A DNA stretch of 63,309 nucleotides, filler included, from Stramenopiles sp. TOSAG23-3 (lineage: Eukaryota): assembly GCA_900128585.1 (NCBI GenBank). It is 13 parts of 13 records of this genome, joined end to end, with 100 filler letters (N's around TTAATTAATTAA, not from the genome) between each part and the next. Parts side by side here need not be neighbours in the genome. Positions count along the whole stretch, not along the records: positions 12,072 to 17,990 come from LT643414.1; 12 more parts are not named here. One strand, written 5' to 3'. This document shows positions 1 to 63,309 of this stretch, in pieces (the stretch's first letter is position 1; each line of letters starts with the position of its first letter). Position numbers and translations under genes: made by a program. The notes under the pieces were generated by a model, which was not told the origin of the DNA, searched no databases, and saw nothing but the letters and a program-made list of their open reading frames with translations.

Positions 1-63
1 CGGTGGAAGCAAAGTCAGCGCGGAATCTTCTCCACGATGATCCATTTTGGACGACGACGCCAT
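1..63 (-). CDS. 5' end of an unidentified host gene running off the window (MASSSKMDHRGEDSALTLLPP...)
   Basis: On the minus strand AAAAAAAATGGCG gives an ATG at 63, and the frame stays open to position 1. Composition is GC-richer than the adjacent helicase ORF. Confidence 0.45.
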   Translation of the reverse strand, partial: MASSSKMDHRGEDSALTLLPP

Positions 64-2611
64 TTTTTTTGGATCGGACCGGCACCCTATATTAGTTCTG
101 TGCCCCTATAGACTTTTAGTCATACAAATTTTTGAAGAATGGAGGGAAGAAGCAGAGAGGAGTAATATTAGAATCAGGAATTTGATGATAGGAGCTCTTC
201 GTGGTTACCCTAACTCTACAACGGATCCTGCTGTAATTCGAGAAACTTATGATTCCCTTTTAAGAAGGAACGATGCAGATCAGGATTTGCGTGTAATATT
301 TTGTACGTACAAGAGTTGCGATAGGTTGTTTAATGAAGGGAGGAATAGATTCCAATTTAGCTTAGTTGTATATGATGAAGCTCATCATTGTTGCAATGTT
401 ACGATCCGAAGAAATGTAAATAACAATAGGAACGTAAACATTAGAAGAGATGGAAGGAATCTGAGGAATCTGCCATTTAGGAGCACTGAGGAGAATCTAA
501 TTGCAGCAAAGTTTCGCCTCTTTATGACGGCAACGCCTAAAACTTGTGGTGACGAAAGAAGAAGTATGGACAACATTGAAACCTATGGACAATATGCATA
601 TCCTAATAGGTATACTTTCAGAAACGCCATTGATGACAATGCCTTGGTCCCACTTCGACCTGTGTATTTGGATATGGGTACGGAAAACGCAAGAGCGCTA
701 TTGAAGAGGGCGATTGGCAATGATGAGTTATGGTTGGTCCCAGAAGATCTTCGTAACGACGAAGACAGCGACGACGACGAAAATGGCTATTTCACGCCTC
801 GTGAATTTACTGCGGCTTTAGCATTGGTTGCAAAATTGGCTGACATGACATTTGAGCATGTAATTACATATCATGGAACCAGGGCGAAGGCAAAGCGATT
901 CAGTATATTGGTGAGGAATGTTATACATCAGCGTATGGAAGACAATGATCCTCTTTTTACAAATGAGAATTTTATCTCACAATACTTATATGGTGATATG
1001 TCAAATGCTGATAGAATGCGTTATATTCGCGAGTTCGAAGAGTCTGAAATGGGTGTTCTATGCTCTTGTCAAGTTTTAAATGAAGGCATCAACATACCTG
1101 TAGTGGATACAATTATGTTCGTTGATCCACGACAGGAAGAGGCAAATATTGTTCAATGTGTCGGTCGTGCAATTCGGTTATACTCCTATCCACAAATTAA
1201 CTTCAATGCACAAATTCAGCATCAAGAAGATGATCAAGGAGATGAACTTTTAAGTTTGACTACCCAGAATCAATTACCTCCCCGTGTTAAGACAGGGGCA
1301 GGACTCCATATCCGGTATAGAGGTAACAAATATCATGTGGTCGTAAACGAACGTGTAGATGACCATATTATTACCTTATGCAGCGACAAGATTAAATGTT
1401 ACAACAACGAACGGCAACTTTTTATATCCTGTAATAATATTCCCGTTCGTCTGGCTGAGTCTGGAGCAAATGTTTGCATTATTCGTCGCGTAAAGACCCG
1501 TGGAAATGTTGCATTACCAGTCGAAGAAACTGATAACGAATTACATGGCTTTGAAACATTGACACACACAATAGCAGCATTGCAACACCATTTTAATTCC
1601 ATTATATTTCATGCCACTCTCCGATTTGAAAGATTTCCAAGGCCACCACCACATAATGGTAATCCCGACTTGATAAATCGCCCAAGACGTGAAATAAATG
1701 ACGATGTGTTAAGAATGCTCCGCAATGTAACATTTAGAATTATTCGAAATGATTTGCTTGAGCTTGAGACAACAATAGACATTAATCGTTCAGAATTTGA
1801 TCGTGTGTTTGATCGTGTGAATGATAGAGATGTAGAATCCTTTTACAGAATGGTACATGCGGGGAGAAGGCAAAGAGACCAACTGGGGTTTGATGGAATA
1901 ACAAATGCTATTGATGTTAAACAAAAATTGTTGAACGAGGCAAATTTCTTTCACCATGCAGCAAATTCTGCTGATGTAGAAGCTCTTCAATTTGCGTTGG
2001 GCCATCCAACGTTTACAAACCAAACACGGGAAGAAAAGTTTTACATTATTAATCAGAGAAATGAATCCACATACAATGACACTCCATTGGATCGATTGTG
2101 TACTTCAAAGAAGAGTAAAGGGAATAGAAGAAGAGAAGTTGAAGCTATAAGATTATTAGTTGAAAATGGCGGTCTGTCAAAATATACATTAAACGGTTTT
2201 CCTTTGCTCACTATTGCCGCATATGGAGATCGCATATTAAATGATCATCTAAATCTTTTTAGACACATATGTAGTGACGTTCATGCATTTATAGACGAAG
2301 AATTTCTGCCCCAAACAGACCAAAATGAATGGAATGTATTCCATGCTGCTGCAAAAAGTAATTATTGGAATTCCAATATGTTCCGTCTTCTCATCGACAA
2401 AGCACAGAGATTGGGATACATAAACATGGTTAATGATCGAAGTAGGAGGGGCCCAAATTTTACTCCAAGGGAGAAGCTTGAATCTACAATCTATTTTCAC
2501 AGAATTAGACACAATGGAACTTACCAGGAGATGAGTGATTTATTACAGCCACATGAAAGAAATGTGGGACAAGGAAGACAAAGAGGAAGACGAAGACAAA
2601 GAGGAAGATGA
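47..2611 (+). pseudogene. 5'-truncated SF2 DExH helicase (ResIII/type-ISP-like) with C-terminal ankyrin-like repeats
   Basis: Motifs Ia ILVLCPYRLLVIQ, Ib FCTYKS, II VYDEAHH, III FMTATPK, V VLNEGINIP and VI IVQCVGRAIR are present. Walker A is missing, there is an in-frame TGA at 38-40, and the ORF starts at TTG. Ankyrin-like segments: DTPLDRLC..IRLLVENGG and WNVFHAAA..FRLLI. Confidence 0.75.
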
Positions 2612-2780
2612 AGACGAAGATGATGAAAAGAAGCCAGTGTTAGAGGGCCCTAAAGTAATTGAAATAAATAGTGAAAAATCATTTAACGAATTGAAAGAAA
2701 ATAATAAAGATAAAATTAAATTTGTTGTTGATTTTTACTGCATCATGGTTATTGTTTGTAAAATAGAATCTAATCTTGAA
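2570..2780 (+). pseudogene. Thioredoxin-like gene fragment (acidic linker plus Trx N-terminus), frameshifted
   Basis: Reads KVIEINSEKSFNELKENNKDKIKFVVDF. Removing one T from the T5 run near 2732-2736 gives VDFTASW, and the WCxxCK site is decayed. Confidence 0.55.
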
Positions 2781-3180
2781 TAATTATATTTTAGGTTCCA
2801 CAACCGCATTTTGCTCCAGCATTTGGATTTTCAAAGTGAAAACTTTCTCCCATTGTTCACATACTTATTTCACAAACAACTACTTTGATGTCGAGTATTG
2901 GAACTCTGGTAATCAAAATATATACACCATAATTTACGAAGTATTTAAAAGGAGAACGAACCAGCCGTTGAACAAAGAACATAATTTTGTTTTTTTTGGC
3001 GTTCGTTTGCAGGGCCATGTTGTGGGCTGCCATTCGGACCTCTATTGTTATTTGTCTTTGGTGTTTTGTTGAGGGTTTTTTGTAGGGTTAGTGGGGTTTT
3101 TTGTAGCTCAGTTATTATAATCTCCTCAGTTTCTGTTTCAAAGATTTGGGTGCTTTTAGTATGGTATTTATATTTCTTCC

Positions 3181-3483
3181 TCACTTTCTACTTCCGAAAC
3201 ATGTAGCACATGCTTGGTGGCAATTTGATGCGGACCTCGTCCCTTTCTCCATTGGGAAGCCATAGACTGTACGTCGATAAGGGCCACGCACCGATTGCAT
3301 CGCGCACACCGCCATTAGTTTGATTGAAACCAGCTCGAACACCAGCCATCCTTCACTTGTACGCCCTTCGTAGGCAAATACATCACCGGCGTCGCCTCTG
3401 TCATCGGTGGCATGAGCAAATGTATCGCCAATAGAAGCGAACAGTGCTGGTACTGCGTCTTCGCATTCGGCGAGTTTGTTCAT
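3181..3483 (-). CDS. Small hypothetical protein (~100 aa), divergent from the 690-aa ORF
   Basis: Open frame from ATG at 3483 (MNKLAEC...). No family recognised. Confidence 0.35.
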   Translation of the reverse strand: MNKLAECEDAVPALFASIGDTFAHATDDRGDAGDVFAYEGRTSEGWLVFELVSIKLMAVCAMQSVRGPYRRTVYGFPMEKGTRSASNCHQACATCFGSRK

Positions 3484-3720
3484 CTCTTTTGTTGTGCGTG
3501 TTTGTGCTACAGCCATTTAGTAGTAGTTTTCATTGGCAAAATTTGCTCAGTTTTTTTGTTACCTCAAGAAAACATCACGCACAAGCAGCAAATACCAATT
3601 ATACTAAACACCCTCGCATCACATACCAATGGTACCCAACACCAAATACTCAACACCAATCCTACCGAACACCAATTTTAGCAAAAACCCACCCACGCTT
3701 CCAACGTAACGATCAAAAAC

Positions 3721-5793
3721 ATGGAGGCTGCTTGCGCGAGTATCTACAACGTGGATCCTGCCAAAGTGAAGTATTGCTTCGAGCAGGGATTTTCTTTGGG
3801 ACTGTCGCTTAATGATTGTGGTTACCGGTTTGTTGCAAAGTGTCGGAACATTAGCAATTGTTTGAAAGCATTCGCGTATATTTACAACATTCCATGCAAA
3901 AACACCATCTTTTCAACGCTACGATCGATTCAGCAAACGTGCATAACATTCAAAGGTGCAAACGTGAAGCCGACTGTCTCGCCAAAGCTTCCTCCGGTTC
4001 ACATAAACCTTCGAATTCCCACCCTTCAAGAGCTCGAAACCGCCATCCAAGCGCGGGCAGACATCCCATTTCACATCGAACATGCACCAAATTTATTGTT
4101 CACCCCCAAACGTCAGACCGTGCGTTCCTTTCAGCGAAAAATATCCTCTGGCAAAATGTTCCCTTCGTTGAAGGAATTGTGGCACTTGACAAAACAAAAT
4201 GATGCGAGGGAGTTTGCGACATATTGTTTGCAGGATCCCCATGCTCCCACGTTGGTTCATATGTCCCTCTGTGCCTTACGCGTGGCGATGGCAAATGCCC
4301 CTGCAAAAGAAATGCCTAAACCACCAGTGCTGATTGGCCCAACGATTGAGCCAGTGGTGAAAACGCTCGTACAGGTGGTCTCTGAGTTACATGGGCGCAA
4401 CCAAGCCAGGTACATTCAAATCCTGCTGCCGGCGCTGCTCTCGTACTGGTTCTCATGCAGGCAAACCAATAGCTACCTTTTCAAGACCATCTCGAAGACG
4501 GAGTATAATAAGCGCAAAGAACTGGTGGCGTTGCCCATGCTCATGTTTGGCATCCATTTGATTGTTCACGAGGATCATACCTACCAGCTGACAAAAACAG
4601 AAACCAAAACTACAAACGGTATGGCAAAAAGGGCTGACATTGACTGGTACGAAGAAGAAATTTATGCAAGGCTCCCGTATGCCAAAGAATTGCTGCCGCT
4701 GATTTTATGTTCCTACAATCTTCTTACACTCAATAAGATTCCAGAGGCTCCAGAGGAGCGGCGATACATTTCAAATCACTACGGTCCTTTTGAGGGTGGT
4801 TATCGCGTGCTCTCCTTCCACAATTTTCCTCTCATTTTACCGTTTTACCGATTCGGAAGCACATCCTTCCTAACACCACCGCATAAAACACCCTACGTGA
4901 AACAAAGCGCGGCGGATATCTTGAAGAACACACCGTACGCGTTGCAAAGAAGCTGGACCTCCAACGCGAAGCTTTCTGCATACCAAATCAATCCCATGCG
5001 CATGCCTAACGCAGCCAAAATGGAAGATTACGTCGTGCCTTCAAACGACGGGAAGTGCAATGCGGTGAGGGTGTCGATGAGTATTTTGGAGCAGGTGGTG
5101 ACGGATATGGTGGACGAAAAGTGCCTTTTTTTACGTGCCACGTACACAGTTGTTGATAGCAATCGCAAACGGAAGGTGTCGCTCTTTCCAAAGAATATTT
5201 ACAAACCGTTGGAAGCAAACCTGGAATTGTACACGCACCCCTTGAAAGCAAAGTATCTTGGGAGGTACCACACCGGCTCAAACATGCTTGAAGTGAATGC
5301 CGAGCTCGATATCCCCTGCTTGCGCGACTTGAACGAGGTCAAACTAAAGGCTCTGATGCGCAACGAAGCTCATATTTGTAAGAAGGTGTTAAAAACAAAC
5401 TACAATGCCTTCTTGAAGCACGGAGAGTTGAACGAATTCTCGAAACTCACCTCTCGCATGTACCGGAGTGTTCTGGTCGAACGCTTAAGTGCGCACCCGT
5501 GTTTAAAGCCTGGTGTTAAGTATACTGGGTTCGTTGCGCCGACGGATACCACCGGTCACCTAAAAGTACGCTGCGCAGACATGACGAAACTCAACATTGC
5601 AAATGGTGAACAAACCGCGCAGTTGATCGTGGTGAATGACTTTTACGACGCGCTTGAAAGAATGCGAGAATACCAAAAACAGTTGGATGTCCTTCCCAGC
5701 TCGTTCCGCGTGAAATTGGTGGAAATGGAGGGCTTTGTGAAAGAAGCTAAAGAGAGGTGGCGTGTTAAGTTTGGGAAACGAAAAAGGGAGTAG
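3721..5793 (+). CDS. 690-aa hypothetical protein, possibly with a degenerate tyrosine-recombinase-like domain
   Basis: Long intronless ATG-initiated ORF (the ORF itself is secure). The spacing of YWFSCRQ / TETKT / PFYRFGST / AADILKNTPYALQRSW loosely resembles YR catalytic boxes, so the family call is weak. Confidence 0.5.
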   Translation: MEAACASIYNVDPAKVKYCFEQGFSLGLSLNDCGYRFVAKCRNISNCLKAFAYIYNIPCKNTIFSTLRSIQQTCITFKGANVKPTVSPKLPPVHINLRIPTLQELETAIQARADIPFHIEHAPNLLFTPKRQTVRSFQRKISSGKMFPSLKELWHLTKQNDAREFATYCLQDPHAPTLVHMSLCALRVAMANAPAKEMPKPPVLIGPTIEPVVKTLVQVVSELHGRNQARYIQILLPALLSYWFSCRQTNSYLFKTISKTEYNKRKELVALPMLMFGIHLIVHEDHTYQLTKTETKTTNGMAKRADIDWYEEEIYARLPYAKELLPLILCSYNLLTLNKIPEAPEERRYISNHYGPFEGGYRVLSFHNFPLILPFYRFGSTSFLTPPHKTPYVKQSAADILKNTPYALQRSWTSNAKLSAYQINPMRMPNAAKMEDYVVPSNDGKCNAVRVSMSILEQVVTDMVDEKCLFLRATYTVVDSNRKRKVSLFPKNIYKPLEANLELYTHPLKAKYLGRYHTGSNMLEVNAELDIPCLRDLNEVKLKALMRNEAHICKKVLKTNYNAFLKHGELNEFSKLTSRMYRSVLVERLSAHPCLKPGVKYTGFVAPTDTTGHLKVRCADMTKLNIANGEQTAQLIVVNDFYDALERMREYQKQLDVLPSSFRVKLVEMEGFVKEAKERWRVKFGKRKRE

Positions 5794-5941
5794 TATGTGT
5801 TATTTATTATTATTATATCTCGCTGGTTTTTATTATTTATTATCATCTTCTTTATTACGCCTTATTCATACGCGCCTAGAAAAATCGGAAATCCACCATT
5901 TTAAAAAAATAGATTCTTTTTCAAATAAATCCTTAAAAATA

Positions 5942-6041
5942 NNNNNNNNNNNNNNNNNNNNNNNNNNNNNNNNNNNNNNNNNNNNTTAATTAATTAANNN
6001 NNNNNNNNNNNNNNNNNNNNNNNNNNNNNNNNNNNNNNNNN
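5942..6041. other. Artificial contig spacer (N44-TTAATTAATTAA-N44). Identical spacers at 11972-12071, 17991-18090, 24005-24104, 30017-30116, 36025-36124, 42033-42132, 48033-48132, 54019-54118, 59985-60084, 61094-61193 and 62202-62301
   Basis: The same six-frame stop linker occurs 12 times between N runs. Confidence 0.98.
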
Positions 6042-7422
6042 AATTGGAAGCGTTGAATCTTGAATTAGTACCAGTTACGTAAACAGCCCCCCCTTTATTT
6101 ACTGTTTCTGTGCTTGCATCCCCCCCCGTCAAGTTCAAATACTTCACCACCAGCTCTCCGCCGCTCTCGACTTTGAACAAACGGTTCGACCCGCCGCCGA
6201 TGATTTTTGGCAGGTTTCCTTGGGCGTCTGGAATCCCGGTGATGTTCAACGAGCCGGTGACGACGATTTGACTGTACAGGATGCAATCGCTGGAGATGGT
6301 GGCGCTCCCGCTGGTGGGAATATCGCAAGTGGTTGAAATATTAAGGTACGGGCCGCAACCGTGGGCGTTGCAGGCTTGAGCTGCTATCTCAACTTCACTG
6401 AATGGTAATTCCGTAACCATGACAGCCTGTTGGTCTGACTTCAATGCAGACAAAATCCCTAATTTGTTCAGCTTCATCGCCCCTGCATTAGCACTAGCTG
6501 TGGAAGTTGTATAACGAGTCGCAGCTTGATTACTACTGCTTAAGTCAATCATGCCATCACTATCACTCCATGTATTTTTGTTCGTAATTGCAGGAATATA
6601 ACAACGCTTCAAGTTAGAATTCGTCTCACATGTAAGGGAATGCAAACCATTGGCTATTTGTGTACTTGAACGTGCCTCGTGCCAAATTTTTACAAATGCA
6701 ATTTCTCCCTCGAATCCACCTACTGCTGCCGCTGAATTGGCTCGAGTAGTGAAAAAATTTGGACCACCATTCCCTGAACCTGAATATTTTACCTGACCAA
6801 CGGAAGCGAACGAAGACCAAGAGCCTGCAACTTCGCCGTCGACGTATAATGTGATTGATGTAGGTGTGAATACACCAGCGATATGATGCCATTTGTTAGC
6901 TTTTGGGCTTGCTATATCAACACCGCATAAACCTTTCTGAGCGGCCTGCCCTCCCTGATACTGTCCATTCGCTGAGCTACAATCTCCTGCAACGTGCCAC
7001 CGACCACCATGTAAACCTAAGACGTTAGGGTTAGGATAATTTATTCTAATCATCGTCTCTCCGCCACCATAACCACCTGAACTAAATACCATAGCGGCTT
7101 CTTTGTATCGCAATAACGCCTCGACTGTGATATTATTTGTATTACCTAAACCTGTTGTTGAAGTAGTAAGAATTGTCCCCTTGGGCACTTGTAAAGATTG
7201 AGTTGGACACCAAGTTGATAAACACCCTTGGGTTGCCATTGTGTAATTATAATGCGTCACTGCACTCCCCCCATCGTCCACCGGAGGCTCTACCGTCACT
7301 TCCAGCGTATTGTCGTCGATAATACGAATTCTTGCAGACTGTGGTGGTCCCGGCACGCCGGCATGCACAGAAATGCAAAGACAGGCGAGCAGTAATAAAA
7401 TAGGGAGTGTGTACGACTTCAT
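6042..7422 (-). CDS. Secreted/surface protein: signal peptide, split FN3 domain, LamG/concanavalin-like insert, start of PMP-like beta-helix repeats; 3'-truncated
   Basis: Signal MKSYTLPILLLLACLCISVHAG. FN3 N-half PGPP..LEVTVEPPVDDGGSAVTHY. LamG WHHIAGVF..LYVDGE..FEGEIAFVKIW. FN3 C-half AAQACNAHGCG. PMP-like NRLFKVESGG..LNLTGG..GGAVYV. Confidence 0.8.
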
Positions 7423-8154
7423 GGTGCAAAGAAAGAGTACGATCAACGCACTGGTAGATCTTTCTTGAACCGCGCTGGGATTCTTTCTCGCACGCTGAAA
7501 GGAACGTTTTTGATACGTACGCCGGAACTTTCGAACACCTGAAACTAGAAAACTTAAAGAACTGTCACCGGCTGGTCTTGGAGCTGCGTGGTACGAAGTC
7601 CGGTAAAGCGTTCGGTTATTGCGTAAACTTCACGGGCGCTTAAGAATTTTAGAGTATTAATACACACATTATTAAAAAAAGAAACCTTCAAAAAACAAGA
7701 AAATTGTGCCCGGTGGAAATGGGAGGGGGGTGGGGGGGGGGTGACCAACTTTGAGCAGATTCACACAGTAGGGACACAGTATTATATATTTAAACAATTG
7801 TCATCGACAAGTGCAACTACGAGACATCAAAAACTTCTAAAATATAACCTCTTTTTAAGTCGTCCTCTATCATTATAATAATAATAAAAAAAAGAGTAGT
7901 ATTTTATCTGTAATAACTGGCGGCTACCGCAGTTGTTGGGATTTTGTCGCAACACTACGCAACCAATTCAGTTTATCTGAAGTTTAATTAAGTACATGTT
8001 TCCGTAAAGTATTCTGGTCAATCCGAATAGGGTCTACAAAAAAGTTGTACTTGTAACGCGTCTAATAGGAAGTACAGATGTGCAGACTGTTAATAAGTCT
8101 TTTCTCTGATGAAAGATTGAAGAATGGATGGATGATGATGATGAAATGAGATGA

Positions 8155-8292
8155 ATTTTTTTTCTTTTTTTTTCTTCCTCTTTTCTTCTTCTTCTTCTCT
8201 TCTTCTTCTTCTTTCTTCTTTCTTCTCTTTCTTCTTCTTCTTTTCTTCTTCTTCTTCTTCTTCTTCTTTTCTTCTTCTTTTCTTCTCCTCTC
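8155..8292. repeat. Degenerate (TTC)n polypyrimidine tract
   Basis: Directly visible. Confidence 0.9.
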
Positions 8293-8553
8293 ACAGCCAG
8301 ATTGTTTTGGATTATTGGATGCTGGGGAAGGAGAGTTCCATGGCGAGCAGTCTCTTTAAAAATGGTGAAACTTCCCTTCTTTCTGTTTAAAATTGTACGT
8401 ATTCATGCATTATTGTTATAATAAGAAATTGTTTCCTATCTTATAGAAGAAACAGCGCGACCAACAGCCAATCGATTATATACTGAACAACTATAAGAAT
8501 CGTCTGCCCTACTGGAAAGTCGAGCGAGAGAGGGAGAGAGAGGGAGAGAGAGA

Positions 8554-10209
8554 ATGAGTGCTCGCAAGACAGTCGCCAACGCCGTCGGGGCTGCACTGAA
8601 TAAGAAGCAACGGAAGAGGCAGCTAATGAAAGAAGTTTGGGCGATCCGTAAATCGAACAAAAAACACCGCAAGGCCTCTGATAAAAAGGATCAAGCGGCT
8701 GATGCCCCGCAGCTAAATGGTGAGCCCAGCCGTGGCCAAATACGTCGCGCGAAGCTCAAAGAGGAATTTTTGAAACGAATCGAGAGGTCGCCGACAGTCC
8801 TGATAGATTTAGACTTTGAAGAGCAACTTTCAGACAAAGAAAAAAATAGTTTGGCGCAGCAAATTATGTATTGCTACGGAATGAATAAGAAAACAGATCG
8901 ACCGGTTCAAATGCACTTATCGTCCGTGCGCGGGGTCACGGAGACGTACCTAAAAAAGATTCCTGGTTTTCCAGAGTCTTGGGTTGGAGTGAAAGCCGAC
9001 GATAAACCGTATCTGACAACGTTCAAGGACAGGCGCGATTCGTTGGTTTACTTGACTGCAGATTCGCCAAATGTTATCGATAACTTAGACAATGACAAAA
9101 TTTACATTCTTGGGGGCATAGTAGACAGAAATCGTCTGAAAAATATTACCAAAGACAAGGCAGCTGAACAACACATCAAAACAGCCCGTTTCCCCCTGAA
9201 CAAATATTGTAAGATGGGCGTTGGGTCGAATGTCCTCACAATAAACCACTGCTTTGATATACTCTTGGCGCGCTTGGCTTCTGCAGACTGGCCCAGTGCA
9301 TTTTGCCGAGTTATTCCTACTCGGAAAGATTTGATGTTGCGAGATGAGTACAAAGATAAATACGCTTCGATGTTAGGCACGTTTGCCGCGCCCAAGGACT
9401 GCAAGCCTTCAAGAAGTGGGGAGGAAACGTCTGGCGCACGCCCAGAAGGGGGTGCTACTAAACTCACTGCGGCCGTTATTGGAGCCTCCAGCGGCATTGG
9501 GCTTGGGTTCGCAAAAGTACTGTACAAGCGCGGGTACGATGTGCTCATGGTAGGTAGGTCGGCAGCAAAGTTGGGGACGGCATCTGAGGAAGTACGTCGT
9601 GGATTGGAGACGGGTGGAAAAGTCTACACTTTTGTAGCAGATTGTGCTACTAAACGGGACTGTTACCTTTTAAGAGATTTTGTTAAAGCATCGTTTGGAA
9701 AAGGTAGAGGAAAACTTTCCTGCCTCGTCAATTCTGCCGGCACGTTTAAATGGGACAAAGATGTGCCTGCTGGGGAAGACCCAGCGGAGTATTTAAAAGC
9801 ATCGAATTACACAACAAAGCAAAATGTCTTGCAAATGCTGGTGCCGTTTCTCCTTCGCAAAAACTACAGCGATCTTCAAAATTCCGACGGCAAGACGTTC
9901 GATGATCTCCCGCGCGTAATATTGGTCGGTTCCCAAGCAGGGCAACCGAACTTTGTGGAAGAAATAGAAAAAAAAGAGGGGAAAGGCGCCGCAGATGGCG
10001 AGCTTGGGTACATCAATGCAATGTCGGCACTCCGTACATGGGCCATTAGGATGAAAGATTCTTTGGGGAGAAAAGGAATACACATTCAGTTGCTAGAACC
10101 TGGATTAATCGACACTGCCATGGCAAGAAAAGAATTCAGCCATTTTGGGATAGATTGGTCAAACATACAAAAGCCCGTAGATTTTGCAAAGAGTGCCATC
10201 GATTATTAA
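8554..10209 (+). CDS. TRM10: Trm10-family tRNA m1R9 methyltransferase (SPOUT) fused to a short-chain dehydrogenase/reductase domain
   Basis: Trm10 motifs SLAQQIMYCYG, LVYLTADS, YILGGIVDRNR, KTARFP and VLTINH. SDR motifs VIGASSGIG, LVNSAG, VILVGSQAG and LLEPGLIDTAM. One uninterrupted frame. Confidence 0.9.
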   Translation: MSARKTVANAVGAALNKKQRKRQLMKEVWAIRKSNKKHRKASDKKDQAADAPQLNGEPSRGQIRRAKLKEEFLKRIERSPTVLIDLDFEEQLSDKEKNSLAQQIMYCYGMNKKTDRPVQMHLSSVRGVTETYLKKIPGFPESWVGVKADDKPYLTTFKDRRDSLVYLTADSPNVIDNLDNDKIYILGGIVDRNRLKNITKDKAAEQHIKTARFPLNKYCKMGVGSNVLTINHCFDILLARLASADWPSAFCRVIPTRKDLMLRDEYKDKYASMLGTFAAPKDCKPSRSGEETSGARPEGGATKLTAAVIGASSGIGLGFAKVLYKRGYDVLMVGRSAAKLGTASEEVRRGLETGGKVYTFVADCATKRDCYLLRDFVKASFGKGRGKLSCLVNSAGTFKWDKDVPAGEDPAEYLKASNYTTKQNVLQMLVPFLLRKNYSDLQNSDGKTFDDLPRVILVGSQAGQPNFVEEIEKKEGKGAADGELGYINAMSALRTWAIRMKDSLGRKGIHIQLLEPGLIDTAMARKEFSHFGIDWSNIQKPVDFAKSAIDY

Positions 10210-10674
10210 TAAAAACAACCTATGTACTGTTTCTAATTCTACCGTACCAGGTATTATTACCAGTTTTCATACCCGTTCCGTACCTGGTACGCACAAGTAT
10301 CACACCCCCCGTACAGGCGTACAGGTACAGGTATTAATACCTTGTTTTCTATAGTCTCTCTCAACAATTGTTGTTGTATTTATATATACTCGTACATGTT
10401 TCTATATGATAGTACTACTAGTACAAATGTAGACTAAATGGGATGGATGATCCGATCCGATCCGTTTCACTTGAAACAATCCAAGGGTACCAATGCTGTG
10501 TTTATATTAAATATGACGCACTTCCTTTTAGTCAGGACTGCTTGTCTTGTGGATTGGTCGGTAGGCACCTGGTTCCTCTTTGCTATTTCATGTTGTTTGT
10601 AAAGAGTATTATTATACTGCTGGGAGGAGTGGAGTGATCGGTTAAATATAATTTTTAATTTCATTGTAATAATA

Positions 10675-10803
10675 NNNNNNNNNNNNNNNNNNNNNNNNNN
10701 NNNNNNNNNNNNNNNNNNNNNNNNNNNNNNNNNNNNNNNNNNNNNNNNNNNNNNNNNNNNNNNNNNNNNNNNNNNNNNNNNNNNNNNNNNNNNNNNNNNN
10801 NNN
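10675..10803. other. Internal scaffold gap (no stop linker)
   Basis: Plain N run inside contig 2. Confidence 0.95.
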
Positions 10804-11058
10804 TTTTTTTCATTGATCGATCCGGTCAGGTCGGTCAGGTCGGTGGTGAGATTTTTGTTGTTGTTACTTCTTCTTTCACTACTTACCAACTACAAGTAGT
10901 TTTTTATTATTATCATTAATATTTGATTTATTCTTGATAAACTGCGCGACATATATCACCTTAGAAAGCATTCTTTGGCGTCATTTGGAGAAGATTGTTT
11001 CCTCGTATCGGTTTGCATAACCCCAGTCAGTTAGAAAACTTCCTTTCCGTTGCTCCCC

Positions 11059-11971
11059 ATGAGTAGGAAGAGGACACCACGAGTTGCCCCAGTTGCACGG
11101 TCGTCCCAGTGTAATGAAAGCTTCGCATTTCAGTGCTCCCTTGGGTACGAGCCCAGGCCATTAAAGATGGTGAGTGCCTGGAACTTGAAAGGTATGCACA
11201 GCAACAACCCGGAGTGGGAAAACGATGAAAGCTTGCGGTGCTTTAATATAACCCCTGCAGAGTTAAAATATGGCCCCATCCAAATCGACCATAAATATAC
11301 GCTAAAGTTAAAGTTTCGGAACAGAGGAAATTTCACAGCCAGAGCACGGCTGCAACCGTTCAAGCCGGAAAAATTATGCACAGAAGAGGAAAACCTTATC
11401 TGGGCGTCAGGACACACCATTACTATTGCCCCAGGGTGCTGCAAGACGATTGGGATATCTGTATTAGGCCGTTCCTTGGGTCACCTTCATCATGTCCTAA
11501 AAGTTACAACGGAAAGAAAAATATACGAAATACCTATGTCTGCTGAGGTCATGGACCAGGACGAACACGCAGAAACAGTGCAGTGGAACAAGCTCCGGAA
11601 GAAAATGAAGGCGAGTGCAAAGCAGCAAGGTGGTGGAACGGGCAAGAAAATAAATGAAATAGAGCTTATAGCTAATGGGGACGAGGGAGTAGGCGATTAC
11701 TTGTACGACGGTGACAAGTACACGTCAGAGATCTCAAACGCATACCTCAATTCGAAATGGGATGAGTTTTCCAAACGAGTAATAATAGACCATCGAGAAA
11801 AGTGGGTACTGCGCCCTGACGTAAACATTGACAGAAAAACTTTGGAAGATAACTACAACAAAACTTTTAAAACAGCAAAGTCAAAATGGACATCATTCAA
11901 AGATAGGTTCAAAACTGGGGGTGCGGCAAAGTCTTTGTTTAAGCAAACAGGCCACCACACACCGAAAGAAG
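11059..11971 (+). CDS. ASH/PapD-like Ig-domain protein, probably ciliary; 3'-truncated
   Basis: ITPAELKYGPI..YTLKLKFRNRG..IAPG..LKVTTE..YEIPMSAEV fits the ASH-domain pattern. ATG at 11059. Confidence 0.55.
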
Positions 11972-12071
11972 NNNNNNNNNNNNNNNNNNNNNNNNNNNNN
12001 NNNNNNNNNNNNNNNTTAATTAATTAANNNNNNNNNNNNNNNNNNNNNNNNNNNNNNNNNNNNNNNNNNNN

Positions 12072-12150
12072 TTGCTGTGTTCATATGTATTTATCCTATG
12101 AATAACTGGTATTGTTAGAGACTCTTTTATTATGATGTTCAGTAAATATA
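12072..12150 (+). repeat. 79-bp exact direct repeat, left end of contig 3 (second copy 17912-17990)
   Basis: TTGCTGTGTTCATATG...CAGTAAATATA is identical at both contig ends. Confidence 0.97.
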
Positions 12151-12192
12151 CAAAAATTAATTAATTATATGATGATGTGATGATGTAAATAT

Positions 12193-15100
12193 TTAAGAGG
12201 TTGACCTGCCCTTTTGAAGCAACCGGCGGCCGCCACGGCGAGAGCCTTGCCTACCCTGAAGCAACCTTCGGCCACGACTCTGTTGCACTTTCAATCCCTT
12301 CTTCTCACCTTCCAACATCTCTTTCAGCGCCGTTTCAAAATTGTCGTCGGCTTTCTTGCGACAGAACGTGACCTCCCCGGAGCTCATCTCGCTCTCTTCC
12401 CACCCTGCAAGGCAGGTTTTTCGAAGCGGGGTTACTGTTGGAACAGCACGATGTGCTGTTGGCGATCGCGACTTTACAAAGCTGCCAATGTTATCTCGCA
12501 CGCACTGGCGAGTGTAATCCAGGCGAACGTCTTGGACAACGCCCGGGGTCAAGTCGTGATCCACTCTTGTAAGGTTTATTTCAACAAGGAAACATTTTCG
12601 GTCCCCATCCCTCTCCCTAATCCCCGATACCACAAACCTGCCCTGGTTGCAACCGTTCAGGATTCCCCCGTTGCGGACGAGCTCGCAGACCATTGTGTTG
12701 TCTTTGTACGTTTGCCCCTTGCACACGTGCCTCTGTTTGGTGTCATTGGCGTACGATGGTTCACACTCGCACCGCGGGCGGTAAAACCCCTTTTCTTTGT
12801 CCCAATTTTCTTCTCGTATCCATGGGATTTCAGTACCGTCTGCACTGTACGTCGAAGTGACAGGGATCGCAGAGAGTTTGTAGCCCGCGGCATTCGGGAA
12901 TGGATACCCCTTTGCCCCGTAGCACTTCTTGCAGTCCTCTGCGCACTGAAACCCGTCCAGGGATTCCCCTTCGGTTTTCCACCCGCCTTCAATGGCATCG
13001 GCTTCGGATTTCTCTATACCAACCGTTGTTTTTTTACCCATATTCAATTTCATATCATCCCACCAGTAATTAAACTTTGCAGTCTCCTTCCGGCGAAACA
13101 GCTTAAACAAGTTTGGTTCGGGCAGTGCGATTCCGGGGCATTGGCTTTCAGTCATAAGGATATTTTTTTTTGACTCTTTGATAGAGCATGCTTGGTATTT
13201 GTTTTCGATTCGTTGTGGCATACTCGTAAACAAATCCAGTGCCCTGTCCGCAATCACTACGGGTGTGAGCCTTGTCGGCGTGTTCCATGGCCGCTTCGGT
13301 TCCTTCTCTTTTGGAATTTTAATCATTGACCCTCTGGCAACTAGGCAGTGTTCCTTACCCTTGCGGCACGGCAAGCATTTGGCCGATGACAAATGCCCTG
13401 CTCTGTTGGTATCTGGACAAGGGTCGCTCCAGTGGAAGCATTTACTTTCTGTAGTATCGCCATTTTCGCGGCACTGGGCTGCCCGACTTTTTATCCGTAA
13501 CCACGTCGTATCACTCTTCTTTTTGTCGGGGAGGAGTTCACCATTTTTGTCGTAGCCACCATAACCTCGAAATATATTTTTCAAGTCCGCGAAAAAGGGG
13601 TTTGCGTCGTACTCCAACATCTCACCACGGTCGCCGTGTAGGCTGCCCATGCTTGAAATAATGCCCCCGTCGGCTACGTATCCCCAAAACTTGATTTGTT
13701 TTCCCAATTTTTGAGTAAAATAGTCCAGCACAATGTTTGCAAGAACGTTCGGGGAATAAACATTGATGTACATGTCCCCTGGGTTCTCCGCGATATCTTC
13801 CAGCACTTCAAGGGCCCCTTTAAAACTTTTTTTCAGTTTCTTCAACTCTTTCTTGCAGTCTTCAACTTTTTTTTCTTTTGAGCACCTCTCTTCGGGTATG
13901 TTTTTCACTTCTTCCTTGATCCACACCAAATCGGTCTGAGTAGTGGTGCCCTTCTTTTCTTCCCCCATCGCAATCTGGTACAGTTCCTCCTTTTTCCAGC
14001 CTTCGAGGCCGTCCCGTAGAAGTTGAAGAGCATCGTCCAAAAAACGAACAAAGTATTTCGAGCGCAAAGTCGCCATAAACTCGTCGTAAGTCGCTGTCCC
14101 CTTGTACATTATGTCACGCTGTCTCAATCCCCAGTAAAACACTTTCTTGACAGCACTTGAGAGCCCGTCCGCTGCACCTTTCGACATTGTCGTAAGGCTT
14201 AATTCGGAGATATCATTTTTCTTGAATTGTACCACTTTCTTTGCATTCCGCACTTTGGAGTAGGAAGTTTGGTCCATTTTATTGAAAGCAAACAACGGCG
14301 CCAGGTATTTCATCTCCATATTTTCGTTCAATTCGTGTTCGGAAACAAACTGCTGCATTTTGTAAAAGTGGTAGATAAGAAGTGCAATTGGCACATGTTT
14401 TTCACCGACCGTGCCTAGGAACTCTGTTAGCTTTTGTGTCCCTGAAAAAGAAGAAATAGAGCACAAGTCAACGTGAAGCTGATCTGGTGTTGCTGCGTAA
14501 AATATATCCAGGACCTTCATGGCTTGATAGGCAGCCTGTCCAACACCATATTCCTTAGAGCCTTCATCCGGGCTTTTATCGTTTATCTCCTTCACTATCT
14601 TCTCAAACCCTTTGCGAACGTTCTTGTAGTCACGAGTAACGTCGCCCACACTTATACGGTCCCTGACATACCCTGTTCTCGGGTCCCCTCTTTTGTCAAG
14701 AAGTTTCCAAAATAAACGGAAATCATAAGCGACGTTGATAAACTGCTGCAAGTTTCCAACGAAGCAGTCGTCCCCGAGCAGCTCCTCGACCCAATTGAGA
14801 GGGTCGTTTGTCCGATTGCACATGCTCGCGAAAGTCTTTAACAGTGGCGACGCATTGACTTTGTTTTCTGCTTCCTTTTCGAGGTCGCGGATTTTTGCGT
14901 TTAAAATTTCTAGGATGGACGTTCTGAAACCGTCTATAAGTTTATCTTTCCCTACAGCTTTCACAACAAGTCCGCACACGTCATTATTCCCGAAGTGAAG
15001 GTCCACTTTTAATTTAGAACTGTCAATCTTCGGTACCGTTATATCAATGAGGTTCTTTGCGTCGTCGGTAAACCCAATGGAGGTTTCAAAGTCTGTTTTC

Positions 15101-17364
15101 CCATACTGACCCTCGATCCACCCGTTGCACGCATGTTCAAGGGACGACAATTTAGCTAAACTTTTCCCATTCTTTTTTACTTCGGAACTAATTTTTTCGT
15201 TGACAAAATTTTCCACTTTCTTTTCAAATTCGAGGAGTTTTGAATTGAACAATTTAGGGATAAACTTTTTGAAACCGTTTATAAGCTTCGCTTTTCCTAC
15301 AAGCTTTACTACAACTCCGCACACGTCATTGTTACCGAAGTGAAGGGCCAAGTTTAATTTCGAAATGTCAATCTTCGGTGCCGTTACATCAATGAATTTA
15401 TTTGGGTCGCTGGTAAACTGAATGGAGGTTCCAACGTCTGCTTTTCCATACGAACCCTCGATCCACCCGTCGCACATATTTTGGAGTGGTGACGGGTTAA
15501 CGTTCCCTTTCTTTTCTACTTCGGAACTAATTTGTTCGTTGACAAATTTTTCCACTTTCTTTTCTAATTCGGGAATTTTATCGTTGAGAACCTTTTCCAC
15601 TTGCCCCTTGATCATGTTTATAATCTTCCCCTTCCCTTTAAACTTCACCGCGATTTCGCACACGTTATCGACGTGAAAGTTAATTCTCAACTTGGAAAAG
15701 TCAATCTTCGGCGGGATTACATTAATGAAGTTCTTTGGGTCGTTGGTAAACTCAATGGAGGCTTCAAGGTCTGCTTTCCCGTACTCCGCTTCGACCCACC
15801 CGTCGCACTTGACTTTGTTTGTCACCACGGTCTTTACCACTTGGACCGCCTTTTTGACAAACTTTACGGCTCTCTTGACTGTCTTTTTGAAAAACTTTCC
15901 GATCTTCTTGAAAAACTTCTTCGACCTTGCAGAGGCCCTTCGACGGAACAGTTTTCGTTCCCCGGTCTGGAGAAACATGAAAAATAGCTTTCTTCTGATT
16001 TTCAACTTCAACCGTCGGAGCTTCACGTCGATTCCTTTTATCTTTACCGTATAACGGTTCTTGTGGCGTGGATGCTTCTCGATCAGGATCTTGTCAACGT
16101 TGAATCTCTCGAGGGTGAGGGCGCCTTGGAAAGTCACCCCTTCCTTTGAAGGAAGTTGTATCGCTGCAATTTTCTCTTTGACCTTTTGAAGAAGAGCGTT
16201 TTTGTGCTTTGCTATGAGCGGGTTAAGATGGCGGATCAAGGGCTCCAAAGATTTGAGTTTCAGGTTCAACCTGGCCTTCCCGTCAACTCCTATCATCTTC
16301 ATCGTATAATGGCGCTGCTGGTGTGGATGCTTTTCGATCAGGATCTTCGAAACGTCCAATTTCTGCAGTTCAAAGGCGCCCGGAAAGGCCTCCCCTCCCA
16401 CCGAAGGGAGTTTTATGTTTTCTACTTTGTCTCTTGCCTGTTTAAGGAAAGCGTCTTTTATACCATTATCTGCTATCAATGTGTTAATATGGCGGACCAA
16501 CGGCTCGAACGTTTTGAGTCTCGTTATCATCTTTGCCTTCGCGTCGACTCCTTCCATCTTCATCTTAAAGGTGTACTTCTTCTTCTCGATCAGGATCTTA
16601 TCAACGTTGAGTCTCCTAAGGTCAATGTCGACCGGGACGGCCTCCCCTCCCAGTGAAGGGAGCTGTATGTTTTCTACTTTGTCTCTGGCCTTTTGAAGGA
16701 AATCGTCTTTATATTGCTCGAGGACCGGGTTCAGTACGGGGACGAATTTCCCGAACGTGCCTCGCATGCACTGCGGATAATCGACATCGTCGACATCGAC
16801 CTTCTTCCGCACCGGGACCTCTTCCAAAAAGCTTACGGTGTTTTCGGGTTTCTTCCTGAGCGCCTTTTTCGCAGCCATGGAACGTTTTAGATCTTTTGGG
16901 TTTTTCTTCTTCAGCGCTGAGACGGTCGGTACGGTTGTTGCTCCTGTCGGTGGTGACGCTCGGGCCATCATATCCTCCTTGCCGTACGAGGGAAACTCCG
17001 TTTCAGAGCACGCCCGCCCATCCAACTGGTCTTTGTATTTTTCAAAGGATTGAATTTTACTATGGTCCCTCTCTTCGCTCTTGCAGGTCTCACTGTTCTC
17101 TGCGGAGTCTTTAAATGCTTTAGTAAGCTTTGTAATAAAGTCCACAGCACCACTAATAACTTCTAGTTGATCCTCTTTCTTGAGGACAAGTTGGCGTATC
17201 GTTTCAACAAATACACTTTCATTGCCATTTTTTAATTTGCACGTATTTGGATGATGATATATGCTCTCTGCACAAGTGTATGGTTTCCCATGCGTTCCGT
17301 CCGCCGGGAGGAGCAAGGCGTGCAACACCAGTACGCAGCAGACTACGGCAACAGACTTAATCAT
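12193..17364 (-). CDS. 1723-aa secreted protein with three BPI/LBP(TULIP)-like repeats, a cationic amphipathic helix and a Cys-rich C-terminal region
   Basis: Signal peptide MIKSVAVVCCVLVLHALLLPADG. Three A-repeats (..LQKARDKVENIQLPS..NVDKILIEK..) followed by three B-repeats (CxGWxExxYGKxD..PKIDxSKL..VC). RRLL motifs at the C-terminus. The fold call is inference. Confidence 0.75.
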   Translation of the reverse strand: MIKSVAVVCCVLVLHALLLPADGTHGKPYTCAESIYHHPNTCKLKNGNESVFVETIRQLVLKKEDQLEVISGAVDFITKLTKAFKDSAENSETCKSEERDHSKIQSFEKYKDQLDGRACSETEFPSYGKEDMMARASPPTGATTVPTVSALKKKNPKDLKRSMAAKKALRKKPENTVSFLEEVPVRKKVDVDDVDYPQCMRGTFGKFVPVLNPVLEQYKDDFLQKARDKVENIQLPSLGGEAVPVDIDLRRLNVDKILIEKKKYTFKMKMEGVDAKAKMITRLKTFEPLVRHINTLIADNGIKDAFLKQARDKVENIKLPSVGGEAFPGAFELQKLDVSKILIEKHPHQQRHYTMKMIGVDGKARLNLKLKSLEPLIRHLNPLIAKHKNALLQKVKEKIAAIQLPSKEGVTFQGALTLERFNVDKILIEKHPRHKNRYTVKIKGIDVKLRRLKLKIRRKLFFMFLQTGERKLFRRRASARSKKFFKKIGKFFKKTVKRAVKFVKKAVQVVKTVVTNKVKCDGWVEAEYGKADLEASIEFTNDPKNFINVIPPKIDFSKLRINFHVDNVCEIAVKFKGKGKIINMIKGQVEKVLNDKIPELEKKVEKFVNEQISSEVEKKGNVNPSPLQNMCDGWIEGSYGKADVGTSIQFTSDPNKFIDVTAPKIDISKLNLALHFGNNDVCGVVVKLVGKAKLINGFKKFIPKLFNSKLLEFEKKVENFVNEKISSEVKKNGKSLAKLSSLEHACNGWIEGQYGKTDFETSIGFTDDAKNLIDITVPKIDSSKLKVDLHFGNNDVCGLVVKAVGKDKLIDGFRTSILEILNAKIRDLEKEAENKVNASPLLKTFASMCNRTNDPLNWVEELLGDDCFVGNLQQFINVAYDFRLFWKLLDKRGDPRTGYVRDRISVGDVTRDYKNVRKGFEKIVKEINDKSPDEGSKEYGVGQAAYQAMKVLDIFYAATPDQLHVDLCSISSFSGTQKLTEFLGTVGEKHVPIALLIYHFYKMQQFVSEHELNENMEMKYLAPLFAFNKMDQTSYSKVRNAKKVVQFKKNDISELSLTTMSKGAADGLSSAVKKVFYWGLRQRDIMYKGTATYDEFMATLRSKYFVRFLDDALQLLRDGLEGWKKEELYQIAMGEEKKGTTTQTDLVWIKEEVKNIPEERCSKEKKVEDCKKELKKLKKSFKGALEVLEDIAENPGDMYINVYSPNVLANIVLDYFTQKLGKQIKFWGYVADGGIISSMGSLHGDRGEMLEYDANPFFADLKNIFRGYGGYDKNGELLPDKKKSDTTWLRIKSRAAQCRENGDTTESKCFHWSDPCPDTNRAGHLSSAKCLPCRKGKEHCLVARGSMIKIPKEKEPKRPWNTPTRLTPVVIADRALDLFTSMPQRIENKYQACSIKESKKNILMTESQCPGIALPEPNLFKLFRRKETAKFNYWWDDMKLNMGKKTTVGIEKSEADAIEGGWKTEGESLDGFQCAEDCKKCYGAKGYPFPNAAGYKLSAIPVTSTYSADGTEIPWIREENWDKEKGFYRPRCECEPSYANDTKQRHVCKGQTYKDNTMVCELVRNGGILNGCNQGRFVVSGIRERDGDRKCFLVEINLTRVDHDLTPGVVQDVRLDYTRQCVRDNIGSFVKSRSPTAHRAVPTVTPLRKTCLAGWEESEMSSGEVTFCRKKADDNFETALKEMLEGEKKGLKVQQSRGRRLLQGRQGSRRGGRRLLQKGRSTS

Positions 17365-17911
17365 TAATAGAAACCTGTGACTTTCTCGAATGTTTGTACT
17401 CCAACTGTTGGTCTGAAGTGCGCCTGTCCTTTTACGCCTTTCATATTAAACCTCTGTGACACAGATTCTTTCTTCGCATTCCACGCGTCCAACTGGTTAC
17501 GTTCCTTCGTGCGGCAACTGTGCTGCTTCTCTTGCTTGCCAGGACAGAGGGGGGAGTATAGTGGCATATATATAATACTAGTCGTCTATGCTACTACTAT
17601 ATATTGTAGCTACAGTACTATTCCTATACTCTACTAAATAGTACAGTAAATAACAGACTCTTCCCGCAGGCTGCCCAAGCAGATGAAAACCAACAACATC
17701 AAATAGCAAGGGGGCATTGACCGTATCAATCGGATCGAAAATCTAATAGCAATGTAGTATGGGAGGTTTGTGTATAGTGTGTGCATATGTATAATTACCG
17801 ATTATTGAAGAAATGCGGCAAAACCCAAGAAGGGACCCTCCCCCCCCCTTTTTTTAGAGTCTCAAAAACGTAACAATGTTCTACTTTTTTAATACATTGA
17901 ATGTATAATCC

Positions 17912-17990
17912 TTGCTGTGTTCATATGTATTTATCCTATGAATAACTGGTATTGTTAGAGACTCTTTTATTATGATGTTCAGTAAATATA
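17912..17990 (+). repeat. 79-bp exact direct repeat, right end of contig 3
   Basis: Identical to 12072-12150. Confidence 0.97.
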
Positions 17991-18230
17991 NNNNNNNNNN
18001 NNNNNNNNNNNNNNNNNNNNNNNNNNNNNNNNNNTTAATTAATTAANNNNNNNNNNNNNNNNNNNNNNNNNNNNNNNNNNNNNNNNNNNNATAAGTAGAT
18101 TTATATAGAAATTTGTGTTTGTGTAAATAGATATACCCCATTCTATTTTGTGACACCGTTTGTTTGTTTATTTCTTTGTCCGCGTCTGCGCAGAAATTCC
18201 TCGTCCGTACCTTTCCGTTCCAACCCTAAG

Positions 18231-18959
18231 ATGGCAGGTATGCTTCAAGTGAAGATTGACCCGCAGGCAGTCCTGCAGGAGAACTTTAAAATTTTACAGA
18301 GGATCGACAGCTCAATCGTTCGGGTTCTTGGAAATGCCGCGCATACTGCAATCTACACGTTCCAGCAGGAAAAGAAAGAGTGGAAGAGGAAAGATACAGA
18401 AGGTCCTTTTTTTATCGTAGAACGTCAACCAACCAAAGCCGCGCCCCACCGCTTTGCAATAATAGTTTTGAACCGTATCAACGCGACAAACTACGAGCAG
18501 GCAATCGCTGCTGATATCACAGTAGCGGTCAACGATCCGTACATTATTCTTCGCACGAAAGAAGAGTTTTTTGGTTTTTGGTTTGCGAATGCAAACGAAC
18601 GCAACACAGTTTCCGCCTTGCTCCAAAATCTCCTTCTCGCGGTAAACCAGCAGCAGCAACAACAGCAGCAGCAATCGCAGCAAGCCCAGGCGTCGCAGCA
18701 CTTGATGTCCTTGCTGCAAGGTGCGGGGGTAGGGGCGTCAGCGTTTGGGCAGCGCAACGCGGCATTCAACAATGGCGGGCCACAGTATCGGCAACAAACC
18801 CCTAACGTGACGCCAGATGAAGTAGAATTGACCAAGCCGCAGCTCCAACAAATGTTAATTCGCATGTTGAAAGACGACAGGTTTATTGGGCTGTTGCATC
18901 AACAATACGTCCAGTCGCTCCGTAAGAAACGCCAGCAGCCTGGTCCCGGGAACCGGTAA
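18231..18959 (+). CDS. DCP1: mRNA-decapping enzyme subunit Dcp1
   Basis: EVH1 domain (NFKILQRID..AAHTAIY..WKRKDTEGPFFIVER..VLNR..GFWF), polyQ, and the C-terminal trimerisation helix LTKPQLQQMLIRMLKDDRFIGLLHQQY. Confidence 0.92.
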   Translation: MAGMLQVKIDPQAVLQENFKILQRIDSSIVRVLGNAAHTAIYTFQQEKKEWKRKDTEGPFFIVERQPTKAAPHRFAIIVLNRINATNYEQAIAADITVAVNDPYIILRTKEEFFGFWFANANERNTVSALLQNLLLAVNQQQQQQQQQSQQAQASQHLMSLLQGAGVGASAFGQRNAAFNNGGPQYRQQTPNVTPDEVELTKPQLQQMLIRMLKDDRFIGLLHQQYVQSLRKKRQQPGPGNR

Positions 18960-19213
18960 TTAAGAGTGTGCGGCTGGACATTTTTTAAATTCATATGTAA
19001 GAACTTAAAAATGTAGATATTCTGAATTCTTAATGGATGTTGTAATATCATATTTGATTTAAAATGAGAGTCTTAAAACATACTATATATTTTATTTTTT
19101 TTTCATACCGTTCTAATTTTTTACACCACAGTCTTATTAGCAAAATATTTTGGATACTCTCGCGAGTCCTAAAGAAACACGACGTTTTTTTGATAAACTG
19201 CGCGGGGAACGTT

Positions 19214-22200
19214 TCAATCCATAAACTTATACACGTCCGTATTCAACTGGTCTAGCCGCTTCTTCAACGCGGTGGACAGAAAAATTCTTTCTATCGCTTT
19301 GAACAGCCGTTCTTCGGTTACCAGCGTTCGCCAAAATTTCTCTACCTTGTGGTGTTTCTGGAGCAACGGCATCACGACGTCCATTTCAGAGTCTACCAAA
19401 GCCGGGGCCAAGAGGCTCAAAATTGCGATGGCAGTACGAAACAAATAGGTGACCCCATCCAGGAGAAAATTGTCCCATACCCGCGATGCGATCTTAAGCG
19501 GCAGGTACTTTAAGAACACGGTCTGAATCCACGGGAACAAGTACATGTCGGAATTCACGTTTAAATTCTGGAAATGAACGTAAACGTTGTTCAACGAACT
19601 CTCCAGCGCGCTGTCAAACAAGCTCAGGTACTGATGAATCAGCGACGAATCGAGCAGGTAGAATACGAACAAGTGGTCCTTTACCATCAAGTTCACCAGG
19701 CACTGAAACGTAAGGTACTGGTCTGATATGTTCAGCAGCAGCATAGCAGCCATGTAGCTCATCCCCTGAACGTACCCCAAGTCGGGCCGGTGCATTGCGA
19801 ACGCCTCCAGGCACTCCCGCAGCGGCTTGCTCCACGGACCTTCGCCCCCGAACAGGTTTAGCCCAGGGAAAGTTCTGGCCAAATCAGCGTCAATGAGCGC
19901 CAAAGAGAGCGCCTCCTTCTTCGAGCCGTCCCCCTCCTCTACCGAACCATCCGCCAGCTTTTGGGAATGCAACTGCTTCGCGTGATTGAGCGTTATCCTG
20001 TACATTTTGGGGGTAACCTTCACAGCGTTCCCAATAATGCGCGGCCATGCAAACTCCCGCATTTGGAACGGTATGCCCGACCGGCATAGGTTTACCACCC
20101 ATTTTTCATTCCGTATGGAGTGCCACTGTGGAATGATCTGGGTTTCCCAGCGTTCGCGAAGGATACGGAGACGCTTGGTTTTGTTCTTTTCGTCTTTGGA
20201 GTCAATCACTTCTACGTCGGACAGCCGGGTCTTACGGACAATGTTAGACGCGTCGACCTTTTTCTTGCAAAGAACAAAAGTAGTGTTGAAGGCGCAAAAT
20301 ATTTGCATGTCGTCGCCTGGAACAATCGGAACCAACTTGGACTCGTCGTCCTTGTCGTTCTCATCGCCGATAGATCCTACCGACTTTGGAAAGAGAACGG
20401 GAGTGGGCGTGCCGCGCTGAATTTTGTGCCCGAGGCCCAGCGCACCCACAGTATTTGAGCCCCAGCTAAACACGCGCCCCTCTGAGGTCCCACATACGGT
20501 GTGAAAGGCCCCACAAGCAATAGTCTTCACTTTGTCGTGCTCCCCCAAGTCACGCTCCAAGTCAACGTACTGGGGCGAAGGCTCAAATATGGATGCCGTG
20601 CCCAACTGCCCACTCTCACCCCCGCCCCAGGCGTACACGCCGCCGTTTGCACACAGGGCTACTGTGTGCACGTGGCCGCAAGCGACGTCTACGACATCTT
20701 TCCCCTTCAAGGCCTTAATCGTGGCCGGGTACAGTTCATTCTTCATTTCCCCCGACCCGCACTGCCCCGTCTGGCCATTACCCCACATGAGCAGGCTCGT
20801 CCCTCGCTCCATCGAGACAGAGCCTGCGGTTTTTCTCCTCCCACCGAAGTAGAATTTATTGGTCGACTTTTTCTCCAGGCTTGGCGACGCAGAGGATTTC
20901 CCGGGAAGACCTTTCTTGCCCTGCTTATCCAGTTTCGGGGAGCCCCGCTCCCCCCGCCCCCCCTCATCTTCGCCTATTTGCACCACATTGCTACTGCCAA
21001 CGTTTTTCGAGAAAAATTGCGTGAAAATGTTCCCTTTCTTCGTTTTCACCCCTTCTATTGCAACGACCGCCGAAAAATCCCAGCCGCAGGCTATGTTCAG
21101 AATAGCGCCGACGTTCATCTCCACCAGGGTAGGCACCGTCTTTGACTCTTCGGTGCCCAGCCCTAAGCGACCATCGCTTCCATCGCCGCACGTATATACA
21201 AGGTTGTTTGCGGACAGAAACATGCTATGGTGACTCCCACACGCAAGTTGTGTTATGACATCTCCCAGAAGGTTCTCACATTTGCGAGGAACACTTTCAT
21301 CGTTTCTCGTTCCGTGCCCTAGGCATCCCTCTGACCCGTCACCCCAGGAGTACACCCGCCCATCGCCGGTGAGCGCGAGAATGTGGTGAGAGCCGCAAGA
21401 CACTTTTATGATGCGGGACGCATTTTTCGTCAAAGCGCGCTCCAGCGCCAATGTTCGAAAAATTCTCGGCGCCGGACCGCTCTCACTTTCGTTCGAGTTT
21501 TCAGTGTTTCCGCTCACAAATACATCCCCGTTCGCATCCAAATAATAACACGACGTGACTTGCCAAGCACACGCAACCTGGGTAACGTTCAGGCCGACGC
21601 TGTGGCAGCGCGGGCGCAGCGAGACAGGGGACTGACTTTGCACATCATCAAACACTTGGCCCCACACCCATAAATTATTCTCGTCCGCGAGCAACTCCAC
21701 GGCACCCTCGTTGTTTTCATTTTTGGAGTCGTCCGTGAGGTCACGAACCTGTTCCACATCGACGCTGGTGGCGTCGAGCCCTCCGCTCTCGCCAACATTG
21801 TCCCCGTCCCCTTCGCCTTGGCTCGGCCGTTTGGGGCTATGGCCAGCAGAGACCAGACTGGTCTTCTGCGGAATTAAATTGATATTGTCGGTTGTGTGAG
21901 AAAGCAAAAATTGAACCTTTTCTTTGTATTGAACAAACACCTTCCTCCCGTACTTTTCGATAAACGAGTGCTTTACCGCCGTGTAGGTAAGTTTTTTCCC
22001 GCCACTGTCGATCATACTGCGCAACTCCTCGAGCATTGGGTGTTCCTGGGCGATCTTATCGATTTGTCCACTATTTCGTTGCGGTGACGGGGGGGTTGCA
22101 TCGCTCTCGCCTAACGCCTCATTGTCCGTCTTTTCTACAAGCTTTGCGTCCGCGGGAACGGTGTCGACTTCGACCGGTTTCTGTCGTCTTTCCCGAAGCA

Positions 22201-22456
22201 CTTCCTTCACTTCCAGCAACGCCCCTTCGGATATTTTAGAAGATACCAGTTCTGTGGCACGTACCTTCTCCTGCTTGAGCTCACTCTCCAGAGCACTCAT
22301 CTCATTCTTCATGGTTATATTCGCCAACGTCAAAGCCGCTATTTTTTCGTGCAAGGCGTTTATTTCCGTATGGGTCGACCGCCCAGCCGTGGTGTGCACA
22401 GCGCCAGTGCCCTGCTGCGACTCCCGCTTTTTCTTTGACGACGAAAACTTAAACAT
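19214..22456 (-). CDS. RCC1-repeat plus Rab-GAP TBC domain protein with N-terminal coiled coil
   Basis: RCC1 repeats (CGSHHILAL..VYSWGDG..GCLGHG). TBC motifs GIP..R..AW, IDADLARTFP and YVQGMSY. Confidence 0.9.
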   Translation of the reverse strand: MFKFSSSKKKRESQQGTGAVHTTAGRSTHTEINALHEKIAALTLANITMKNEMSALESELKQEKVRATELVSSKISEGALLEVKEVLRERRQKPVEVDTVPADAKLVEKTDNEALGESDATPPSPQRNSGQIDKIAQEHPMLEELRSMIDSGGKKLTYTAVKHSFIEKYGRKVFVQYKEKVQFLLSHTTDNINLIPQKTSLVSAGHSPKRPSQGEGDGDNVGESGGLDATSVDVEQVRDLTDDSKNENNEGAVELLADENNLWVWGQVFDDVQSQSPVSLRPRCHSVGLNVTQVACAWQVTSCYYLDANGDVFVSGNTENSNESESGPAPRIFRTLALERALTKNASRIIKVSCGSHHILALTGDGRVYSWGDGSEGCLGHGTRNDESVPRKCENLLGDVITQLACGSHHSMFLSANNLVYTCGDGSDGRLGLGTEESKTVPTLVEMNVGAILNIACGWDFSAVVAIEGVKTKKGNIFTQFFSKNVGSSNVVQIGEDEGGRGERGSPKLDKQGKKGLPGKSSASPSLEKKSTNKFYFGGRRKTAGSVSMERGTSLLMWGNGQTGQCGSGEMKNELYPATIKALKGKDVVDVACGHVHTVALCANGGVYAWGGGESGQLGTASIFEPSPQYVDLERDLGEHDKVKTIACGAFHTVCGTSEGRVFSWGSNTVGALGLGHKIQRGTPTPVLFPKSVGSIGDENDKDDESKLVPIVPGDDMQIFCAFNTTFVLCKKKVDASNIVRKTRLSDVEVIDSKDEKNKTKRLRILRERWETQIIPQWHSIRNEKWVVNLCRSGIPFQMREFAWPRIIGNAVKVTPKMYRITLNHAKQLHSQKLADGSVEEGDGSKKEALSLALIDADLARTFPGLNLFGGEGPWSKPLRECLEAFAMHRPDLGYVQGMSYMAAMLLLNISDQYLTFQCLVNLMVKDHLFVFYLLDSSLIHQYLSLFDSALESSLNNVYVHFQNLNVNSDMYLFPWIQTVFLKYLPLKIASRVWDNFLLDGVTYLFRTAIAILSLLAPALVDSEMDVVMPLLQKHHKVEKFWRTLVTEERLFKAIERIFLSTALKKRLDQLNTDVYKFMD

Positions 22457-22992
22457 TTCGTATTTTTCCTGCCAAACCAACCAATCCACCAATCAGAACC
22501 AATCCAAAGAAGAAAGAACAAAAAGAGGGATAAAAAGAAGAAAAAACATATAGCTGTCATTAAACTTGTATTTGTTATTTATCAATCCATATATCAAAAA
22601 ATAAGTTTTGGAACTTCTATATCTAATAATATGAAAAAATATCGAACACACACGACGACGGATGTGATGATGATAATAGATATTTTAGTCCTAAGAAGAG
22701 AAGCTAAGAAGAGAATACTAAGATAATATTTCCTTAAAAGTACAATAAAAATAGTACAGTAGTAGTATTATTATTATAAACACATCATATAGAAACAGGA
22801 AGAAGGGAGGAATATTTTTTTTATTTTGTTGTTTTTTCCACTTTCAATTCGTAAGAAAAGAAGAAATATTATATATAAAAATATATATATAGGAATAATA
22901 AATAATATGATAACGGAGAATGTGCGCTTCCACATTATTGTTCAAAGTACCGTCGTTCTGCTTCAAGGTTCGTACGGATTAAAAAATATTTT

Positions 22993-23760
22993 TCAGGTCC
23001 ACACGACAACTTGCTCCCACCCGACCGCGGACGACGCGGTCACGACGCCGACCCCGAGGACGAACTCGCATGGCGCATAACCAGCCTCGGCGTTGCCGCC
23101 GTCGTCGTAGGGTGTGCCGCCTACCTGGTCCGCCGTGGTTTTGCGCTGAAACGTGAAGACACCGTGACCGCTGTTTTCGCCGGCGGTATTCAGGAGCACC
23201 ATGACCTCGTCGAGCAATCCTTCGTGGTCTTCGTCCTGAAACCACATTTCGAGGTCGGCAAACGTGAGTTTTGCCGCGGCGCTGAAATCGTTTCCATCCG
23301 CCGAACCAAGTGCTGCGCGGGCCTGTGCCACGACGTCATCGCCATCGCGAAGGCTGCTGTCCTCCGAGCCCGACCCCCCCGCGGCGGGCGGCGCTGCCAA
23401 TGGTTTCGCGAACAAGGATGCGTTGCCGCCACCTTCGTTCCCTCGGTGGCGCACCTGTCCGCTCACGACAGCACCCCCGAGCAATGCCTGTAGCGCCACA
23501 TACGTCGCATCTTCACACACCGCCACACTCCCTCTGCCACCTGGTACGTGTTGAAACGTGCCAATCGTTCCACTCATTCGCACAGCTATCTGCACGGCTT
23601 GGGAAGCACAACCGTATTACAGATTTTTTTTCTGGCGGTCGGGGCTGCCATTGGGGCTGCCGTCGGGGATGATGTTGGCGCTGCGGTCGGGGCTGCCGTT
23701 GGGGCTGCTGTAGGGGCTGCCGTCGGGGCTGCCGTTGGGGCCGCGGTCGGAAACTCTACA
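22993..23760 (-). pseudogene. GC-rich gene fragment: PTAA mucin-like repeats followed, out of frame, by a ~200-aa unknown domain
   Basis: (PTAA)n at 23637-23750. The downstream ORF 22993-23595 is in a different frame, and neither part has a convincing ATG start. Confidence 0.4.
23637..23750 (-). repeat. 12-bp coding minisatellite (PTAA)n
   Basis: GGGGCTGCCGTN units on the plus strand. Confidence 0.85.
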
Positions 23761-23925
23761 ATACGATTTTCTACCCACCCAAAAAATAAAATAAAACAAC
23801 AAACAACAAATTGATGAAATATTACGGTGGTACCGGTACTTGAACAACTTGGTAGACTATAATAATTGATACCTATAATAGTCGATGATAATGTACATTT
23901 AATCGCGATCTTATATTTTATCATC

Positions 23926-24004
23926 TTGTTTCTTTGTTTCTTTGTTTCTTTGTTTCTTTGTTTCTTTGTTTCTTTGTTTCTTTGTTTCTTTGTTTCTTTG
24001 TTTC
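23926..24004. repeat. (TTTCTTTG)n microsatellite at contig end
   Basis: Directly visible. Confidence 0.95.
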
Positions 24005-24914
24005 NNNNNNNNNNNNNNNNNNNNNNNNNNNNNNNNNNNNNNNNNNNNTTAATTAATTAANNNNNNNNNNNNNNNNNNNNNNNNNNNNNNNNNNNNNNNN
24101 NNNNGTATATAGCTACGTGTACAGGTATTATACCAGGTACCAAGAGGCTGATGAATTGTTCTCTCTACTACTATCATCTTCCTCCTACTACTACCGACCT
24201 CTTCTTCTTCTAATTAAAAATGTATATAAGTCGTCGGTGTTTTTCTTGTTCCAACGAACAACATACAAATAACATCGAATTGCTTGTTGCAGTGCAGTGC
24301 CCTTCCTTCTCTTTGACTGCTCCTGCTATGTAACCTATTATTATTTGGATTTAACGGTAATCCTGGTTCGTCAGCTCGTCAGCTCATCTCAGTCAGCTCG
24401 TCAGCTTCTTTATCTTTTAATTGATTTTTGTGTTGCTTGTTTTTGGTAATCCTCTGTACAGCTCTACGAGGATAAAGCTATATTCTAATTGCTTCTTTCG
24501 GTAGTTATATTTTATATTGATTTGAAACGACGATATGTTGTAAGTAGTATATTAGGACTAATAAAACCAACCACCCCCTCCCTGGGTATTATTAATAATA
24601 CGGTGCGGGACACTACACTGCCTGTACGTTCCTGTATTATAACTAAGCAATTATTAGAAGAAAAAAAAACAACAACTAACTGCTCATCCTTGTACCTTGG
24701 TATTATATTACAACAAACAACAACACACAACAACGAAGGAACGGGTATGAAATAAAAACAATAAAAATAATTAACACACAAACTAACCACCATCAACTGT
24801 TCTTTTGGCCCGAAGTTTGGGATACAAATTTAGTTTTTCGGTTGTACCCCGACCCGAAACAGAATATTCTCAAGTAACGAGAAAACGAGCAAAAGTCTGC
24901 AGCTGCACCTTGCC

Positions 24915-27428
24915 ATGGAAGAAGGTAATCTTCCGTGGTCGCCCGGTGCTGTCCCCACCCCGATGGGTGGAACTGAAGAGCGTTTTACACTTTCGCCGAC
25001 CGCAACTATAGAAACATGCTATGAAATCGACGAAGGGATTGTCGGTTGTGACCGCTTGTACTATATTATGGAGCGCAAAAACTTTCGGCAATATTACAGT
25101 GTGGTGCTGAGTATAAGAAAAATATTTAAGGAGGATTTTTCGTTGGGGAAAATAGCCGGGTCGAAGCTCAGTTGCTTCTCAAAAATGTTCGACCTTCTTA
25201 TAGACGTTTTGGTTCCCCCCAGTGCTAAAGCAGAAAAGTTGGCCGAAGTTTTTTCCGAGAGCATTACGCGACTTTGCAAGTCTGGGGAGTTGAATTCGGA
25301 CACTCTTCACAGCATTGTCGTCCCCGGTCTGATAAAGGTGCTGGAGTGTTACGTGGCATCCACGGCAGTGACGAAGGCGGTTTTGGAAGCCCTCGAGAGT
25401 GCCCTGCTTGAGAAAAATACTTTAAATCAATTTACAGTGCCACGTGCAATTATAGAGAAACGCGTATTGCCTTATCTGGTAGAGGAACATTTAGGCTACG
25501 GCACGCCTGCGTGTTGCCGGTGTTTTGCTATCCGGACTATAGGGACCATTTGCCAGCACAAGTTGGTAGGGGGGAAATACATAGAAGATTACGTCGTCGA
25601 GGTAATAATCCAATCCTGCAATGACGAAAACGCTGATGTCCGGCAGAGCGCTTGCGAACAGCTTACTTATGTGTGCCAGGCAATACCAAAACACCATATA
25701 CAATCGCACATTAGCAAAGAAATATACAATTTGTTATTAGATAGCAACTTTGAAGTGCGTAACGAAGCAGTCAAAACAGCAGTGAAATTAATTTTTGTGT
25801 TCCCGCCACGGTTCAGAAGAGAAAAGGTGTTCCCCTTGTTCCAAGCGGCAACTGAAATCGATAGGAAGAGCACAGAGTTTTTGCGGGCATTTCCAACTGT
25901 GTTACCGATCTTGCTAGACTATTTGAAAAATGATAAGACGACCTTTTCTTTGTTTGGGGCATATTTGCTAAGGTGGTACCTATCACTTGCGAAAAGTGAA
26001 GTGGAAGAGCACAGGTTCATTTGTGCATTCAATTTCCCGTTCATGGTAAGCAACTACGGCGTCGTGGAAGACGGCTATGAAAAATACTCGTTCCACGCGA
26101 TTGCGTACGACACGCTTTGTAGAGATAGTTCATTCAAAATTAGACAAACCATGGCATCCCACCTCCACGAATTGTTGCTGTTACTTGGGAAAATGGCGAC
26201 AAGGAACAAACTGATAGCGGCGTTTAACTTGTTTTTAGAAGACCGGAACCCTGCCGTGCAAGCTTCCGTAGTCAAGAATCTTGGCATCATATTGAAGATC
26301 ATTTCCCCTCATTTGGGAAAGAGCAAATCGCTCACGCTGAAATCTATTCTAAGGCACGAAATAGCAATTGAAGGGAATTGGAGGTTGCAAACTACATTTA
26401 TAAACTCTTTCCCCCTCTTTTGGAAGCATTTCGATCATACGGATGTTTACTCGTGGTGCCCAGCCATACTACATGGATACATACGGCACGGGGCGGCCCC
26501 GATACAGCAGCCGGCTGCGGACATCCTGATAATGTTGTCGCGGAAGTGCTTCAATGGGCGCCACAGGATTGATATGGTTGAAAACATTAAAATTAGGTAT
26601 TTTGAAAGCGATAGTTTTTTTAAACGTCGGTCGTTCCTAAAGCTATGCGATGCATGGCTGAAAATTTACAGTTACGCATTTTTTAAGGCAAACGTCTGGC
26701 CTTTAATGGAGGCATCGGTGAAAGTCGAGGTCCTTCCTGTGCTGCAGAAGGAAAGTCTAAAGCTATTGAAGCGTTTGGCGGTCTTGGCCTCTGGGAACAA
26801 CGATGCATGTGTAGTCGAATCCATCAAGTCTGCCATCATGAGTATAGCCAAGCAAAAGACTAATGACTCCCTTAGTAAAATAGCATTTGAGGCGTTCAAA
26901 TACTCCAACCAAGTTCAAAGTGACCGGGCGCATTTAGACGAAGTGTTGGCGGCGGATGACATGTTGGCAAAGCAAGAAGCGTCTATGCCCGACACAATGA
27001 ATCATAGTGTTACTACATACATAAACTGTGGGCCGATTTCTTCAATACCACGAAAGGGGGAAGGGAAGACTGTTTCTTCAGTTTTGCACAAAACGTTGAA
27101 AAAGAAAGGTTTGTACTCGAAGAATAAGCTAAAGATTTCCCCTGTTGTCGGTGCCACCAAGTCCCCCGTCACACCGGGGGAGACCAATTTTCCTAGGTTA
27201 AAGATGAAATCCAGGGTCACCATCCCAGAGTCGGGCGACTCGAAGCCGACGAAGAAAACTGCAGTTATGGGGAGTAATAAAAATGGTGGGCATAGCATCA
27301 TGAAAGGGGGGCAGAAAATGATTGCCAAAGTGCCGACAGCGCCAAACTCTCCAAACAAAAGGGGCTTGCAGAAAATCTCCCAGGTCCGCCGGCAAAGGCT
27401 AACTCACAACATTGCGGGAGAGAAATAA
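24915..27428 (+). CDS. HEAT-repeat phosphatase regulatory subunit, PPP4R4/PP2A-A-like
   Basis: HEAT motifs (CNDENADVRQSAC, LLDSNFEVRNEA, CAFNFP, LCRDSSFKIRQTMA, NWRLQ) and a basic disordered tail. Confidence 0.75.
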   Translation: MEEGNLPWSPGAVPTPMGGTEERFTLSPTATIETCYEIDEGIVGCDRLYYIMERKNFRQYYSVVLSIRKIFKEDFSLGKIAGSKLSCFSKMFDLLIDVLVPPSAKAEKLAEVFSESITRLCKSGELNSDTLHSIVVPGLIKVLECYVASTAVTKAVLEALESALLEKNTLNQFTVPRAIIEKRVLPYLVEEHLGYGTPACCRCFAIRTIGTICQHKLVGGKYIEDYVVEVIIQSCNDENADVRQSACEQLTYVCQAIPKHHIQSHISKEIYNLLLDSNFEVRNEAVKTAVKLIFVFPPRFRREKVFPLFQAATEIDRKSTEFLRAFPTVLPILLDYLKNDKTTFSLFGAYLLRWYLSLAKSEVEEHRFICAFNFPFMVSNYGVVEDGYEKYSFHAIAYDTLCRDSSFKIRQTMASHLHELLLLLGKMATRNKLIAAFNLFLEDRNPAVQASVVKNLGIILKIISPHLGKSKSLTLKSILRHEIAIEGNWRLQTTFINSFPLFWKHFDHTDVYSWCPAILHGYIRHGAAPIQQPAADILIMLSRKCFNGRHRIDMVENIKIRYFESDSFFKRRSFLKLCDAWLKIYSYAFFKANVWPLMEASVKVEVLPVLQKESLKLLKRLAVLASGNNDACVVESIKSAIMSIAKQKTNDSLSKIAFEAFKYSNQVQSDRAHLDEVLAADDMLAKQEASMPDTMNHSVTTYINCGPISSIPRKGEGKTVSSVLHKTLKKKGLYSKNKLKISPVVGATKSPVTPGETNFPRLKMKSRVTIPESGDSKPTKKTAVMGSNKNGGHSIMKGGQKMIAKVPTAPNSPNKRGLQKISQVRRQRLTHNIAGEK

Positions 27429-27723
27429 CGAGCAGAGGTGCGGGAGAGAAATAACGAGCAGAGAAGAAGCAAACTCGTTGACGAAAATTAAATTCCAACA
27501 AACAATGCATTAAAAAATAACTTATTTTTAACATCATCTCTCTCTCATAATTTTTAGAACTCTCTCTCCTTAAACTATATTAATTGGTTTACAATACCGA
27601 CAACAAGCACATTTAAAACACACATTCACGCCGCTTTTTGGAAAACCGCACAAGGACTGATTCATTCACGAGTGAGACATTGGTTGAGGAAGTTGACTAC
27701 GGATCTTTTGACATCGACGCAAT

Positions 27724-27856
27724 TCCACACACCGATTCGGGTCATCCATGGAGTACACGTGAGAATGGTAGTTAAGACTAAGTGACAAGGGTATATAGAT
27801 TTAGTAAAATCTCAGGAGCAGAGATAAGTTCGCAGTTTATGAAGGAATGTAAACCT
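27724..27856 (-). repeat. Diverged inverted copy of the internal part of the adjacent MITE-like element
   Basis: Its reverse complement aligns with 27989-28125 (shared blocks CATGGAGTACAC, ACTAAGTGACAAGGGTATA, AGATAAGTTCGCAGT, AATGTAAACCT). Confidence 0.85.
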
Positions 27857-27911
27857 TCATTGGACAAAAGGAGCTGATGACCTTTCGCGGGGTATATTTC
27901 AGAAGATAAAT

Positions 27912-28204
27912 TAAATAAGAAAATTGTCTGTTATTTAAGTAATTAAAAATTAATGTACTGCGAACTGAACTCTGAATTTAAACATTCGAGGTTTACATTT
28001 CCTTCATGTACACTGCGAACTTATCTTTGCTCTTTTGGGTTTACTAATCGATATACCCTTGTCACTTAGTGTTGCTTATCATTCTCAGGGTGTACTCCAT
28101 GCATGATCTGAATCGGTCAGGTGGATTAGCAATGCTTCCAGATGACTTCCTCATCAGAAGATAAATTTTAATTACTTAAATAACAGCCAAATGTTTTGTT
28201 TTTA
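27912..28204. mobile_element. MITE-like element (~290 bp) bounded by ~40-bp imperfect inverted ends
   Basis: Left end TAAATAAGAAAATTGTCTGTTATTTAAGTAATTAAAAATT. Right end reverse complement TAAAAACAAAACATTTGGCTGTTATTTAAGTAATTAAAATT. Non-coding interior. Confidence 0.6.
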
Positions 28205-28251
28205 ACTATGGTATCATATATGATATATTTTTTAGCTTTTCGGGTTTCAAT

Positions 28252-29334
28252 TTATGGCGAGAAGCACTGCCTCATTGTGTTGCTGTATGTTTTTCCAGCA
28301 GTGAAATCGTCCGACGTGTCAAGGAAAGCGGAATCCGAGTAATCGATTGCACTGCCTCCTGCAGAAACGTCGGAACCCACTGACAAAATCCTGTTTCTAG
28401 TCACTGGACCTTTTCGATTCGACCTGTGCGACGAGTGTGGGGATGTTAAACCCATAAATGTGCCTCCTTTCTCTGCTCTAACCAGCCGCTTTCTCAGGAG
28501 GCTGGATTTTCCAGGTCTAACGCCGTTGATGCATGGCATGTCGTTTGCACTACCGCTAGGGCCATCATAAAACTCGTTCGCCATCAATCCTGGTTTGTAT
28601 TTGACCCCTGTCATAGAACTGGTTTTTGGGTCTATGCTGGAGCCACTCTTCATTAATGCCCAGCCTCCTGGGACCGACGACCTCCATCGTGATGGGTCGG
28701 GTTTAACAAATCCTGACCCACGAGACAAAGAATGGGTTGGGCGCCCTCCTGGACCGTACGGCAAGGGTCCCTCTGGCTTTGGCTCGTAATCGAGCAGCTC
28801 TTGAAGCCTTTGCTTATCCGACTGGTACCTGTACCTCATATGGCCAGATATTTCTTTGGATGGATCTCGTGTGCGCATAAAGTAACGTTGGTTTTCGTAC
28901 ATTGGCTGCTTTAAGCGTGGCAGCACGGTCAATGGGCGGGCTGGAAGCTGCTTCGATTTGTCTATGTTGAGCAAGCCTCCTCCGTGGTACGCTGCCCGTG
29001 GCGTAAGGCTGTCTGGAGCAACGCTTATCGTTCGATCGCCGAGCTCTAGATATGTTTTTCTGGGCGGCCTAAACTTAACCATTGACGGATGAGGTGCGTT
29101 GGGGGTGGGTTTCTTCGCCGTTTGCGTACTGCACCAAGCCATGGCCCTTGTGTGGAAGCCGGCAGCAAGGGCTGCAGTATTTTTACCATATACGCGTCTA
29201 ACCCTGTCTTCTTTTTCCTTTCGGTTCGAGGTGCCAAACAATTTTCGTTTTGACCTCGCTTTGCGCTCCGCAATCTTTGCGCGCTTACGTTCCGTAAACA
29301 TGCTATACATGATTAACTGATACAGCCACACCAA
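28252..29334 (-). CDS. Basic hypothetical protein (~350 aa)
   Basis: Long GC-richer ORF. Likely start is one of the Met codons near 29310-29301. No family recognised. Confidence 0.7.
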   Translation of the reverse strand: MVWLYQLIMYSMFTERKRAKIAERKARSKRKLFGTSNRKEKEDRVRRVYGKNTAALAAGFHTRAMAWCSTQTAKKPTPNAPHPSMVKFRPPRKTYLELGDRTISVAPDSLTPRAAYHGGGLLNIDKSKQLPARPLTVLPRLKQPMYENQRYFMRTRDPSKEISGHMRYRYQSDKQRLQELLDYEPKPEGPLPYGPGGRPTHSLSRGSGFVKPDPSRWRSSVPGGWALMKSGSSIDPKTSSMTGVKYKPGLMANEFYDGPSGSANDMPCINGVRPGKSSLLRKRLVRAEKGGTFMGLTSPHSSHRSNRKGPVTRNRILSVGSDVSAGGSAIDYSDSAFLDTSDDFTAGKTYSNTMRQCFSP

Positions 29335-30788
29335 TTGTTACAGGAAGGTATTTCCCATGTACACTGTCTCGCTACTGGAAAGGAATATCGCAACGTTTTA
29401 ATTGCTACGGTTTTACTGTTGCCATAAATTCTGTTCTGGTACGATCAAACTCGAAATGGAAAATCTGAAGTATAAGAGAAGAACGACGTCGAATCCCTGG
29501 TGTTGTTGTTTTGGTGTATTTTGATGGTGTATATTATTATATTGGAGTGTGTGTTAGTGTCTTTTTTTAATTGTTAGTATAGTGCACAGTATATATTATA
29601 TAGTAAGTCATTAAAAAATCTCATAAAATCATAAAATATCAAAAGTGTATCTTCTTCGAGTAAAAATAAGGTTAAGGCCCTCCCTCTATAAGTATTTACC
29701 ATGTCGTAATATTGATTAAACATAATGTGATATAAGATTCACAAAGTGATCATTATTTCTTCCTTTGTATACATTGTTCCTTAATTAATATTCAAAGCAA
29801 CGAAAGATATTTTGGAAATATAATAAAAGATATGAAATGGAATAGAATAGAATTATATTTAATATATAATAATAATAGAATTAAAAAATTAATATTTGAG
29901 GTGTTCGTACTACTGTATTACTATATAACATATAACCTAATAAAATATCTTAGGTCGTATTCGTTCTACCTACGTAGCCATCCCATATTTATTTGATTTA
30001 ATTGGTTGGGGGGGGGNNNNNNNNNNNNNNNNNNNNNNNNNNNNNNNNNNNNNNNNNNNNTTAATTAATTAANNNNNNNNNNNNNNNNNNNNNNNNNNNN
30101 NNNNNNNNNNNNNNNNATTAATTATTATTACAATAAAGAGTTTTGCTGCATATTAAATAGTTCTAATATAATATTATAAGGAATCATATGTTATTTTATA
30201 CGATCCTAGCATTACATTATTAGCGTCTTCTCCTCGTAGCCAAAATAATGTGTCCAACAACAACGTAATAATATAATATTATTATTTTATTTAATGGAAT
30301 TGGAGTTTCTATTCTATCGTGTGATGATTCTTCTTCTGTTGTGTGCTCATCTATTTTATAAATTATTGTATATTTTTTATTATTACATTCAATCACTCAA
30401 TAATAAAAAAAATTAAAAATCAAAAAATTCACATGTCACACCACTTCACATAATAAAATATTTCAAATTAAAATTCTTAATAAAAATCAAAAGAACAGAG
30501 CGATTTCTTTTTCCTTTTTCTGTTTCCTCGAAAATATACGACCCAAATTTCTATGTAATGCGCATTACATTTATATATAGTAAAAGTATCAGAGCGTTTG
30601 AAGGACAGAAGTATAAATAAATTCATTCGCACCACGGTAGAGGAGGTGACTCAACACTTTTTGTCGGATAGTATAGCAACGAATCATGTTTCTCCCGGCT
30701 TCCACGTAAGGTTGTGTTGTTGTTGTTGCTGCTGTCGTGCATAACGGAAGGACTAAATTTTTGACGAGTGCGCCCACAGACATTTTAC

Positions 30789-33700
30789 ATGGCGTCGTCC
30801 CCAGGGGGTTCTAAAGTAGTTTATAGCTACGCTAGGCATAACCGCAAAGCAGATTTAGAAGCATATTTGGATGGGAACAAGGATACCTTTCATGTAGACG
30901 ACGCAGACACTCACGGCAACTCACTTTTGTGCACAGCGTGTCAAAATGGGCACAAGCGGATTGCGAAAGTTGTTTTACGCCGGGGAGCAGACATTAATTT
31001 CCAGAACAAGCGGGGGAACACGCCATTGCACTTTTGCTACCAGTATGGTTTTTTAGCTCTTGCAGAGTACTTGCAGTCAAAAGGAGCCGACCCAGAAATT
31101 TTGAATTCAAGAGGCCTAAGTTGTTATGAAGGTTTGGGCATCGATTGGGACGCCTATGGTGACGGCCAGGGCCCAGATCCTTCCGCTTACCCGGAACCGT
31201 CGGTGGGTGAAGTAGAGCCCATTGGATATACTGAAAATAATGTGTCCACCGATAATGGAAATGATGCGAGCTATAGCCAATCGTTTGATCAAACGGCTGA
31301 CCAGCAATACGGTGACGATCAGGGGGGTTATTACGATGAAAATGGTAATTGGGTGTACTACGATGGAAGCGGTGCCGGAGCTGAAAATTACGACCAAAAC
31401 GGTTATTACGATGAAAATGGGAACTGGATCGAAGGTTACTACGACGAGCAAGGAAACTGGATCCAAACTAATGCACCGGATTCGTTCGCAGAACCGGAGA
31501 TATTGACCCAGGTGATCGAGGAAGAGGAAGAAGAGGAACTCGAGCCCGAACCGGAGCCGGATCCCGAACCTGAGCCTGAAAAAGAGGAACCATTTTTGCC
31601 TGACATTCCCAGTGCCAGAAAAATAGAGAAGGAAGTGGGCCCTGCCCTCTCACCAATTCCTTCAACCCCTAGGCCAGCAATATTGCCTGATCCAGAAAAG
31701 GACACCACACCTGTTCCACAGGTGACGAAACAGCCGCCGGTGAGAAACATTTTTGATACAGTTTCTACCGACAACGTGGCTGGGTTAAAAAGCATTATAG
31801 CGTACGGCGAGAAATTAGGAAATAGCCAAATCGTTCTTGCCATGCACTGGTCAGTAATGCGCGATTGTTCGGGTATTGCCACGGCTTTGCGACCCCTAAT
31901 CAACGTTGACGGCGGACAGGCCGGCTCTGTCGCAGCCGCAAAGGCGATCACGGCGTTAGGTGGTACACTGTCAAAAAAACACAAGGAGTTATTATTTTAC
32001 GACGCTTGTAGATCGCTGGATCGTACCTTAATTGATGCGCTTATCCACGAAGTGGACGAGGCTTCGATAGACAAAGGCCTTGTTGTGTGTGCTAAAAAAG
32101 GCGAGCTGTCACTTGTTCGGCTACTTATGCGAAGCGCAAGCCCAGAAGGAATCTTAAGAGCCCTCATTGCAGCGGCAGATGGGAATCAATTAGAGCCAGT
32201 GCGGGCGCTTCATGCAAACATCCAAGAGTACTTTGCTCAAAATTATAATTCCAAAGAGAGCTTGTTCGAAACCCATAAGGATATCGCACAATCACTCCAT
32301 AGAGCGCTCAAAGACGCAGACGAAGCCAACTTGCCGGACATTGCTAGCTTGCTCATGTCATTTACATCCTCTGGTAGCACCGTGCCCACTAGGGGAAGTG
32401 GCCAAGGACAGACCAACCAAAGGCGGCGCGGTGCATCTGCATTGAAAATTCTGGATATTGCAAGGTCGGGAAGTGTTACGGAGATGGCTCGAATCGCCAA
32501 AGATTCGTCCCAGCAGAATCTAGTAGCAGCCTTGCACACTGCGTGTTTGGATGGAACGGCTGGGCCGGCAAAACTAATTTTGCCCCATGTAAATGAAGTG
32601 GCAAAGCGCCAAGCATTTATGGCAGCCTCTGCAAAAGGCCACGATGAGGTCATGAAGATTTTAGTACCATCGTTGGACCCTGAGAGCTTGGCAAGAATGT
32701 TTCTGGCTGCGGGCGCAAATGGACGCACTCGCACTTTAGATCTAATGATCGCAGGAGGCATAAAAAACAAAATCACGGAAGCCGAGCGGGGGCGGTCACT
32801 GTTGTCCGCTGCATCCAGCGGGCATGTGGGGGCAGTGAAAATTATCTTACCGGTTGTAAACGACCAGAGGACGCGGGCTCGGGCCTTAGTCTCTGCAGCC
32901 GCCCGTGGAAAAATCCACGTCGTCCATGCATTGACGGACCATGTCACGAAGGAGGGACTGCTAGACCCGAGCGTCATTGGACCGTTGCATTTGCCATTTT
33001 TGCAAGATTCTACCAAAGACCATTCGGAGCTGATGAGCCTTCTTATGCGTTATGCAAGCAAAAAAGCTGGGTACTCCCGCGGTAGAGGGGGACACAATAG
33101 CTACGCTTCGAAAGGGAACGCGCCAGCTTCACCGTCTTCTGGTCATATGAGCGCACCGAACATGCTGCGCCGCCTCGCAGCGGAGCAGAAGGGAGAGAGC
33201 AGCGAAATCTCGTCACCAGGCAAACCAAAGAATTTTACCCCTGCCCCGACCCTTCACATCAGAATGGCCCAGTCGGATCGTGTCGCACCGTCCAGCGCAA
33301 GACTTGGTGGGTCAAAAAGCAGTTTTGGACAGAAAAATAACGGCTTGTCAAAGAAACGGGCCAGCGCAACTGCCCGAATGGCTAGCCAGAACAAAAGGCC
33401 CAACCGTCGTACGGGAAAGTACAACATTGCTGATTTCGAACGGACTGGCGCTACGTGGGACGGTACCGCACACCACGGGCACAGCCGTTTCCGGTGGCGA
33501 CGAGGCCCACTTCTTGGCCGTGGCCGTTTTGGATCTGTTTACGTCGCCATGAATATTGAAAATGGAGAGCTGTTGGCAGTAAAGCAGGTCCCAATCGAAT
33601 CGCAAACGGACAAACGTATGCTCCAGCGGGAGATTTCTTTAATGCGGAGCATGAGCGTTCGCAGCGATAATGTTGTATACTGTGTTGCGACCGAGCTGTT

Positions 33701-34337
33701 TGGCGACGTGTTTAGTATATTCATGGAGTACATACCGGGGGGGTCGATCAAGAACTTAATGAGCGAGTTTGGCCCGCTGAAGGAGGGCGTAGTTCGCGCG
33801 TACACAAAACAGATGCTGAACGGACTTCGAATTTTGCACGATTCCGGAATTGCCCATAGGGATATCAAAGCTGACAACTTGCTGCTAACCGACAAAGGAA
33901 CAATAAAATTAGCAGACTTCGGCTCTGCGAAGCGTATTTCCACTTCAACCATGCACAGCACAAAAGCTGCACAAGCAATAAAGGGAAGCCCGCTATGGAT
34001 GGCACCTGAAGTAATCAGGCAGGAAATCCCAATGGCCGACGATGACCCAGAAGGAAACATTCGCGGGTGGAAGCGTGCAGATGTTTGGAGTGTCGGGTGC
34101 ACTGTTATAGAGATGTTTACAGGGAAACCGCCATTTGAATATTTTAGCAACCCGACGACTGCAATGTTTCATATTGCATCTTGTAAAGAGCCTCCTGGGT
34201 TTCCAAAAGATATGCATGAAGATGGCCTGGACTTGTTGGGTCGTTGCTTTTCGATCAATAGTAATGTAAGACCCAGTATTGACGAATTGAGTCTTCACAC
34301 TTACCCCGAAATGGGGGAGGATTTAGATGACGATTAG
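30789..34337 (+). CDS. Ankyrin-repeat MAPKKK (STE11/MEKK-like) Ser/Thr kinase with YYDENGNW repeats
   Basis: Ankyrin GNTPLHFCYQYG. Kinase motifs WRRGPLLGRGRFGSVY, LAVKQ, MEYIPGGS, HRDIKADN, DFGSAK, GSPLWMAPE and ADVWSVGC. Confidence 0.92.
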   Translation: MASSPGGSKVVYSYARHNRKADLEAYLDGNKDTFHVDDADTHGNSLLCTACQNGHKRIAKVVLRRGADINFQNKRGNTPLHFCYQYGFLALAEYLQSKGADPEILNSRGLSCYEGLGIDWDAYGDGQGPDPSAYPEPSVGEVEPIGYTENNVSTDNGNDASYSQSFDQTADQQYGDDQGGYYDENGNWVYYDGSGAGAENYDQNGYYDENGNWIEGYYDEQGNWIQTNAPDSFAEPEILTQVIEEEEEEELEPEPEPDPEPEPEKEEPFLPDIPSARKIEKEVGPALSPIPSTPRPAILPDPEKDTTPVPQVTKQPPVRNIFDTVSTDNVAGLKSIIAYGEKLGNSQIVLAMHWSVMRDCSGIATALRPLINVDGGQAGSVAAAKAITALGGTLSKKHKELLFYDACRSLDRTLIDALIHEVDEASIDKGLVVCAKKGELSLVRLLMRSASPEGILRALIAAADGNQLEPVRALHANIQEYFAQNYNSKESLFETHKDIAQSLHRALKDADEANLPDIASLLMSFTSSGSTVPTRGSGQGQTNQRRRGASALKILDIARSGSVTEMARIAKDSSQQNLVAALHTACLDGTAGPAKLILPHVNEVAKRQAFMAASAKGHDEVMKILVPSLDPESLARMFLAAGANGRTRTLDLMIAGGIKNKITEAERGRSLLSAASSGHVGAVKIILPVVNDQRTRARALVSAAARGKIHVVHALTDHVTKEGLLDPSVIGPLHLPFLQDSTKDHSELMSLLMRYASKKAGYSRGRGGHNSYASKGNAPASPSSGHMSAPNMLRRLAAEQKGESSEISSPGKPKNFTPAPTLHIRMAQSDRVAPSSARLGGSKSSFGQKNNGLSKKRASATARMASQNKRPNRRTGKYNIADFERTGATWDGTAHHGHSRFRWRRGPLLGRGRFGSVYVAMNIENGELLAVKQVPIESQTDKRMLQREISLMRSMSVRSDNVVYCVATELFGDVFSIFMEYIPGGSIKNLMSEFGPLKEGVVRAYTKQMLNGLRILHDSGIAHRDIKADNLLLTDKGTIKLADFGSAKRISTSTMHSTKAAQAIKGSPLWMAPEVIRQEIPMADDDPEGNIRGWKRADVWSVGCTVIEMFTGKPPFEYFSNPTTAMFHIASCKEPPGFPKDMHEDGLDLLGRCFSINSNVRPSIDELSLHTYPEMGEDLDDD

Positions 34338-34988
34338 TTGTTTGATATTTTTTTCTTCTCTTTTTACATCTTTTTCATAGAGACATTTCATACTTATATT
34401 ATGTTATATTAGTACTTCATACAGTACAATATCATTCTATACGTTTCAGAATTTGTTATACATAAGAACAACATTATAATTGTATTGTTACATTACACAG
34501 CATCATTTTCGATTCGTTGAGCGTTTCTTTCGATTCCGTTATATTTATGATAATCCAGCATAATGCTATTCAGTGTATTTTGTTTTTTATTCGATTCTAC
34601 ATTTTACATGCAAATACAACGGCATTTACAACAGATTTTTTCCGTTCTCTGCCGTTGTTGTCTACCTTCTTCCGCCTTCTTCCTGCCTTCTCCTCGCTTG
34701 TATGTTCTTGCACCCCACAGCGTAATAATAGGGTTCTTCTCTTTTTTTTGTCGTCGTCGTTTGTTTTTTAAATTTGTCATGGCTTCTTTCATTTCTCCAT
34801 TTTCTACGGTTTCATTTGGAATAAGAGATGGGGAGGATTGTTGGAAGACTTGACTTTCGTAAAGAACAGAGAAAGAGAAGAACAGGGAATTAGTTTTCTA
34901 CTTTATATATTTCCGTGATATATTTTATATTCGACTTCGCAAAAAATTTGAGAGTGACAGGTTTATACGTTGGTTTTGCAGCACTAGA

Positions 34989-36024
34989 ATGTCGGAAGAA
35001 GCGGGAGGAAAAATTGAAGAGAAAGTGCAAGCGCCTGGAGAAGCAGCGGCTACTTCTCCGTCTGCCGCATTGCAATTGTCATGGGCTTTCGGATTTAACA
35101 AAGATATTTTAGGGGGTGTTCATAATCTTGGCGATGACACAAGGAGTGCGATATTTTACGTAAGTGCGCACAGTGGTGTAATTTATGACTACGTGAGTCG
35201 TCGCCAACAGCTGTTGCAGGGTCACTGCAACCCCATTACTTGTTGTTGTGTCTCAGAAGACAAGCGGTGGATTGCTACTGCGGACGCTGGGACGGACGCG
35301 TTGATTGTCGTTTGGGACAGTGTAACAGGAACACCCATTAAAACGATATTTAACCCGCACCCAAATGGAGTTCTTGCCATGGACATTACCCCTGACGCAA
35401 TGTTTCTCGTCACTTTGTCGGCCCCCGATGAGAACGGGAAGCAAGAAATTTCCCTTTGGGAGTGGACTGCCCAGGGTGACGGCCCCCTCTACACCGAAGT
35501 GGTAGGGACGCCTGATATTCAGACTTGTGTTAAATTCAACCCGAGCGATATCCGTGAAATTGTTTCTAACGGCGCGACGCGCGTAACGTTCTGGAACTGG
35601 GAGGAGAAACGTTTCAAGTATTATTCCCCACCTTTGTCCAAACGGGAGTTTCCCAACGCTGGTGCGTTCACCCAATCTATTTTTATTCCGGACAGCAAGC
35701 AAGCTATCTCCGCGACGGATAAGGGCAATGTTATCCTGTGGGATTGCAGTTTGATTGGCGCAACGGAAAACAACGGGCGCCCGTCTGACCGCAAAGCAGT
35801 AAAAATGCTAACCATTGGAAAAGGTTCCCTGAATTACCTCCAGGCCCTAGACAATTATCTCTTATGTGCCGGCGAAGACGGAGCGGTAAGATTCTATGAC
35901 TACCAGTTTCGAATTATTGCTTGGTTTGAAGATTTGCAGGCTGGACCAGTTACTTCTGTGTCGTTTGCAAACCTCCCGGCACCGTCTCCGCAGGAAATCG
36001 ATGGCTTCACTGTTCCCGATTTTG
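34989..36024 (+). CDS. CFAP251: Cilia- and flagella-associated protein 251 (WDR66), WD40; 3'-truncated
   Basis: LSWAFGFNKD..VHNL..AHSGVIYDY..LLQGHCNPITCCCVSEDKRWIATAD matches the WDR66 N-terminus. Confidence 0.85.
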
Positions 36025-36342
36025 NNNNNNNNNNNNNNNNNNNNNNNNNNNNNNNNNNNNNNNNNNNNTTAATTAATTAANNNNNNNNNNNNNNNNNNNN
36101 NNNNNNNNNNNNNNNNNNNNNNNNTTGTTTGTTTAATGAAATATATTCATTCGTATAGTTGATTGTGTGATAATAATAATAATTATACTCTTCATACTAC
36201 TACTACAAAAAACGACGGTATTATTATTAAATATTAATATTAGAGACGAGGACGACTGGGCTCTGAAGTGAAGTGAAGTGAAGGCTGGAGACTGGAGAGA
36301 GAAAGAGACGAAAAAATAAGAAGGAAAATTATTTTATTATTA

Positions 36343-36371
36343 TTTAAATAACAGCCAATTTTCTTGTTTTA
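36343..36371 (-). repeat. Head of dispersed AT-rich repeat family
   Basis: Reverse complement reads TAAAACAAGAAAATTGGCTGTTATTTAA. Confidence 0.85.
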
Positions 36372-37164
36372 AAAATTATTTTCTTCATATATTATGCCGC
36401 AAAAACTTTAAATATTGTACTTGTAATAATTTCCTATATAAATGCGTAGAGTGAAAATAAAATAGAACTTTTTTTGGTTAAAATTATAAGTTTTTTCGTC
36501 ATTTTAGATGTTATTCAATGTTATTTTTCGTAACACTAACTCCCTGCTAGTTTTTTAATTAAAAAAAAGTTCACACACATACGCACCCCTCTGGACACAA
36601 AACCGGTTACAACTCTCATAATAAATAGTTGTGACATCGCGAGTAACTTTTCAGAGGTTACAGACTTCACTGTCTACTTTCTTCTACCCTTTCCCACCGG
36701 ATGCAGTATCCGAATATCCCCTCTGCGGAAAGACTGTAATCCTATAATACCTGCCACCTCATTCGGGAACGTCGGGCAGCTTGTGCGTGCGACTTGATAC
36801 CTCGGTCTGCTCGAAAAAAAAATGTGGATACGCGTATACTAACTACATTCACTCTAATAATAAACACGTTGAATCTTGCACATACCCAACTTTGAAAAGT
36901 TTTTTGGAAAGGACGACGAGGCGATGATAAGATATTTAACTTCTCTTTTAATAATAGAGAATAATATTATTCTATACAGTGTCTTCTACTACCAAATATT
37001 ATAATAAGTAGTATAGTATTAGACTATTTATTGCAACATCTGTTAAAATTATAGTATCAACTATCATTGCATCATGGAATGAAAAGAAAGCTAACAACAC
37101 GCGTGGCACATCGTTTTACCTGTTTTCTTCAACTTATAATCTGATTCATTCTGACTTTCAAAAT

Positions 37165-38082
37165 ATGTTTGCTTTTTCGCACAAACTTTGTCGTCCTGCG
37201 TCTCGCCAACTTTTCCGTCGTGGTGGAAACGTCTGTAGCCGCCGTCAAGTCACGGATGGCAAACCTCTTCAAACCCCGCAAGAATTATTCCCGCAAATTC
37301 CCGTAAAAGGTATTTTGGCTGGCGCAGCTGCATGTCTTGCTTACACAAGTTTTACTATTGTTCCTGCTGGAAATGTAGGGGTCGTTGACTTGTTTGGTAC
37401 TGTGGACGAGGAAGTGCGCAAACCAGGCTTTACTTTAAAGAATCCACTTTCGTCGATAAAACTCTTTTCGACAAAAACGCGACTAATGGAATTTACGTGT
37501 AACGTCCCCAGTAAAGAAGGCCTAATCGTCACGTTAAACATATCGCTGCAATACCGCGTTGACCCGGAAAAAGCGGCTGATTTGTATAAGAAAGTCGGTG
37601 TTAACTTCCAGGAAGTTGTAATTGCACCCGCAATGAGGAGTGCCGTCCGGAACGAGACCAGTGCCAGGGATGCAAAAGCACTTTACACTTCCCAAAGGGA
37701 ACAAATTCGAACCGACCTTCTAAATTCTTTGCAGGCAACGTTAAAAGGTAGGGGAATTATTGTTGAAGATGCGCCGTTGAGAAATATTGTTCTTCCTACA
37801 AAACTAACGACTGCTATCGAAAGAAAATTGGAAATGGAGCAGGAATCGGAAAGGATGAATTTTGTCCTTTTGAAAGAGAAACAAGAAGCTCAGAGAAAAG
37901 CAATTGAAGCGAAGGGTATTGCAGATTTTCAACAAATTGTTAAGGCTGGTTTGGACGACAAGTATCTGACATGGAAAGGCATTGAAGCTACCGTTGACCT
38001 TTCCCAAAGCGATAATACGAAAGTCGTTGTTATTGGAAATGGAAAAAATGGATTGCCATTGATTCTTGGTGGAGACAAGTAA
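37165..38082 (+). CDS. Prohibitin/SPFH-domain protein with putative mitochondrial presequence
   Basis: VPAGNVGVVDLFG, PSKEGL..SLQYRVDP, IERKLEMEQE, and C-terminal KVVVIGNGKNGLPLILG. Arg-rich N-terminus without acidic residues. Confidence 0.88.
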   Translation: MFAFSHKLCRPASRQLFRRGGNVCSRRQVTDGKPLQTPQELFPQIPVKGILAGAAACLAYTSFTIVPAGNVGVVDLFGTVDEEVRKPGFTLKNPLSSIKLFSTKTRLMEFTCNVPSKEGLIVTLNISLQYRVDPEKAADLYKKVGVNFQEVVIAPAMRSAVRNETSARDAKALYTSQREQIRTDLLNSLQATLKGRGIIVEDAPLRNIVLPTKLTTAIERKLEMEQESERMNFVLLKEKQEAQRKAIEAKGIADFQQIVKAGLDDKYLTWKGIEATVDLSQSDNTKVVVIGNGKNGLPLILGGDK

Positions 38083-38151
38083 TTAGTTACTATATTTGGC
38101 ACTAGATAATTGATTTCCGGTACAAATTGTACATCAAAAATAACATATATA

Positions 38152-38181
38152 TAAAAACAAGAAAATTGGCTGTTATTTAAT
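38152..38181 (+). repeat. Head of dispersed AT-rich repeat family
   Basis: TAAAAACAAGAAAATTGGCTGTTATTTAA, 70 nt after the prohibitin stop. Confidence 0.88.
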
Positions 38182-38746
38182 ATTTAATAGTAATAATAAA
38201 TATAGAAGACTAAATTTATATATTATTCCCCGCGGCGAAGAAGGAAGGGAGGACAAATATTTTTATTATTACATTTTATTAATTCTTCTTCTTCCTGCTT
38301 CTTCTTCTTTTATTTCTATTTTTTTTTATAATTGGATTTCATTTTAGACGATTGTTTTAGTATTCTATTGGTTGTTCTTCTTCCTTCTTCACATCTTCTT
38401 CTTTTTTCATTTATTATTATTATTCTACGAGGATTCGACGATGATGATTTGATTTTTATACTGCCTACTATTACTACCACTATAATTATATTATTAATAA
38501 ATTCTCCTCTTTTTTTTCTTTCTCTTCTCGTGTGTAAGTGTCAGACAGAGAAAAGAAAGAAGAAATTAGAAAACAGGAAACTAAACAATCAAACAATGTT
38601 TGCAATCATTTGAATAAGTTTCCTGTTGTTTATAGGTGTCCTTTTTCTGTGTGCGTGTGTGTTTGTGTGCTCACTACTTGCTTGGTCAAGTCTTGCGTTG
38701 GTTAACTAAGATCGTCGTGCCTTTCTCCGGAGCAAGAAACAGAAAG

Positions 38747-41700
38747 ATGGACAGGGCCAAGTATGTTGTCGTGGGGGCAATGAAGGAAAACCGTAGGAGT
38801 CTTCCCGCGTATTCGTTGGGTGTGTGCACATGTTTCATTGCCATAACTGTTGCGGCGATGATGCACAGTGTGCTTGAGCAGGCCCCTGCGATTTATTTAG
38901 CGAGTGCTGAGTTGGAGGAGGGCCAAGTGGACGTCCGCGTGAAGCCTGCCGACGGCCCCAGCCCCGTCCTGTTCAACTTTTCTCGGGCAGAAAAGCGCCT
39001 TGAAAAGTTCGAGGAGTTCAAGTTTGCCGTCCCCCGCTTTGCTATTATCGGTTCAATCAAAGCCGCGGGCTCCGCAAAAGCGACGCAAGTGCAGCTGTTC
39101 GCCGCCGGCCTGGAGGGCGAAAAAAAAGCGGGCATTGGCCGAGGGTGGGATACGAAGAAATTTCCCCCTCTGGGGTACGGGGAAGCTTACTTGCAAGACA
39201 AGGTAGCCAGTTTGTTGGGCCTAGGGGTCGGCGATACGTTTCAGGTAGGAATGGGTATGTTTCCCCTTTTTCGCTACTTTGACAGGAAGCCGACCCGAAA
39301 TACCACAGATTTTTTCACGCGCTACGGAGGAGATGGATTTTTCAGTGGTTGTCAGAATTCGGGCTGTAAATGCGAGAGTGGAAGCAGCGACAAGGAGTCG
39401 AGGTGCCTCCTGTGCGACGCTTCCGTTGACTCTTGCGGTTTTCGACCGGACTCCACTAAGATTAGTTTGACGATAAGAGGCCTAGTTCGCGATTGGGATG
39501 GAAAAGTCCGGAACGATGTCTCCAACGGGTTACTAGTTGACTACAGTCATTTTTTTCGGTCTGTTTGGAACAGCCAGCCCATGTACGTACGAATGAATAT
39601 GCTGCCAGAGTTGAAGAAGCTTTTTCCGAAGGAGACGTTTACCGACTCGACTGCCCATGTGGTCGAAGGCTCGGAGGCGTTCGGTAAGCAGTTTGCTTCG
39701 GAGATGATCGTTATGATACCCCCGAAGAAGCGGGGCCAAATTTTGATCCAGGATGACTACAACTTTATCCAGGCGGACATGGTCAACTTCACCTCGGCCA
39801 TCGTGAACACTCTTGGCGCGTTGGATGCCATCCAGTACGAAACCCCCGTGGTCCGGCAGCTGAGGCGCAACAGGTTTACCAGCATGTACTTGGCGCTGAT
39901 CCTGGACATTCTCGTGTTCATCCTCTCGGTGCTGTCGATCGTGCTCATCTACAGTTTGCTCATGATAAACGTGGAATCTCGAACCTTTGAAATTGCGATC
40001 AGGCGAATGCTCGGGAGCACTCGGCGGGATGTTATCGTCCTTCTGGGGGCCCAAGCATTGTCGTACTCCGTGCCGGCACTGGTGATAGGGATGCCGGTCG
40101 CGGCTGCGGGTACCACCAACTTCGTGAATCTGCTGAGCTCGCGGTTGGCCGGAATACCGCTTCAGGGTGGCCTTACGGCCGGGGGCGTCCTCTATGGGCT
40201 GCTCCTTGGCCTCCTCATCCCAATAGTCGCAAGCATAGGTCCGATCAAGACCGCCCTGGAGAAACGGCTCGTTGAGGCCTTGGACACCAAAAGGTCCGTT
40301 CCGGGGGTTAAATTTACCATTTCACGAAATATGGAGGGGAAAGTGTACCGGCCATTTCTGGTTGTCGGCTTTTGCTTGACTCTGTTCGGATTCATCGTGT
40401 ACTACTTCCTTCCCCTTTCGCTGCTGTCTTTCAACGTGGGGCTGTTGGGGAGAATTTTCTTTTTCATATTGTTGGGGCTCCTGTTCGGGCTTGCATTTCT
40501 GAGCCTAAACCTCGAGCAGGCAATGGAGCACGCCGTCATGTTCGTCTTCTTTCGCTGTCTCGTGAAGAAACACTTGCGCGTAACAACTTTGAAAAATCTG
40601 GTGGCGCATCGTGTTCGAAATTTAAAGACGTCGATGATGTACGCAATATCCCTTTCTTTCATCATCATGGTGAATGTGTTTAGTAATATACAGCTCCAGG
40701 CGTACCAATTCTATTTGCTTCAGTCTCGGGGCGGAAATATGGTGGTGTTTGGGACAAGGTTTGTGCCAGGAACCTTGGGAAAGTCGCTGACCTTTCAAGA
40801 CGCGCAGGCCTTTCAAACCATTATTAAGAACGACAGCTTCGTGAACTCGAGAATAGAAGGCGTCGCGTGGGCGTCGCAGCCTGTCCGTTCGGTTCGGGGC
40901 GATGCAGAAAATACGGTCGGGACCCAAGGGCGGATTTTTGCCCGAGGCGACGTCGGGGTGATGGCAGTTTCTCCGAACTACTTTGAAATAGCAACCCCCG
41001 ACTTTTTGAAGGTGAAGGATGACTGGGCGTGGTCGTCGAAGTTTCTATCGGGCCTATCGTTCGGGGAGCAGATGTACACCGCTCGGGGCACGCAGAGCGT
41101 GATTCTTCCGTCGGCGTACATAAAGGCTCTAAACATTGGAATGGGCAAAAACGATCCAGAGCCAAGCCCTGTTGAAGTTATGGTGAACTTTCCGGACGAG
41201 AGCGAGAATTCCGACGGTCTGTCGAACAAGAAAAGGTACAGGTTTCTTCCCAATCACATGTTTCACAACATTGCTGGCTTACGGTTTAGCGAGTACAGGG
41301 AGGGAAACTTGCAGGTTCTGGTGCCTCTACCGGTTCTGAAGAAGTTTCTGGGCGGGGTCATCCCGTCGATAGAGGACATGTTGTTTCAAAAGCTGGTGCT
41401 AAGGCTGAAACCTGGGCTGAGCGAGGACGAGGTTGACACGATTGCCAAAAGCCTCTCGGGTGCCGTAAAGGACAAAAGTGTGCAAGGGAGCGTGTTCAAT
41501 TACAACGATCGCCTTCAGCAAATTGAGTCCAGTGTTGAAACGATAGACATGGTGTTCCTCGGTATGACCACTGTAGGAATGACGCTTTGCTTCTTCTCAT
41601 TGCTTGCTTCGATGGTCAGCAATATTGCAGAGCAAACCAAAGACATCGCGATCCTTCGGGCCCTGGGCCTCCGGAAGAGCGAGATCATTTGCATTTCTTG

Positions 41701-41941
41701 CCTGGAAGCGTTCATACTGGTGATTGCTGCCAGTTTCCTGGGTGGTGCTGCCGGTTGGTTTGTCAGTTGGACCATCAGCCAGCAACGGCAGCTGATTACA
41801 GGGACCCCCGCGACATTTTACTTTCCGGTTGAGCTTACCTTCTTCATAATATTTCTAGCAGCATTTTTTGCTCTGTTGTCTGCTGGCATTCCCTCAAGAA
41901 TTTACGTACAGAAATATATCGCCGACTTGATGCGTATGTGA
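38747..41941 (+). CDS. FtsX/MacB-type (ABC3) permease, duplicated
   Basis: Two FtsX signatures (VESRTFEIAIRRMLGS and IAEQTKDIAILRALGL), multiple TM segments and large extracytoplasmic loops. Confidence 0.85.
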   Translation: MDRAKYVVVGAMKENRRSLPAYSLGVCTCFIAITVAAMMHSVLEQAPAIYLASAELEEGQVDVRVKPADGPSPVLFNFSRAEKRLEKFEEFKFAVPRFAIIGSIKAAGSAKATQVQLFAAGLEGEKKAGIGRGWDTKKFPPLGYGEAYLQDKVASLLGLGVGDTFQVGMGMFPLFRYFDRKPTRNTTDFFTRYGGDGFFSGCQNSGCKCESGSSDKESRCLLCDASVDSCGFRPDSTKISLTIRGLVRDWDGKVRNDVSNGLLVDYSHFFRSVWNSQPMYVRMNMLPELKKLFPKETFTDSTAHVVEGSEAFGKQFASEMIVMIPPKKRGQILIQDDYNFIQADMVNFTSAIVNTLGALDAIQYETPVVRQLRRNRFTSMYLALILDILVFILSVLSIVLIYSLLMINVESRTFEIAIRRMLGSTRRDVIVLLGAQALSYSVPALVIGMPVAAAGTTNFVNLLSSRLAGIPLQGGLTAGGVLYGLLLGLLIPIVASIGPIKTALEKRLVEALDTKRSVPGVKFTISRNMEGKVYRPFLVVGFCLTLFGFIVYYFLPLSLLSFNVGLLGRIFFFILLGLLFGLAFLSLNLEQAMEHAVMFVFFRCLVKKHLRVTTLKNLVAHRVRNLKTSMMYAISLSFIIMVNVFSNIQLQAYQFYLLQSRGGNMVVFGTRFVPGTLGKSLTFQDAQAFQTIIKNDSFVNSRIEGVAWASQPVRSVRGDAENTVGTQGRIFARGDVGVMAVSPNYFEIATPDFLKVKDDWAWSSKFLSGLSFGEQMYTARGTQSVILPSAYIKALNIGMGKNDPEPSPVEVMVNFPDESENSDGLSNKKRYRFLPNHMFHNIAGLRFSEYREGNLQVLVPLPVLKKFLGGVIPSIEDMLFQKLVLRLKPGLSEDEVDTIAKSLSGAVKDKSVQGSVFNYNDRLQQIESSVETIDMVFLGMTTVGMTLCFFSLLASMVSNIAEQTKDIAILRALGLRKSEIICISCLEAFILVIAASFLGGAAGWFVSWTISQQRQLITGTPATFYFPVELTFFIIFLAAFFALLSAGIPSRIYVQKYIADLMRM

Positions 41942-42726
41942 AGTGTGTAAGAACAATTCTTCGAGACTCAATCAAACATGTGTCGTAAATGAAAAATACC
42001 TTATTATATATTGTAAATTATTAAGGTTGAAANNNNNNNNNNNNNNNNNNNNNNNNNNNNNNNNNNNNNNNNNNNNTTAATTAATTAANNNNNNNNNNNN
42101 NNNNNNNNNNNNNNNNNNNNNNNNNNNNNNNNTTCTCGTGTTCTCGTTCTCGTTCTCTCATTTAGATGATGATGATATCTTTTTGTTGTTGTTATATTCT
42201 TTTATAAATATATTATAGTTGCATACATTTATTATAATACACTTTTTTTTTTGTATTATTACCTTGGTAGTATTTTATGAAAAAAATAAATGCCTCTAAC
42301 CTAACTAACTACTAGGTGGTGGTCCGATACTACACTGAACAAGAAGTCGCACAACAAGCAAGGAGGACGCAAGGAGTATTTATTTCATATGATGAATAAT
42401 AATAAAATGCCTATTTAAAGTTAATATTGTTAGTAACAATATATTGTAGTCGTCTAGTTACTTCAAATAGAGTCGTTGTTTTTCCTTTTTTTTTTTCTAT
42501 AATACGAGTACCGTAGTGGTGTTGGTGTGTGTATGTATAATTAGCCTCCTAATATAATATTAATAGTAGTAAGAAGAAGTTAAATATTATTCATCATGGC
42601 GCATTCTTCTTCATGTTCAAAAATTAAAATCTTGTTCACACGACACGTGTACGTGTTGCCCTTGCAGCAAAGAGTTGAAAATGTTGATCTTACATAATCA
42701 AATGCACTAAGTGAAATATAAATTAT

Positions 42727-43764
42727 ATGGCTGATGCTGATAGAAAACTTAGTACAATGAACAGTTACCGGGGGCGTCGAGATAGCCGCATGCCATTCGT
42801 GAAGCCAGGGTACATTCCTGGGGAACCAAGTGCTTCGGCCTCTCGGCGGAAAGCTAGAGAATTAGTATTAGGAAACGGTAAAAAGGTGGTGGTCGATATC
42901 ATCTGCAGACGATGTGGTCATGAGCAGCCCAGCAATTGCTTTCGGTTGAGATGCCAGTACTGTGATAGCGTATTAAAACAAATAAAACGCACAAAGTCGT
43001 TGAAGTTGGAGCAGCCACCGTCAACTACTCCAAGCAGGAAAAGTGAACCGACCCTCATAGAGGACAAAATTGTCAATGGGGTTGGGGTTGCAGATGATAG
43101 GTCAAGCAAGTCAAGAAAATATAGCGCAGTCCCCATGTCGCATGTGAAATTGTCGATGCTTGGCAACAAAAGCAGATCTAAACATTCCAAGAGAGCGTTC
43201 ACAAAGCGACTGAAGACACGAGAGTTGACGCTCGGAGACATGTCAAAAATTGTAATTGATATTGTTTGCGGCACGTGCGGTCACGAACAACCATTCAATT
43301 ATTGCCGGCTTCGGTGCCAAAAATGTGACGATGTGCTTCGGCAGATTGCGTCCGGGGACGTTTCGGAACAGCTGAGATCGGTTGGGGGGGCAAGGGTGAA
43401 GAATGCGCAAGGCCGACAACTAAATCTGACGAACTCCAGTGCTAGAACGAAAGCAAAAAATAACTATGACGCAAATAACAATAAATATGACGATACCAAC
43501 CCGCTAATTCAAGTCCGGGTCCAAATTCCTCGATACGTGGATGCGCTGTCGCCTAGGAAAGCAACAAAGCGAAGTAAAGCGCGCGGTCCAATATATTTGG
43601 GTAATTTACGCGCCGAGGCAGGCCAACAACGGGGCGACTGGTTGATATGTACGTCCATGAAGTCCGGGCACACATATTATTTTAATGTCGCAACGTGTGT
43701 CGCCACGTACATTCGCCCCGCGGATTTGGAGAAGGAAGATGTTGATATTGAAAAACAAAATTAA
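42727..43764 (+). CDS. Protein with two C4 zinc-ribbon repeats and a C-terminal WW-like domain
   Basis: Two copies of DIxCxxCGHEQPxNxxRLRCQxCDxVL, and GDWLICTSMKSGHTYYFNVATCVATYIRP. Confidence 0.75.
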   Translation: MADADRKLSTMNSYRGRRDSRMPFVKPGYIPGEPSASASRRKARELVLGNGKKVVVDIICRRCGHEQPSNCFRLRCQYCDSVLKQIKRTKSLKLEQPPSTTPSRKSEPTLIEDKIVNGVGVADDRSSKSRKYSAVPMSHVKLSMLGNKSRSKHSKRAFTKRLKTRELTLGDMSKIVIDIVCGTCGHEQPFNYCRLRCQKCDDVLRQIASGDVSEQLRSVGGARVKNAQGRQLNLTNSSARTKAKNNYDANNNKYDDTNPLIQVRVQIPRYVDALSPRKATKRSKARGPIYLGNLRAEAGQQRGDWLICTSMKSGHTYYFNVATCVATYIRPADLEKEDVDIEKQN

Positions 43765-43868
43765 AAACAAGAAAATTGGCTGTTATTTAAGTAATTAAAA
43801 TTAATGTACTGCGAACTGAAATTTAGATTTAGACATTCTAGGTTTACATTCCCTCATGAACTGCGAAC
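43762..43868 (+). repeat. Truncated copy of dispersed repeat/MITE family
   Basis: Head plus AATGTACTGCGAACTGAA..ACATTCTAGGTTTACATT..CTGCGAAC, matching 27912-28020. Confidence 0.88.
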
Positions 43869-44032
43869 AAAATTAAAAAGTAATTTAAGAGAGCACCAAT
43901 GGCCTTCCGCCTTCAGTGATTGTCAATCATTTTTAGTAATAAAAAATCCGTAACATTTTAAAATGTGTTTCCACCACGTATGTTACTTAAATATTCTAGA
44001 AAATATGCATACTCTATATATAATTTGTTTTT

Positions 44033-47000
44033 TCACAAAATATGCTCTCTCAACCTCCGTACTAGTGCCGGTTGCACTGATGATTCAAACACTTGCCAAA
44101 CATTTACGCCAACGACTTGTGCACAGGCCTCCAGGGCACTTTTTATTTGCTGCGCCAAATCTAATTGGTGTACAATGTCTGAGGTCAACAACCGAGCCCG
44201 CTCTGTGGCCTCTCTGCTCATACCCTCCGAGTCTTGACGAGAAAGAGGGGACAGATAAAACTCTGAAGAAGATACATTTTCCATCGCATCGACAAAAATA
44301 TGGACCAGGTTGCTTGATTTAGACAGCAGCGACTTGTTCCCTTCAGCTAGGAATTGGCAGAGGCATAATGCAAAACGTTTTTGTCGCCACAGTCCATTTA
44401 TTCCACTTCCAGCCTTTTGGAAAAATCGTAAGAGCCCAAGCATAAACACCTTGTTCATATCCACAGTTGCATTCGGTGGGACTGGTTTGGTAAAAAAAAA
44501 GGAATAGATATCTGGGGTTTGCAAGCGGATACGGGCAAACAGTGATAAGTATTGTACCAGCACAATCTCGTTTGCGCGGCTCATGGCCTTCGTTTCATTC
44601 AATACCGGGATTAGCTCACTTACAACCACAGGCAACAATTGCTGAATGGTGTTCTTTAGGATTGAGCATCCTTCCCTCGGGCTATGCGAAATTGCAAGTT
44701 CGATGATTCGTAGTGCTGATGCGTGCGCTTTCGTCTGCAACTGAGTAAAAATGTACTGAAGCATGTCTGTTAAAACGCTACCAAAGGTGACGAGAAAAGT
44801 GCTGCCACCAACCAGTATGTAGGCCTCTGAAATCGAGGACAAAACCTTTATTCGCATAGGATCGTTTTTCAACAACGCCGGCATTGCTTGGAACAATTTA
44901 TGAATACTCTCTGTGTACACAGGCGTCTGACACATTACTGTTTTCCACAGCGATATACCATCGTCTGCCAGGTATACAAACTCTGGATGATGAATGTCTA
45001 TTGAATAGGAAATCAAGGGGTAAACGATATCGTAGCTGGACGGATCGGACGGCCCCATCGCCTCCACTACCAGAGCTAAAATCCCCAACACGCTGCTCCG
45101 GAGCAAATTCTGGTTAGCGCACGAGCGCCATATTACGAGCAGAGGACTTGTTAGCACATCAACATTGTCGCGTATCGTATCACTATCGCCCCGCTCAACT
45201 AAATCTTTTATGATAGTCAGAATTTGTGAACGGCTTTCAAACTCTTCCACTATGCTTAGTGCCGAATAAAGGCCCGACACAAAGCGACCAAAAATGCCTA
45301 TCTGGCGTGTAAAACTATCCATGGCAAACCCCCAGCGGTCAATCAAAACCTTTAATGCGCTGGCAATTGGCAGCACCAAAACAGCATTCCCATTCGAAGA
45401 AACAATGTCTCCTTCAAGAAGGTCTAGAAGGCACGCGTACAACGGTGCATAGATATCATCGGGCAGTTCACTCAATATGCACCCAATGAGCCACAGCACT
45501 CGGTGCTGGAGAATCTGAATGTACATGGTACGGGGATCGTTTGGACCAAAACCTTTGGTTTTCAATAGAGGCAAAAGACTCTCCGTGAACCACCTTCCAA
45601 AATCTAGGTGGCGCTCAAAGGCGTACGGGTGCAGCCCTACTGCAACGTAGACACCATCCAACAAGGGCGCGTGTATACGGACATTTTTCTGGTTGCTACT
45701 AAATGCATGGGACTGGTGAAAGTTTAAACGCTTTACAACCGTACTGCATACACATTCTGCAAATGCGTCAAGAAGCCCCAAATACAACGTTTGGCTTGCC
45801 GCGCGGAGGTTACTTCCCGACGTCATGATTGTCTCCTGGATTGCGTATTGCTCTGGGTCGCTTTCCCACTCACTTATCTCTCGGGAATTCAACGACATGA
45901 ATATCAGAATTCCGTGAAGCAGGGGAGATAAATACATTTCAAGAAACTTCTGCTTTGACTGTTCCACCATTGCTATATTCCTGTCAACAATATTGGAAAC
46001 CAGCTGAACCGCATATACCAAGGCCTTTTCTTGGTGCAAATAATGTATAGAGCTATCGTGTATGGATTTTTCAACCATGGTGCCCGCCTGCACCAACCTA
46101 TTGACAAAAAATTCAAGGTATTGGTCTATTGAAGGCAAAAATGCTACGTGGCTTGTCTCGTGCAGGACCATCACGATCCGAACAATGGTATTTTGGATCT
46201 TTTTGAACATCACTTCGACTCGCTCGAGGCGAATCCCGCCTTTGCTGTTCACGCCGTTGAGGGCACTTTCTATTTTGCAAAACACTTCAACGGCACCGTT
46301 AAGAAACAGCACGATCTCTTCTCTAAACTCGTTCTGGGCACTGTCGACTCCGCCGCTAGCTGTGCAATTGCAAGCAACTGTTTTATTCTTTGCCATTACG
46401 CAGTGAAAGATGCATTTTAAATTAACTTTTGTTATTTCCATGGCCAGAACCAACTGTGCTGGTGTCTGCGCAGAAATGCACGTCAAGCTATTGACGATGT
46501 TCAGAGCATTTCTTATATGGCAAAAGAAATCCCGAATTAGGCGAGGCAAAATAGTAGTCAAAAACGCTACGATACGACCAGAGTAACCGTTCACTTTTAA
46601 AGCACAGTTTAGAGCTTGGAGCGCATGTTTTTCTGCCAGCAACTGCTGGGGAGGGGAAACGTTTTCAACCGCAACGTACACGTTCGCTTTCCCTACGCGA
46701 GACCTATCCACAAGAGTCGGAAATATACTTTCAAGGTTCCCTGCAGACAAATCGTTCTTCACGATGCCTGCGACTACGTCAAACATTTGCATTAAAATGG
46801 GTTTATGGGGGCACGAAAATGAATTCAACAACGCCCCTCGCACGTAACTCTTCTCCTTGTCGCTCGCAACGCTAGCCTTATTCCAGTGCTTTCGTACAGT
46901 AGTCTTGAGGCAAATAGCCCCCAGGAGACGGACATTTACAGGCACCTCAGGGTTCATGGATATGCCCATCATCGTCTTGCAGAACCCTGGTTGTCCACCC

Positions 47001-47086
47001 ATATTGACCAAAATCGTTTCGGCCGGGTGTCTAACCACTGCATCAGCAGACAACGCGTTGAGTAGAATAGTGTATAAGTCGTCCAT
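44033..47086 (-). CDS. Importin-beta family karyopherin, importin-11/Kap120-like
   Basis: IBN_N (VRHPAETIL..VRLLGAICLKTTVRKHW), EWESDPEQY, RVLWLIG and YLADDGISLW. Confidence 0.8.
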   Translation of the reverse strand: MDDLYTILLNALSADAVVRHPAETILVNMGGQPGFCKTMMGISMNPEVPVNVRLLGAICLKTTVRKHWNKASVASDKEKSYVRGALLNSFSCPHKPILMQMFDVVAGIVKNDLSAGNLESIFPTLVDRSRVGKANVYVAVENVSPPQQLLAEKHALQALNCALKVNGYSGRIVAFLTTILPRLIRDFFCHIRNALNIVNSLTCISAQTPAQLVLAMEITKVNLKCIFHCVMAKNKTVACNCTASGGVDSAQNEFREEIVLFLNGAVEVFCKIESALNGVNSKGGIRLERVEVMFKKIQNTIVRIVMVLHETSHVAFLPSIDQYLEFFVNRLVQAGTMVEKSIHDSSIHYLHQEKALVYAVQLVSNIVDRNIAMVEQSKQKFLEMYLSPLLHGILIFMSLNSREISEWESDPEQYAIQETIMTSGSNLRAASQTLYLGLLDAFAECVCSTVVKRLNFHQSHAFSSNQKNVRIHAPLLDGVYVAVGLHPYAFERHLDFGRWFTESLLPLLKTKGFGPNDPRTMYIQILQHRVLWLIGCILSELPDDIYAPLYACLLDLLEGDIVSSNGNAVLVLPIASALKVLIDRWGFAMDSFTRQIGIFGRFVSGLYSALSIVEEFESRSQILTIIKDLVERGDSDTIRDNVDVLTSPLLVIWRSCANQNLLRSSVLGILALVVEAMGPSDPSSYDIVYPLISYSIDIHHPEFVYLADDGISLWKTVMCQTPVYTESIHKLFQAMPALLKNDPMRIKVLSSISEAYILVGGSTFLVTFGSVLTDMLQYIFTQLQTKAHASALRIIELAISHSPREGCSILKNTIQQLLPVVVSELIPVLNETKAMSRANEIVLVQYLSLFARIRLQTPDIYSFFFTKPVPPNATVDMNKVFMLGLLRFFQKAGSGINGLWRQKRFALCLCQFLAEGNKSLLSKSSNLVHIFVDAMENVSSSEFYLSPLSRQDSEGMSREATERARLLTSDIVHQLDLAQQIKSALEACAQVVGVNVWQVFESSVQPALVRRLREHIL

Positions 47087-47925
47087 ATTCTGCCATTTCA
47101 ACAAACTGGAGTTGCCATTTTCCTGTACGAGCACGAGCTCGACCGCGTCCAAATATGTACTTCCAAAAACTAATTAAAAAAAAAAAAACAGAGACAGCTA
47201 TGTATATAATATATACCCCGAAATTTATATCACTTCTAAAAACTGTGGGTATCGATCTACTGGTCAAATATTTAATCCAACTCGTTTCTTAATGATGTTG
47301 AAATTATTCCCTTGTTTGAGATTGATTGTGATTGTGGTAATAATAATAATAATATTATTATAAATAATAATAAAAATTATTTTTTTATTACATCAGTCAG
47401 TAAGTATTATTTTATTATATTTTATAATAATATATGATGGGTGGTGTATGATGTGGGTGGTACGGTAGTATAAAATATATTTATAGTAGTATTTTTTAGT
47501 AGAGGAGGAGGTAGGAAGAAGGAGGAGAGGAGAGTCGATGATATAGATTTAAAATGATGTGTATAATAATGATGTAATAATGAGAGATGATGATGGTGAT
47601 TATTTATTACAAGGCCTAATTCCTAATATAGGAGGAGGTCGATGTGTCGTCGGTCCGTTTACGACTATAATATATCAAATATCAAAACACAACTATATAA
47701 AATATATATACAATTACTATTCTACTAGTCCTACCTCTACCTAATATACCACACACAATTGAATACGCAAAGTAATATTATGTGAATATGAGAACAAATC
47801 ATAGCTTCGTATTATTTCCTTACGCGTGTGGTTTAACTTGTTAAAAAAACAAATTATATAATAATTTGGATTTGAATATTATACTATCACATGGTCGTCG
47901 CCCTGGAAATAGAGGTACCCCAAGT

Positions 47926-48032
47926 TTACCTTCTTCCAAACCGGCTGCCGCCGGAACCTGAATCGCGGTCACCTCCGAACCGACTTCCCCGGTCGCCTCC
48001 ACCGTAACCTGAATCACGGCCTCCTCCAAAAC
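47926..48032 (-). CDS. 3' end of a gene with a G/R/S-rich (RGG-like) tail
   Basis: FGGGRDSGYGGGDRGSRFGGDRDSGSGGSRFGRR followed by a stop. Confidence 0.6.
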
Positions 48033-48319
48033 NNNNNNNNNNNNNNNNNNNNNNNNNNNNNNNNNNNNNNNNNNNNTTAATTAATTAANNNNNNNNNNNN
48101 NNNNNNNNNNNNNNNNNNNNNNNNNNNNNNNNTTTTTTTTTCTTCTTCTTCTTACTTCTTCTTCTTCTTTCTCTTCTTTTATCTTCTTCTTCTTTCTTCT
48201 TCTTTTATCTTTTCTTTATTAACGGTCCATCGCCCAGTCCCGTCGGAACGATCTATTCGCGGTCTTTGGCGTGTTTGGCAGACGGTCGGGGCGCACGCAC
48301 TCTTTTTTATACACTTACC

Positions 48320-49081
48320 ATGCCACTCTCCAGCCGTACCCGTGGGTTTGTGGCAGGCCTCGTTTTTCTCTGTTTAGTAGCCGGCATCCCGTCGGGGGTA
48401 TCAAAGCGTCGGTCCGCCAAGGACTGGAATAAAATTGCAACCCACCGTTTAGGGGACGTCGACCAGCAGTGGAGAGACGGCGACGATGAAGCCGAGCTGA
48501 TAACGGAAGATCAGGAGGAGTACAACCGGATGGAGGCGAGAAAGAACGCCCCGGCGCAGGTGCCAACAAACTTTGAGTCCGTCGACCCGAACGAGTGGAT
48601 GAAGCACCAACAAGCCGTCGTGGGGCCCACAATGGTCTTTGCAAAGCTAAACCATACAATGAAAAACGGGAAAAAGCTGAAAAAAGCAGACACGGAAGAC
48701 TTTGCCTTTATGTGGAAAGAACTACTGTTTTTAGGCGGGGTCAATGTAACCTCGTACGCTATCGAGTTCGATACGGTTTTGATGACCCTCCAGCGAGGAT
48801 GGAATGGGTACGAGCTGAAGGACTACTTGCTGGCTAAGGAAGAGGTCATTCAGGTCGAATGGGATAATATAAAGTACATCCCCGACCGATTGAAGTCAAA
48901 AGAACAGTTGGCAAGCGAAAAGAAAATGAAAGAAATGAATCGAAAACGACAGCGGTCCCAAAGGAAGAGGGACAAAAAGACAAAGGGAAAGAAGAGGAAA
49001 GGGAAGAAAAAGAAGTCGAAGAAATCGAAAGGAAAGAAGAAGAGGAGGAAGGCCACGTCAAAGCCACGGGAAGAGCTGTAG
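48320..49081 (+). CDS. MESD: MESD-like ER chaperone
   Basis: Signal peptide, PTMVFAKL..MWKELL..YAIE..GYELKDYLL..VEWDN, Lys-rich tail, and C-terminal REEL retention signal. Confidence 0.75.
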   Translation: MPLSSRTRGFVAGLVFLCLVAGIPSGVSKRRSAKDWNKIATHRLGDVDQQWRDGDDEAELITEDQEEYNRMEARKNAPAQVPTNFESVDPNEWMKHQQAVVGPTMVFAKLNHTMKNGKKLKKADTEDFAFMWKELLFLGGVNVTSYAIEFDTVLMTLQRGWNGYELKDYLLAKEEVIQVEWDNIKYIPDRLKSKEQLASEKKMKEMNRKRQRSQRKRDKKTKGKKRKGKKKKSKKSKGKKKRRKATSKPREEL

Positions 49082-49314
49082 AGGAGTGGAATACAAACAC
49101 ACAAACGCCGCGTTCGTAAAAGCAAACGATATATATATGATAAATGGTCGCACGCCGGTAATCCAAGATATTTTTTTATCAATATACTTCGTAAACATTT
49201 AATGCTGAATAAATTATAAAGTTCGTACGATGTGCAAAGCGTCGCAAAAGCTTAATGCTGATGGCAAAGTAACTGTGCACCTATCATTTAATTTTGTGGG
49301 GGGGTATATGATGA

Positions 49315-49465
49315 TAAAAACAAAAAATCGGCTGTTATTTAAGTAATTAAAATTAATGTACTGCGAACTTATCTCTACTGTTGTGATTTTTAGTAAATCA
49401 ACATATATCCTCTTGTCCCTTTTAGTCTTGACTATCCTTTTCATGTGGTGTACTCCATGCATGAT
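49315..49465 (+). repeat. Internally deleted copy of dispersed repeat/MITE family
   Basis: Head plus ACTGCGAACTTATCT..CTTGTC..GGTGTACTCCATGCATGAT, matching 28013-28108. Confidence 0.85.
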
Positions 49466-49570
49466 AAAGCGCGCGTAACATTTTACTCTTGCAAATGTTT
49501 TACATTTTTTTGTCGTACGGTCACGCCAGTACCACACACAATCAACCTACAAAACTTTGATTTGTCACGT

Positions 49571-51451
49571 TCACTTGTGCAGCCCAAGCAAACGTTTGCT
49601 TCGGCGTTGTCCCAGCTGGGCGCTCCCCTCTTTTTGCGGCCCACCATTTTCACGCTTACCTTCTTTGCCAAACAAGGCCCCTCGTTTTGCAGGGACAGGG
49701 GCGCGTTTCCCTGTCTCCGCAGAAAACCATCCCTTGAAAGATTTAATGGGATCGACGAGCGCCATGCCAAAGCTTTGCACTCCACCCAACAGCGCTTTCA
49801 ACGGCGACGTCGTGCTAGTCGCACTTTCGGGCGCCGCGCTGGACCCAGGCGGCTCGCCACCCGCAGCCACCCCCCCGCTCGTTGTATCGCCGCCTACCCC
49901 GAGCTTTCGCTTCTTTATCACACGGCCGCTTTCCCTGGTACGACGGCCGTTCTCACTTCCCGGGGTGTGGGGTTCTACGACGCGCGACTTCTTTTTGCGC
50001 TTCATTTGCTTGGTTTTTGTCGGTGGGGAGGATTCCACCGCATGGTCGGAATCGGACCGCCCACTTTCTGGAGGGGTTCGGCATTCTTCGCATGCCGCCT
50101 CGTCGCCGCAGGCGGGCACCTTGGGCGGTGCAGCAGCAGCGCCCGCCTCTGCGGCTCCAGCGCTGGCCAGTGGCGTCGAGGTGACCGGTTTCTCCTCGTA
50201 CAGGAACTCCAGAAAATCGTCGACGTCCGCGAACGCCAGCCCGTCTTCTTGAAACTTCAGGTGCTGTGAACCTTTGCAGTGCTGCTCAAGGTCCGTGTAG
50301 CTGCAGGAGCAGCATTCGCACCAGTTTCCCGCGGCGAGGCGCTTCCTCCCCGTTCGGGCGGGGTGCGATTGGCCCGCAAGCCTTCTCTTTTTCTTTATGC
50401 ACATGTTATCCAGCCACCAGGGCAGGTTCAGTGGTTTGGCGCCCGCCACCAAACGCTTTGCGGCCATCCTGTCGCGACGAACGTACAGCTGCAGGTAACC
50501 GTCCAAATGGGCCGCGCGCTCCGTCCTGTGGGCACAGAACGGCGATACCGTAGCGATGGCCTGTTTGTTCAAAGAAGGCACGGATGACCTCCCCCTCTCC
50601 ATCGGCCGAAACGTTTGCGCCAAGACGGGATGCCCAGTCAGAAAATCCTGCACACAGAGCGCCGGGTGCTTGGCAGCAAATTTCGCGTTTCCTGCAGCGG
50701 ACGAAGGCTGTCCCCGGGGCGGACAAAGCCTCTCCCGGGCCTCCAGGTAAACAAGAACTTGCCGCTCGTCGATTTCAGGTATTCCGTTATCGACCAAAAA
50801 TTTGTGGTGCGCCTTTGCGACGGACGCACCGCCATTACCTTTCTGCTGGCTACCACTCGCCCCCGCGCCTTTTCGACGGATCTGCCGTTGCCTGGCCACT
50901 ACCCCTCCGCTCGCCCGGTTTCCAGCGTCATACATGTGCCTAGCCCCCCGGCCGCTCGATGACGGGGTCACCCCTGCTGCCTGCACCAAGCGGCGAGAGC
51001 GGCTGCTGGTCTTGGTAGCGCGCTTCATCCGCTTCCGGCTGTTCCCGGCTGCCCCGACGAATCTACTCCCATAGTCGCTAGAGACGCAAGAGCTTGGGGT
51101 CGACGGGACCGCCACGCTGCTGCTACTGCACGGGCCATAACTCGAGGCGCGCAACTGAAGAGCTTGGCTACTGCTGGCATGCTTGCTGCTCGGTCTGCCC
51201 ACGTAAAAATCAATGTCTTTGTTGATAAAAATGGCAACTTGGCACCCCACGCGTACGAGGCGCGAGGTCAGCTTTGTCGTTGCATTCACGTGGGAACGAG
51301 TCGACCCTTCCCCACCATTTTCGAAGAAAAACGTATATACGTCCCTTGGGTCCATCAATCGTTCCGTTTTACCATCGTGAACAGTATCCCCTGTGCCAAG
51401 TCCCCGTTTGCTGCTCGAACCAGAAGTGGACGCCGCGAGACGCATCGCCAT
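49571..51451 (-). CDS. DBF4: Dbf4-like Cdc7 kinase regulatory subunit
   Basis: Motif N/BRCT-like KLTSRLVRVGCQVAIFINKDIDFYV, motif M PALCVQD, and motif C zinc finger WCECCSCSYTDLEQHCKGSQH. Confidence 0.75.
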   Translation of the reverse strand: MAMRLAASTSGSSSKRGLGTGDTVHDGKTERLMDPRDVYTFFFENGGEGSTRSHVNATTKLTSRLVRVGCQVAIFINKDIDFYVGRPSSKHASSSQALQLRASSYGPCSSSSVAVPSTPSSCVSSDYGSRFVGAAGNSRKRMKRATKTSSRSRRLVQAAGVTPSSSGRGARHMYDAGNRASGGVVARQRQIRRKGAGASGSQQKGNGGASVAKAHHKFLVDNGIPEIDERQVLVYLEARERLCPPRGQPSSAAGNAKFAAKHPALCVQDFLTGHPVLAQTFRPMERGRSSVPSLNKQAIATVSPFCAHRTERAAHLDGYLQLYVRRDRMAAKRLVAGAKPLNLPWWLDNMCIKKKRRLAGQSHPARTGRKRLAAGNWCECCSCSYTDLEQHCKGSQHLKFQEDGLAFADVDDFLEFLYEEKPVTSTPLASAGAAEAGAAAAPPKVPACGDEAACEECRTPPESGRSDSDHAVESSPPTKTKQMKRKKKSRVVEPHTPGSENGRRTRESGRVIKKRKLGVGGDTTSGGVAAGGEPPGSSAAPESATSTTSPLKALLGGVQSFGMALVDPIKSFKGWFSAETGKRAPVPAKRGALFGKEGKRENGGPQKEGSAQLGQRRSKRLLGLHK

Positions 51452-51956
51452 ACCAACACTTCCCGGATCTGCTTGGCAGTTCGTGTACAACAATGCTCCA
51501 AAACTATGTCGCTCCTTCTCTGCTTTCTTTTCCCACCAGGTATTCTCTTATCAAGTCTCTTTCTGTTACTCAATTGCACGAAATAAACCTAAAGAAGATG
51601 CGCAAATCAGATTGGCTTGAATTTAATTCAAACCCTATTATTGTTTTGTATATACATAAACGTTTGTCTTTTTATCGTTTTTAAAAATAATATAATAATA
51701 AATAATATTAATATTATAATAAATAATAATTATTTTTTTTTCTTCTTTTGTTCAAAAAACATAATCTCTCAATCAAATTACAACAGATTAATAATATAGA
51801 CATAATATTAATAAAAAATAAACCAACAACAACATTGATTCTGATTTGATATTTTTTTTAAAGATCTCATCATCTTTCTTCTTCTTCTCCGAATTTTAAA
51901 AGTATGTATTGTATTCATAGGATAGGTATTATACTTATACTTAAAAAAACAAAACA

Positions 51957-53660
51957 TTATTTTACTCCGGCGGCGGCGGCGGAAGAAGAAGAAGGATCGA
52001 AGAAGTAAAAAGGTCCCCAGTAACCATTGTATTTTGTTTTAACGTCAATGCAAGCGTTTGGATCTCTTGTTCCACGATTTGGGGAATAAACAGTCTTTTG
52101 ATGTGCATCAATTTTATCTAACATTGCTTTGAAAAGACCAGGATGATTATTCGCAAGATTATTGCGTTCGCTTGGATCTTTTTTTATGTTAAAAAGGCAC
52201 CCTTGTTTTGGATCTCGAGTGCACTTTTTGCTGTGCAGCAATGGGACCAAGTGCGAAGATTTGTTTGGCCAATTTTGCCCTGTGATGACGTACTGGTTGA
52301 CTCCCCAAAGTCGTGATTTGGCGCCTACGATGAGCTTAAAATCGCCGGAAATTAGTCCTCCTACTAGTGTAGTGCCGGCTTGATTTGGTGCAAGGGCACT
52401 GGTGTCACCAATGATTACCTCGTTCCTTGGGACCGTTTGGTTTTGGCCCAGCAAGTACGGCATCACGTTTACAGAATCTACAGGCGGCAGTCCCGCACGT
52501 TTTGCCAAATTGTCAAACGGGTCAACACCAGCAAGGTATGCATAAGATGCGTACCAGTCCCACGCAGTGACATAGGTCTGGTCTTGCTTTGTCCCACGTT
52601 TGGATACTGGTATTAGACCGCCCGCCACGAAGGCATTCGCGCGTATTCCACCTTCCCAGTTGCTAAACTTTCCGCCTGTCAACGGGAAATTGTTGCCCCC
52701 GCAGACCCCTGCTCCCATAATCTCACCACCGTTGTCCGAATGGAAGACCAAAAGAGTGTTGTTCCACAGTCCATTGATTTTTAAGGCATTCACAACATCG
52801 CCGACTTTCTCGTCTAAATACTTAACCATAGCATGGTTCAACCGACGGTACTTGTCCTCGATAAAGCTGAACTCATCTTCGTACTTCTTCGGAACCTCCA
52901 AAGGCATGTGAGCCAAATGCATGGAGTAAAACAGGAAGAGGGGGTCCTTTGGGTCATGGGCGTTGATGACGTTCAACACCTCGTTTGCAAAGATCTCTTC
53001 TTCGTACACGCAATTTTCCCCAGACGGCTGCTGGTTGTTCTGCGAGCAAGAATCCCCATTCTGAAACATGACTGCCGGCCCATCGTACGTAGCGTTGTAC
53101 TTCCACAAGTCTTTTACTGCGCCCACCCCGGAACAGCTTTCGACAGTCTGGCTCCAATACCCGTTTGAATGGTGCCAGTATCCGAGCCAGGAATCGTAAC
53201 CCCGCGCGCGTGGGTGGTGGAGTTCCGTGGCCATGCCCACGTCATATTTCCCAACAAGGTGGGTTTTGTAATTCGCCTTTTTCATAACGGTAGCTACCCC
53301 AGTCATATTCGTCGGAATCCCTTGATAGCCACCAATGGGATCTTTGGGGTTTCTAAATTCCGGCGGAGTGTTCTGCACGTTGACGTGAATTGGATTTCTA
53401 CCGCTTTGAATGCTGCTTCGACTTGGGCTACAAATTTTGTACACATAGAACCTATCCAACTCAATCCCCGTTTTGACCAACGCATCCAAGTTTGGCGTCT
53501 GAAGGTCCAACGGATCACTCGTTTCAGACCTATGATATCCTATATCTGCCCAACCATAGTCATCCGCCAAAATATGAACTATATTTGGCAGTGATGCTTT
53601 TGTGGCGGATGATATTGTTAAAAAAAGACACGCCACTAATAGGCAACGCCACCCATTCAT
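51957..53660 (-). CDS. Arylsulfatase B-like formylglycine (S1) sulfatase, secreted
   Basis: PNIVHILADDYG, CSPSRS (CxPxR), YKTHLVGK, HSDNGG, GGKFSNWEGG and DPSE. Confidence 0.93.
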   Translation of the reverse strand: MNGWRCLLVACLFLTISSATKASLPNIVHILADDYGWADIGYHRSETSDPLDLQTPNLDALVKTGIELDRFYVYKICSPSRSSIQSGRNPIHVNVQNTPPEFRNPKDPIGGYQGIPTNMTGVATVMKKANYKTHLVGKYDVGMATELHHPRARGYDSWLGYWHHSNGYWSQTVESCSGVGAVKDLWKYNATYDGPAVMFQNGDSCSQNNQQPSGENCVYEEEIFANEVLNVINAHDPKDPLFLFYSMHLAHMPLEVPKKYEDEFSFIEDKYRRLNHAMVKYLDEKVGDVVNALKINGLWNNTLLVFHSDNGGEIMGAGVCGGNNFPLTGGKFSNWEGGIRANAFVAGGLIPVSKRGTKQDQTYVTAWDWYASYAYLAGVDPFDNLAKRAGLPPVDSVNVMPYLLGQNQTVPRNEVIIGDTSALAPNQAGTTLVGGLISGDFKLIVGAKSRLWGVNQYVITGQNWPNKSSHLVPLLHSKKCTRDPKQGCLFNIKKDPSERNNLANNHPGLFKAMLDKIDAHQKTVYSPNRGTRDPNACIDVKTKYNGYWGPFYFFDPSSSSAAAAGVK

Positions 53661-53979
53661 CTTGTAGAAGGTCAAGTATGTTGAGAGTTCGTATGCACTT
53701 TATGTCAAAAAAAACAACCAGCAGGTAGAAATTTCTGCATACAAACAAAGAAACTTTCTCATTTTGTTATAAACCAACCGAACAAACAACATGCAATAAA
53801 AAAGAAAAAAATGTTTCTTCGTAGGTAGTATTTTGTTTGTAGTAAGGCGATTCTACCGTACTACTATTACCGCCGGTAGTAATAATACCGGTTATTAATA
53901 TTATATAGTAGTAGTAGTACAACAATAAAATTGTTGACTTTTTTTTTTTGTTGATGAATAATATGATGATATTTTTATG

Positions 53980-54016
<37 letters not shown>

Positions 54017-54118
54017 TTNNNNNNNNNNNNNNNNNNNNNNNNNNNNNNNNNNNNNNNNNNNNTTAATTAATTAANNNNNNNNNNNNNNNNNNNNNNNNNN
54101 NNNNNNNNNNNNNNNNNN

Positions 54119-56167
54119 TTTTCAATGGTGGTCTTTTCTGTTCTTTTTGTGTGGTTTTGGATTTCGGTGCACACGGGCTCGTTCTTTATTGGCAGCATAG
54201 GCATTTTCCAAATTATGCTGTCTGTGCCCGTAAGCTTCTTTTTCTACTACTTTGTGTTCCAAATCACCTACTTTGCGCAAACGCACATTCTTGCCATCTT
54301 CATTATTTTGGGCGTCGGGGCGGACGATGTCTTCGTCCTCGTGGATGGATGGAAACAGTCCCGGGAGATTGTAAAAAGGAAAAACACGGAGGTGCCCGAG
54401 GAGAAGGACACAGAGTACCTGAGCGAGCGGATGGCCTTCGCGTACCACCGAACCTACCGCGCGGTGCTGAACACCTCGCTGACCACGGCAATGGCGTTCG
54501 TTGGCACAGGAATTTCACCCTTGATGGGCTTCAGCACGTTCGGTTGGTTTGCAGCAATATGCATCATTTTAAACTATGTGCTTGTCATCACGTTCACGCC
54601 CGCCGCGCTGTTGGTTCAAGAAATGTACATTTCCCCATTCCTAGACCGAACTATTGGGAGCAAGGTAGCGTGCTGCAGACGAAAGCGTGACGTGGGGGAC
54701 GAAGCTTCTACCGCCGAGAAGGGTGGGGAACAGAAGGATGGAGGGCACAAGGCTGGGTGTCTCAGCAACCTCTACGTGCCCTACATGACCAAGGCGATGA
54801 ACGGAAAGAAATGGTTAAAGCCATTGCCAATTGCAATCATTGTAATACTAGTGGCCAACACGATCCAAGCTTCCGTCTTCACGTCCCTGCTAACTCCTCC
54901 AACGGAGGAGGAGGAATGGGTCAAAGAGGATCACATGATGGCAAAGTGGAACGATAAGACCCGAGGGATGTTTCTTGGCGATGAAGACAATGACTTTCTG
55001 CAAGGCCGTTTCGTGTTTGGTATCACAGGCATTGACCGCACAGGCTTCAACAGGTTCGACACGCTGTCCACTTTCCGCGGGAATCCAGTGTTTGATGACA
55101 AGTTTGAAATCCATTCGCAAGCGGCGCAAGAAGCCCTGCTCTCGTTCTGCCAGACGGTGGAGACTTATAAGTGCAAGGACAATCTGCGTGGATGTGGATC
55201 GACGGACACTCTTGCGAGGCCGGGGTCCGTAAGGTGCTGGATCAGGGAGTTTCAGAGCTGGCACAAAGCGAAGTACGCCAACGCCACGACCTATGGGCTG
55301 AATGAGACGACATTCCTTGATCGCCTCACTGCGTTTCGACAGACTGAAAAGCCCGCAGCCGCCCAAGCGGAGAACTGGAAGAAGTCTATAGGCCTCATCA
55401 ACGGAAAGCTGAAGTATGTTGCGGTTAGGCTGCGAATCAATGTGCAGTCCTTCGATCCCCAATCCGTGAAGTTTCCCATGTACAAGCTTTTCAATAAAGT
55501 TGTCGACGACTTCAAAAAGGAAGCCCCAGCCGGGCTGGGTAGTGTGCTGCACGAGTCTTCGTTTTTTGGTTGGGTGTTCATGTCCACGGAACAGGCTTTG
55601 GTGCAAAGCCTGTTTAATGGGTTAGCTTTTTCCTTCCCCATTGCTGCCCTTGTGCTGTTGTATGCGACCCGGAACTGGGTTACGGCTGCGTTTGCGATAT
55701 TTTCCGTCGGTAGCGTCGTCGTCTCTGTGCTGGGATTTTGCAAGGCCTACATGGGGTGGAGTTTGGGCGTAACCGAGACCTTTGCTGGTATAATTGTTGT
55801 TGGTCTAGCAGTGGACTATGTGGTGCACCAAGCGCACATGTACGAAGATGCTGCCCATTGCGAGCACCATTTTCAAACCCGAGAAGAACGGTTTACCCAC
55901 AGTGCCACCAAAATGGGGTCCACGGTTATCGCTGGGGCGATTACAACAGCAGGCAGCGGCTGCTTTATGTTCCTCTGCCAACTGGGCTTCTTTTACAAAA
56001 TGGCCGTGCTCATCGTAGTTACCATCATGTGGTCTTTTATTTATTCCATGGGTTTGTTTTTGAGCCTGTGCGTAGTTATGGGCCCGGAAGGAGAGTTTGC
56101 CAATATTACTACCCCTCCCTGCTTGAAGAACGACGGCGACAAAAAGGAGGGCAGCAGCACAATTTGA
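54119..56167 (+). CDS. Dispatched-like RND/sterol-sensing-domain protein; 5'-truncated
   Basis: GVGADDVFV, TSLTTAMAF, GLAVDYVVH and GAITT. Two TM bundles. Confidence 0.88.
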   Translation, partial: FSMVVFSVLFVWFWISVHTGSFFIGSIGIFQIMLSVPVSFFFYYFVFQITYFAQTHILAIFIILGVGADDVFVLVDGWKQSREIVKRKNTEVPEEKDTEYLSERMAFAYHRTYRAVLNTSLTTAMAFVGTGISPLMGFSTFGWFAAICIILNYVLVITFTPAALLVQEMYISPFLDRTIGSKVACCRRKRDVGDEASTAEKGGEQKDGGHKAGCLSNLYVPYMTKAMNGKKWLKPLPIAIIVILVANTIQASVFTSLLTPPTEEEEWVKEDHMMAKWNDKTRGMFLGDEDNDFLQGRFVFGITGIDRTGFNRFDTLSTFRGNPVFDDKFEIHSQAAQEALLSFCQTVETYKCKDNLRGCGSTDTLARPGSVRCWIREFQSWHKAKYANATTYGLNETTFLDRLTAFRQTEKPAAAQAENWKKSIGLINGKLKYVAVRLRINVQSFDPQSVKFPMYKLFNKVVDDFKKEAPAGLGSVLHESSFFGWVFMSTEQALVQSLFNGLAFSFPIAALVLLYATRNWVTAAFAIFSVGSVVVSVLGFCKAYMGWSLGVTETFAGIIVVGLAVDYVVHQAHMYEDAAHCEHHFQTREERFTHSATKMGSTVIAGAITTAGSGCFMFLCQLGFFYKMAVLIVVTIMWSFIYSMGLFLSLCVVMGPEGEFANITTPPCLKNDGDKKEGSSTI

Positions 56168-56544
56168 ATGTTACTAACTCGGTATATTTTTAGTTAATAA
56201 ATAATACCAACAAAGCAACTTCCATGATGGCGTTAGGGTTATTATTATTATTTTATTTTTTTTGTTGTTGTTGTGGTGTTCGGATATTTAATATTATTAT
56301 ATTTTTTAGCCCCTACTACTAACTAATTACCAAATAAATAAATCGAAAATCGGTCGATAAAAAATAGGTATTATTAGGTTTACCAATGGCGATCCAACTC
56401 ATTTTATCCCATGTTTGACATATACAATATAAATAATTTGAATCAATGTTCTCCGATTAAATACGTCCAGCTTTTGCCTGTTAATACTTTTCAGGGTTTC
56501 CTGCTGCGATTATTTCTTTGCATGGAGCACTGAGCACAACAAGA

Positions 56545-57281
56545 ATGCTCGCTCCCAATCCGTACACCTACCCTGAGGGTGAGGGTGACCCTGGCAACCT
56601 TAGTTCGTGCTGTCCTGCGTTCCCTTTTGGTCGAAAGATTGGGAATCTAACAGTCTTGATAGAACGCAGAAGACCAGGGTCGTCGCCAAAGTTTCTAATG
56701 GTCGTTGGTCCCTGTTGGCCGATGCTGCTTATTACGATCGGTCTAATACTTGGTGTCTCGGGGCTGATTTTGTCCAACTCACTGCCAAAATTGTCCGTGT
56801 TCTGGTGGCTGCTCGCCGTCTGTTCCTCTCTAAACCTCCTTGCCTCCCTTCTCTTTACCGCGTGTAGCGACCCCGGTAAGTTTAACCGCATCCCTCCTCA
56901 TCGAAATCTTCCCGCAACGCCTAACATGTTTGATTATAATTCTTTTGAATCCCAATAGGTATCACCCCCAGGTACGAAACGGAAAGAAGGACCGTCGACC
57001 AAGAAGAAGACGACAGTGAGTCTCAGTCGGAGGACAAAATGCTAACTTCTTTAGAAGAAGGGGTGCCGCCGCTTCTTTGGAGCCAGGACGCCCAGGCTTT
57101 TCGTCCTCGCGGGGTCGTCTTTTGCTCTGAGAGTGGGGTGCTTATACGTGAACTTGATCATTTTTGCCCATGGACTGGCACCACTATCGGTGGTGGCAAC
57201 ATCAAATGTTTTTACTGGTTTTTGCTGTCTATTGTTTTGCAAATGGTTACTGTGTTTTCTTCGATGTTTGCCAGTGTTTAA
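56545..57281 (+). CDS. DHHC-like palmitoyltransferase (DHFC variant); join(56545..56875,56959..57281)
   Basis: VGPCWP, SDPG|ITPR joined across the intron, FRP..LDHFCPWTGTTIG..NIKCFY. Confidence 0.8.
56876..56958 (+). other. Spliceosomal intron (83 nt)
   Basis: GTAAGT donor, CCTAAC branch point, TAG acceptor. Splicing restores SDPGITPR in frame. Confidence 0.85.
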
Positions 57282-57784
57282 GAAAGACACACAAATATTT
57301 GCCAATAGAGCGAGTGTTTGTATGGTCCCTGTGATGGGTTGCTGGGTTCTTTTTTCTATTTAATTCTTTAAAATAAAAAGAATACTCTACCGGTAAAAGA
57401 AAAGAGAGCGATAAGGGAAAAGTTAAAGAATAACATTTCGAACTAAAAAGAGGCTTTTTAAATTGAAAATATAAATTTAAAACAATAAATAAAATAAGTC
57501 GAACAGATCCAGGCAATCAAAAAACAAATCTAGCCGCTGTTCGATTTTTGGTAATAAAGGGACGATTGATTTTCCAAGTGACTCTGATGGGTTCGGCGAA
57601 GAAGTGATCTACTCGCAAAAGTCTCCAAAGATGGATGGAATTATCAGGGACTTTGATTGGGCATTGGGTCGATTTGTTGAGTACAGATCACCCAAGCGAA
57701 ATTAAAAAAATCAAAAAAAAGAAATCAATTTTAGGTGTTTAGGGTTGGAACTGAAATAATGATCCGACTTTCTGTCCCTCCCTG

Positions 57785-59695
57785 CTAAGTTAACAAATCT
57801 AAAATTTCCGCCCTTATCCGGTTCTCGGTGCCACTGCTACCGACGAGACTGTACTTGTGGTGGGACGGTGCGCACGGCACAAATTCGTTGTAATACTTTC
57901 CACAGCATATCACATCCCCACATACCACTCGAACAGATCCAGTGGGTTGGCTGCCAATACGCGGGTAACCATGGATCTCTTCAGAAAGCAGCAATATCTG
58001 GTCCCGTGAACTATTGTAGAGTGTAATCTTCTCCGCGATGCCGTTCACAGCCTGTATTTTCCAATTGAACGTGTCGATGTCCACATCAGGAACTGTCATT
58101 ATTACACTTCCAAGGCGCCGACTGGAGAGTTTTTTTGATCGTTGAATGGCCGTGTGAAGGGCGCCCACTGCTGGACGCGCACCCATTGAGTGCGCTAGAA
58201 CGTGAAGCTTGGGCCGCGTTGAGGGTTTCCTACCCCGGTATTCCACCACCCCCATGTCCAGCACTTCCATCAAGTCGACCATGTAGTCTGCCAGGACGGT
58301 TTCACAGGAACCCGAGGCGGCCTCGTCAACGGTGTAACCCTTTGCATCGCCCAGGGATGGCCACGAAAAGAAACAGCACACACCATCGAAATTCATATCA
58401 TCTGCAAACTGTGCCAAAATCAGTGCCGCTTCTGAAAACGTAGTGTCATACCCATGGACAAACAGCAATATTGATCTATCGTGCCCAGCAGCATTTTTCA
58501 AATCGCCCATGCCGACACCATTCCAGTCTCTGTATTCTCCCAGAAAGGTCTTTGCAAACAGAGGCTCAGTTTCCTGACTTTCGCACAAAGGAACTATTTT
58601 CCCCTGGGATTGCCAGGAAATACTTTCCGGCTTCCGCTTGCGAATAGGAACGAACACTTGCATGTGACCGTGGTGCAAAAACAAGGTCTCGCTCCCTAAT
58701 ATTTTGTTCCGTCCGTTTCTGTAATGCTCACTCTTGAGCTCGCCTGGCGATCTATTTGTACAATAAAACATTTCTAAAATGTATCCCCCTATGCTTTTGG
58801 ATGGCGCCCACCAGGGGAGCAAAAATTTTCCAGAAGTGTTCCTGTACTTATCCTGGTGGGGGCGCGCCAAGCCGTACCATCGTGTATACATTATATCGTT
58901 TCTTACCCGCTGTGCTTCCTGTGACTCCAAGTGCGCCTTAAGGACCTTTACGCATGTCCACTTTTGCTGCTCCTTCGCCAGGGACATTGGAGTGCTTCCC
59001 CTCTTGTTTCGTGCATACGCACTAAGAGGACAAACCTCCAGGAGTACGGGCAAAGCATCGGCATTCCCGCTGAATGCGGCGTAATGTACTGGGAGCCACC
59101 CATCCTTGTCTAACACCCGAATGCAGTGAGGGAAATATTCAATTAAACGAGCTATGACTGTGCCGGGGGCACCGTTCCGTGACGCGTACATAAACGGAAG
59201 CCACATGTACGGCCCCCCTGACTCTCGAAGCTGCTTCTTGTACGCGACCCTAACCACGAAATCGTCCAGTTCCTCGACTGAGGTATGAAACCAGGCGTAC
59301 GTGTTGTCGTGCAGTTTCTTTATTCCAGGCATCTTTTCTCTGCCGTCGGCTCGGGAACTGATCTGGGACATGTTTACATTTTTTTGTTTAGCAACCTCTC
59401 CCACCGTTTTCGCGCCCTGTGAGATATTGTGGTACGCACGTCTGCCCAGCTTTGGCGTCAACAGCACGTCCTGCATACCCTGTTCAGTACCCTCCAACGC
59501 GTCCTCAAGAATTTCCGTCTGTGCATCATTATCAATGTCGGCTAATATACGGTTCAACATTCCTGGAAGAAGCAAGAGGGGAAGTTAGTGATTTTAAATT
59601 CGTGGGCAGTTACAGCTTAGATACTTACGACGAGAAGTGGTAGCACTTATCCGACCGTCTCGGCCAAAAGTCCCTTTGCCATCCGCAGGCTTCAT
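57785..59695 (-). CDS. Ankyrin-repeat plus DUF900 alpha/beta-hydrolase; join(59695..59629,59562..57785)
   Basis: Ankyrin DGWLPVHYAA and RGSTPMSLA. DUF900 motifs LLFVHGY, FSWPS, HVLAHSMG, PDVD and HHKY. Confidence 0.85.
59563..59628 (-). other. Spliceosomal intron (66 nt)
   Basis: GTAAGT...CACTAAC...TTCCAG. Splicing puts ATG 59695 in frame (C|GA then ATG). Confidence 0.85.
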
Positions 59696-59907
59696 ATTTT
59701 GAACAGTTCGCGGATAAAATGGTACTCCGTGTAAGATCAATTGGGAAAAAATGAGAGTTTGTGTCCGTATTGGCCTTTAGCTACTTGGAATACGGGAATT
59801 GGTTTGGTTTTCTTCCACTTCCTCTTGCCAATATTATAAAATAGAAACTGACTGCATGCAAGCAAATTAATATTATATATATAGCAACACAACAACAACA
59901 CACACAA

Positions 59908-59984
59908 AAAGAAGAAAAGAAGAAAAGAAGAAAAGAAGAAAAGAAGAAAAGAAGAAAAGAAGAAAAGAAGAAAAGAAGAAAAGA
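59908..59984. repeat. (AAGAAAAG)n microsatellite at contig end
   Basis: Directly visible. Confidence 0.92.
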
Positions 59985-60084
59985 NNNNNNNNNNNNNNNN
60001 NNNNNNNNNNNNNNNNNNNNNNNNNNNNTTAATTAATTAANNNNNNNNNNNNNNNNNNNNNNNNNNNNNNNNNNNNNNNNNNNN

Positions 60085-60258
60085 AACAAGTTCACAAACA
60101 GCCTGATGACCAGCGCGTCGACCGTGATGACGATCGTTCGGTCGTACACCGGGTACGGGACGGGCACGGCGACCACCCGGACGTTGCAGATTTGCAACTA
60201 CGGGACGACCGCACTGAACGGGGTGGTCGTCGTAGACTTTGCGTTGGTCTCGGTGTGA
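60085..60258 (+). CDS. 3' end of a gene encoding a small beta-rich C-terminal domain
   Basis: NKFTNSLMTSASTVMTIVRSYTGYGTGTATTRTLQICNYGTTALNGVVVVDFALVSV followed by a stop, with high third-position GC. Confidence 0.6.
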   Translation, partial: NKFTNSLMTSASTVMTIVRSYTGYGTGTATTRTLQICNYGTTALNGVVVVDFALVSV

Positions 60259-60431
60259 GGTGGATGGGAGCCGATGGTCCATTACTCCTCCGTTTTTACG
60301 AAACAAAAATACAATGCTGTCTTGTTTAGATGTTATCTAAAGATTAAAAAATAAATATAAATCATTCCTGTTGTTAAGACACCCCCCCGCTCATTTCAGT
60401 TTTTTAAGTAAACAGCATATAAATTTATTAA

Positions 60432-60510
60432 ATCAAGAAAATTGGCTGTTATTTAAGTATAATTAAAATTTAAAAACAAGAAAATTGGCTGTTATTTAAG
60501 TAATTAAATT
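60432..60510 (+). repeat. Two tandem heads of dispersed AT-rich repeat family
   Basis: CAAGAAAATTGGCTGTTATTTAAGTA(T)AATTAAA occurs twice. Confidence 0.88.
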
Positions 60511-61193
60511 TAGCTTCCTCATACCCTGATTAATATAAATTTATTTCATGTGTATTAGTCAATCTAGATTAAGTTTCAATCACTAGACTAATTAGTTATA
60601 AGAAAAGTCACTCGTAAATACTTTCCAATTGCTTCACCCACTCCATAATCGACTTCTTCATTTACGTAATTCTCTATTCTCCCTCGTATCATCTCTTGAT
60701 CAAAAATTCAATTTTCAAGCGAAAACGAACTGCATGGAACACATAGAGCAAGGTATGGAGAGTGTGGTGCTGCAGCAACAAGCGCACACACTGGAGCCCC
60801 TCAAGCATACCGCAATGGATGACTATCCCGTGTTCAACGGGTATCCATATTTGACCGTCTATCGCGTAGAAGATCTATGAACAGACGTCTGTAAGAATGT
60901 GTACGAATTAATAATTCTTAATATATATCGTAATTCTTATACATATACATATTTTGTTTTTTATATCGTAATTCTTATTTTGTTTTGAAGAAACAAAATC
61001 CTAATTCAGCGAAGTAAATATTTAATTCTTATCATTTTTTCAAGCGATTAAATATTTCTTTTCTTGTTAAAGGTGATCTGTACGCAACAAACCNNNNNNN
61101 NNNNNNNNNNNNNNNNNNNNNNNNNNNNNNNNNNNNNTTAATTAATTAANNNNNNNNNNNNNNNNNNNNNNNNNNNNNNNNNNNNNNNNNNNN

Positions 61194-61560
61194 CATCAAG
61201 GAGCGGAAAGCGGTGGAGCGGGAAGTGCAGAACGTTCGCCAGAAAATAGCCAACAACAGGGACGACATTGTCCACCACCGCACGGTCAAGAAGGAGGCGC
61301 AGGAGAAGTACGCCGTCATCTCGGAGCGTGTCAAACGGTTGAACCGGCTGGTGGGTGAAATGCGACGAAAATTGCAGCATTTGAAACGCGAAGAGAACAG
61401 GACAAAGCAAAACATAAATAGGCTGAATACGCAAGAGAGAACGGCCAATGTGCGGCTGGACATGGTCGTCGCAGAAAACGCCCACGCGGTGATGAAAATC
61501 GAACATTTGCTCATGGACATACAGATGCTAAGCAAAGAGCCCGTCGTGAAGCACCTGTGA
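61194..61560 (+). CDS. C-terminal coiled-coil fragment of an unidentified protein
   Basis: Open frame from the contig start to TGA at 61558-61560, with heptad-rich sequence. Confidence 0.65.
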
Positions 61561-61700
61561 GGTAGGGGCATTTGTTTAACTTATATTTGCCAGTAATAAA
61601 CATGATATCATATGTTATGGATATTGGGGAAGAATTGTTTCGTAAAGAGATCTATTTTGTTTTTAACCTAAGAATCTTAATTCAGATCTCGTAAGAATTT

Positions 61701-62128
61701 TCATCGCCGTTGCTTCTTTGCCACGGGCCCCACCAGGGCGCCTTGGCCTTCGGGCGCGGCAAGGGGGCCAGCCCCTTGGGCCCGCATGGCAGCGTACATG
61801 GCGTCCTCGTTGGAACGCTTGATGGCCTGCTGCGCCACCTTGTTCGAATCATCGTACGCCCAGCGCACCATCAGTATCTCTTCGTCGTCGAGGGCTTGGT
61901 TTGCCATGGCCTCTTTCGCAAACTCTGCACTTATCCGCTGTCGGTACCGTACAAAGGCTATAGACTTGTTCCAAATAACATTTATATTTTCCACCTCTCC
62001 CCACTTTCCAAAGTGCCGTTCCAGAATGTCCTTGACCGCGTCTTTCCCGGACCGGGCGTCTTTGTACTTCGTCGTTTTGAGCCCACCAACGTACAGGGTC
62101 CGGCAGTCTTTGGTGAAGCTCCCGACCC
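61701..62128 (-). CDS. CWC2: Pre-mRNA splicing factor Cwc2 (RRM half)
   Basis: VGSF...RTLYVGG..RHFGKWGEVENINV..AFVRY..SAEFAKEAMANQAL...VRWAYDD. Confidence 0.85.
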
Positions 62129-62201
62129 GACGTTCTTGAAAATCGCAAAGCTTTGGATGGAGCAGATAACGGAGGATTTTGGGACAGACCACTGGTACCA
62201 G
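62124..62201 (+). CDS. Fragment resembling alpha-N-acetylglucosaminidase (GH89)
   Basis: DPTFLKIAKLWMEQITEDFGTDHWYQ resembles the GH89 DPxF..I...F..EQ...FGTDHxY segment. Confidence 0.5.
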
Positions 62202-62301
62202 NNNNNNNNNNNNNNNNNNNNNNNNNNNNNNNNNNNNNNNNNNNNTTAATTAATTAANNNNNNNNNNNNNNNNNNNNNNNNNNNNNNNNNNNNNNNNNNN
62301 N

Positions 62302-63309
62302 TTCAAAATCTTCGTCTTTAAAAATCGCTCCACCTTCTTCCCTGCCGTGTACTGCTGCAGCATGTCAATGATGCCGACGAAGTAGATCGCCCGCATCGGC
62401 TCGGCCGCGATCCCACCAAAACACTTCTCGAACCGTGAACAGTACGCTTGGGGCTCAGGGATTACCCCCCCCGCCGGCTCGCTCTCGTGCACCCCCAGCA
62501 GCAGCGAATAGTCCATGATCTTCATCCTGTTCATGAAACCCGAGTCGAGCTTGATCTGCCTCAACAGGGCGTGCTTCATGTCCGTTGAAACGGACATCTT
62601 TCCCTTCAGGTTCAAGTCCTTCAGGGTGGGGAGCTTATTCGCGCCATGCTTATTTTGGTAATGCAGCCTTTGCTCCTGCGACACGAAGCGGTTCGCCGTG
62701 GACCCCTTGAGGTCAAACTTCACGTCCACGGAGAGCACGGTGTCGAACACGTTGTTGCAAATCATCAGCCGGATGATGTCTTGGGGCCTTACCCCGATTT
62801 GGACCTTGATCAGGCCGTAAATTTTTGGGAGAAGGGTCTCGGGGTTGTTCTTGCAGTGATCGACGTAGTGGGGAAGGATGCTCCTCAGTGTTCTGGCCTC
62901 AGACTTTGTGATCCCTTTCACGATGAAGTGGTTGCTTTTGGACCGAAGGAACATTGCCCCGCTAGCGCCTCCGCCGAACGCAACGACCTCCAAGCTCTCA
63001 TCGAGCAGGCTGTTCACGTAAAAATCGTCGCTGATTTTGAAGACGTCCCTTCGCAACGCGCGAAACACGGAGGGGGAGTAGTTCGATCGAAGGCCAGGTT
63101 CGTATATCTCTTTGTTCATCACTTTGTTCTTCAACGCTATTACGCCGGGGTCCAGCGGCTTTGCCCTCTCGCGCATGGTCCGATCTATTGCAAACATGTC
63201 GTGGATCTGAAGCTCCTCGACCGGGACGTTCGGGTACCCGTGCTGGAGGAAGATGCTCTCTTGGATCGAGGAGTGCACTATGGTCGCCACCTGCTCGTTA
63301 GTCGGGTTG
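62302..63309 (-). CDS. Phosphatidylinositol-phosphate kinase (PIP5K family), partial
   Basis: YSPSVFRALR, GASGAMF, FIVKGI, TLLPKIYG, FDLKGS, LKDLN, IMDYSLLLG and GIIDMLQQY. Confidence 0.93.

Follow-up and report, generated by a model that had tools for sequence, protein, structure and literature searches.

A Trm10 methyltransferase fused through a disordered linker to an SDR domain with a YxxxM motif in Stramenopiles sp. TOSAG23-3

Introduction

In the available part of a review of the family (PMC9508554), Trm10 enzymes are monomers with the layout NTD-SPOUT-CTD and no SDR-like domain. The closest described case in which a Trm10-family methyltransferase is joined to an SDR is the animal TRMT10C-SDR5C1 pair (MRPP1-MRPP2), a subcomplex of mitochondrial RNase P. 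TRMT10C depends on SDR5C1 for scaffolding, a role that requires neither the dehydrogenase activity nor the cofactor site of SDR5C1, and in the available part of PMC10941002 reviews name it as the sole Trm10 known to need a partner, its link to SDR5C1 being a puzzling, animal-only peculiarity. As far as the accessible text of the structural work on the animal complex goes (PMC8437803), TRMT10C has, ahead of its methyltransferase domain, a hydrophobic adapter helix that docks into an SDR5C1 tetramer; SDR5C1 itself is enzymatically intact and carries NADH in the structure.

Here we describe a locus of the stramenopile Stramenopiles sp. TOSAG23-3 (GCA_900128585.1) in which a Trm10 methyltransferase and an SDR are encoded in one frame. 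The window, that is the whole stretch of DNA analysed, is 63,309 nucleotides long with filler, and the locus lies in the part that comes from LT643413.1. Our literature search found no description of Trm10-SDR coupling of this kind in print.

Results

Gene structure and domain layout

The coding sequence is a single ORF on which ORF call and translation agree. Its TAA stop is followed by another TAA, and it has no Ns within it, in a window that itself has N gaps.

8554..10209, plus strand: complete intron-less coding sequence, Trm10-linker-SDR (551 aa plus stop; both Pfam domains; identical copy on locus L001)

The N-terminus of the protein is complete, since homologues begin at the same LSK(N/R)A(K/R)KR motif and since in the identical gene copy, carried by a second contig which also spans the N gap of the window, an in-frame stop closes the open frame just 19 codons 5' of the ATG. 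Pfam tRNA_m1G_MT (PF01746) matches aa 90-258 over profile positions 2-195 of 195 (E 7.5e-22, 78.4 bits versus a cut-off of 27.3), and adh_short (PF00106) matches in two stretches, the best at aa 305-434 (E 2.7e-16, 60.1 bits versus 26.6). Such E-values, together with a 551-codon open frame in DNA of 45% GC, are far beyond chance. An earlier note on this DNA had described one uninterrupted 551-aa frame with both domains and a flexible linker between them, and an SDR that retains its cofactor motifs, Ser and Tyr and has Met where YxxxK has Lys. All of this holds, as do the motifs it named (GASSGIG at aa 310-316, GRS at 334-336, NSAG at 393-396, GSQAG at 459-463, YINAM at 486-490, all present in the translation) and, by arithmetic, its positions for Tyr486 (nt 10009) and Met490 (nt 10021). 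Its view of the N-terminus as a basic region of the TRMT10A type also agrees with the alignment given below.

The Trm10 half

8554..8784, plus strand: N-terminal region, aa 1-77, basic and helical; homologous to the N-terminal tRNA-binding part of Trm10 (aligned to fungal 4jwh_A from residue 15; helices)
8785..9339, plus strand: Trm10 SPOUT methyltransferase domain, aa 78-262 (PF01746; E 3e-42 to the fungal Trm10 structure; pLDDT mostly 85-94)
9112..9132, plus strand: GGIVDRN motif, aa 187-193, with catalytic Asp191 and SAM-binding Asn193 (aligned on IVDKN of fungal Trm10)

Like cytosolic Trm10 and TRMT10A, the protein begins with a basic region and continues into a SPOUT domain; it differs from them by an extra C-terminal SDR of about 250 aa. 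The AlphaFold2 model places helices at 17-48 and 60-77 of the N-terminal region, the second of them highly charged as judged from translation and model, and K21 and R22 are invariant in 12 aligned sequences. Of the key residues, the catalytic Asp and those that contact SAM (Asn) and the purine (Gln) are all kept: the QQ of the window protein aligns on the QQ of fungal Trm10, and D191, N193 and Q103, invariant in 16/16 fused proteins, map to D207, N209 and Q118 of S. pombe Trm10, which serve there as base, SAM contact and purine contact according to the available part of PMC3874184. Among PDB sequences this half matches fungal Trm10 best (E 3e-42), then TRMT10A (E 3e-30) and the TRMT10C chains (E 9e-20 to 3e-19). 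By these values it appears to be of the cytosolic type, with TRMT10C more distant from it than fungal Trm10 or TRMT10A. It looks intact, and methyltransferase activity is predicted.

The linker

9367..9456, plus strand: disordered linker core, aa 272-301 (AlphaFold2 pLDDT <50; length and composition differ among homologues)

In alignments of homologues the linker columns are variable and of low complexity, and between L002 and L003 amino acid identity is 38% in the linker, 88% in Trm10 and 71% in the SDR. The full-length AlphaFold2 model (pTM 0.49) has both domains confident on either side of the linker and gives no confident Trm10/SDR interdomain arrangement. The linker is thus modelled as a tether, not as a rigid docking element.

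The SDR half

Conservation is given over 18 SDR sequences with the YxxxM motif and over an HMM-aligned family set of up to 67 sequences, fewer where columns are uncovered.

9460..10206, plus strand: classical-type SDR Rossmann domain of a distinct YxxxM subfamily, aa 303-551 (PF00106; SDR-only model; structural neighbours; tree)
9481..9501, plus strand: GASSGIG dinucleotide-binding motif, aa 310-316 (G310, G314, G316 invariant 18/18 and in all 59-60 covering sequences)
aa 334-336: GRS motif (translation)
9556..9558, plus strand: Arg335, after strand beta2 (invariant 18/18 and 60/60)
9730..9756, plus strand: NSAG (aa 393-396) followed by family-specific F-x-W-D, aa 393-401 in all (G396, F398, W400, D401 invariant 18/18 and 65/65)
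9805..9819, plus strand: Asn418 of the SDR tetrad and, one helical turn on, Lys422, a candidate relocated Lys (N418 18/18; K422 17/18)
9928..9942, plus strand: GSQAG, aa 459-463, with Ser460 at the catalytic position (G459, S460, A462, G463 invariant; S460 67/67)
9943..10008, plus strand: family-specific insert between Ser460 and Tyr486, containing KEGKGA-D and one additional short helix (alignment; model helix 467-475)
10009..10023, plus strand: YINAM, aa 486-490, Tyr486 kept and the canonical Lys replaced by Met490 (invariant 18/18 and 67/67)
10096..10161, plus strand: EPGLIDT motif and conserved substrate-loop region, aa 515-536, with Phe528 and Trp535 (P516, F528, W535 invariant; E515, L518, T521 near-invariant)

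Modelled alone, this half is a confident and complete Rossmann SDR (pLDDT 90.4, pTM 0.89). Its Foldseek neighbours are classical SDRs (TM about 0.66-0.74 to 5b1y, 6ihi, 4dc0 and 3f1k), NADPH-bound ketoreductases and carbonyl reductases among them; about half of the neighbours listed were solved with NADP(H), and identity to the solved SDRs among the listed matches is just 17-25%. Rossmann fold, glycine motif, NSAG, Asn-Ser-Tyr and PG motif are shared with classical SDRs (adh_short; NADPH-dependent carbonyl reductases and ketoreductases). The window family differs from them in the invariant Met for the YxxxK Lys, in some 13 extra residues between Ser and Tyr, and in the family-specific F-x-W-D and the F/W residues of the substrate loop. 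The 18 YxxxM SDRs form one clade (support 100/100) with 21 invariant columns. A literature search returned no SDR with YxxxM, and the domain apparently belongs to a previously undescribed YxxxM subfamily. Arg335 stands where, as we take it, NADP(H) preference is marked in classical SDRs; from this rule and from the cofactors of the structural neighbours we infer an SDR of the NADP(H) type.

The catalytic tetrad Asn-Ser-Tyr-Lys is represented by Asn418, Ser460 and Tyr486, with Met490 at the Lys position. In classical SDRs the YxxxK Lys is essential and its loss normally abolishes activity. Lys422 may be a relocated Lys, position 422 being occupied by 64 K and 1 R among 65 sequences of the wider set. 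Ketoreductase domains of polyketide and fatty-acid synthases, which are active with YxxxN and a Lys supplied from another helix, likewise lack the YxxxK Lys and offer a precedent for such relocation. Their Lys, however, sits at the classical Asn position, whereas the window SDR keeps Asn418 and has its candidate Lys four residues later; the Pfam KR match of the window protein is weak (E 0.041). Ser460 and Tyr486 are 26 residues apart, against the usual 13 of classical SDRs. Within the insert F467 is invariant, while columns 476-481 (GKGA-x-D) are filled in 14/18 rows and absent from four group-B proteins, G476, G478, A479 and D481 being identical in all 14 rows that have them.

For L002/L003, the sole unsaturated pair (most others are saturated or nearly identical), dN/dS is 0.18 in the SDR and 0.06 in Trm10. 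Together with the invariant columns, this marks the SDR as constrained by purifying selection and not decaying. The Lys-to-Met exchange, invariant in a strongly conserved pocket, likewise argues against a decayed relic.

Distribution and origin of the fusion

Of 39 hits of a sequence search, 12 have both domains, the window's own protein among them. An exhaustive search added further fused representatives, and both domains were confirmed in 9/9 of those checked. The 16 full-length fused proteins share 27-50% identity, and the fused homologues come from several sources. In metagenomes 12 of 80 loci carry the SDR; the scan patterns were derived from Trm10 only, so that this fraction counts SDR among Trm10-selected loci. 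In each of these 12 the SDR follows Trm10 on one strand and no stop codon separates the two; their GC content is 0.26-0.47. Contigs of RNA libraries from four studies match both halves at >=99%.

It could be argued that the fusion is an artefact, with two adjacent genes joined by mis-assembly or by read-through of an intron or stop. The N gaps of the window would fit this, as would the RNA contigs of four metatranscriptome runs (164-282 nt), which leave 9137-9337 uncovered and of which none spans the whole gene. The gene itself, however, is free of Ns and recurs unchanged on an independent contig; the order of the domains, with no stop between them, is the same in 12/12 loci despite their spread in GC; homologous fused proteins come from more than one source; and one polyA-library contig, at 9351-9614, continues from the linker into the SDR. 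The artefact reading is nearly refuted, and we give it hardly any weight.

A single clade of the Trm10 domains of all 16 fused proteins was not rejected (p-AU 0.588, AU test on 69 of 164 rows), and the coupling is probably single and old in origin. In the Trm10 tree the main fused clade adjoins clades that contain oomycetes, with moderate support (SH-aLRT 84). In its nearest relative, P0043, the predicted protein of 357 aa lacks an SDR; should this model be complete, the Trm10 of this lineage can do without one. Locus L057 hints that genomes with the fusion may hold a canonical Trm10 too.

The YxxxM SDR also occurs without Trm10, alone in P0242 and behind a Nudix domain in P0151, and therefore is not purely a Trm10 scaffold; it appears from these sequences to be an autonomous module. 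NCBIfam gave just sub-threshold generic SDR models for both proteins and no Nudix subtype for P0151. P0151 is known from one gene model, in which two genes may have been merged. P0242 has an odd 21-residue insert, which may be a retained intron; its locus was not found in the metagenome scan, and a Trm10 exon could lie upstream of it. A word-indexed search for stand-alone relatives of the SDR returned ordinary SDRs only, bacterial ones included, the best outside the YxxxM family at E 1.4e-6; it missed P0151 and P0242, which came from other searches. ESM Atlas gave generic SDR clusters only.

Discussion

The locus shares with TRMT10C-SDR5C1 the physical coupling of a Trm10-family methyltransferase to a classical-fold SDR, in one polypeptide where animals have two. 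The geometry is different: the window SDR is C-terminal on a disordered tether, whereas the animal anchor is an N-terminal adapter helix. By the rule assumed above the window SDR has an NADP-type Arg, and it has YxxxM, while SDR5C1/HSD17B10 is NAD(H)-dependent with YxxxK intact; the window Trm10 half is less like TRMT10C than like cytosolic Trm10. The analysis saw no tie to PRORP or to mitochondria. HSD17B10 was absent from the best 60 of 94 PDB sequence matches to the SDR and from the listed Foldseek ranks 1-50, and among the matches listed the SDR seems to have no special likeness to it. Because the Trm10 half is of the cytosolic type and the SDR lacks such likeness, the coupling is independent of the animal pair, analogous and not homologous. 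The earlier note had suggested that this protist coupled the two domains on its own, in parallel with animals. Independence stands, but 16 fused proteins and 12 loci make the coupling more than a quirk of one protist, and the parallel holds for the pairing, not for its geometry. It should be noted that the likeness could be a coincidence, since SDR domains are common fusion partners.

We tentatively favour a two-module protein, in which a cytosolic-type Trm10 carries an NADP(H)-type SDR as a tethered, non-classical accessory module. The Trm10 module would methylate tRNA to m1G9 (or m1R9) by the usual SAM-dependent mechanism with Asp as base. A disordered tether of roughly 30-40 residues would join it to the SDR, most likely a cofactor- or ligand-binding accessory module and not a classical dehydrogenase, with NADP(H) as its predicted cofactor and the F398/W400/D401/F467/F528/W535 pocket as a possible site for another ligand. 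Acting through the tether, and probably also by self-association of the SDR type, the SDR may modulate the methyltransferase or help to assemble it. The pairing would have arisen independently of TRMT10C-SDR5C1 and would work differently, tethered in cis and without adapter-helix docking.

The accessory role is harder to reconcile with the active-site residues, as invariant Asn418, Ser460 and Tyr486 with a near-invariant Lys422 form a pattern that would be expected of an active enzyme, and stand-alone P0242 suggests that the SDR has its own job. That the SDR is instead an enzyme in its own right, a reductase that uses NADPH in a non-canonical active site, is a serious possibility, though one we are inclined to doubt. 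In such a bifunctional protein Lys422, from a neighbouring helix, or another basic residue would replace the missing Lys beside the three kept residues, and the substrate would be tRNA or a nucleotide-like small molecule; MnmC is an example of a methyltransferase-oxidoreductase fusion in tRNA modification. The invariance of these three residues (18/18), the basic residue in all 65 sequences at position 422, the conservation of the entire pocket and substrate loop, the dN/dS of 0.18 and the complete Rossmann model with its NADPH-bound neighbours are all consistent with catalysis, and an SDR that occurs alone or behind Nudix fits autonomous activity on a nucleotide-like substrate, although the Nudix case is the gene model that could be merged. 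The loss of the YxxxK Lys, for which the literature search gave no YxxxM counterpart, speaks against a reductase, as does the place of Lys422 one turn past Asn418, which is not that of the complex ketoreductases; moreover, none of the modifications known to us at tRNA position 9 or close to it calls for reduction of a carbonyl, alcohol or imine.

If the SDR were instead an obligate structural partner like SDR5C1/HSD17B10, Trm10 would be unstable or inactive without it and the SDR pocket would be irrelevant. The scaffold requirement of TRMT10C, as given in the available part of PMC10941002, is the model for this, and the loss of the catalytic Lys and a Trm10-SDR link kept over deep divergence agree with it. 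Yet the conservation of the SDR pocket goes far beyond what a mere platform would need, the Trm10 half is of a self-sufficient cytosolic type, and the SDR is not HSD17B10-like; the linker is disordered, with no confident interdomain arrangement predicted, and the animal anchor is an N-terminal adapter helix, a different topology (PMC8437803, accessible text). With the SDR present without Trm10 in P0242 and P0151, and a close Trm10 relative (P0043) without the SDR, we consider an obligate partner quite unlikely. A bolder reading, which we regard as improbable but somewhat less so, makes the YxxxM SDR a nucleotide- or RNA-directed module working on the same tRNAs as Trm10, either as an NADPH enzyme with a new active site or as an NADP(H)-gated, base-reading aromatic pocket. 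The Trm10-SDR pairing would then have arisen twice, in trans in animals and in cis in protists, for a functional reason and not as a neutral accident, and stand-alone P0242 would partner the Trm10 of its host in trans.

Each module should be expressible and directly assayable, which opens the question to experiment. The invariant Tyr-x3-Met subfamily either extends the active-site chemistry of SDRs or adds a class of cofactor-binding pseudo-enzymes. That marine protists have coupled Trm10 to an SDR a second time, independently and stably over evolution, provides a natural comparison for the animal case, and if the SDR affects methylation, the animal TRMT10C-SDR5C1 pair would be less likely to be a frozen accident.

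A single reading frame for two domains

The gene is one unbroken ORF closed by two TAA codons in succession, and Pfam finds in its product both of the domains that the earlier note had read from the sequence:

Window 8554-10209 (+): Trm10-linker-SDR ORF, 551 aa
aa 90-258: tRNA_m1G_MT, E 7.5e-22, 78.4 bits (cut-off 27.3)
aa 272-301: linker, pLDDT <50
From aa 305: adh_short, E 2.7e-16, 60.1 bits (cut-off 26.6)

The SDR motifs listed in that note (GASSGIG, GRS, NSAG, GSQAG and YINAM) all stand in the translation where it had placed them; the codons of Tyr486 and Met490 begin at nt 10009 and 10021. Its flexible linker was likewise recovered: an AlphaFold2 model built on an alignment of 16 fused homologues has two confident domains joined by the low-confidence segment, and since the overall pTM of the full-length model is only 0.49, it predicts no fixed placement of one domain against the other. 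At window 8150-8290, ∼270-400 bp 5′ of the start codon, there is a long (TTC/CTT)n microsatellite rich in pyrimidines, and a GA-rich run immediately precedes the ATG.

The window is gene-dense overall, with long intron-less ORFs. Some encode an importin-11-like protein, a DBF zinc-finger protein, a PIP5K, a sulfatase and an ankyrin-kinase; two others are:

Window 19217-22456 (-): 1080-aa ORF, RCC1 repeats and a RabGAP-TBC domain
Window 38747-41938 (+): 1064-aa ORF, FtsX-like permease C-terminal domains (E 7.7e-26), found mostly in bacteria; surroundings otherwise eukaryotic and nuclear

The fusion recurs

An artefactual origin of the fusion is barely credible. A second contig of 4315 bp (L001) encodes a Trm10-SDR protein with 100% identity to that of the window; it aligns to window 7831-10674 and 10804-11971 and spans the intervening 129-N gap (10675-10803) with 175 bases of real sequence. 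A word-indexed search found both domains in 12 of 39 matches, the window's own protein among the 12. When 1.84 billion representatives were searched exhaustively, 4130 matched at E ≤0.001, and the 150 matches listed include fragments and at least nine full-length fused representatives (P0003, P0007, P0010, P0011, P0013, P0047, P0057, P0063 and P0065), all nine with both domains verified by Pfam; contigs bearing cluster members reach 74.6 kb. A metagenome scan, whose patterns were derived from the Trm10 part and which covers Trm10-bearing loci while being blind to SDR-only ones, confirmed 264 relatives, of which 80 loci were kept. An SDR is present in 12 of these 80, always on the same strand, 3′ of Trm10 and without a stop codon between the domains, which argues against an artefact, and the GC content of the 12 (0.26 to 0.47) implies that several organisms carry the fusion. 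Two fused loci, L010:219-888 and L011:100-769, encode the Trm10 domain in two frames separated by ∼85 nt; an intron or a frameshift is the probable cause. Their close kin L005 and L006 show one-frame read-through with ∼30 extra aligned residues.

The earlier note had named RNA evidence across the linker as a check. In four RNA libraries from four studies, short contigs align to parts of both halves at ≥99%, with no joints, and a polyA-library contig at window 9351-9614 runs from the linker into the SDR, though libraries of this type may include DNA.

The Trm10 half

The window protein belongs to the Trm10 family. Against solved structures, its N-terminal 294 residues match best a fungal Trm10 (4jwh_A, E 3.1e-42), followed by TRMT10A (4fmw, E 2.7e-30), whereas TRMT10C chains are weaker (E 9e-20 to 3e-19), so that this half is nearer to cytosolic Trm10 than to TRMT10C. 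We take 4jwh to be S. pombe Trm10, in agreement with PMC3874184. The alignment starts from residue 15; the basic N-terminus, by this comparison, is the homologous Trm10 N-terminal region with no obvious presequence, in line with the TRMT10A-like reading proposed before. The window IVDRN (aa 189-193) aligns onto the fungal IVDKN. In PMC3874184, D207 is the general base and a SAM contact, N209 a SAM contact and Q118 a purine contact; their counterparts D191, N193 and Q103 are invariant in 16/16 fused proteins. Judging from these residues and the structure matches, the methyltransferase half appears to be intact and to belong with the self-sufficient cytosolic Trm10 enzymes.

The SDR half

The SDR alone is modelled with high confidence (pLDDT 90.4, pTM 0.89). 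Foldseek places it near generic classical SDRs (TM 0.66-0.74, 17-25% identity), among them carbonyl reductase 5b1y, RasADH 6ihi, actinorhodin ketoreductase 4dc0 and YciK 3f1k, and about half were solved with NADP(H). The window SDR has the classical fold but carries Met for the Lys of YxxxK. Sequence relatives are distant: the top PDB match reaches only E 4.1e-8, and the top stand-alone relative outside the subfamily E 1.4e-6 at 29% identity. HSD17B10 is absent from the best 60 of 94 PDB sequence matches and from the Foldseek matches listed (ranks 1-50).

Eighteen SDRs with YxxxM form one clade (100/100, with the 15 best generic SDR matches as outgroup), internally unresolved, and share 21 invariant columns:

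aa 310-418: G310, G314, G316, R335, D363, G396, F398, W400, D401, L414, N418
aa 459-535: G459, S460, A462, G463, F467, Y486, M490, P516, F528, W535

K422 is kept in 17 of the 18. A wider set of 69 distinct SDR-bearing strings, in which close kin and fragments are many and the window protein is counted more than once, has Tyr486 and Met490 in 67/67 covering sequences, R335 in 60/60, and at position 422 K in 64/65 and R in 1/65. In classical SDRs the residue after strand beta2, here Arg335, marks NADP(H) preference. The usual Ser-Tyr spacing in SDRs is 13; that of Ser460-Tyr486 is 26 owing to a subfamily-specific insert that includes a short additional helix and a KEGKGA-D stretch, the latter missing from the four most divergent members. 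For L002/L003, the sole pair of loci in which synonymous divergence is not saturated (dS ∼1), dN/dS is 0.057 in Trm10, 0.177 in the SDR and 0.21 in the linker. The replacement of Lys by Met noted earlier is therefore, on these alignments, an invariant trait of the subfamily in a strongly constrained pocket and no lesion of a decaying domain.

Separate domains and origin of the fusion

The same SDR type is found in other settings. In P0151 (443 aa) a Nudix domain (aa 6-118; Pfam NUDIX, E 9.3e-13; no Nudix subtype in NCBIfam) precedes an SDR with F-x-W-D, the KEG-GA insert and YxxxM; this is one gene model from one source and may be a merged prediction. P0242 (297 aa, a two-member cluster) has it as a stand-alone protein (LYIECM, FAWDKD), although a Trm10 exon may lie 5′ of it. 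An odd 21-residue insert within its conserved KEG-GA region resembles a retained intron. Conversely, P0043 (357 aa), which clusters with the main fused clade (SH-aLRT 97), lacks an SDR and carries a tail of low complexity. Long N-terminal extensions occur in P0084 (974 aa, Trm10 at 704-969) and P0014 (592 aa, Trm10 at 339-585); from their sequences, Trm10 is evidently also joined to regions other than an SDR.

A 164-row Trm10-domain tree divides the fused proteins between two places: 11 of them with P0043 form a clade adjoining clades with oomycete Trm10 (SH-aLRT 84), and the four divergent proteins (99), like P0013, are placed elsewhere, across weak branches. Monophyly of all 16 was not rejected on a 69-row subset (the 16 and 53 of 148 others; p-AU 0.588), where the constrained tree was better by 6.08 log-likelihood units. 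Given also the shared derived features of the SDR, one old fusion event would be the simplest reading. Another locus, L057 (3509-4609), encodes a Trm10 that ends directly after the SPOUT domain, with no SDR, and whose top matches fall in a clade containing a diatom Trm10. Its contig-name prefix is that of L001 and its GC 0.449, against 0.450 for the window, which hints, and no more, that the host retains a canonical Trm10 beside the fused one.

Possible role of the SDR

The earlier note had likened the gene to the animal mitochondrial pair TRMT10C-SDR5C1 (SDR5C1 is HSD17B10). A coupling of Trm10 with an SDR that arose apart stands; since neither half is kin to the animal proteins, the likeness to the animal subcomplex is one of analogy. 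SDR domains are common fusion partners, so the resemblance is possibly a coincidence. Searches of full-text literature, subscription journals and domain databases aside, turned up neither a Trm10-SDR fusion nor an SDR with YxxxM. According to reviews, Trm10 enzymes are monomers of NTD-SPOUT-CTD (PMC9508554) and TRMT10C is the sole one known to require a partner (PMC10941002). An obligate scaffold of the HSD17B10 type is unlikely and fits poorly: the Trm10 type differs from TRMT10C, the SDR is of probable NADP type and, among the matches listed, shows no special kinship with HSD17B10, its pocket is conserved beyond the needs of a mere platform, a disordered tether is predicted, and the topology is unlike the adapter-helix docking of the human structure (PMC8437803).

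What is observed directly is how the domains are arranged, how well this arrangement is conserved and which residues are kept; function we infer throughout. A close rival, possible if somewhat doubtful, is a true reductase with a non-canonical relay Asn418-Ser460-Tyr486 in which Lys422 stands in for the missing Lys. Ketoreductase domains with YxxxN offer a precedent, and this reading is favoured by the existence of a stand-alone member and by the invariance of Asn, Ser and Tyr, but no YxxxM SDR was found in the literature and no redox step is known at tRNA position 9. Our best reading, held tentatively, is an active cytosolic-type Trm10 tethered to a non-classical, NADP(H)-binding accessory SDR. 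The pocket of this SDR would be functional, with a chemistry unlike that of a classical dehydrogenase, and the domain may act in a cofactor- or ligand-dependent manner to modulate or assemble the methyltransferase.

Follow-up and report, generated by a model that had tools for sequence, protein, structure and literature searches.

TULIP proteins are known as single barrels, as tandems of an N-terminal and a C-terminal barrel (BPI, CETP) and as head-to-head dimers (SMP). The secreted single-barrel members, among them short PLUNC/BPIFA1, BSP30b, Takeout/JHBP and the mite group-7 allergens, are small stand-alone proteins of about 200 aa, and in BPI the cationic N-terminal domain docks on bacterial envelopes. 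As defined in PMC5507252, the TULIP fold has six elements in an alpha-beta4-alpha meander and places the two ends of the chain at its head; the same source describes one disulfide that ties element 5 to element 6 in BPI's N-terminal domain. BPI-like proteins are reported to have multiplied in bacterivorous diplomonads, with 40 in Trepomonas sp. PC1 and several in Giardia and Spironucleus (PMC4967989), and BpiC of Dictyostelium is described as required for bacterial permeabilisation in phagosomes (PMC10107278). The ApiTULIP and TrypTULIP domains of TUPA-like proteins are presented as visible by structure comparison only, and the solved structures closest to them are given as Der p 7 and BPI (bioRxiv 10.64898/2026.09.11.750981). 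In cyanobacteria, SI3 of the RNA polymerase beta' subunit is described as built of hybrid-motif domains nested recursively, to a depth of as many as six levels (PMC13114784).

None of the papers listed by our literature searches describes a TULIP array whose barrel halves have multiplied separately (AAA-BBB). We analysed a 63,309-nucleotide stretch of DNA (hereafter the window) from Stramenopiles sp. TOSAG23-3, in which one gene, P0001, encodes an array with this order of repeats. Together with its relatives, P0001 defines a new, Pfam-invisible putative TULIP family with an unusual architecture.

The P0001 gene and its repeats

The P0001 ORF is intron-free (Table 1). No N runs fall inside the gene, the nearest being at 12028-12071 and 17991-18034, and tblastn found no second copy in the window. 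Pfam matches elsewhere in the window (DCP1, importin, RCC1/TBC, kinases) indicate only a eukaryotic origin, and the window contained no tRNA genes and no Rfam families. An interpretation of the window as a kinetoplastid polycistron was rejected, since its long ORFs switch strand about every one to three genes. The host is an intron-poor eukaryote.

P0001 is probably a large secreted protein. Read by eye from the translation, its N-terminus runs from a short positively charged start through a hydrophobic stretch to a small-residue cleavage region, the N-termini of three relatives (P0002, P0003 and P0004) resemble it, and no transmembrane stretch was seen beyond the candidate signal peptide. The repeats are followed by a middle region with no Pfam match and no known family, and then by a Cys-rich C-terminal region that is the best conserved part of the protein in the family alignment. 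This last region contains 20 Cys, has a net charge of +22 and ends in RRLLQ motifs. It has no Pfam match either, and a language-model search of the Atlas gave no usable match for aa 1285-1690.

Table 1. Features of P0001, with positions counted along the window
Feature	Residues (aa)	Position	Strand	Description or basis
Whole gene P0001		12193..17364	minus	Uninterrupted ORF, 1723 aa, stop codon within coordinates
Probable signal peptide	1-23	17296..17364	minus	By-eye reading of translation
A1	203-290	16495..16758	minus	Extra N-half copy (putative TULIP elements 1-3); HMM E 1.1e-43
A2	291-375	16240..16494	minus	Extra N-half copy; BLASTP and HMM
A3	376-462	15979..16239	minus	Ancestral N-half; helix then strands, assigned to elements 1-3; AF2 model residues 2-82
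Tip insert	463-514	15823..15978	minus	Linker joining elements 3 and 4; cationic, amphipathic, helical
B1	515-625	15490..15822	minus	Ancestral C-half; two long strands and long helix, assigned to elements 4-6; AF2 model residues 146-245
B2	626-740	15145..15489	minus	Extra C-half copy; BLASTP and HMM
B3	741-851	14812..15144	minus	Extra C-half copy; BLASTP and HMM
Middle region	852-1285	13510..14811	minus	Alignment; common to P0002, P0003 and P0010
C-terminal Cys-rich region	1286-1723	12196..13509	minus	Alignment, composition

A sequence-only reading of the locus had placed three copies of one repeat and three of another on the minus strand, at what corresponds to aa 205-282, 285-369, 372-459, 519-615, 629-729 and 744-839, in the order AAABBB. 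Our analysis bears out these positions and this order, and the consensus motifs it had proposed agree with the BLASTP alignments. When the six segments were compared by BLASTP, all three A-A pairs were significant (56, 48 and 41% identity; E 8.8e-26, 2.7e-22 and 2.3e-16), as were all three B-B pairs (56, 59 and 48% identity; E 8.3e-39, 4.4e-41 and 3.1e-29). None of the A-B pairs was significant; because the best of them reached an E of only 0.18, we treat A and B as two different repeat types. The periodicity is also apparent in the DNA. Successive A copies are offset by 255 and 252 nt and show 70% and 61% identity to the reference copy; for the B copies the spacing is 345 and 333-339 nt and the identity 74-83%.

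The edges of the array resemble those of simpler relatives. A Cys-containing cap precedes A1, as it does the single A of P0002 and P0003, and the tail of B3 matches the single-B tail of one-unit relatives. A 12-aa C-terminal extension is present on B1 and B2, each of which is followed by another B, and is absent from B3 and from single-B relatives. The extra copies largely retain the core-hydrophobic positions of the family, with 26 of 30 kept in A1 and 25 of 30 in A2 compared with 26-30 of 30 in seven reference A units (P2_A with 30/30 and P7_A with 26/30 were scored as well, neither as reference nor as test), and 29 of 31 kept in B2 and 28 of 31 in B3 compared with 29-31 of 31 in eight reference B units.

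The family is rare: in a set of 1.84 billion representative proteins, no more than 8 clusters gave a match. P0002 and P0003 were the only relatives obtained from one homologue search and from a profile search (107-1750 aa); since the latter scored only the 8000 candidates sharing most words, further architectures may exist. Nothing useful came from a search of longer proteins (2535-5000 aa), and a single-protein query of bacterial and archaeal genomes gave 297 pattern matches, with no confirmed relative among them. Besides P0001, the full architecture was readable in four relatives. P0003 and P0010 have A-linker-B once (1:1), P0004 has A-B-A-B (2:2), and P0002 has one A and three B (1:3), so equal numbers of N- and C-terminal pieces do not hold throughout the family. 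Every full unit we saw runs from A to B, never in the reverse order, and A never occurs alone; in the A-B-A-B relatives (P0004, P0006, P0009) the second unit joins A to B via a short turn. The source of P0002 is one 4997-nt contig, and the protein diverges from the rest of the family at its C-terminus and ends early, so it may be incomplete or defective.

Identity between A3 and the only A of a relative is 81% for P0002 and 72% for P0003, and B1 is 95% identical to B1 of P0002 and 77% identical to the single B of P0003. From this comparison we take A3 and B1 to be the ancestral copies, the orthologues of the lone A and B in the relatives. The B2 copies of P0001 and P0002 are 98% identical.

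Likeness of the A3-B1 unit to a TULIP barrel

The sequence-only reading had proposed that A and B together make one BPI/TULIP-like barrel that is broken at the tip of a long hairpin. The AF2 model of A3-linker-B1 (aa 375-625) is of medium confidence, having a pLDDT of 63.5 and a pTM of 0.48, with 90 of 251 residues at 70-90. In model numbering its elements are a helix at 2-27 (with a short strand at 36-39), strands at 44-56 and 63-82, the insert, strands at 146-165 and 173-191, and a helix at 194-245. The six elements, assigned from this predicted secondary-structure string, follow the helix / beta-meander / long-helix order of TULIP proteins; the A-to-B strand pairing and an internal cavity are predictions read from that order.

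When the model was compared with the PDB using Foldseek, BPI (1ewf) and LBP (4m4d_A) took the first two ranks (E 3.4e-3, prob 1.00), with a TM by query of 0.36-0.38. Every one of the top 20 matches listed was BPI, LBP, SPLUNC1, JHBP, CETP, BSP30b, Takeout or SMP, and 27 of the 30 listed, judged by their descriptions, were entries of the TULIP superfamily from six or more distinct families. None of the Foldseek matches to the PDB had an E of 0.001 or lower, and TM-scores stayed below 0.5 (0.36-0.39 by query; best by target 0.48, 3uv1_A). In the Atlas language-model search the nearest clusters were BPIFB4, Grp7 allergen and JHBP, at a weak score of 0.78 that shuffled sequences reached too. Sequence profiles gave no such signal: none of the nine family members matched Pfam LBP_BPI_CETP (PF01273) or LBP_BPI_CETP_C at E <= 1, and neither profile nor single-sequence searches of PDB sequences retrieved a BPI-family or other TULIP chain at E <= 10. 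The absence of any BPI/TULIP similarity, which the earlier reading had named as grounds for abandoning its proposal, is therefore true of profiles but not of the structure and language-model comparisons, which do show a resemblance. The one-A-one-B and A-B-A-B relatives, the order of elements in the model, the BPI and LBP matches at the head of the Foldseek results and the Atlas neighbours together support the proposal, and we consider it likely that A plus B form one TULIP-like barrel.

B1 carries two conserved Cys, and the pair is present in all 13 aligned B halves; when placed against the AF2 model (pLDDT 63.5), one Cys falls where element 4 begins and the other where element 6 begins. A disulfide between them at the tail end of the barrel is a plausible prediction from this model. 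Between the halves, the tip insert has a net charge of +18 over 52 aa and contains the highest 18-residue helical hydrophobic moment of all P0001 (0.79, aa 482-499, charge +9). It has low pLDDT in the model. The inserts of P0002, P0003, P0004 and P0007 have the same character, with charges of +19 to +30, and across the family the insert at the tail hairpin is 50-80 aa long. Element 3 of the A halves is basic (+3, +4 and +7) and element 4 of the B halves is acidic (-5, -2 and -2); the most basic element 3, in A3, adjoins the most acidic element 4, in B1.

Pairing of the halves and growth of the array

The order A1-A2-A3-insert-B1-B2-B3 is the order expected of nested insertion, in which outer and inner N-halves are followed by inner and outer C-halves. 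With A3:B1 fixed, short A-A and B-B connectors and chain ends at the head, nested pairing alone would avoid a long crossing connection, and it would be the arrangement under least strain. The core-hydrophobic positions kept by the extra halves lend it some further, indirect support. Modelled with AF2 from a 9-row alignment, the full array (aa 190-880) reached a pLDDT of 44.0 and a pTM of 0.26, with 4 of its 691 residues scoring at least 70; A1 and A2 were drawn as helices, and the model was of too low quality to interpret.

We also compared the repeats for their order of duplication. Synonymous distances among them were 0.47-0.87, with dN/dS of 0.52-0.66, and mirrored neither the nested nor the parallel pairing scheme. 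In trees, A1 and A2 were sisters (support 99/100) and B2 and B3 formed another clade, but these extra-copy clades fell in a polytomy with the ancestral copies. The history that the sequence-only reading had envisaged, in which each new domain was inserted into the tip of the previous one, did not find support. The separate A1+A2 and B2+B3 clades, together with the 1A:3B composition of P0002, instead indicate that the array grew through duplication of half-domains rather than insertion of whole domains, with A and B halves duplicated, or lost, independently. P0002 also suggests that unpaired B halves are tolerated, which weakens the premise that every half must pair.

The TULIP likeness might itself be spurious, A (a helix with a beta-meander) and B (a beta-hairpin with a helix) being unrelated small repeat modules that tend to co-occur. 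The lack of a TULIP-family profile match, Foldseek E-values of only 3e-3 and above with TM-scores below 0.5, and an Atlas score within the shuffled-sequence range would all agree with this. However, two different methods (Atlas and Foldseek) arrived at the same superfamily, the Foldseek matches listed were overwhelmingly TULIP proteins (27 of 30, the first 20 included) drawn from six or more distinct families, A was always followed by B in full units, with neither the reverse order nor a lone A, and the order and lengths of the elements agree with the definition given in PMC5507252. We regard a spurious likeness as improbable.

If the barrel is accepted, the extra halves could still be arranged otherwise. 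Only A3-insert-B1 may form a barrel, with the other halves not completing each other within the chain and serving as open half-barrels or amphipathic lipid- or membrane-binding sheets, or pairing A1/A2 with B2/B3 between molecules (swapped dimers, polymers). Unequal numbers do occur in nature (the 1:3 of P0002), the A and B arrays expanded as separate clades, and AF2 gave no confident intramolecular pairing. On the other hand, the extra halves keep buried hydrophobic positions that would be exposed without a partner, P0001 has A and B in equal numbers (3 and 3), and P0002, with its aberrant early-ending C-terminus, is the relative whose completeness is in question; we judge this arrangement rather unlikely. 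The six halves could also all pair without nesting, for example as three antiparallel barrels, A1:B1, A2:B2 and A3:B3, that lie next to one another while the long cationic linker spans the bundle. Reasoning from element directions, a 52-aa linker makes such a crossing geometrically possible, and the synonymous distances favour neither scheme. This would, however, part A3 from B1, although these two are joined directly in all relatives, are the best conserved with relatives and are the most complementary in charge, and one-unit relatives have a cationic linker of similar length with nothing to cross. An un-nested bundle thus seems very improbable. For the nested pairing of all six halves (A1:B3, A2:B2, A3:B1) we have a tentative case, and the more specific picture of a three-level, self-nested, head-to-tail TULIP rod, grown by mirrored tandem duplication of half-domains and ending in a helix like a cationic antimicrobial peptide, is more tentative still.

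A possible membrane-directed role and comparison with known systems

Our proposed explanation is that aa 203-851 constitute a lipid-binding module of BPI-like (TULIP) type, from a family that goes unrecognised by sequence profiles. In one barrel the A half would supply elements 1-3 (a helix and strands) and the B half elements 4-6 (a pair of long strands, then the long helix), the two meeting at a 'tail' hairpin that bears the strongly cationic, amphipathic helical insert. In P0001 tandem duplication has triplicated each half on its respective side of this hairpin, with A3-insert-B1 as the ancestral barrel; the extra halves would complete each other as A2:B2 and A1:B3. The 'head' of an inner barrel, with both chain ends, would sit where the tail hairpin of the next barrel outwards is opened, so that three barrels make up a head-to-tail rod whose far tip is the cationic helix. 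Through that helix the rod may dock on anionic membranes, of which bacterial envelopes are the most plausible; the barrels would there take up or extract lipid and in this way permeabilise the target or sample it, while the conserved Cys-rich C-terminal region may hold or aim the rod. By analogy with known systems, a membrane-targeting role is possible but doubtful; the explanation taken as a whole falls a little short of an even chance.

Because the cationic amphipathic helix is built in where the barrel tail would meet its target, membrane docking is directly testable with recombinant fragments. If the halves pair nested, a lipid tube would have been lengthened by mirrored duplication of half-domains, via unpaired-half forms such as the 1A:3B relative. 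A true three-level rod would represent a new route of lipid-tube lengthening and a new membrane-attacking or lipid-sampling device in a microbial eukaryote. The family also adds a rare putative TULIP family that Pfam misses.

Among known systems, the N-terminal barrel of BPI, LBP and CETP (PF01273; 1ewf, 4m4d, 2obd) provides the best structural matches of the A3-B1 model. The two share probable secretion, the helix / beta-meander / long-helix order and cationic character at one end. Both BPI-N and each B half contain a Cys pair, but those here, placed against the model, lie at the starts of elements 4 and 6, unlike in BPI-N. Unlike BPI, LBP and CETP, the P0001 family has no profile match and no boomerang-shaped N+C double barrel, and P0001 has an amphipathic insert of the 50-80-aa class at the element 3-4 hairpin and halves arrayed AAA-BBB. 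The single-barrel secreted TULIPs (short PLUNC/BPIFA1, BSP30b, Takeout/JHBP and mite group-7 allergens) all appear among the Foldseek and Atlas neighbours, and in them one barrel is the functional unit, as it may be in the one-unit relatives P0003 and P0010. The module here, in contrast, is part of a much larger protein (1360-1720 aa) that has two more conserved regions.

The BPI-like proteins of phagotrophic protists (Trepomonas, Giardia, Spironucleus and Dictyostelium BpiC) are likewise of BPI type and from microbial eukaryotes, and are described as proposed or shown to act on ingested bacteria (PMC4967989, PMC10107278); they are recognised by sequence, whereas the P0001 family is not, and the comparison is one of published descriptions. 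ApiTULIP and TrypTULIP are, as reported, protist TULIP-like domains revealed only by structure comparison, as is the case here, but theirs are fused to PqiA-type membrane domains and P0001 has no such domain. RNA polymerase SI3, as described, provides a precedent for one fold repeatedly inserted into itself. It differs in its fold and in belonging to a cytoplasmic enzyme, and its nesting is seen in structures, whereas that of P0001 is inferred.

The repeat array of P0001 and its surroundings

The window protein, P0001, is encoded by one uninterrupted open reading frame (ORF) that is free of N runs, and no second copy of the gene was found within the window. Three copies of an N-half repeat (A1 to A3) are followed, after a linker, by three copies of a C-half repeat (B1 to B3, numbered in chain order). 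All three A-A pairs (41-56% identity, E 2e-16 to 9e-26) and all three B-B pairs (48-59% identity, E 3e-29 to 4e-41) aligned significantly, and the best alignment of an A with a B reached only E 0.18. The DNA periodicity (A every 252-255 nt, B every 333-345 nt) agrees with the protein repeats. The repeat coordinates and consensus motifs of the sequence-only reading proved accurate, and the pairwise alignments bear out its order of three A's and then three B's.

To the eye, the N-terminus of P0001 looks like a signal peptide, downstream of which no hydrophobic stretch of membrane-spanning length was seen. Beyond the array lie a middle region and a highly conserved, cysteine-rich C-terminal region (20 of the 34 cysteines fall within the last 438 residues), neither of which has a recognisable family. 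A conserved basic motif, RRLLQ, is present in two copies each in P0001 and its relative P0003 and in one copy in P0010, always a few residues from the end, and could be a sorting or processing signal.

Features of P0001, its relatives and other ORFs of the window (amino acids counted along each protein, nucleotides along the window)
Feature	Coordinates (strand)	Length	Architecture or content
P0001	nt 12193..17364 (-)	1723 aa	AAA-linker-BBB
A1	aa 203-290
A2	aa 291-375
A3	aa 376-462
Linker (tip insert)	aa 463-514	52 aa	between A3 and B1
Strongest amphipathic-helix signal	aa 482-499		in tip insert
B1	aa 515-625
B2	aa 626-740
B3	aa 741-851
RRLLQ motif	nt 12196-12290 (-)		C-terminus of P0001
P0002		1448 aa	A-linker-BBB
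P0003		1362 aa	A-linker-B
P0004		726 aa	A-linker-B, then A-B
P0006, P0007, P0008, P0009			fragments of A/B units
P0010		1391 aa	A-linker-B; distant full-length orthologue
ORF	nt 5986-7446 (-)	486 aa	concanavalin-A-like lectin/glucanase (Laminin_G_3) domain
ORF	nt 8554-10209 (+)	551 aa	tRNA (guanine-1)-methyltransferase domain (aa 90-258) fused to short-chain dehydrogenase domain (aa 305-434)
ORF	nt 19214-22492 (-)	1092 aa	five RCC1 repeats and RabGAP-TBC domain
ORF	nt 38636-41941 (+)	1101 aa	two FtsX-like permease C-terminal domain matches (E 8.7e-26)

The window around the gene is gene-dense, with long intron-free ORFs and frequent strand changes, and the Pfam matches of other ORFs are plainly eukaryotic (DCP1, importin-11-like, RCC1 plus TBC, ankyrin plus kinase, and Band 7). 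The ORF with FtsX-like matches lies among these eukaryotic genes. The fused methyltransferase and dehydrogenase domains come from the two families that make up the MRPP1/MRPP2 subcomplex of mitochondrial RNase P in animals. The Laminin_G_3 ORF lies ~5 kb from the P0001 gene along the window; a 44-N run falls inside it (5998-6041) and another abuts its 3' end (5942-5985). Such paired 44-N runs recur every ~6.0 kb (also, for example, 11972-12015/12028-12071 and 17991-18034/18047-18090), one pair cutting the 3' end of ORF 11050-12027, and a single 129-N run lies at 10675-10803. The regular spacing looks like masking, not assembly gaps.

Relatives and the A-B unit

The P0001 family has very few members: two relatives (P0002 and P0003) came from a word-indexed search, and eight proteins, one of them a fragment of 99 aa, passed E <= 0.001 when phmmer was run exhaustively over 1.84 billion cluster representatives. 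Architectures were assigned by running A and B profiles on the relatives and reading their sequences. The sequence-only reading had called for homologues with other unit counts, and A-B, A-B-A-B and A-BBB forms were found beside AAA-BBB. B follows A in every complete unit, and a short turn joins the two in the second unit of P0004, in P0006 and in P0009; read from these sequences, A and B together make up a single domain. A3 is 81% identical to the A of P0002 and 72% to that of P0003, and B1 is 95% identical to B1 of P0002 and 77% to the B of P0003. Because the single A and single B of the relatives match A3 and B1, we take A3-linker-B1 to be ancestral and the remaining four halves to be additions to it.

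P0002 is without A1 and A2, though it matches P0001 at 95% identity in B1 and at 98% in B2. Its source is one contig of 4997 nt, and the protein diverges towards its C-terminus and ends prematurely. Either a B half can do without a partner or this record is defective. Over nt 12196-17364 of the window, its identity to P0001 is a mosaic (B1 95%, B2 98%, A3 81%, B3 59%, the N-terminal region ~46% and the rest ~64%), and its B3 clusters with B2 copies in the tree, which together suggest gene conversion or recombination between paralogues or alleles. P0005 (99 aa) matches P0001 at 86% identity for 35 residues, spanning the cap and the beginning of A1, and diverges beyond. It probably results from misprediction or a frameshift in part of a close relative with an A1-like copy of its own.

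Fold of the unit and pairing in the array

No Pfam family reached its cut-off in any of 9 family members, LBP_BPI_CETP (PF01273) had no match in them even at E <= 1, and profile and single-sequence searches of PDB sequences gave chance-level matches only. An AlphaFold2 model of A3-linker-B1 (aa 375-625), built from a 12-row alignment of units and half-units, had a mean pLDDT of 63.5 and a pTM of 0.48, with 90 residues at 70-90 and low scores in the linker. In model numbering, the A part contains a helix (2-27) and strands (36-39, 44-48, 51-56, 63-75 and 78-82), followed by a helical linker, strands (146-165, 173-176 and 185-191) and a helix (194-245). In the TULIP definition as described in PMC5507252, element 1 may mix alpha and beta and the head holds both chain ends; read against it, the modelled A would supply elements 1-3 and B elements 4-6, with the break at the element 3-4 tail hairpin.

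The top Foldseek matches of this model in the PDB were BPI (1ewf) and LBP (4m4d_A), with E 3.4e-3, probability 1.00 and TM by query 0.36-0.38, followed by SPLUNC1, JHBP, Mdm12, CETP, BSP30b, TMEM24-SMP, E-Syt2-SMP, BPIFA1, Mmm1, Takeout and group-7 mite allergens. By description, 27 of the 30 matches listed, including the first 20, were TULIP entries; the other three (a TolC complex and two pleurotolysin-type pores) had low probability. None reached E <= 0.001 or a TM of 0.5 (best 0.48 by target length, 3uv1_A). A language-model search with aa 376-625 placed the unit nearest to clusters of BPIFB4, Grp7-allergen and JHBP, at a lead-level score of only 0.78. We regard a TULIP-like fold for A3-linker-B1 as likely. 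The proposed likeness of A plus B to a BPI/LBP barrel is favoured by the Foldseek and language-model neighbours, and not by a match to the LBP_BPI_CETP profile.

The sequence-only reading had further proposed three nested domains, each inserted into the tip of the previous one, which in the numbering used here corresponds to the pairing A1:B3, A2:B2 and A3:B1. We give this structure somewhat less than an even chance. Several features favour it. The counts of A and B in P0001 are equal. Because the head of a TULIP is described as carrying both chain ends and the tail as carrying the 3-4 hairpin (PMC5507252), a whole barrel could take the place of another's hairpin tip with no need for long connectors; those of P0001 are short, each A directly abutting the next, and a 12-aa extension is found only on B1 and B2, where another B follows, and is absent from B3 and single-B relatives. 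A crossed pairing (A2:B3 and A1:B2, with A3:B1 fixed) would, by our own reasoning, press one barrel's head against its own tail, and a fully parallel pairing would separate the ancestral A3:B1 pair. The family's core hydrophobic positions are kept in A1 (26/30), A2 (25/30), B2 (29/31) and B3 (28/31), compared with 26-30/30 and 29-31/31 in reference units; the extra halves probably fold as true halves do, which would leave a hydrophobic face exposed if they had no partner. Speaking against nesting, or for neither side, are the one A and three B's of P0002, the trees and synonymous distances given below, and an AlphaFold2 model of aa 190-880, which reached a pLDDT of only 44.0 and a pTM of 0.26, with 4 of 691 residues at or above 70; A1 and A2, which had no orthologues in its alignment, were both drawn as helices.

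Maximum-likelihood trees placed A1 and A2 in one clade (support 99/100) and the extra B copies in another (96/98), each joining the ancestral copies in an unresolved polytomy. Synonymous distances between copies were 0.47-0.87, with A and B ranges alike, and mirrored each other under neither pairing scheme, so that divergence gave no order of duplication. Together with the one-A-three-B form of P0002, these results lead us to read the history as half-domains duplicated in tandem, or lost, separately on each side of the hairpin, and not as complete domains inserted into a tip. The structure that came of it may nonetheless be nested.

The tip insert and comparison with known TULIPs

The tip insert of P0001 has a net charge of +18, and its amphipathic-helix signal, the strongest anywhere in the protein, has a hydrophobic moment of 0.79 and a charge of +9. 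The corresponding inserts of P0002, P0003, P0004 and P0007 have different sequences but a similar character (net charge +19 to +30, moments 0.77-0.83); that of P0010 is short and nearly neutral. A3 has a strongly basic element 3 (+7), and B1 an acidic element 4 (-5). P0003 repeats the beginning of the cationic insert (aa ~225-300, net charge +18, FLETGG..LFRRR..SKK.FFKK-like) ahead of its only A, in a place that belongs to no barrel.

P0001 may be a secreted TULIP of the BPI kind whose (innermost) barrel bears, on its tail side, a cationic amphipathic helix; by analogy, this points to docking on surfaces of anionic lipid. Were the array nested, its barrels would form a stalk or an extended lipid-binding tube, holding the tip some three barrel lengths from the middle and C-terminal regions. 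In a more speculative variant, proteolysis would free peptides from the insert, which has stretches of basic residues on both sides and within it.

On the model, the module is likely a TULIP at the level of fold; by sequence it belongs to no described TULIP family, PF01273 included. Profile-invisible TULIPs are already a known sort of protein, since ApiTULIP and TrypTULIP are described as protist TULIP-like domains recognised by structure only (bioRxiv 10.64898/2026.09.11.750981). Neither a TULIP with separately multiplied halves nor a nested one was found in full-text searches of open-access papers and bioRxiv. A precedent for one fold nested in itself is reported for SI3 of cyanobacterial RNA polymerase, in which hybrid-motif domains nest recursively (PMC13114784). 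The closest functional models for P0001 are BPI, whose cationic N-terminal domain is reported to bind LPS and disrupt bacterial envelopes (PMC8187252), the BPI-like proteins described as multiplied in bacterivorous diplomonads (PMC4967989), and Dictyostelium BpiC, reported to be required to permeabilise ingested bacteria (PMC10107278).
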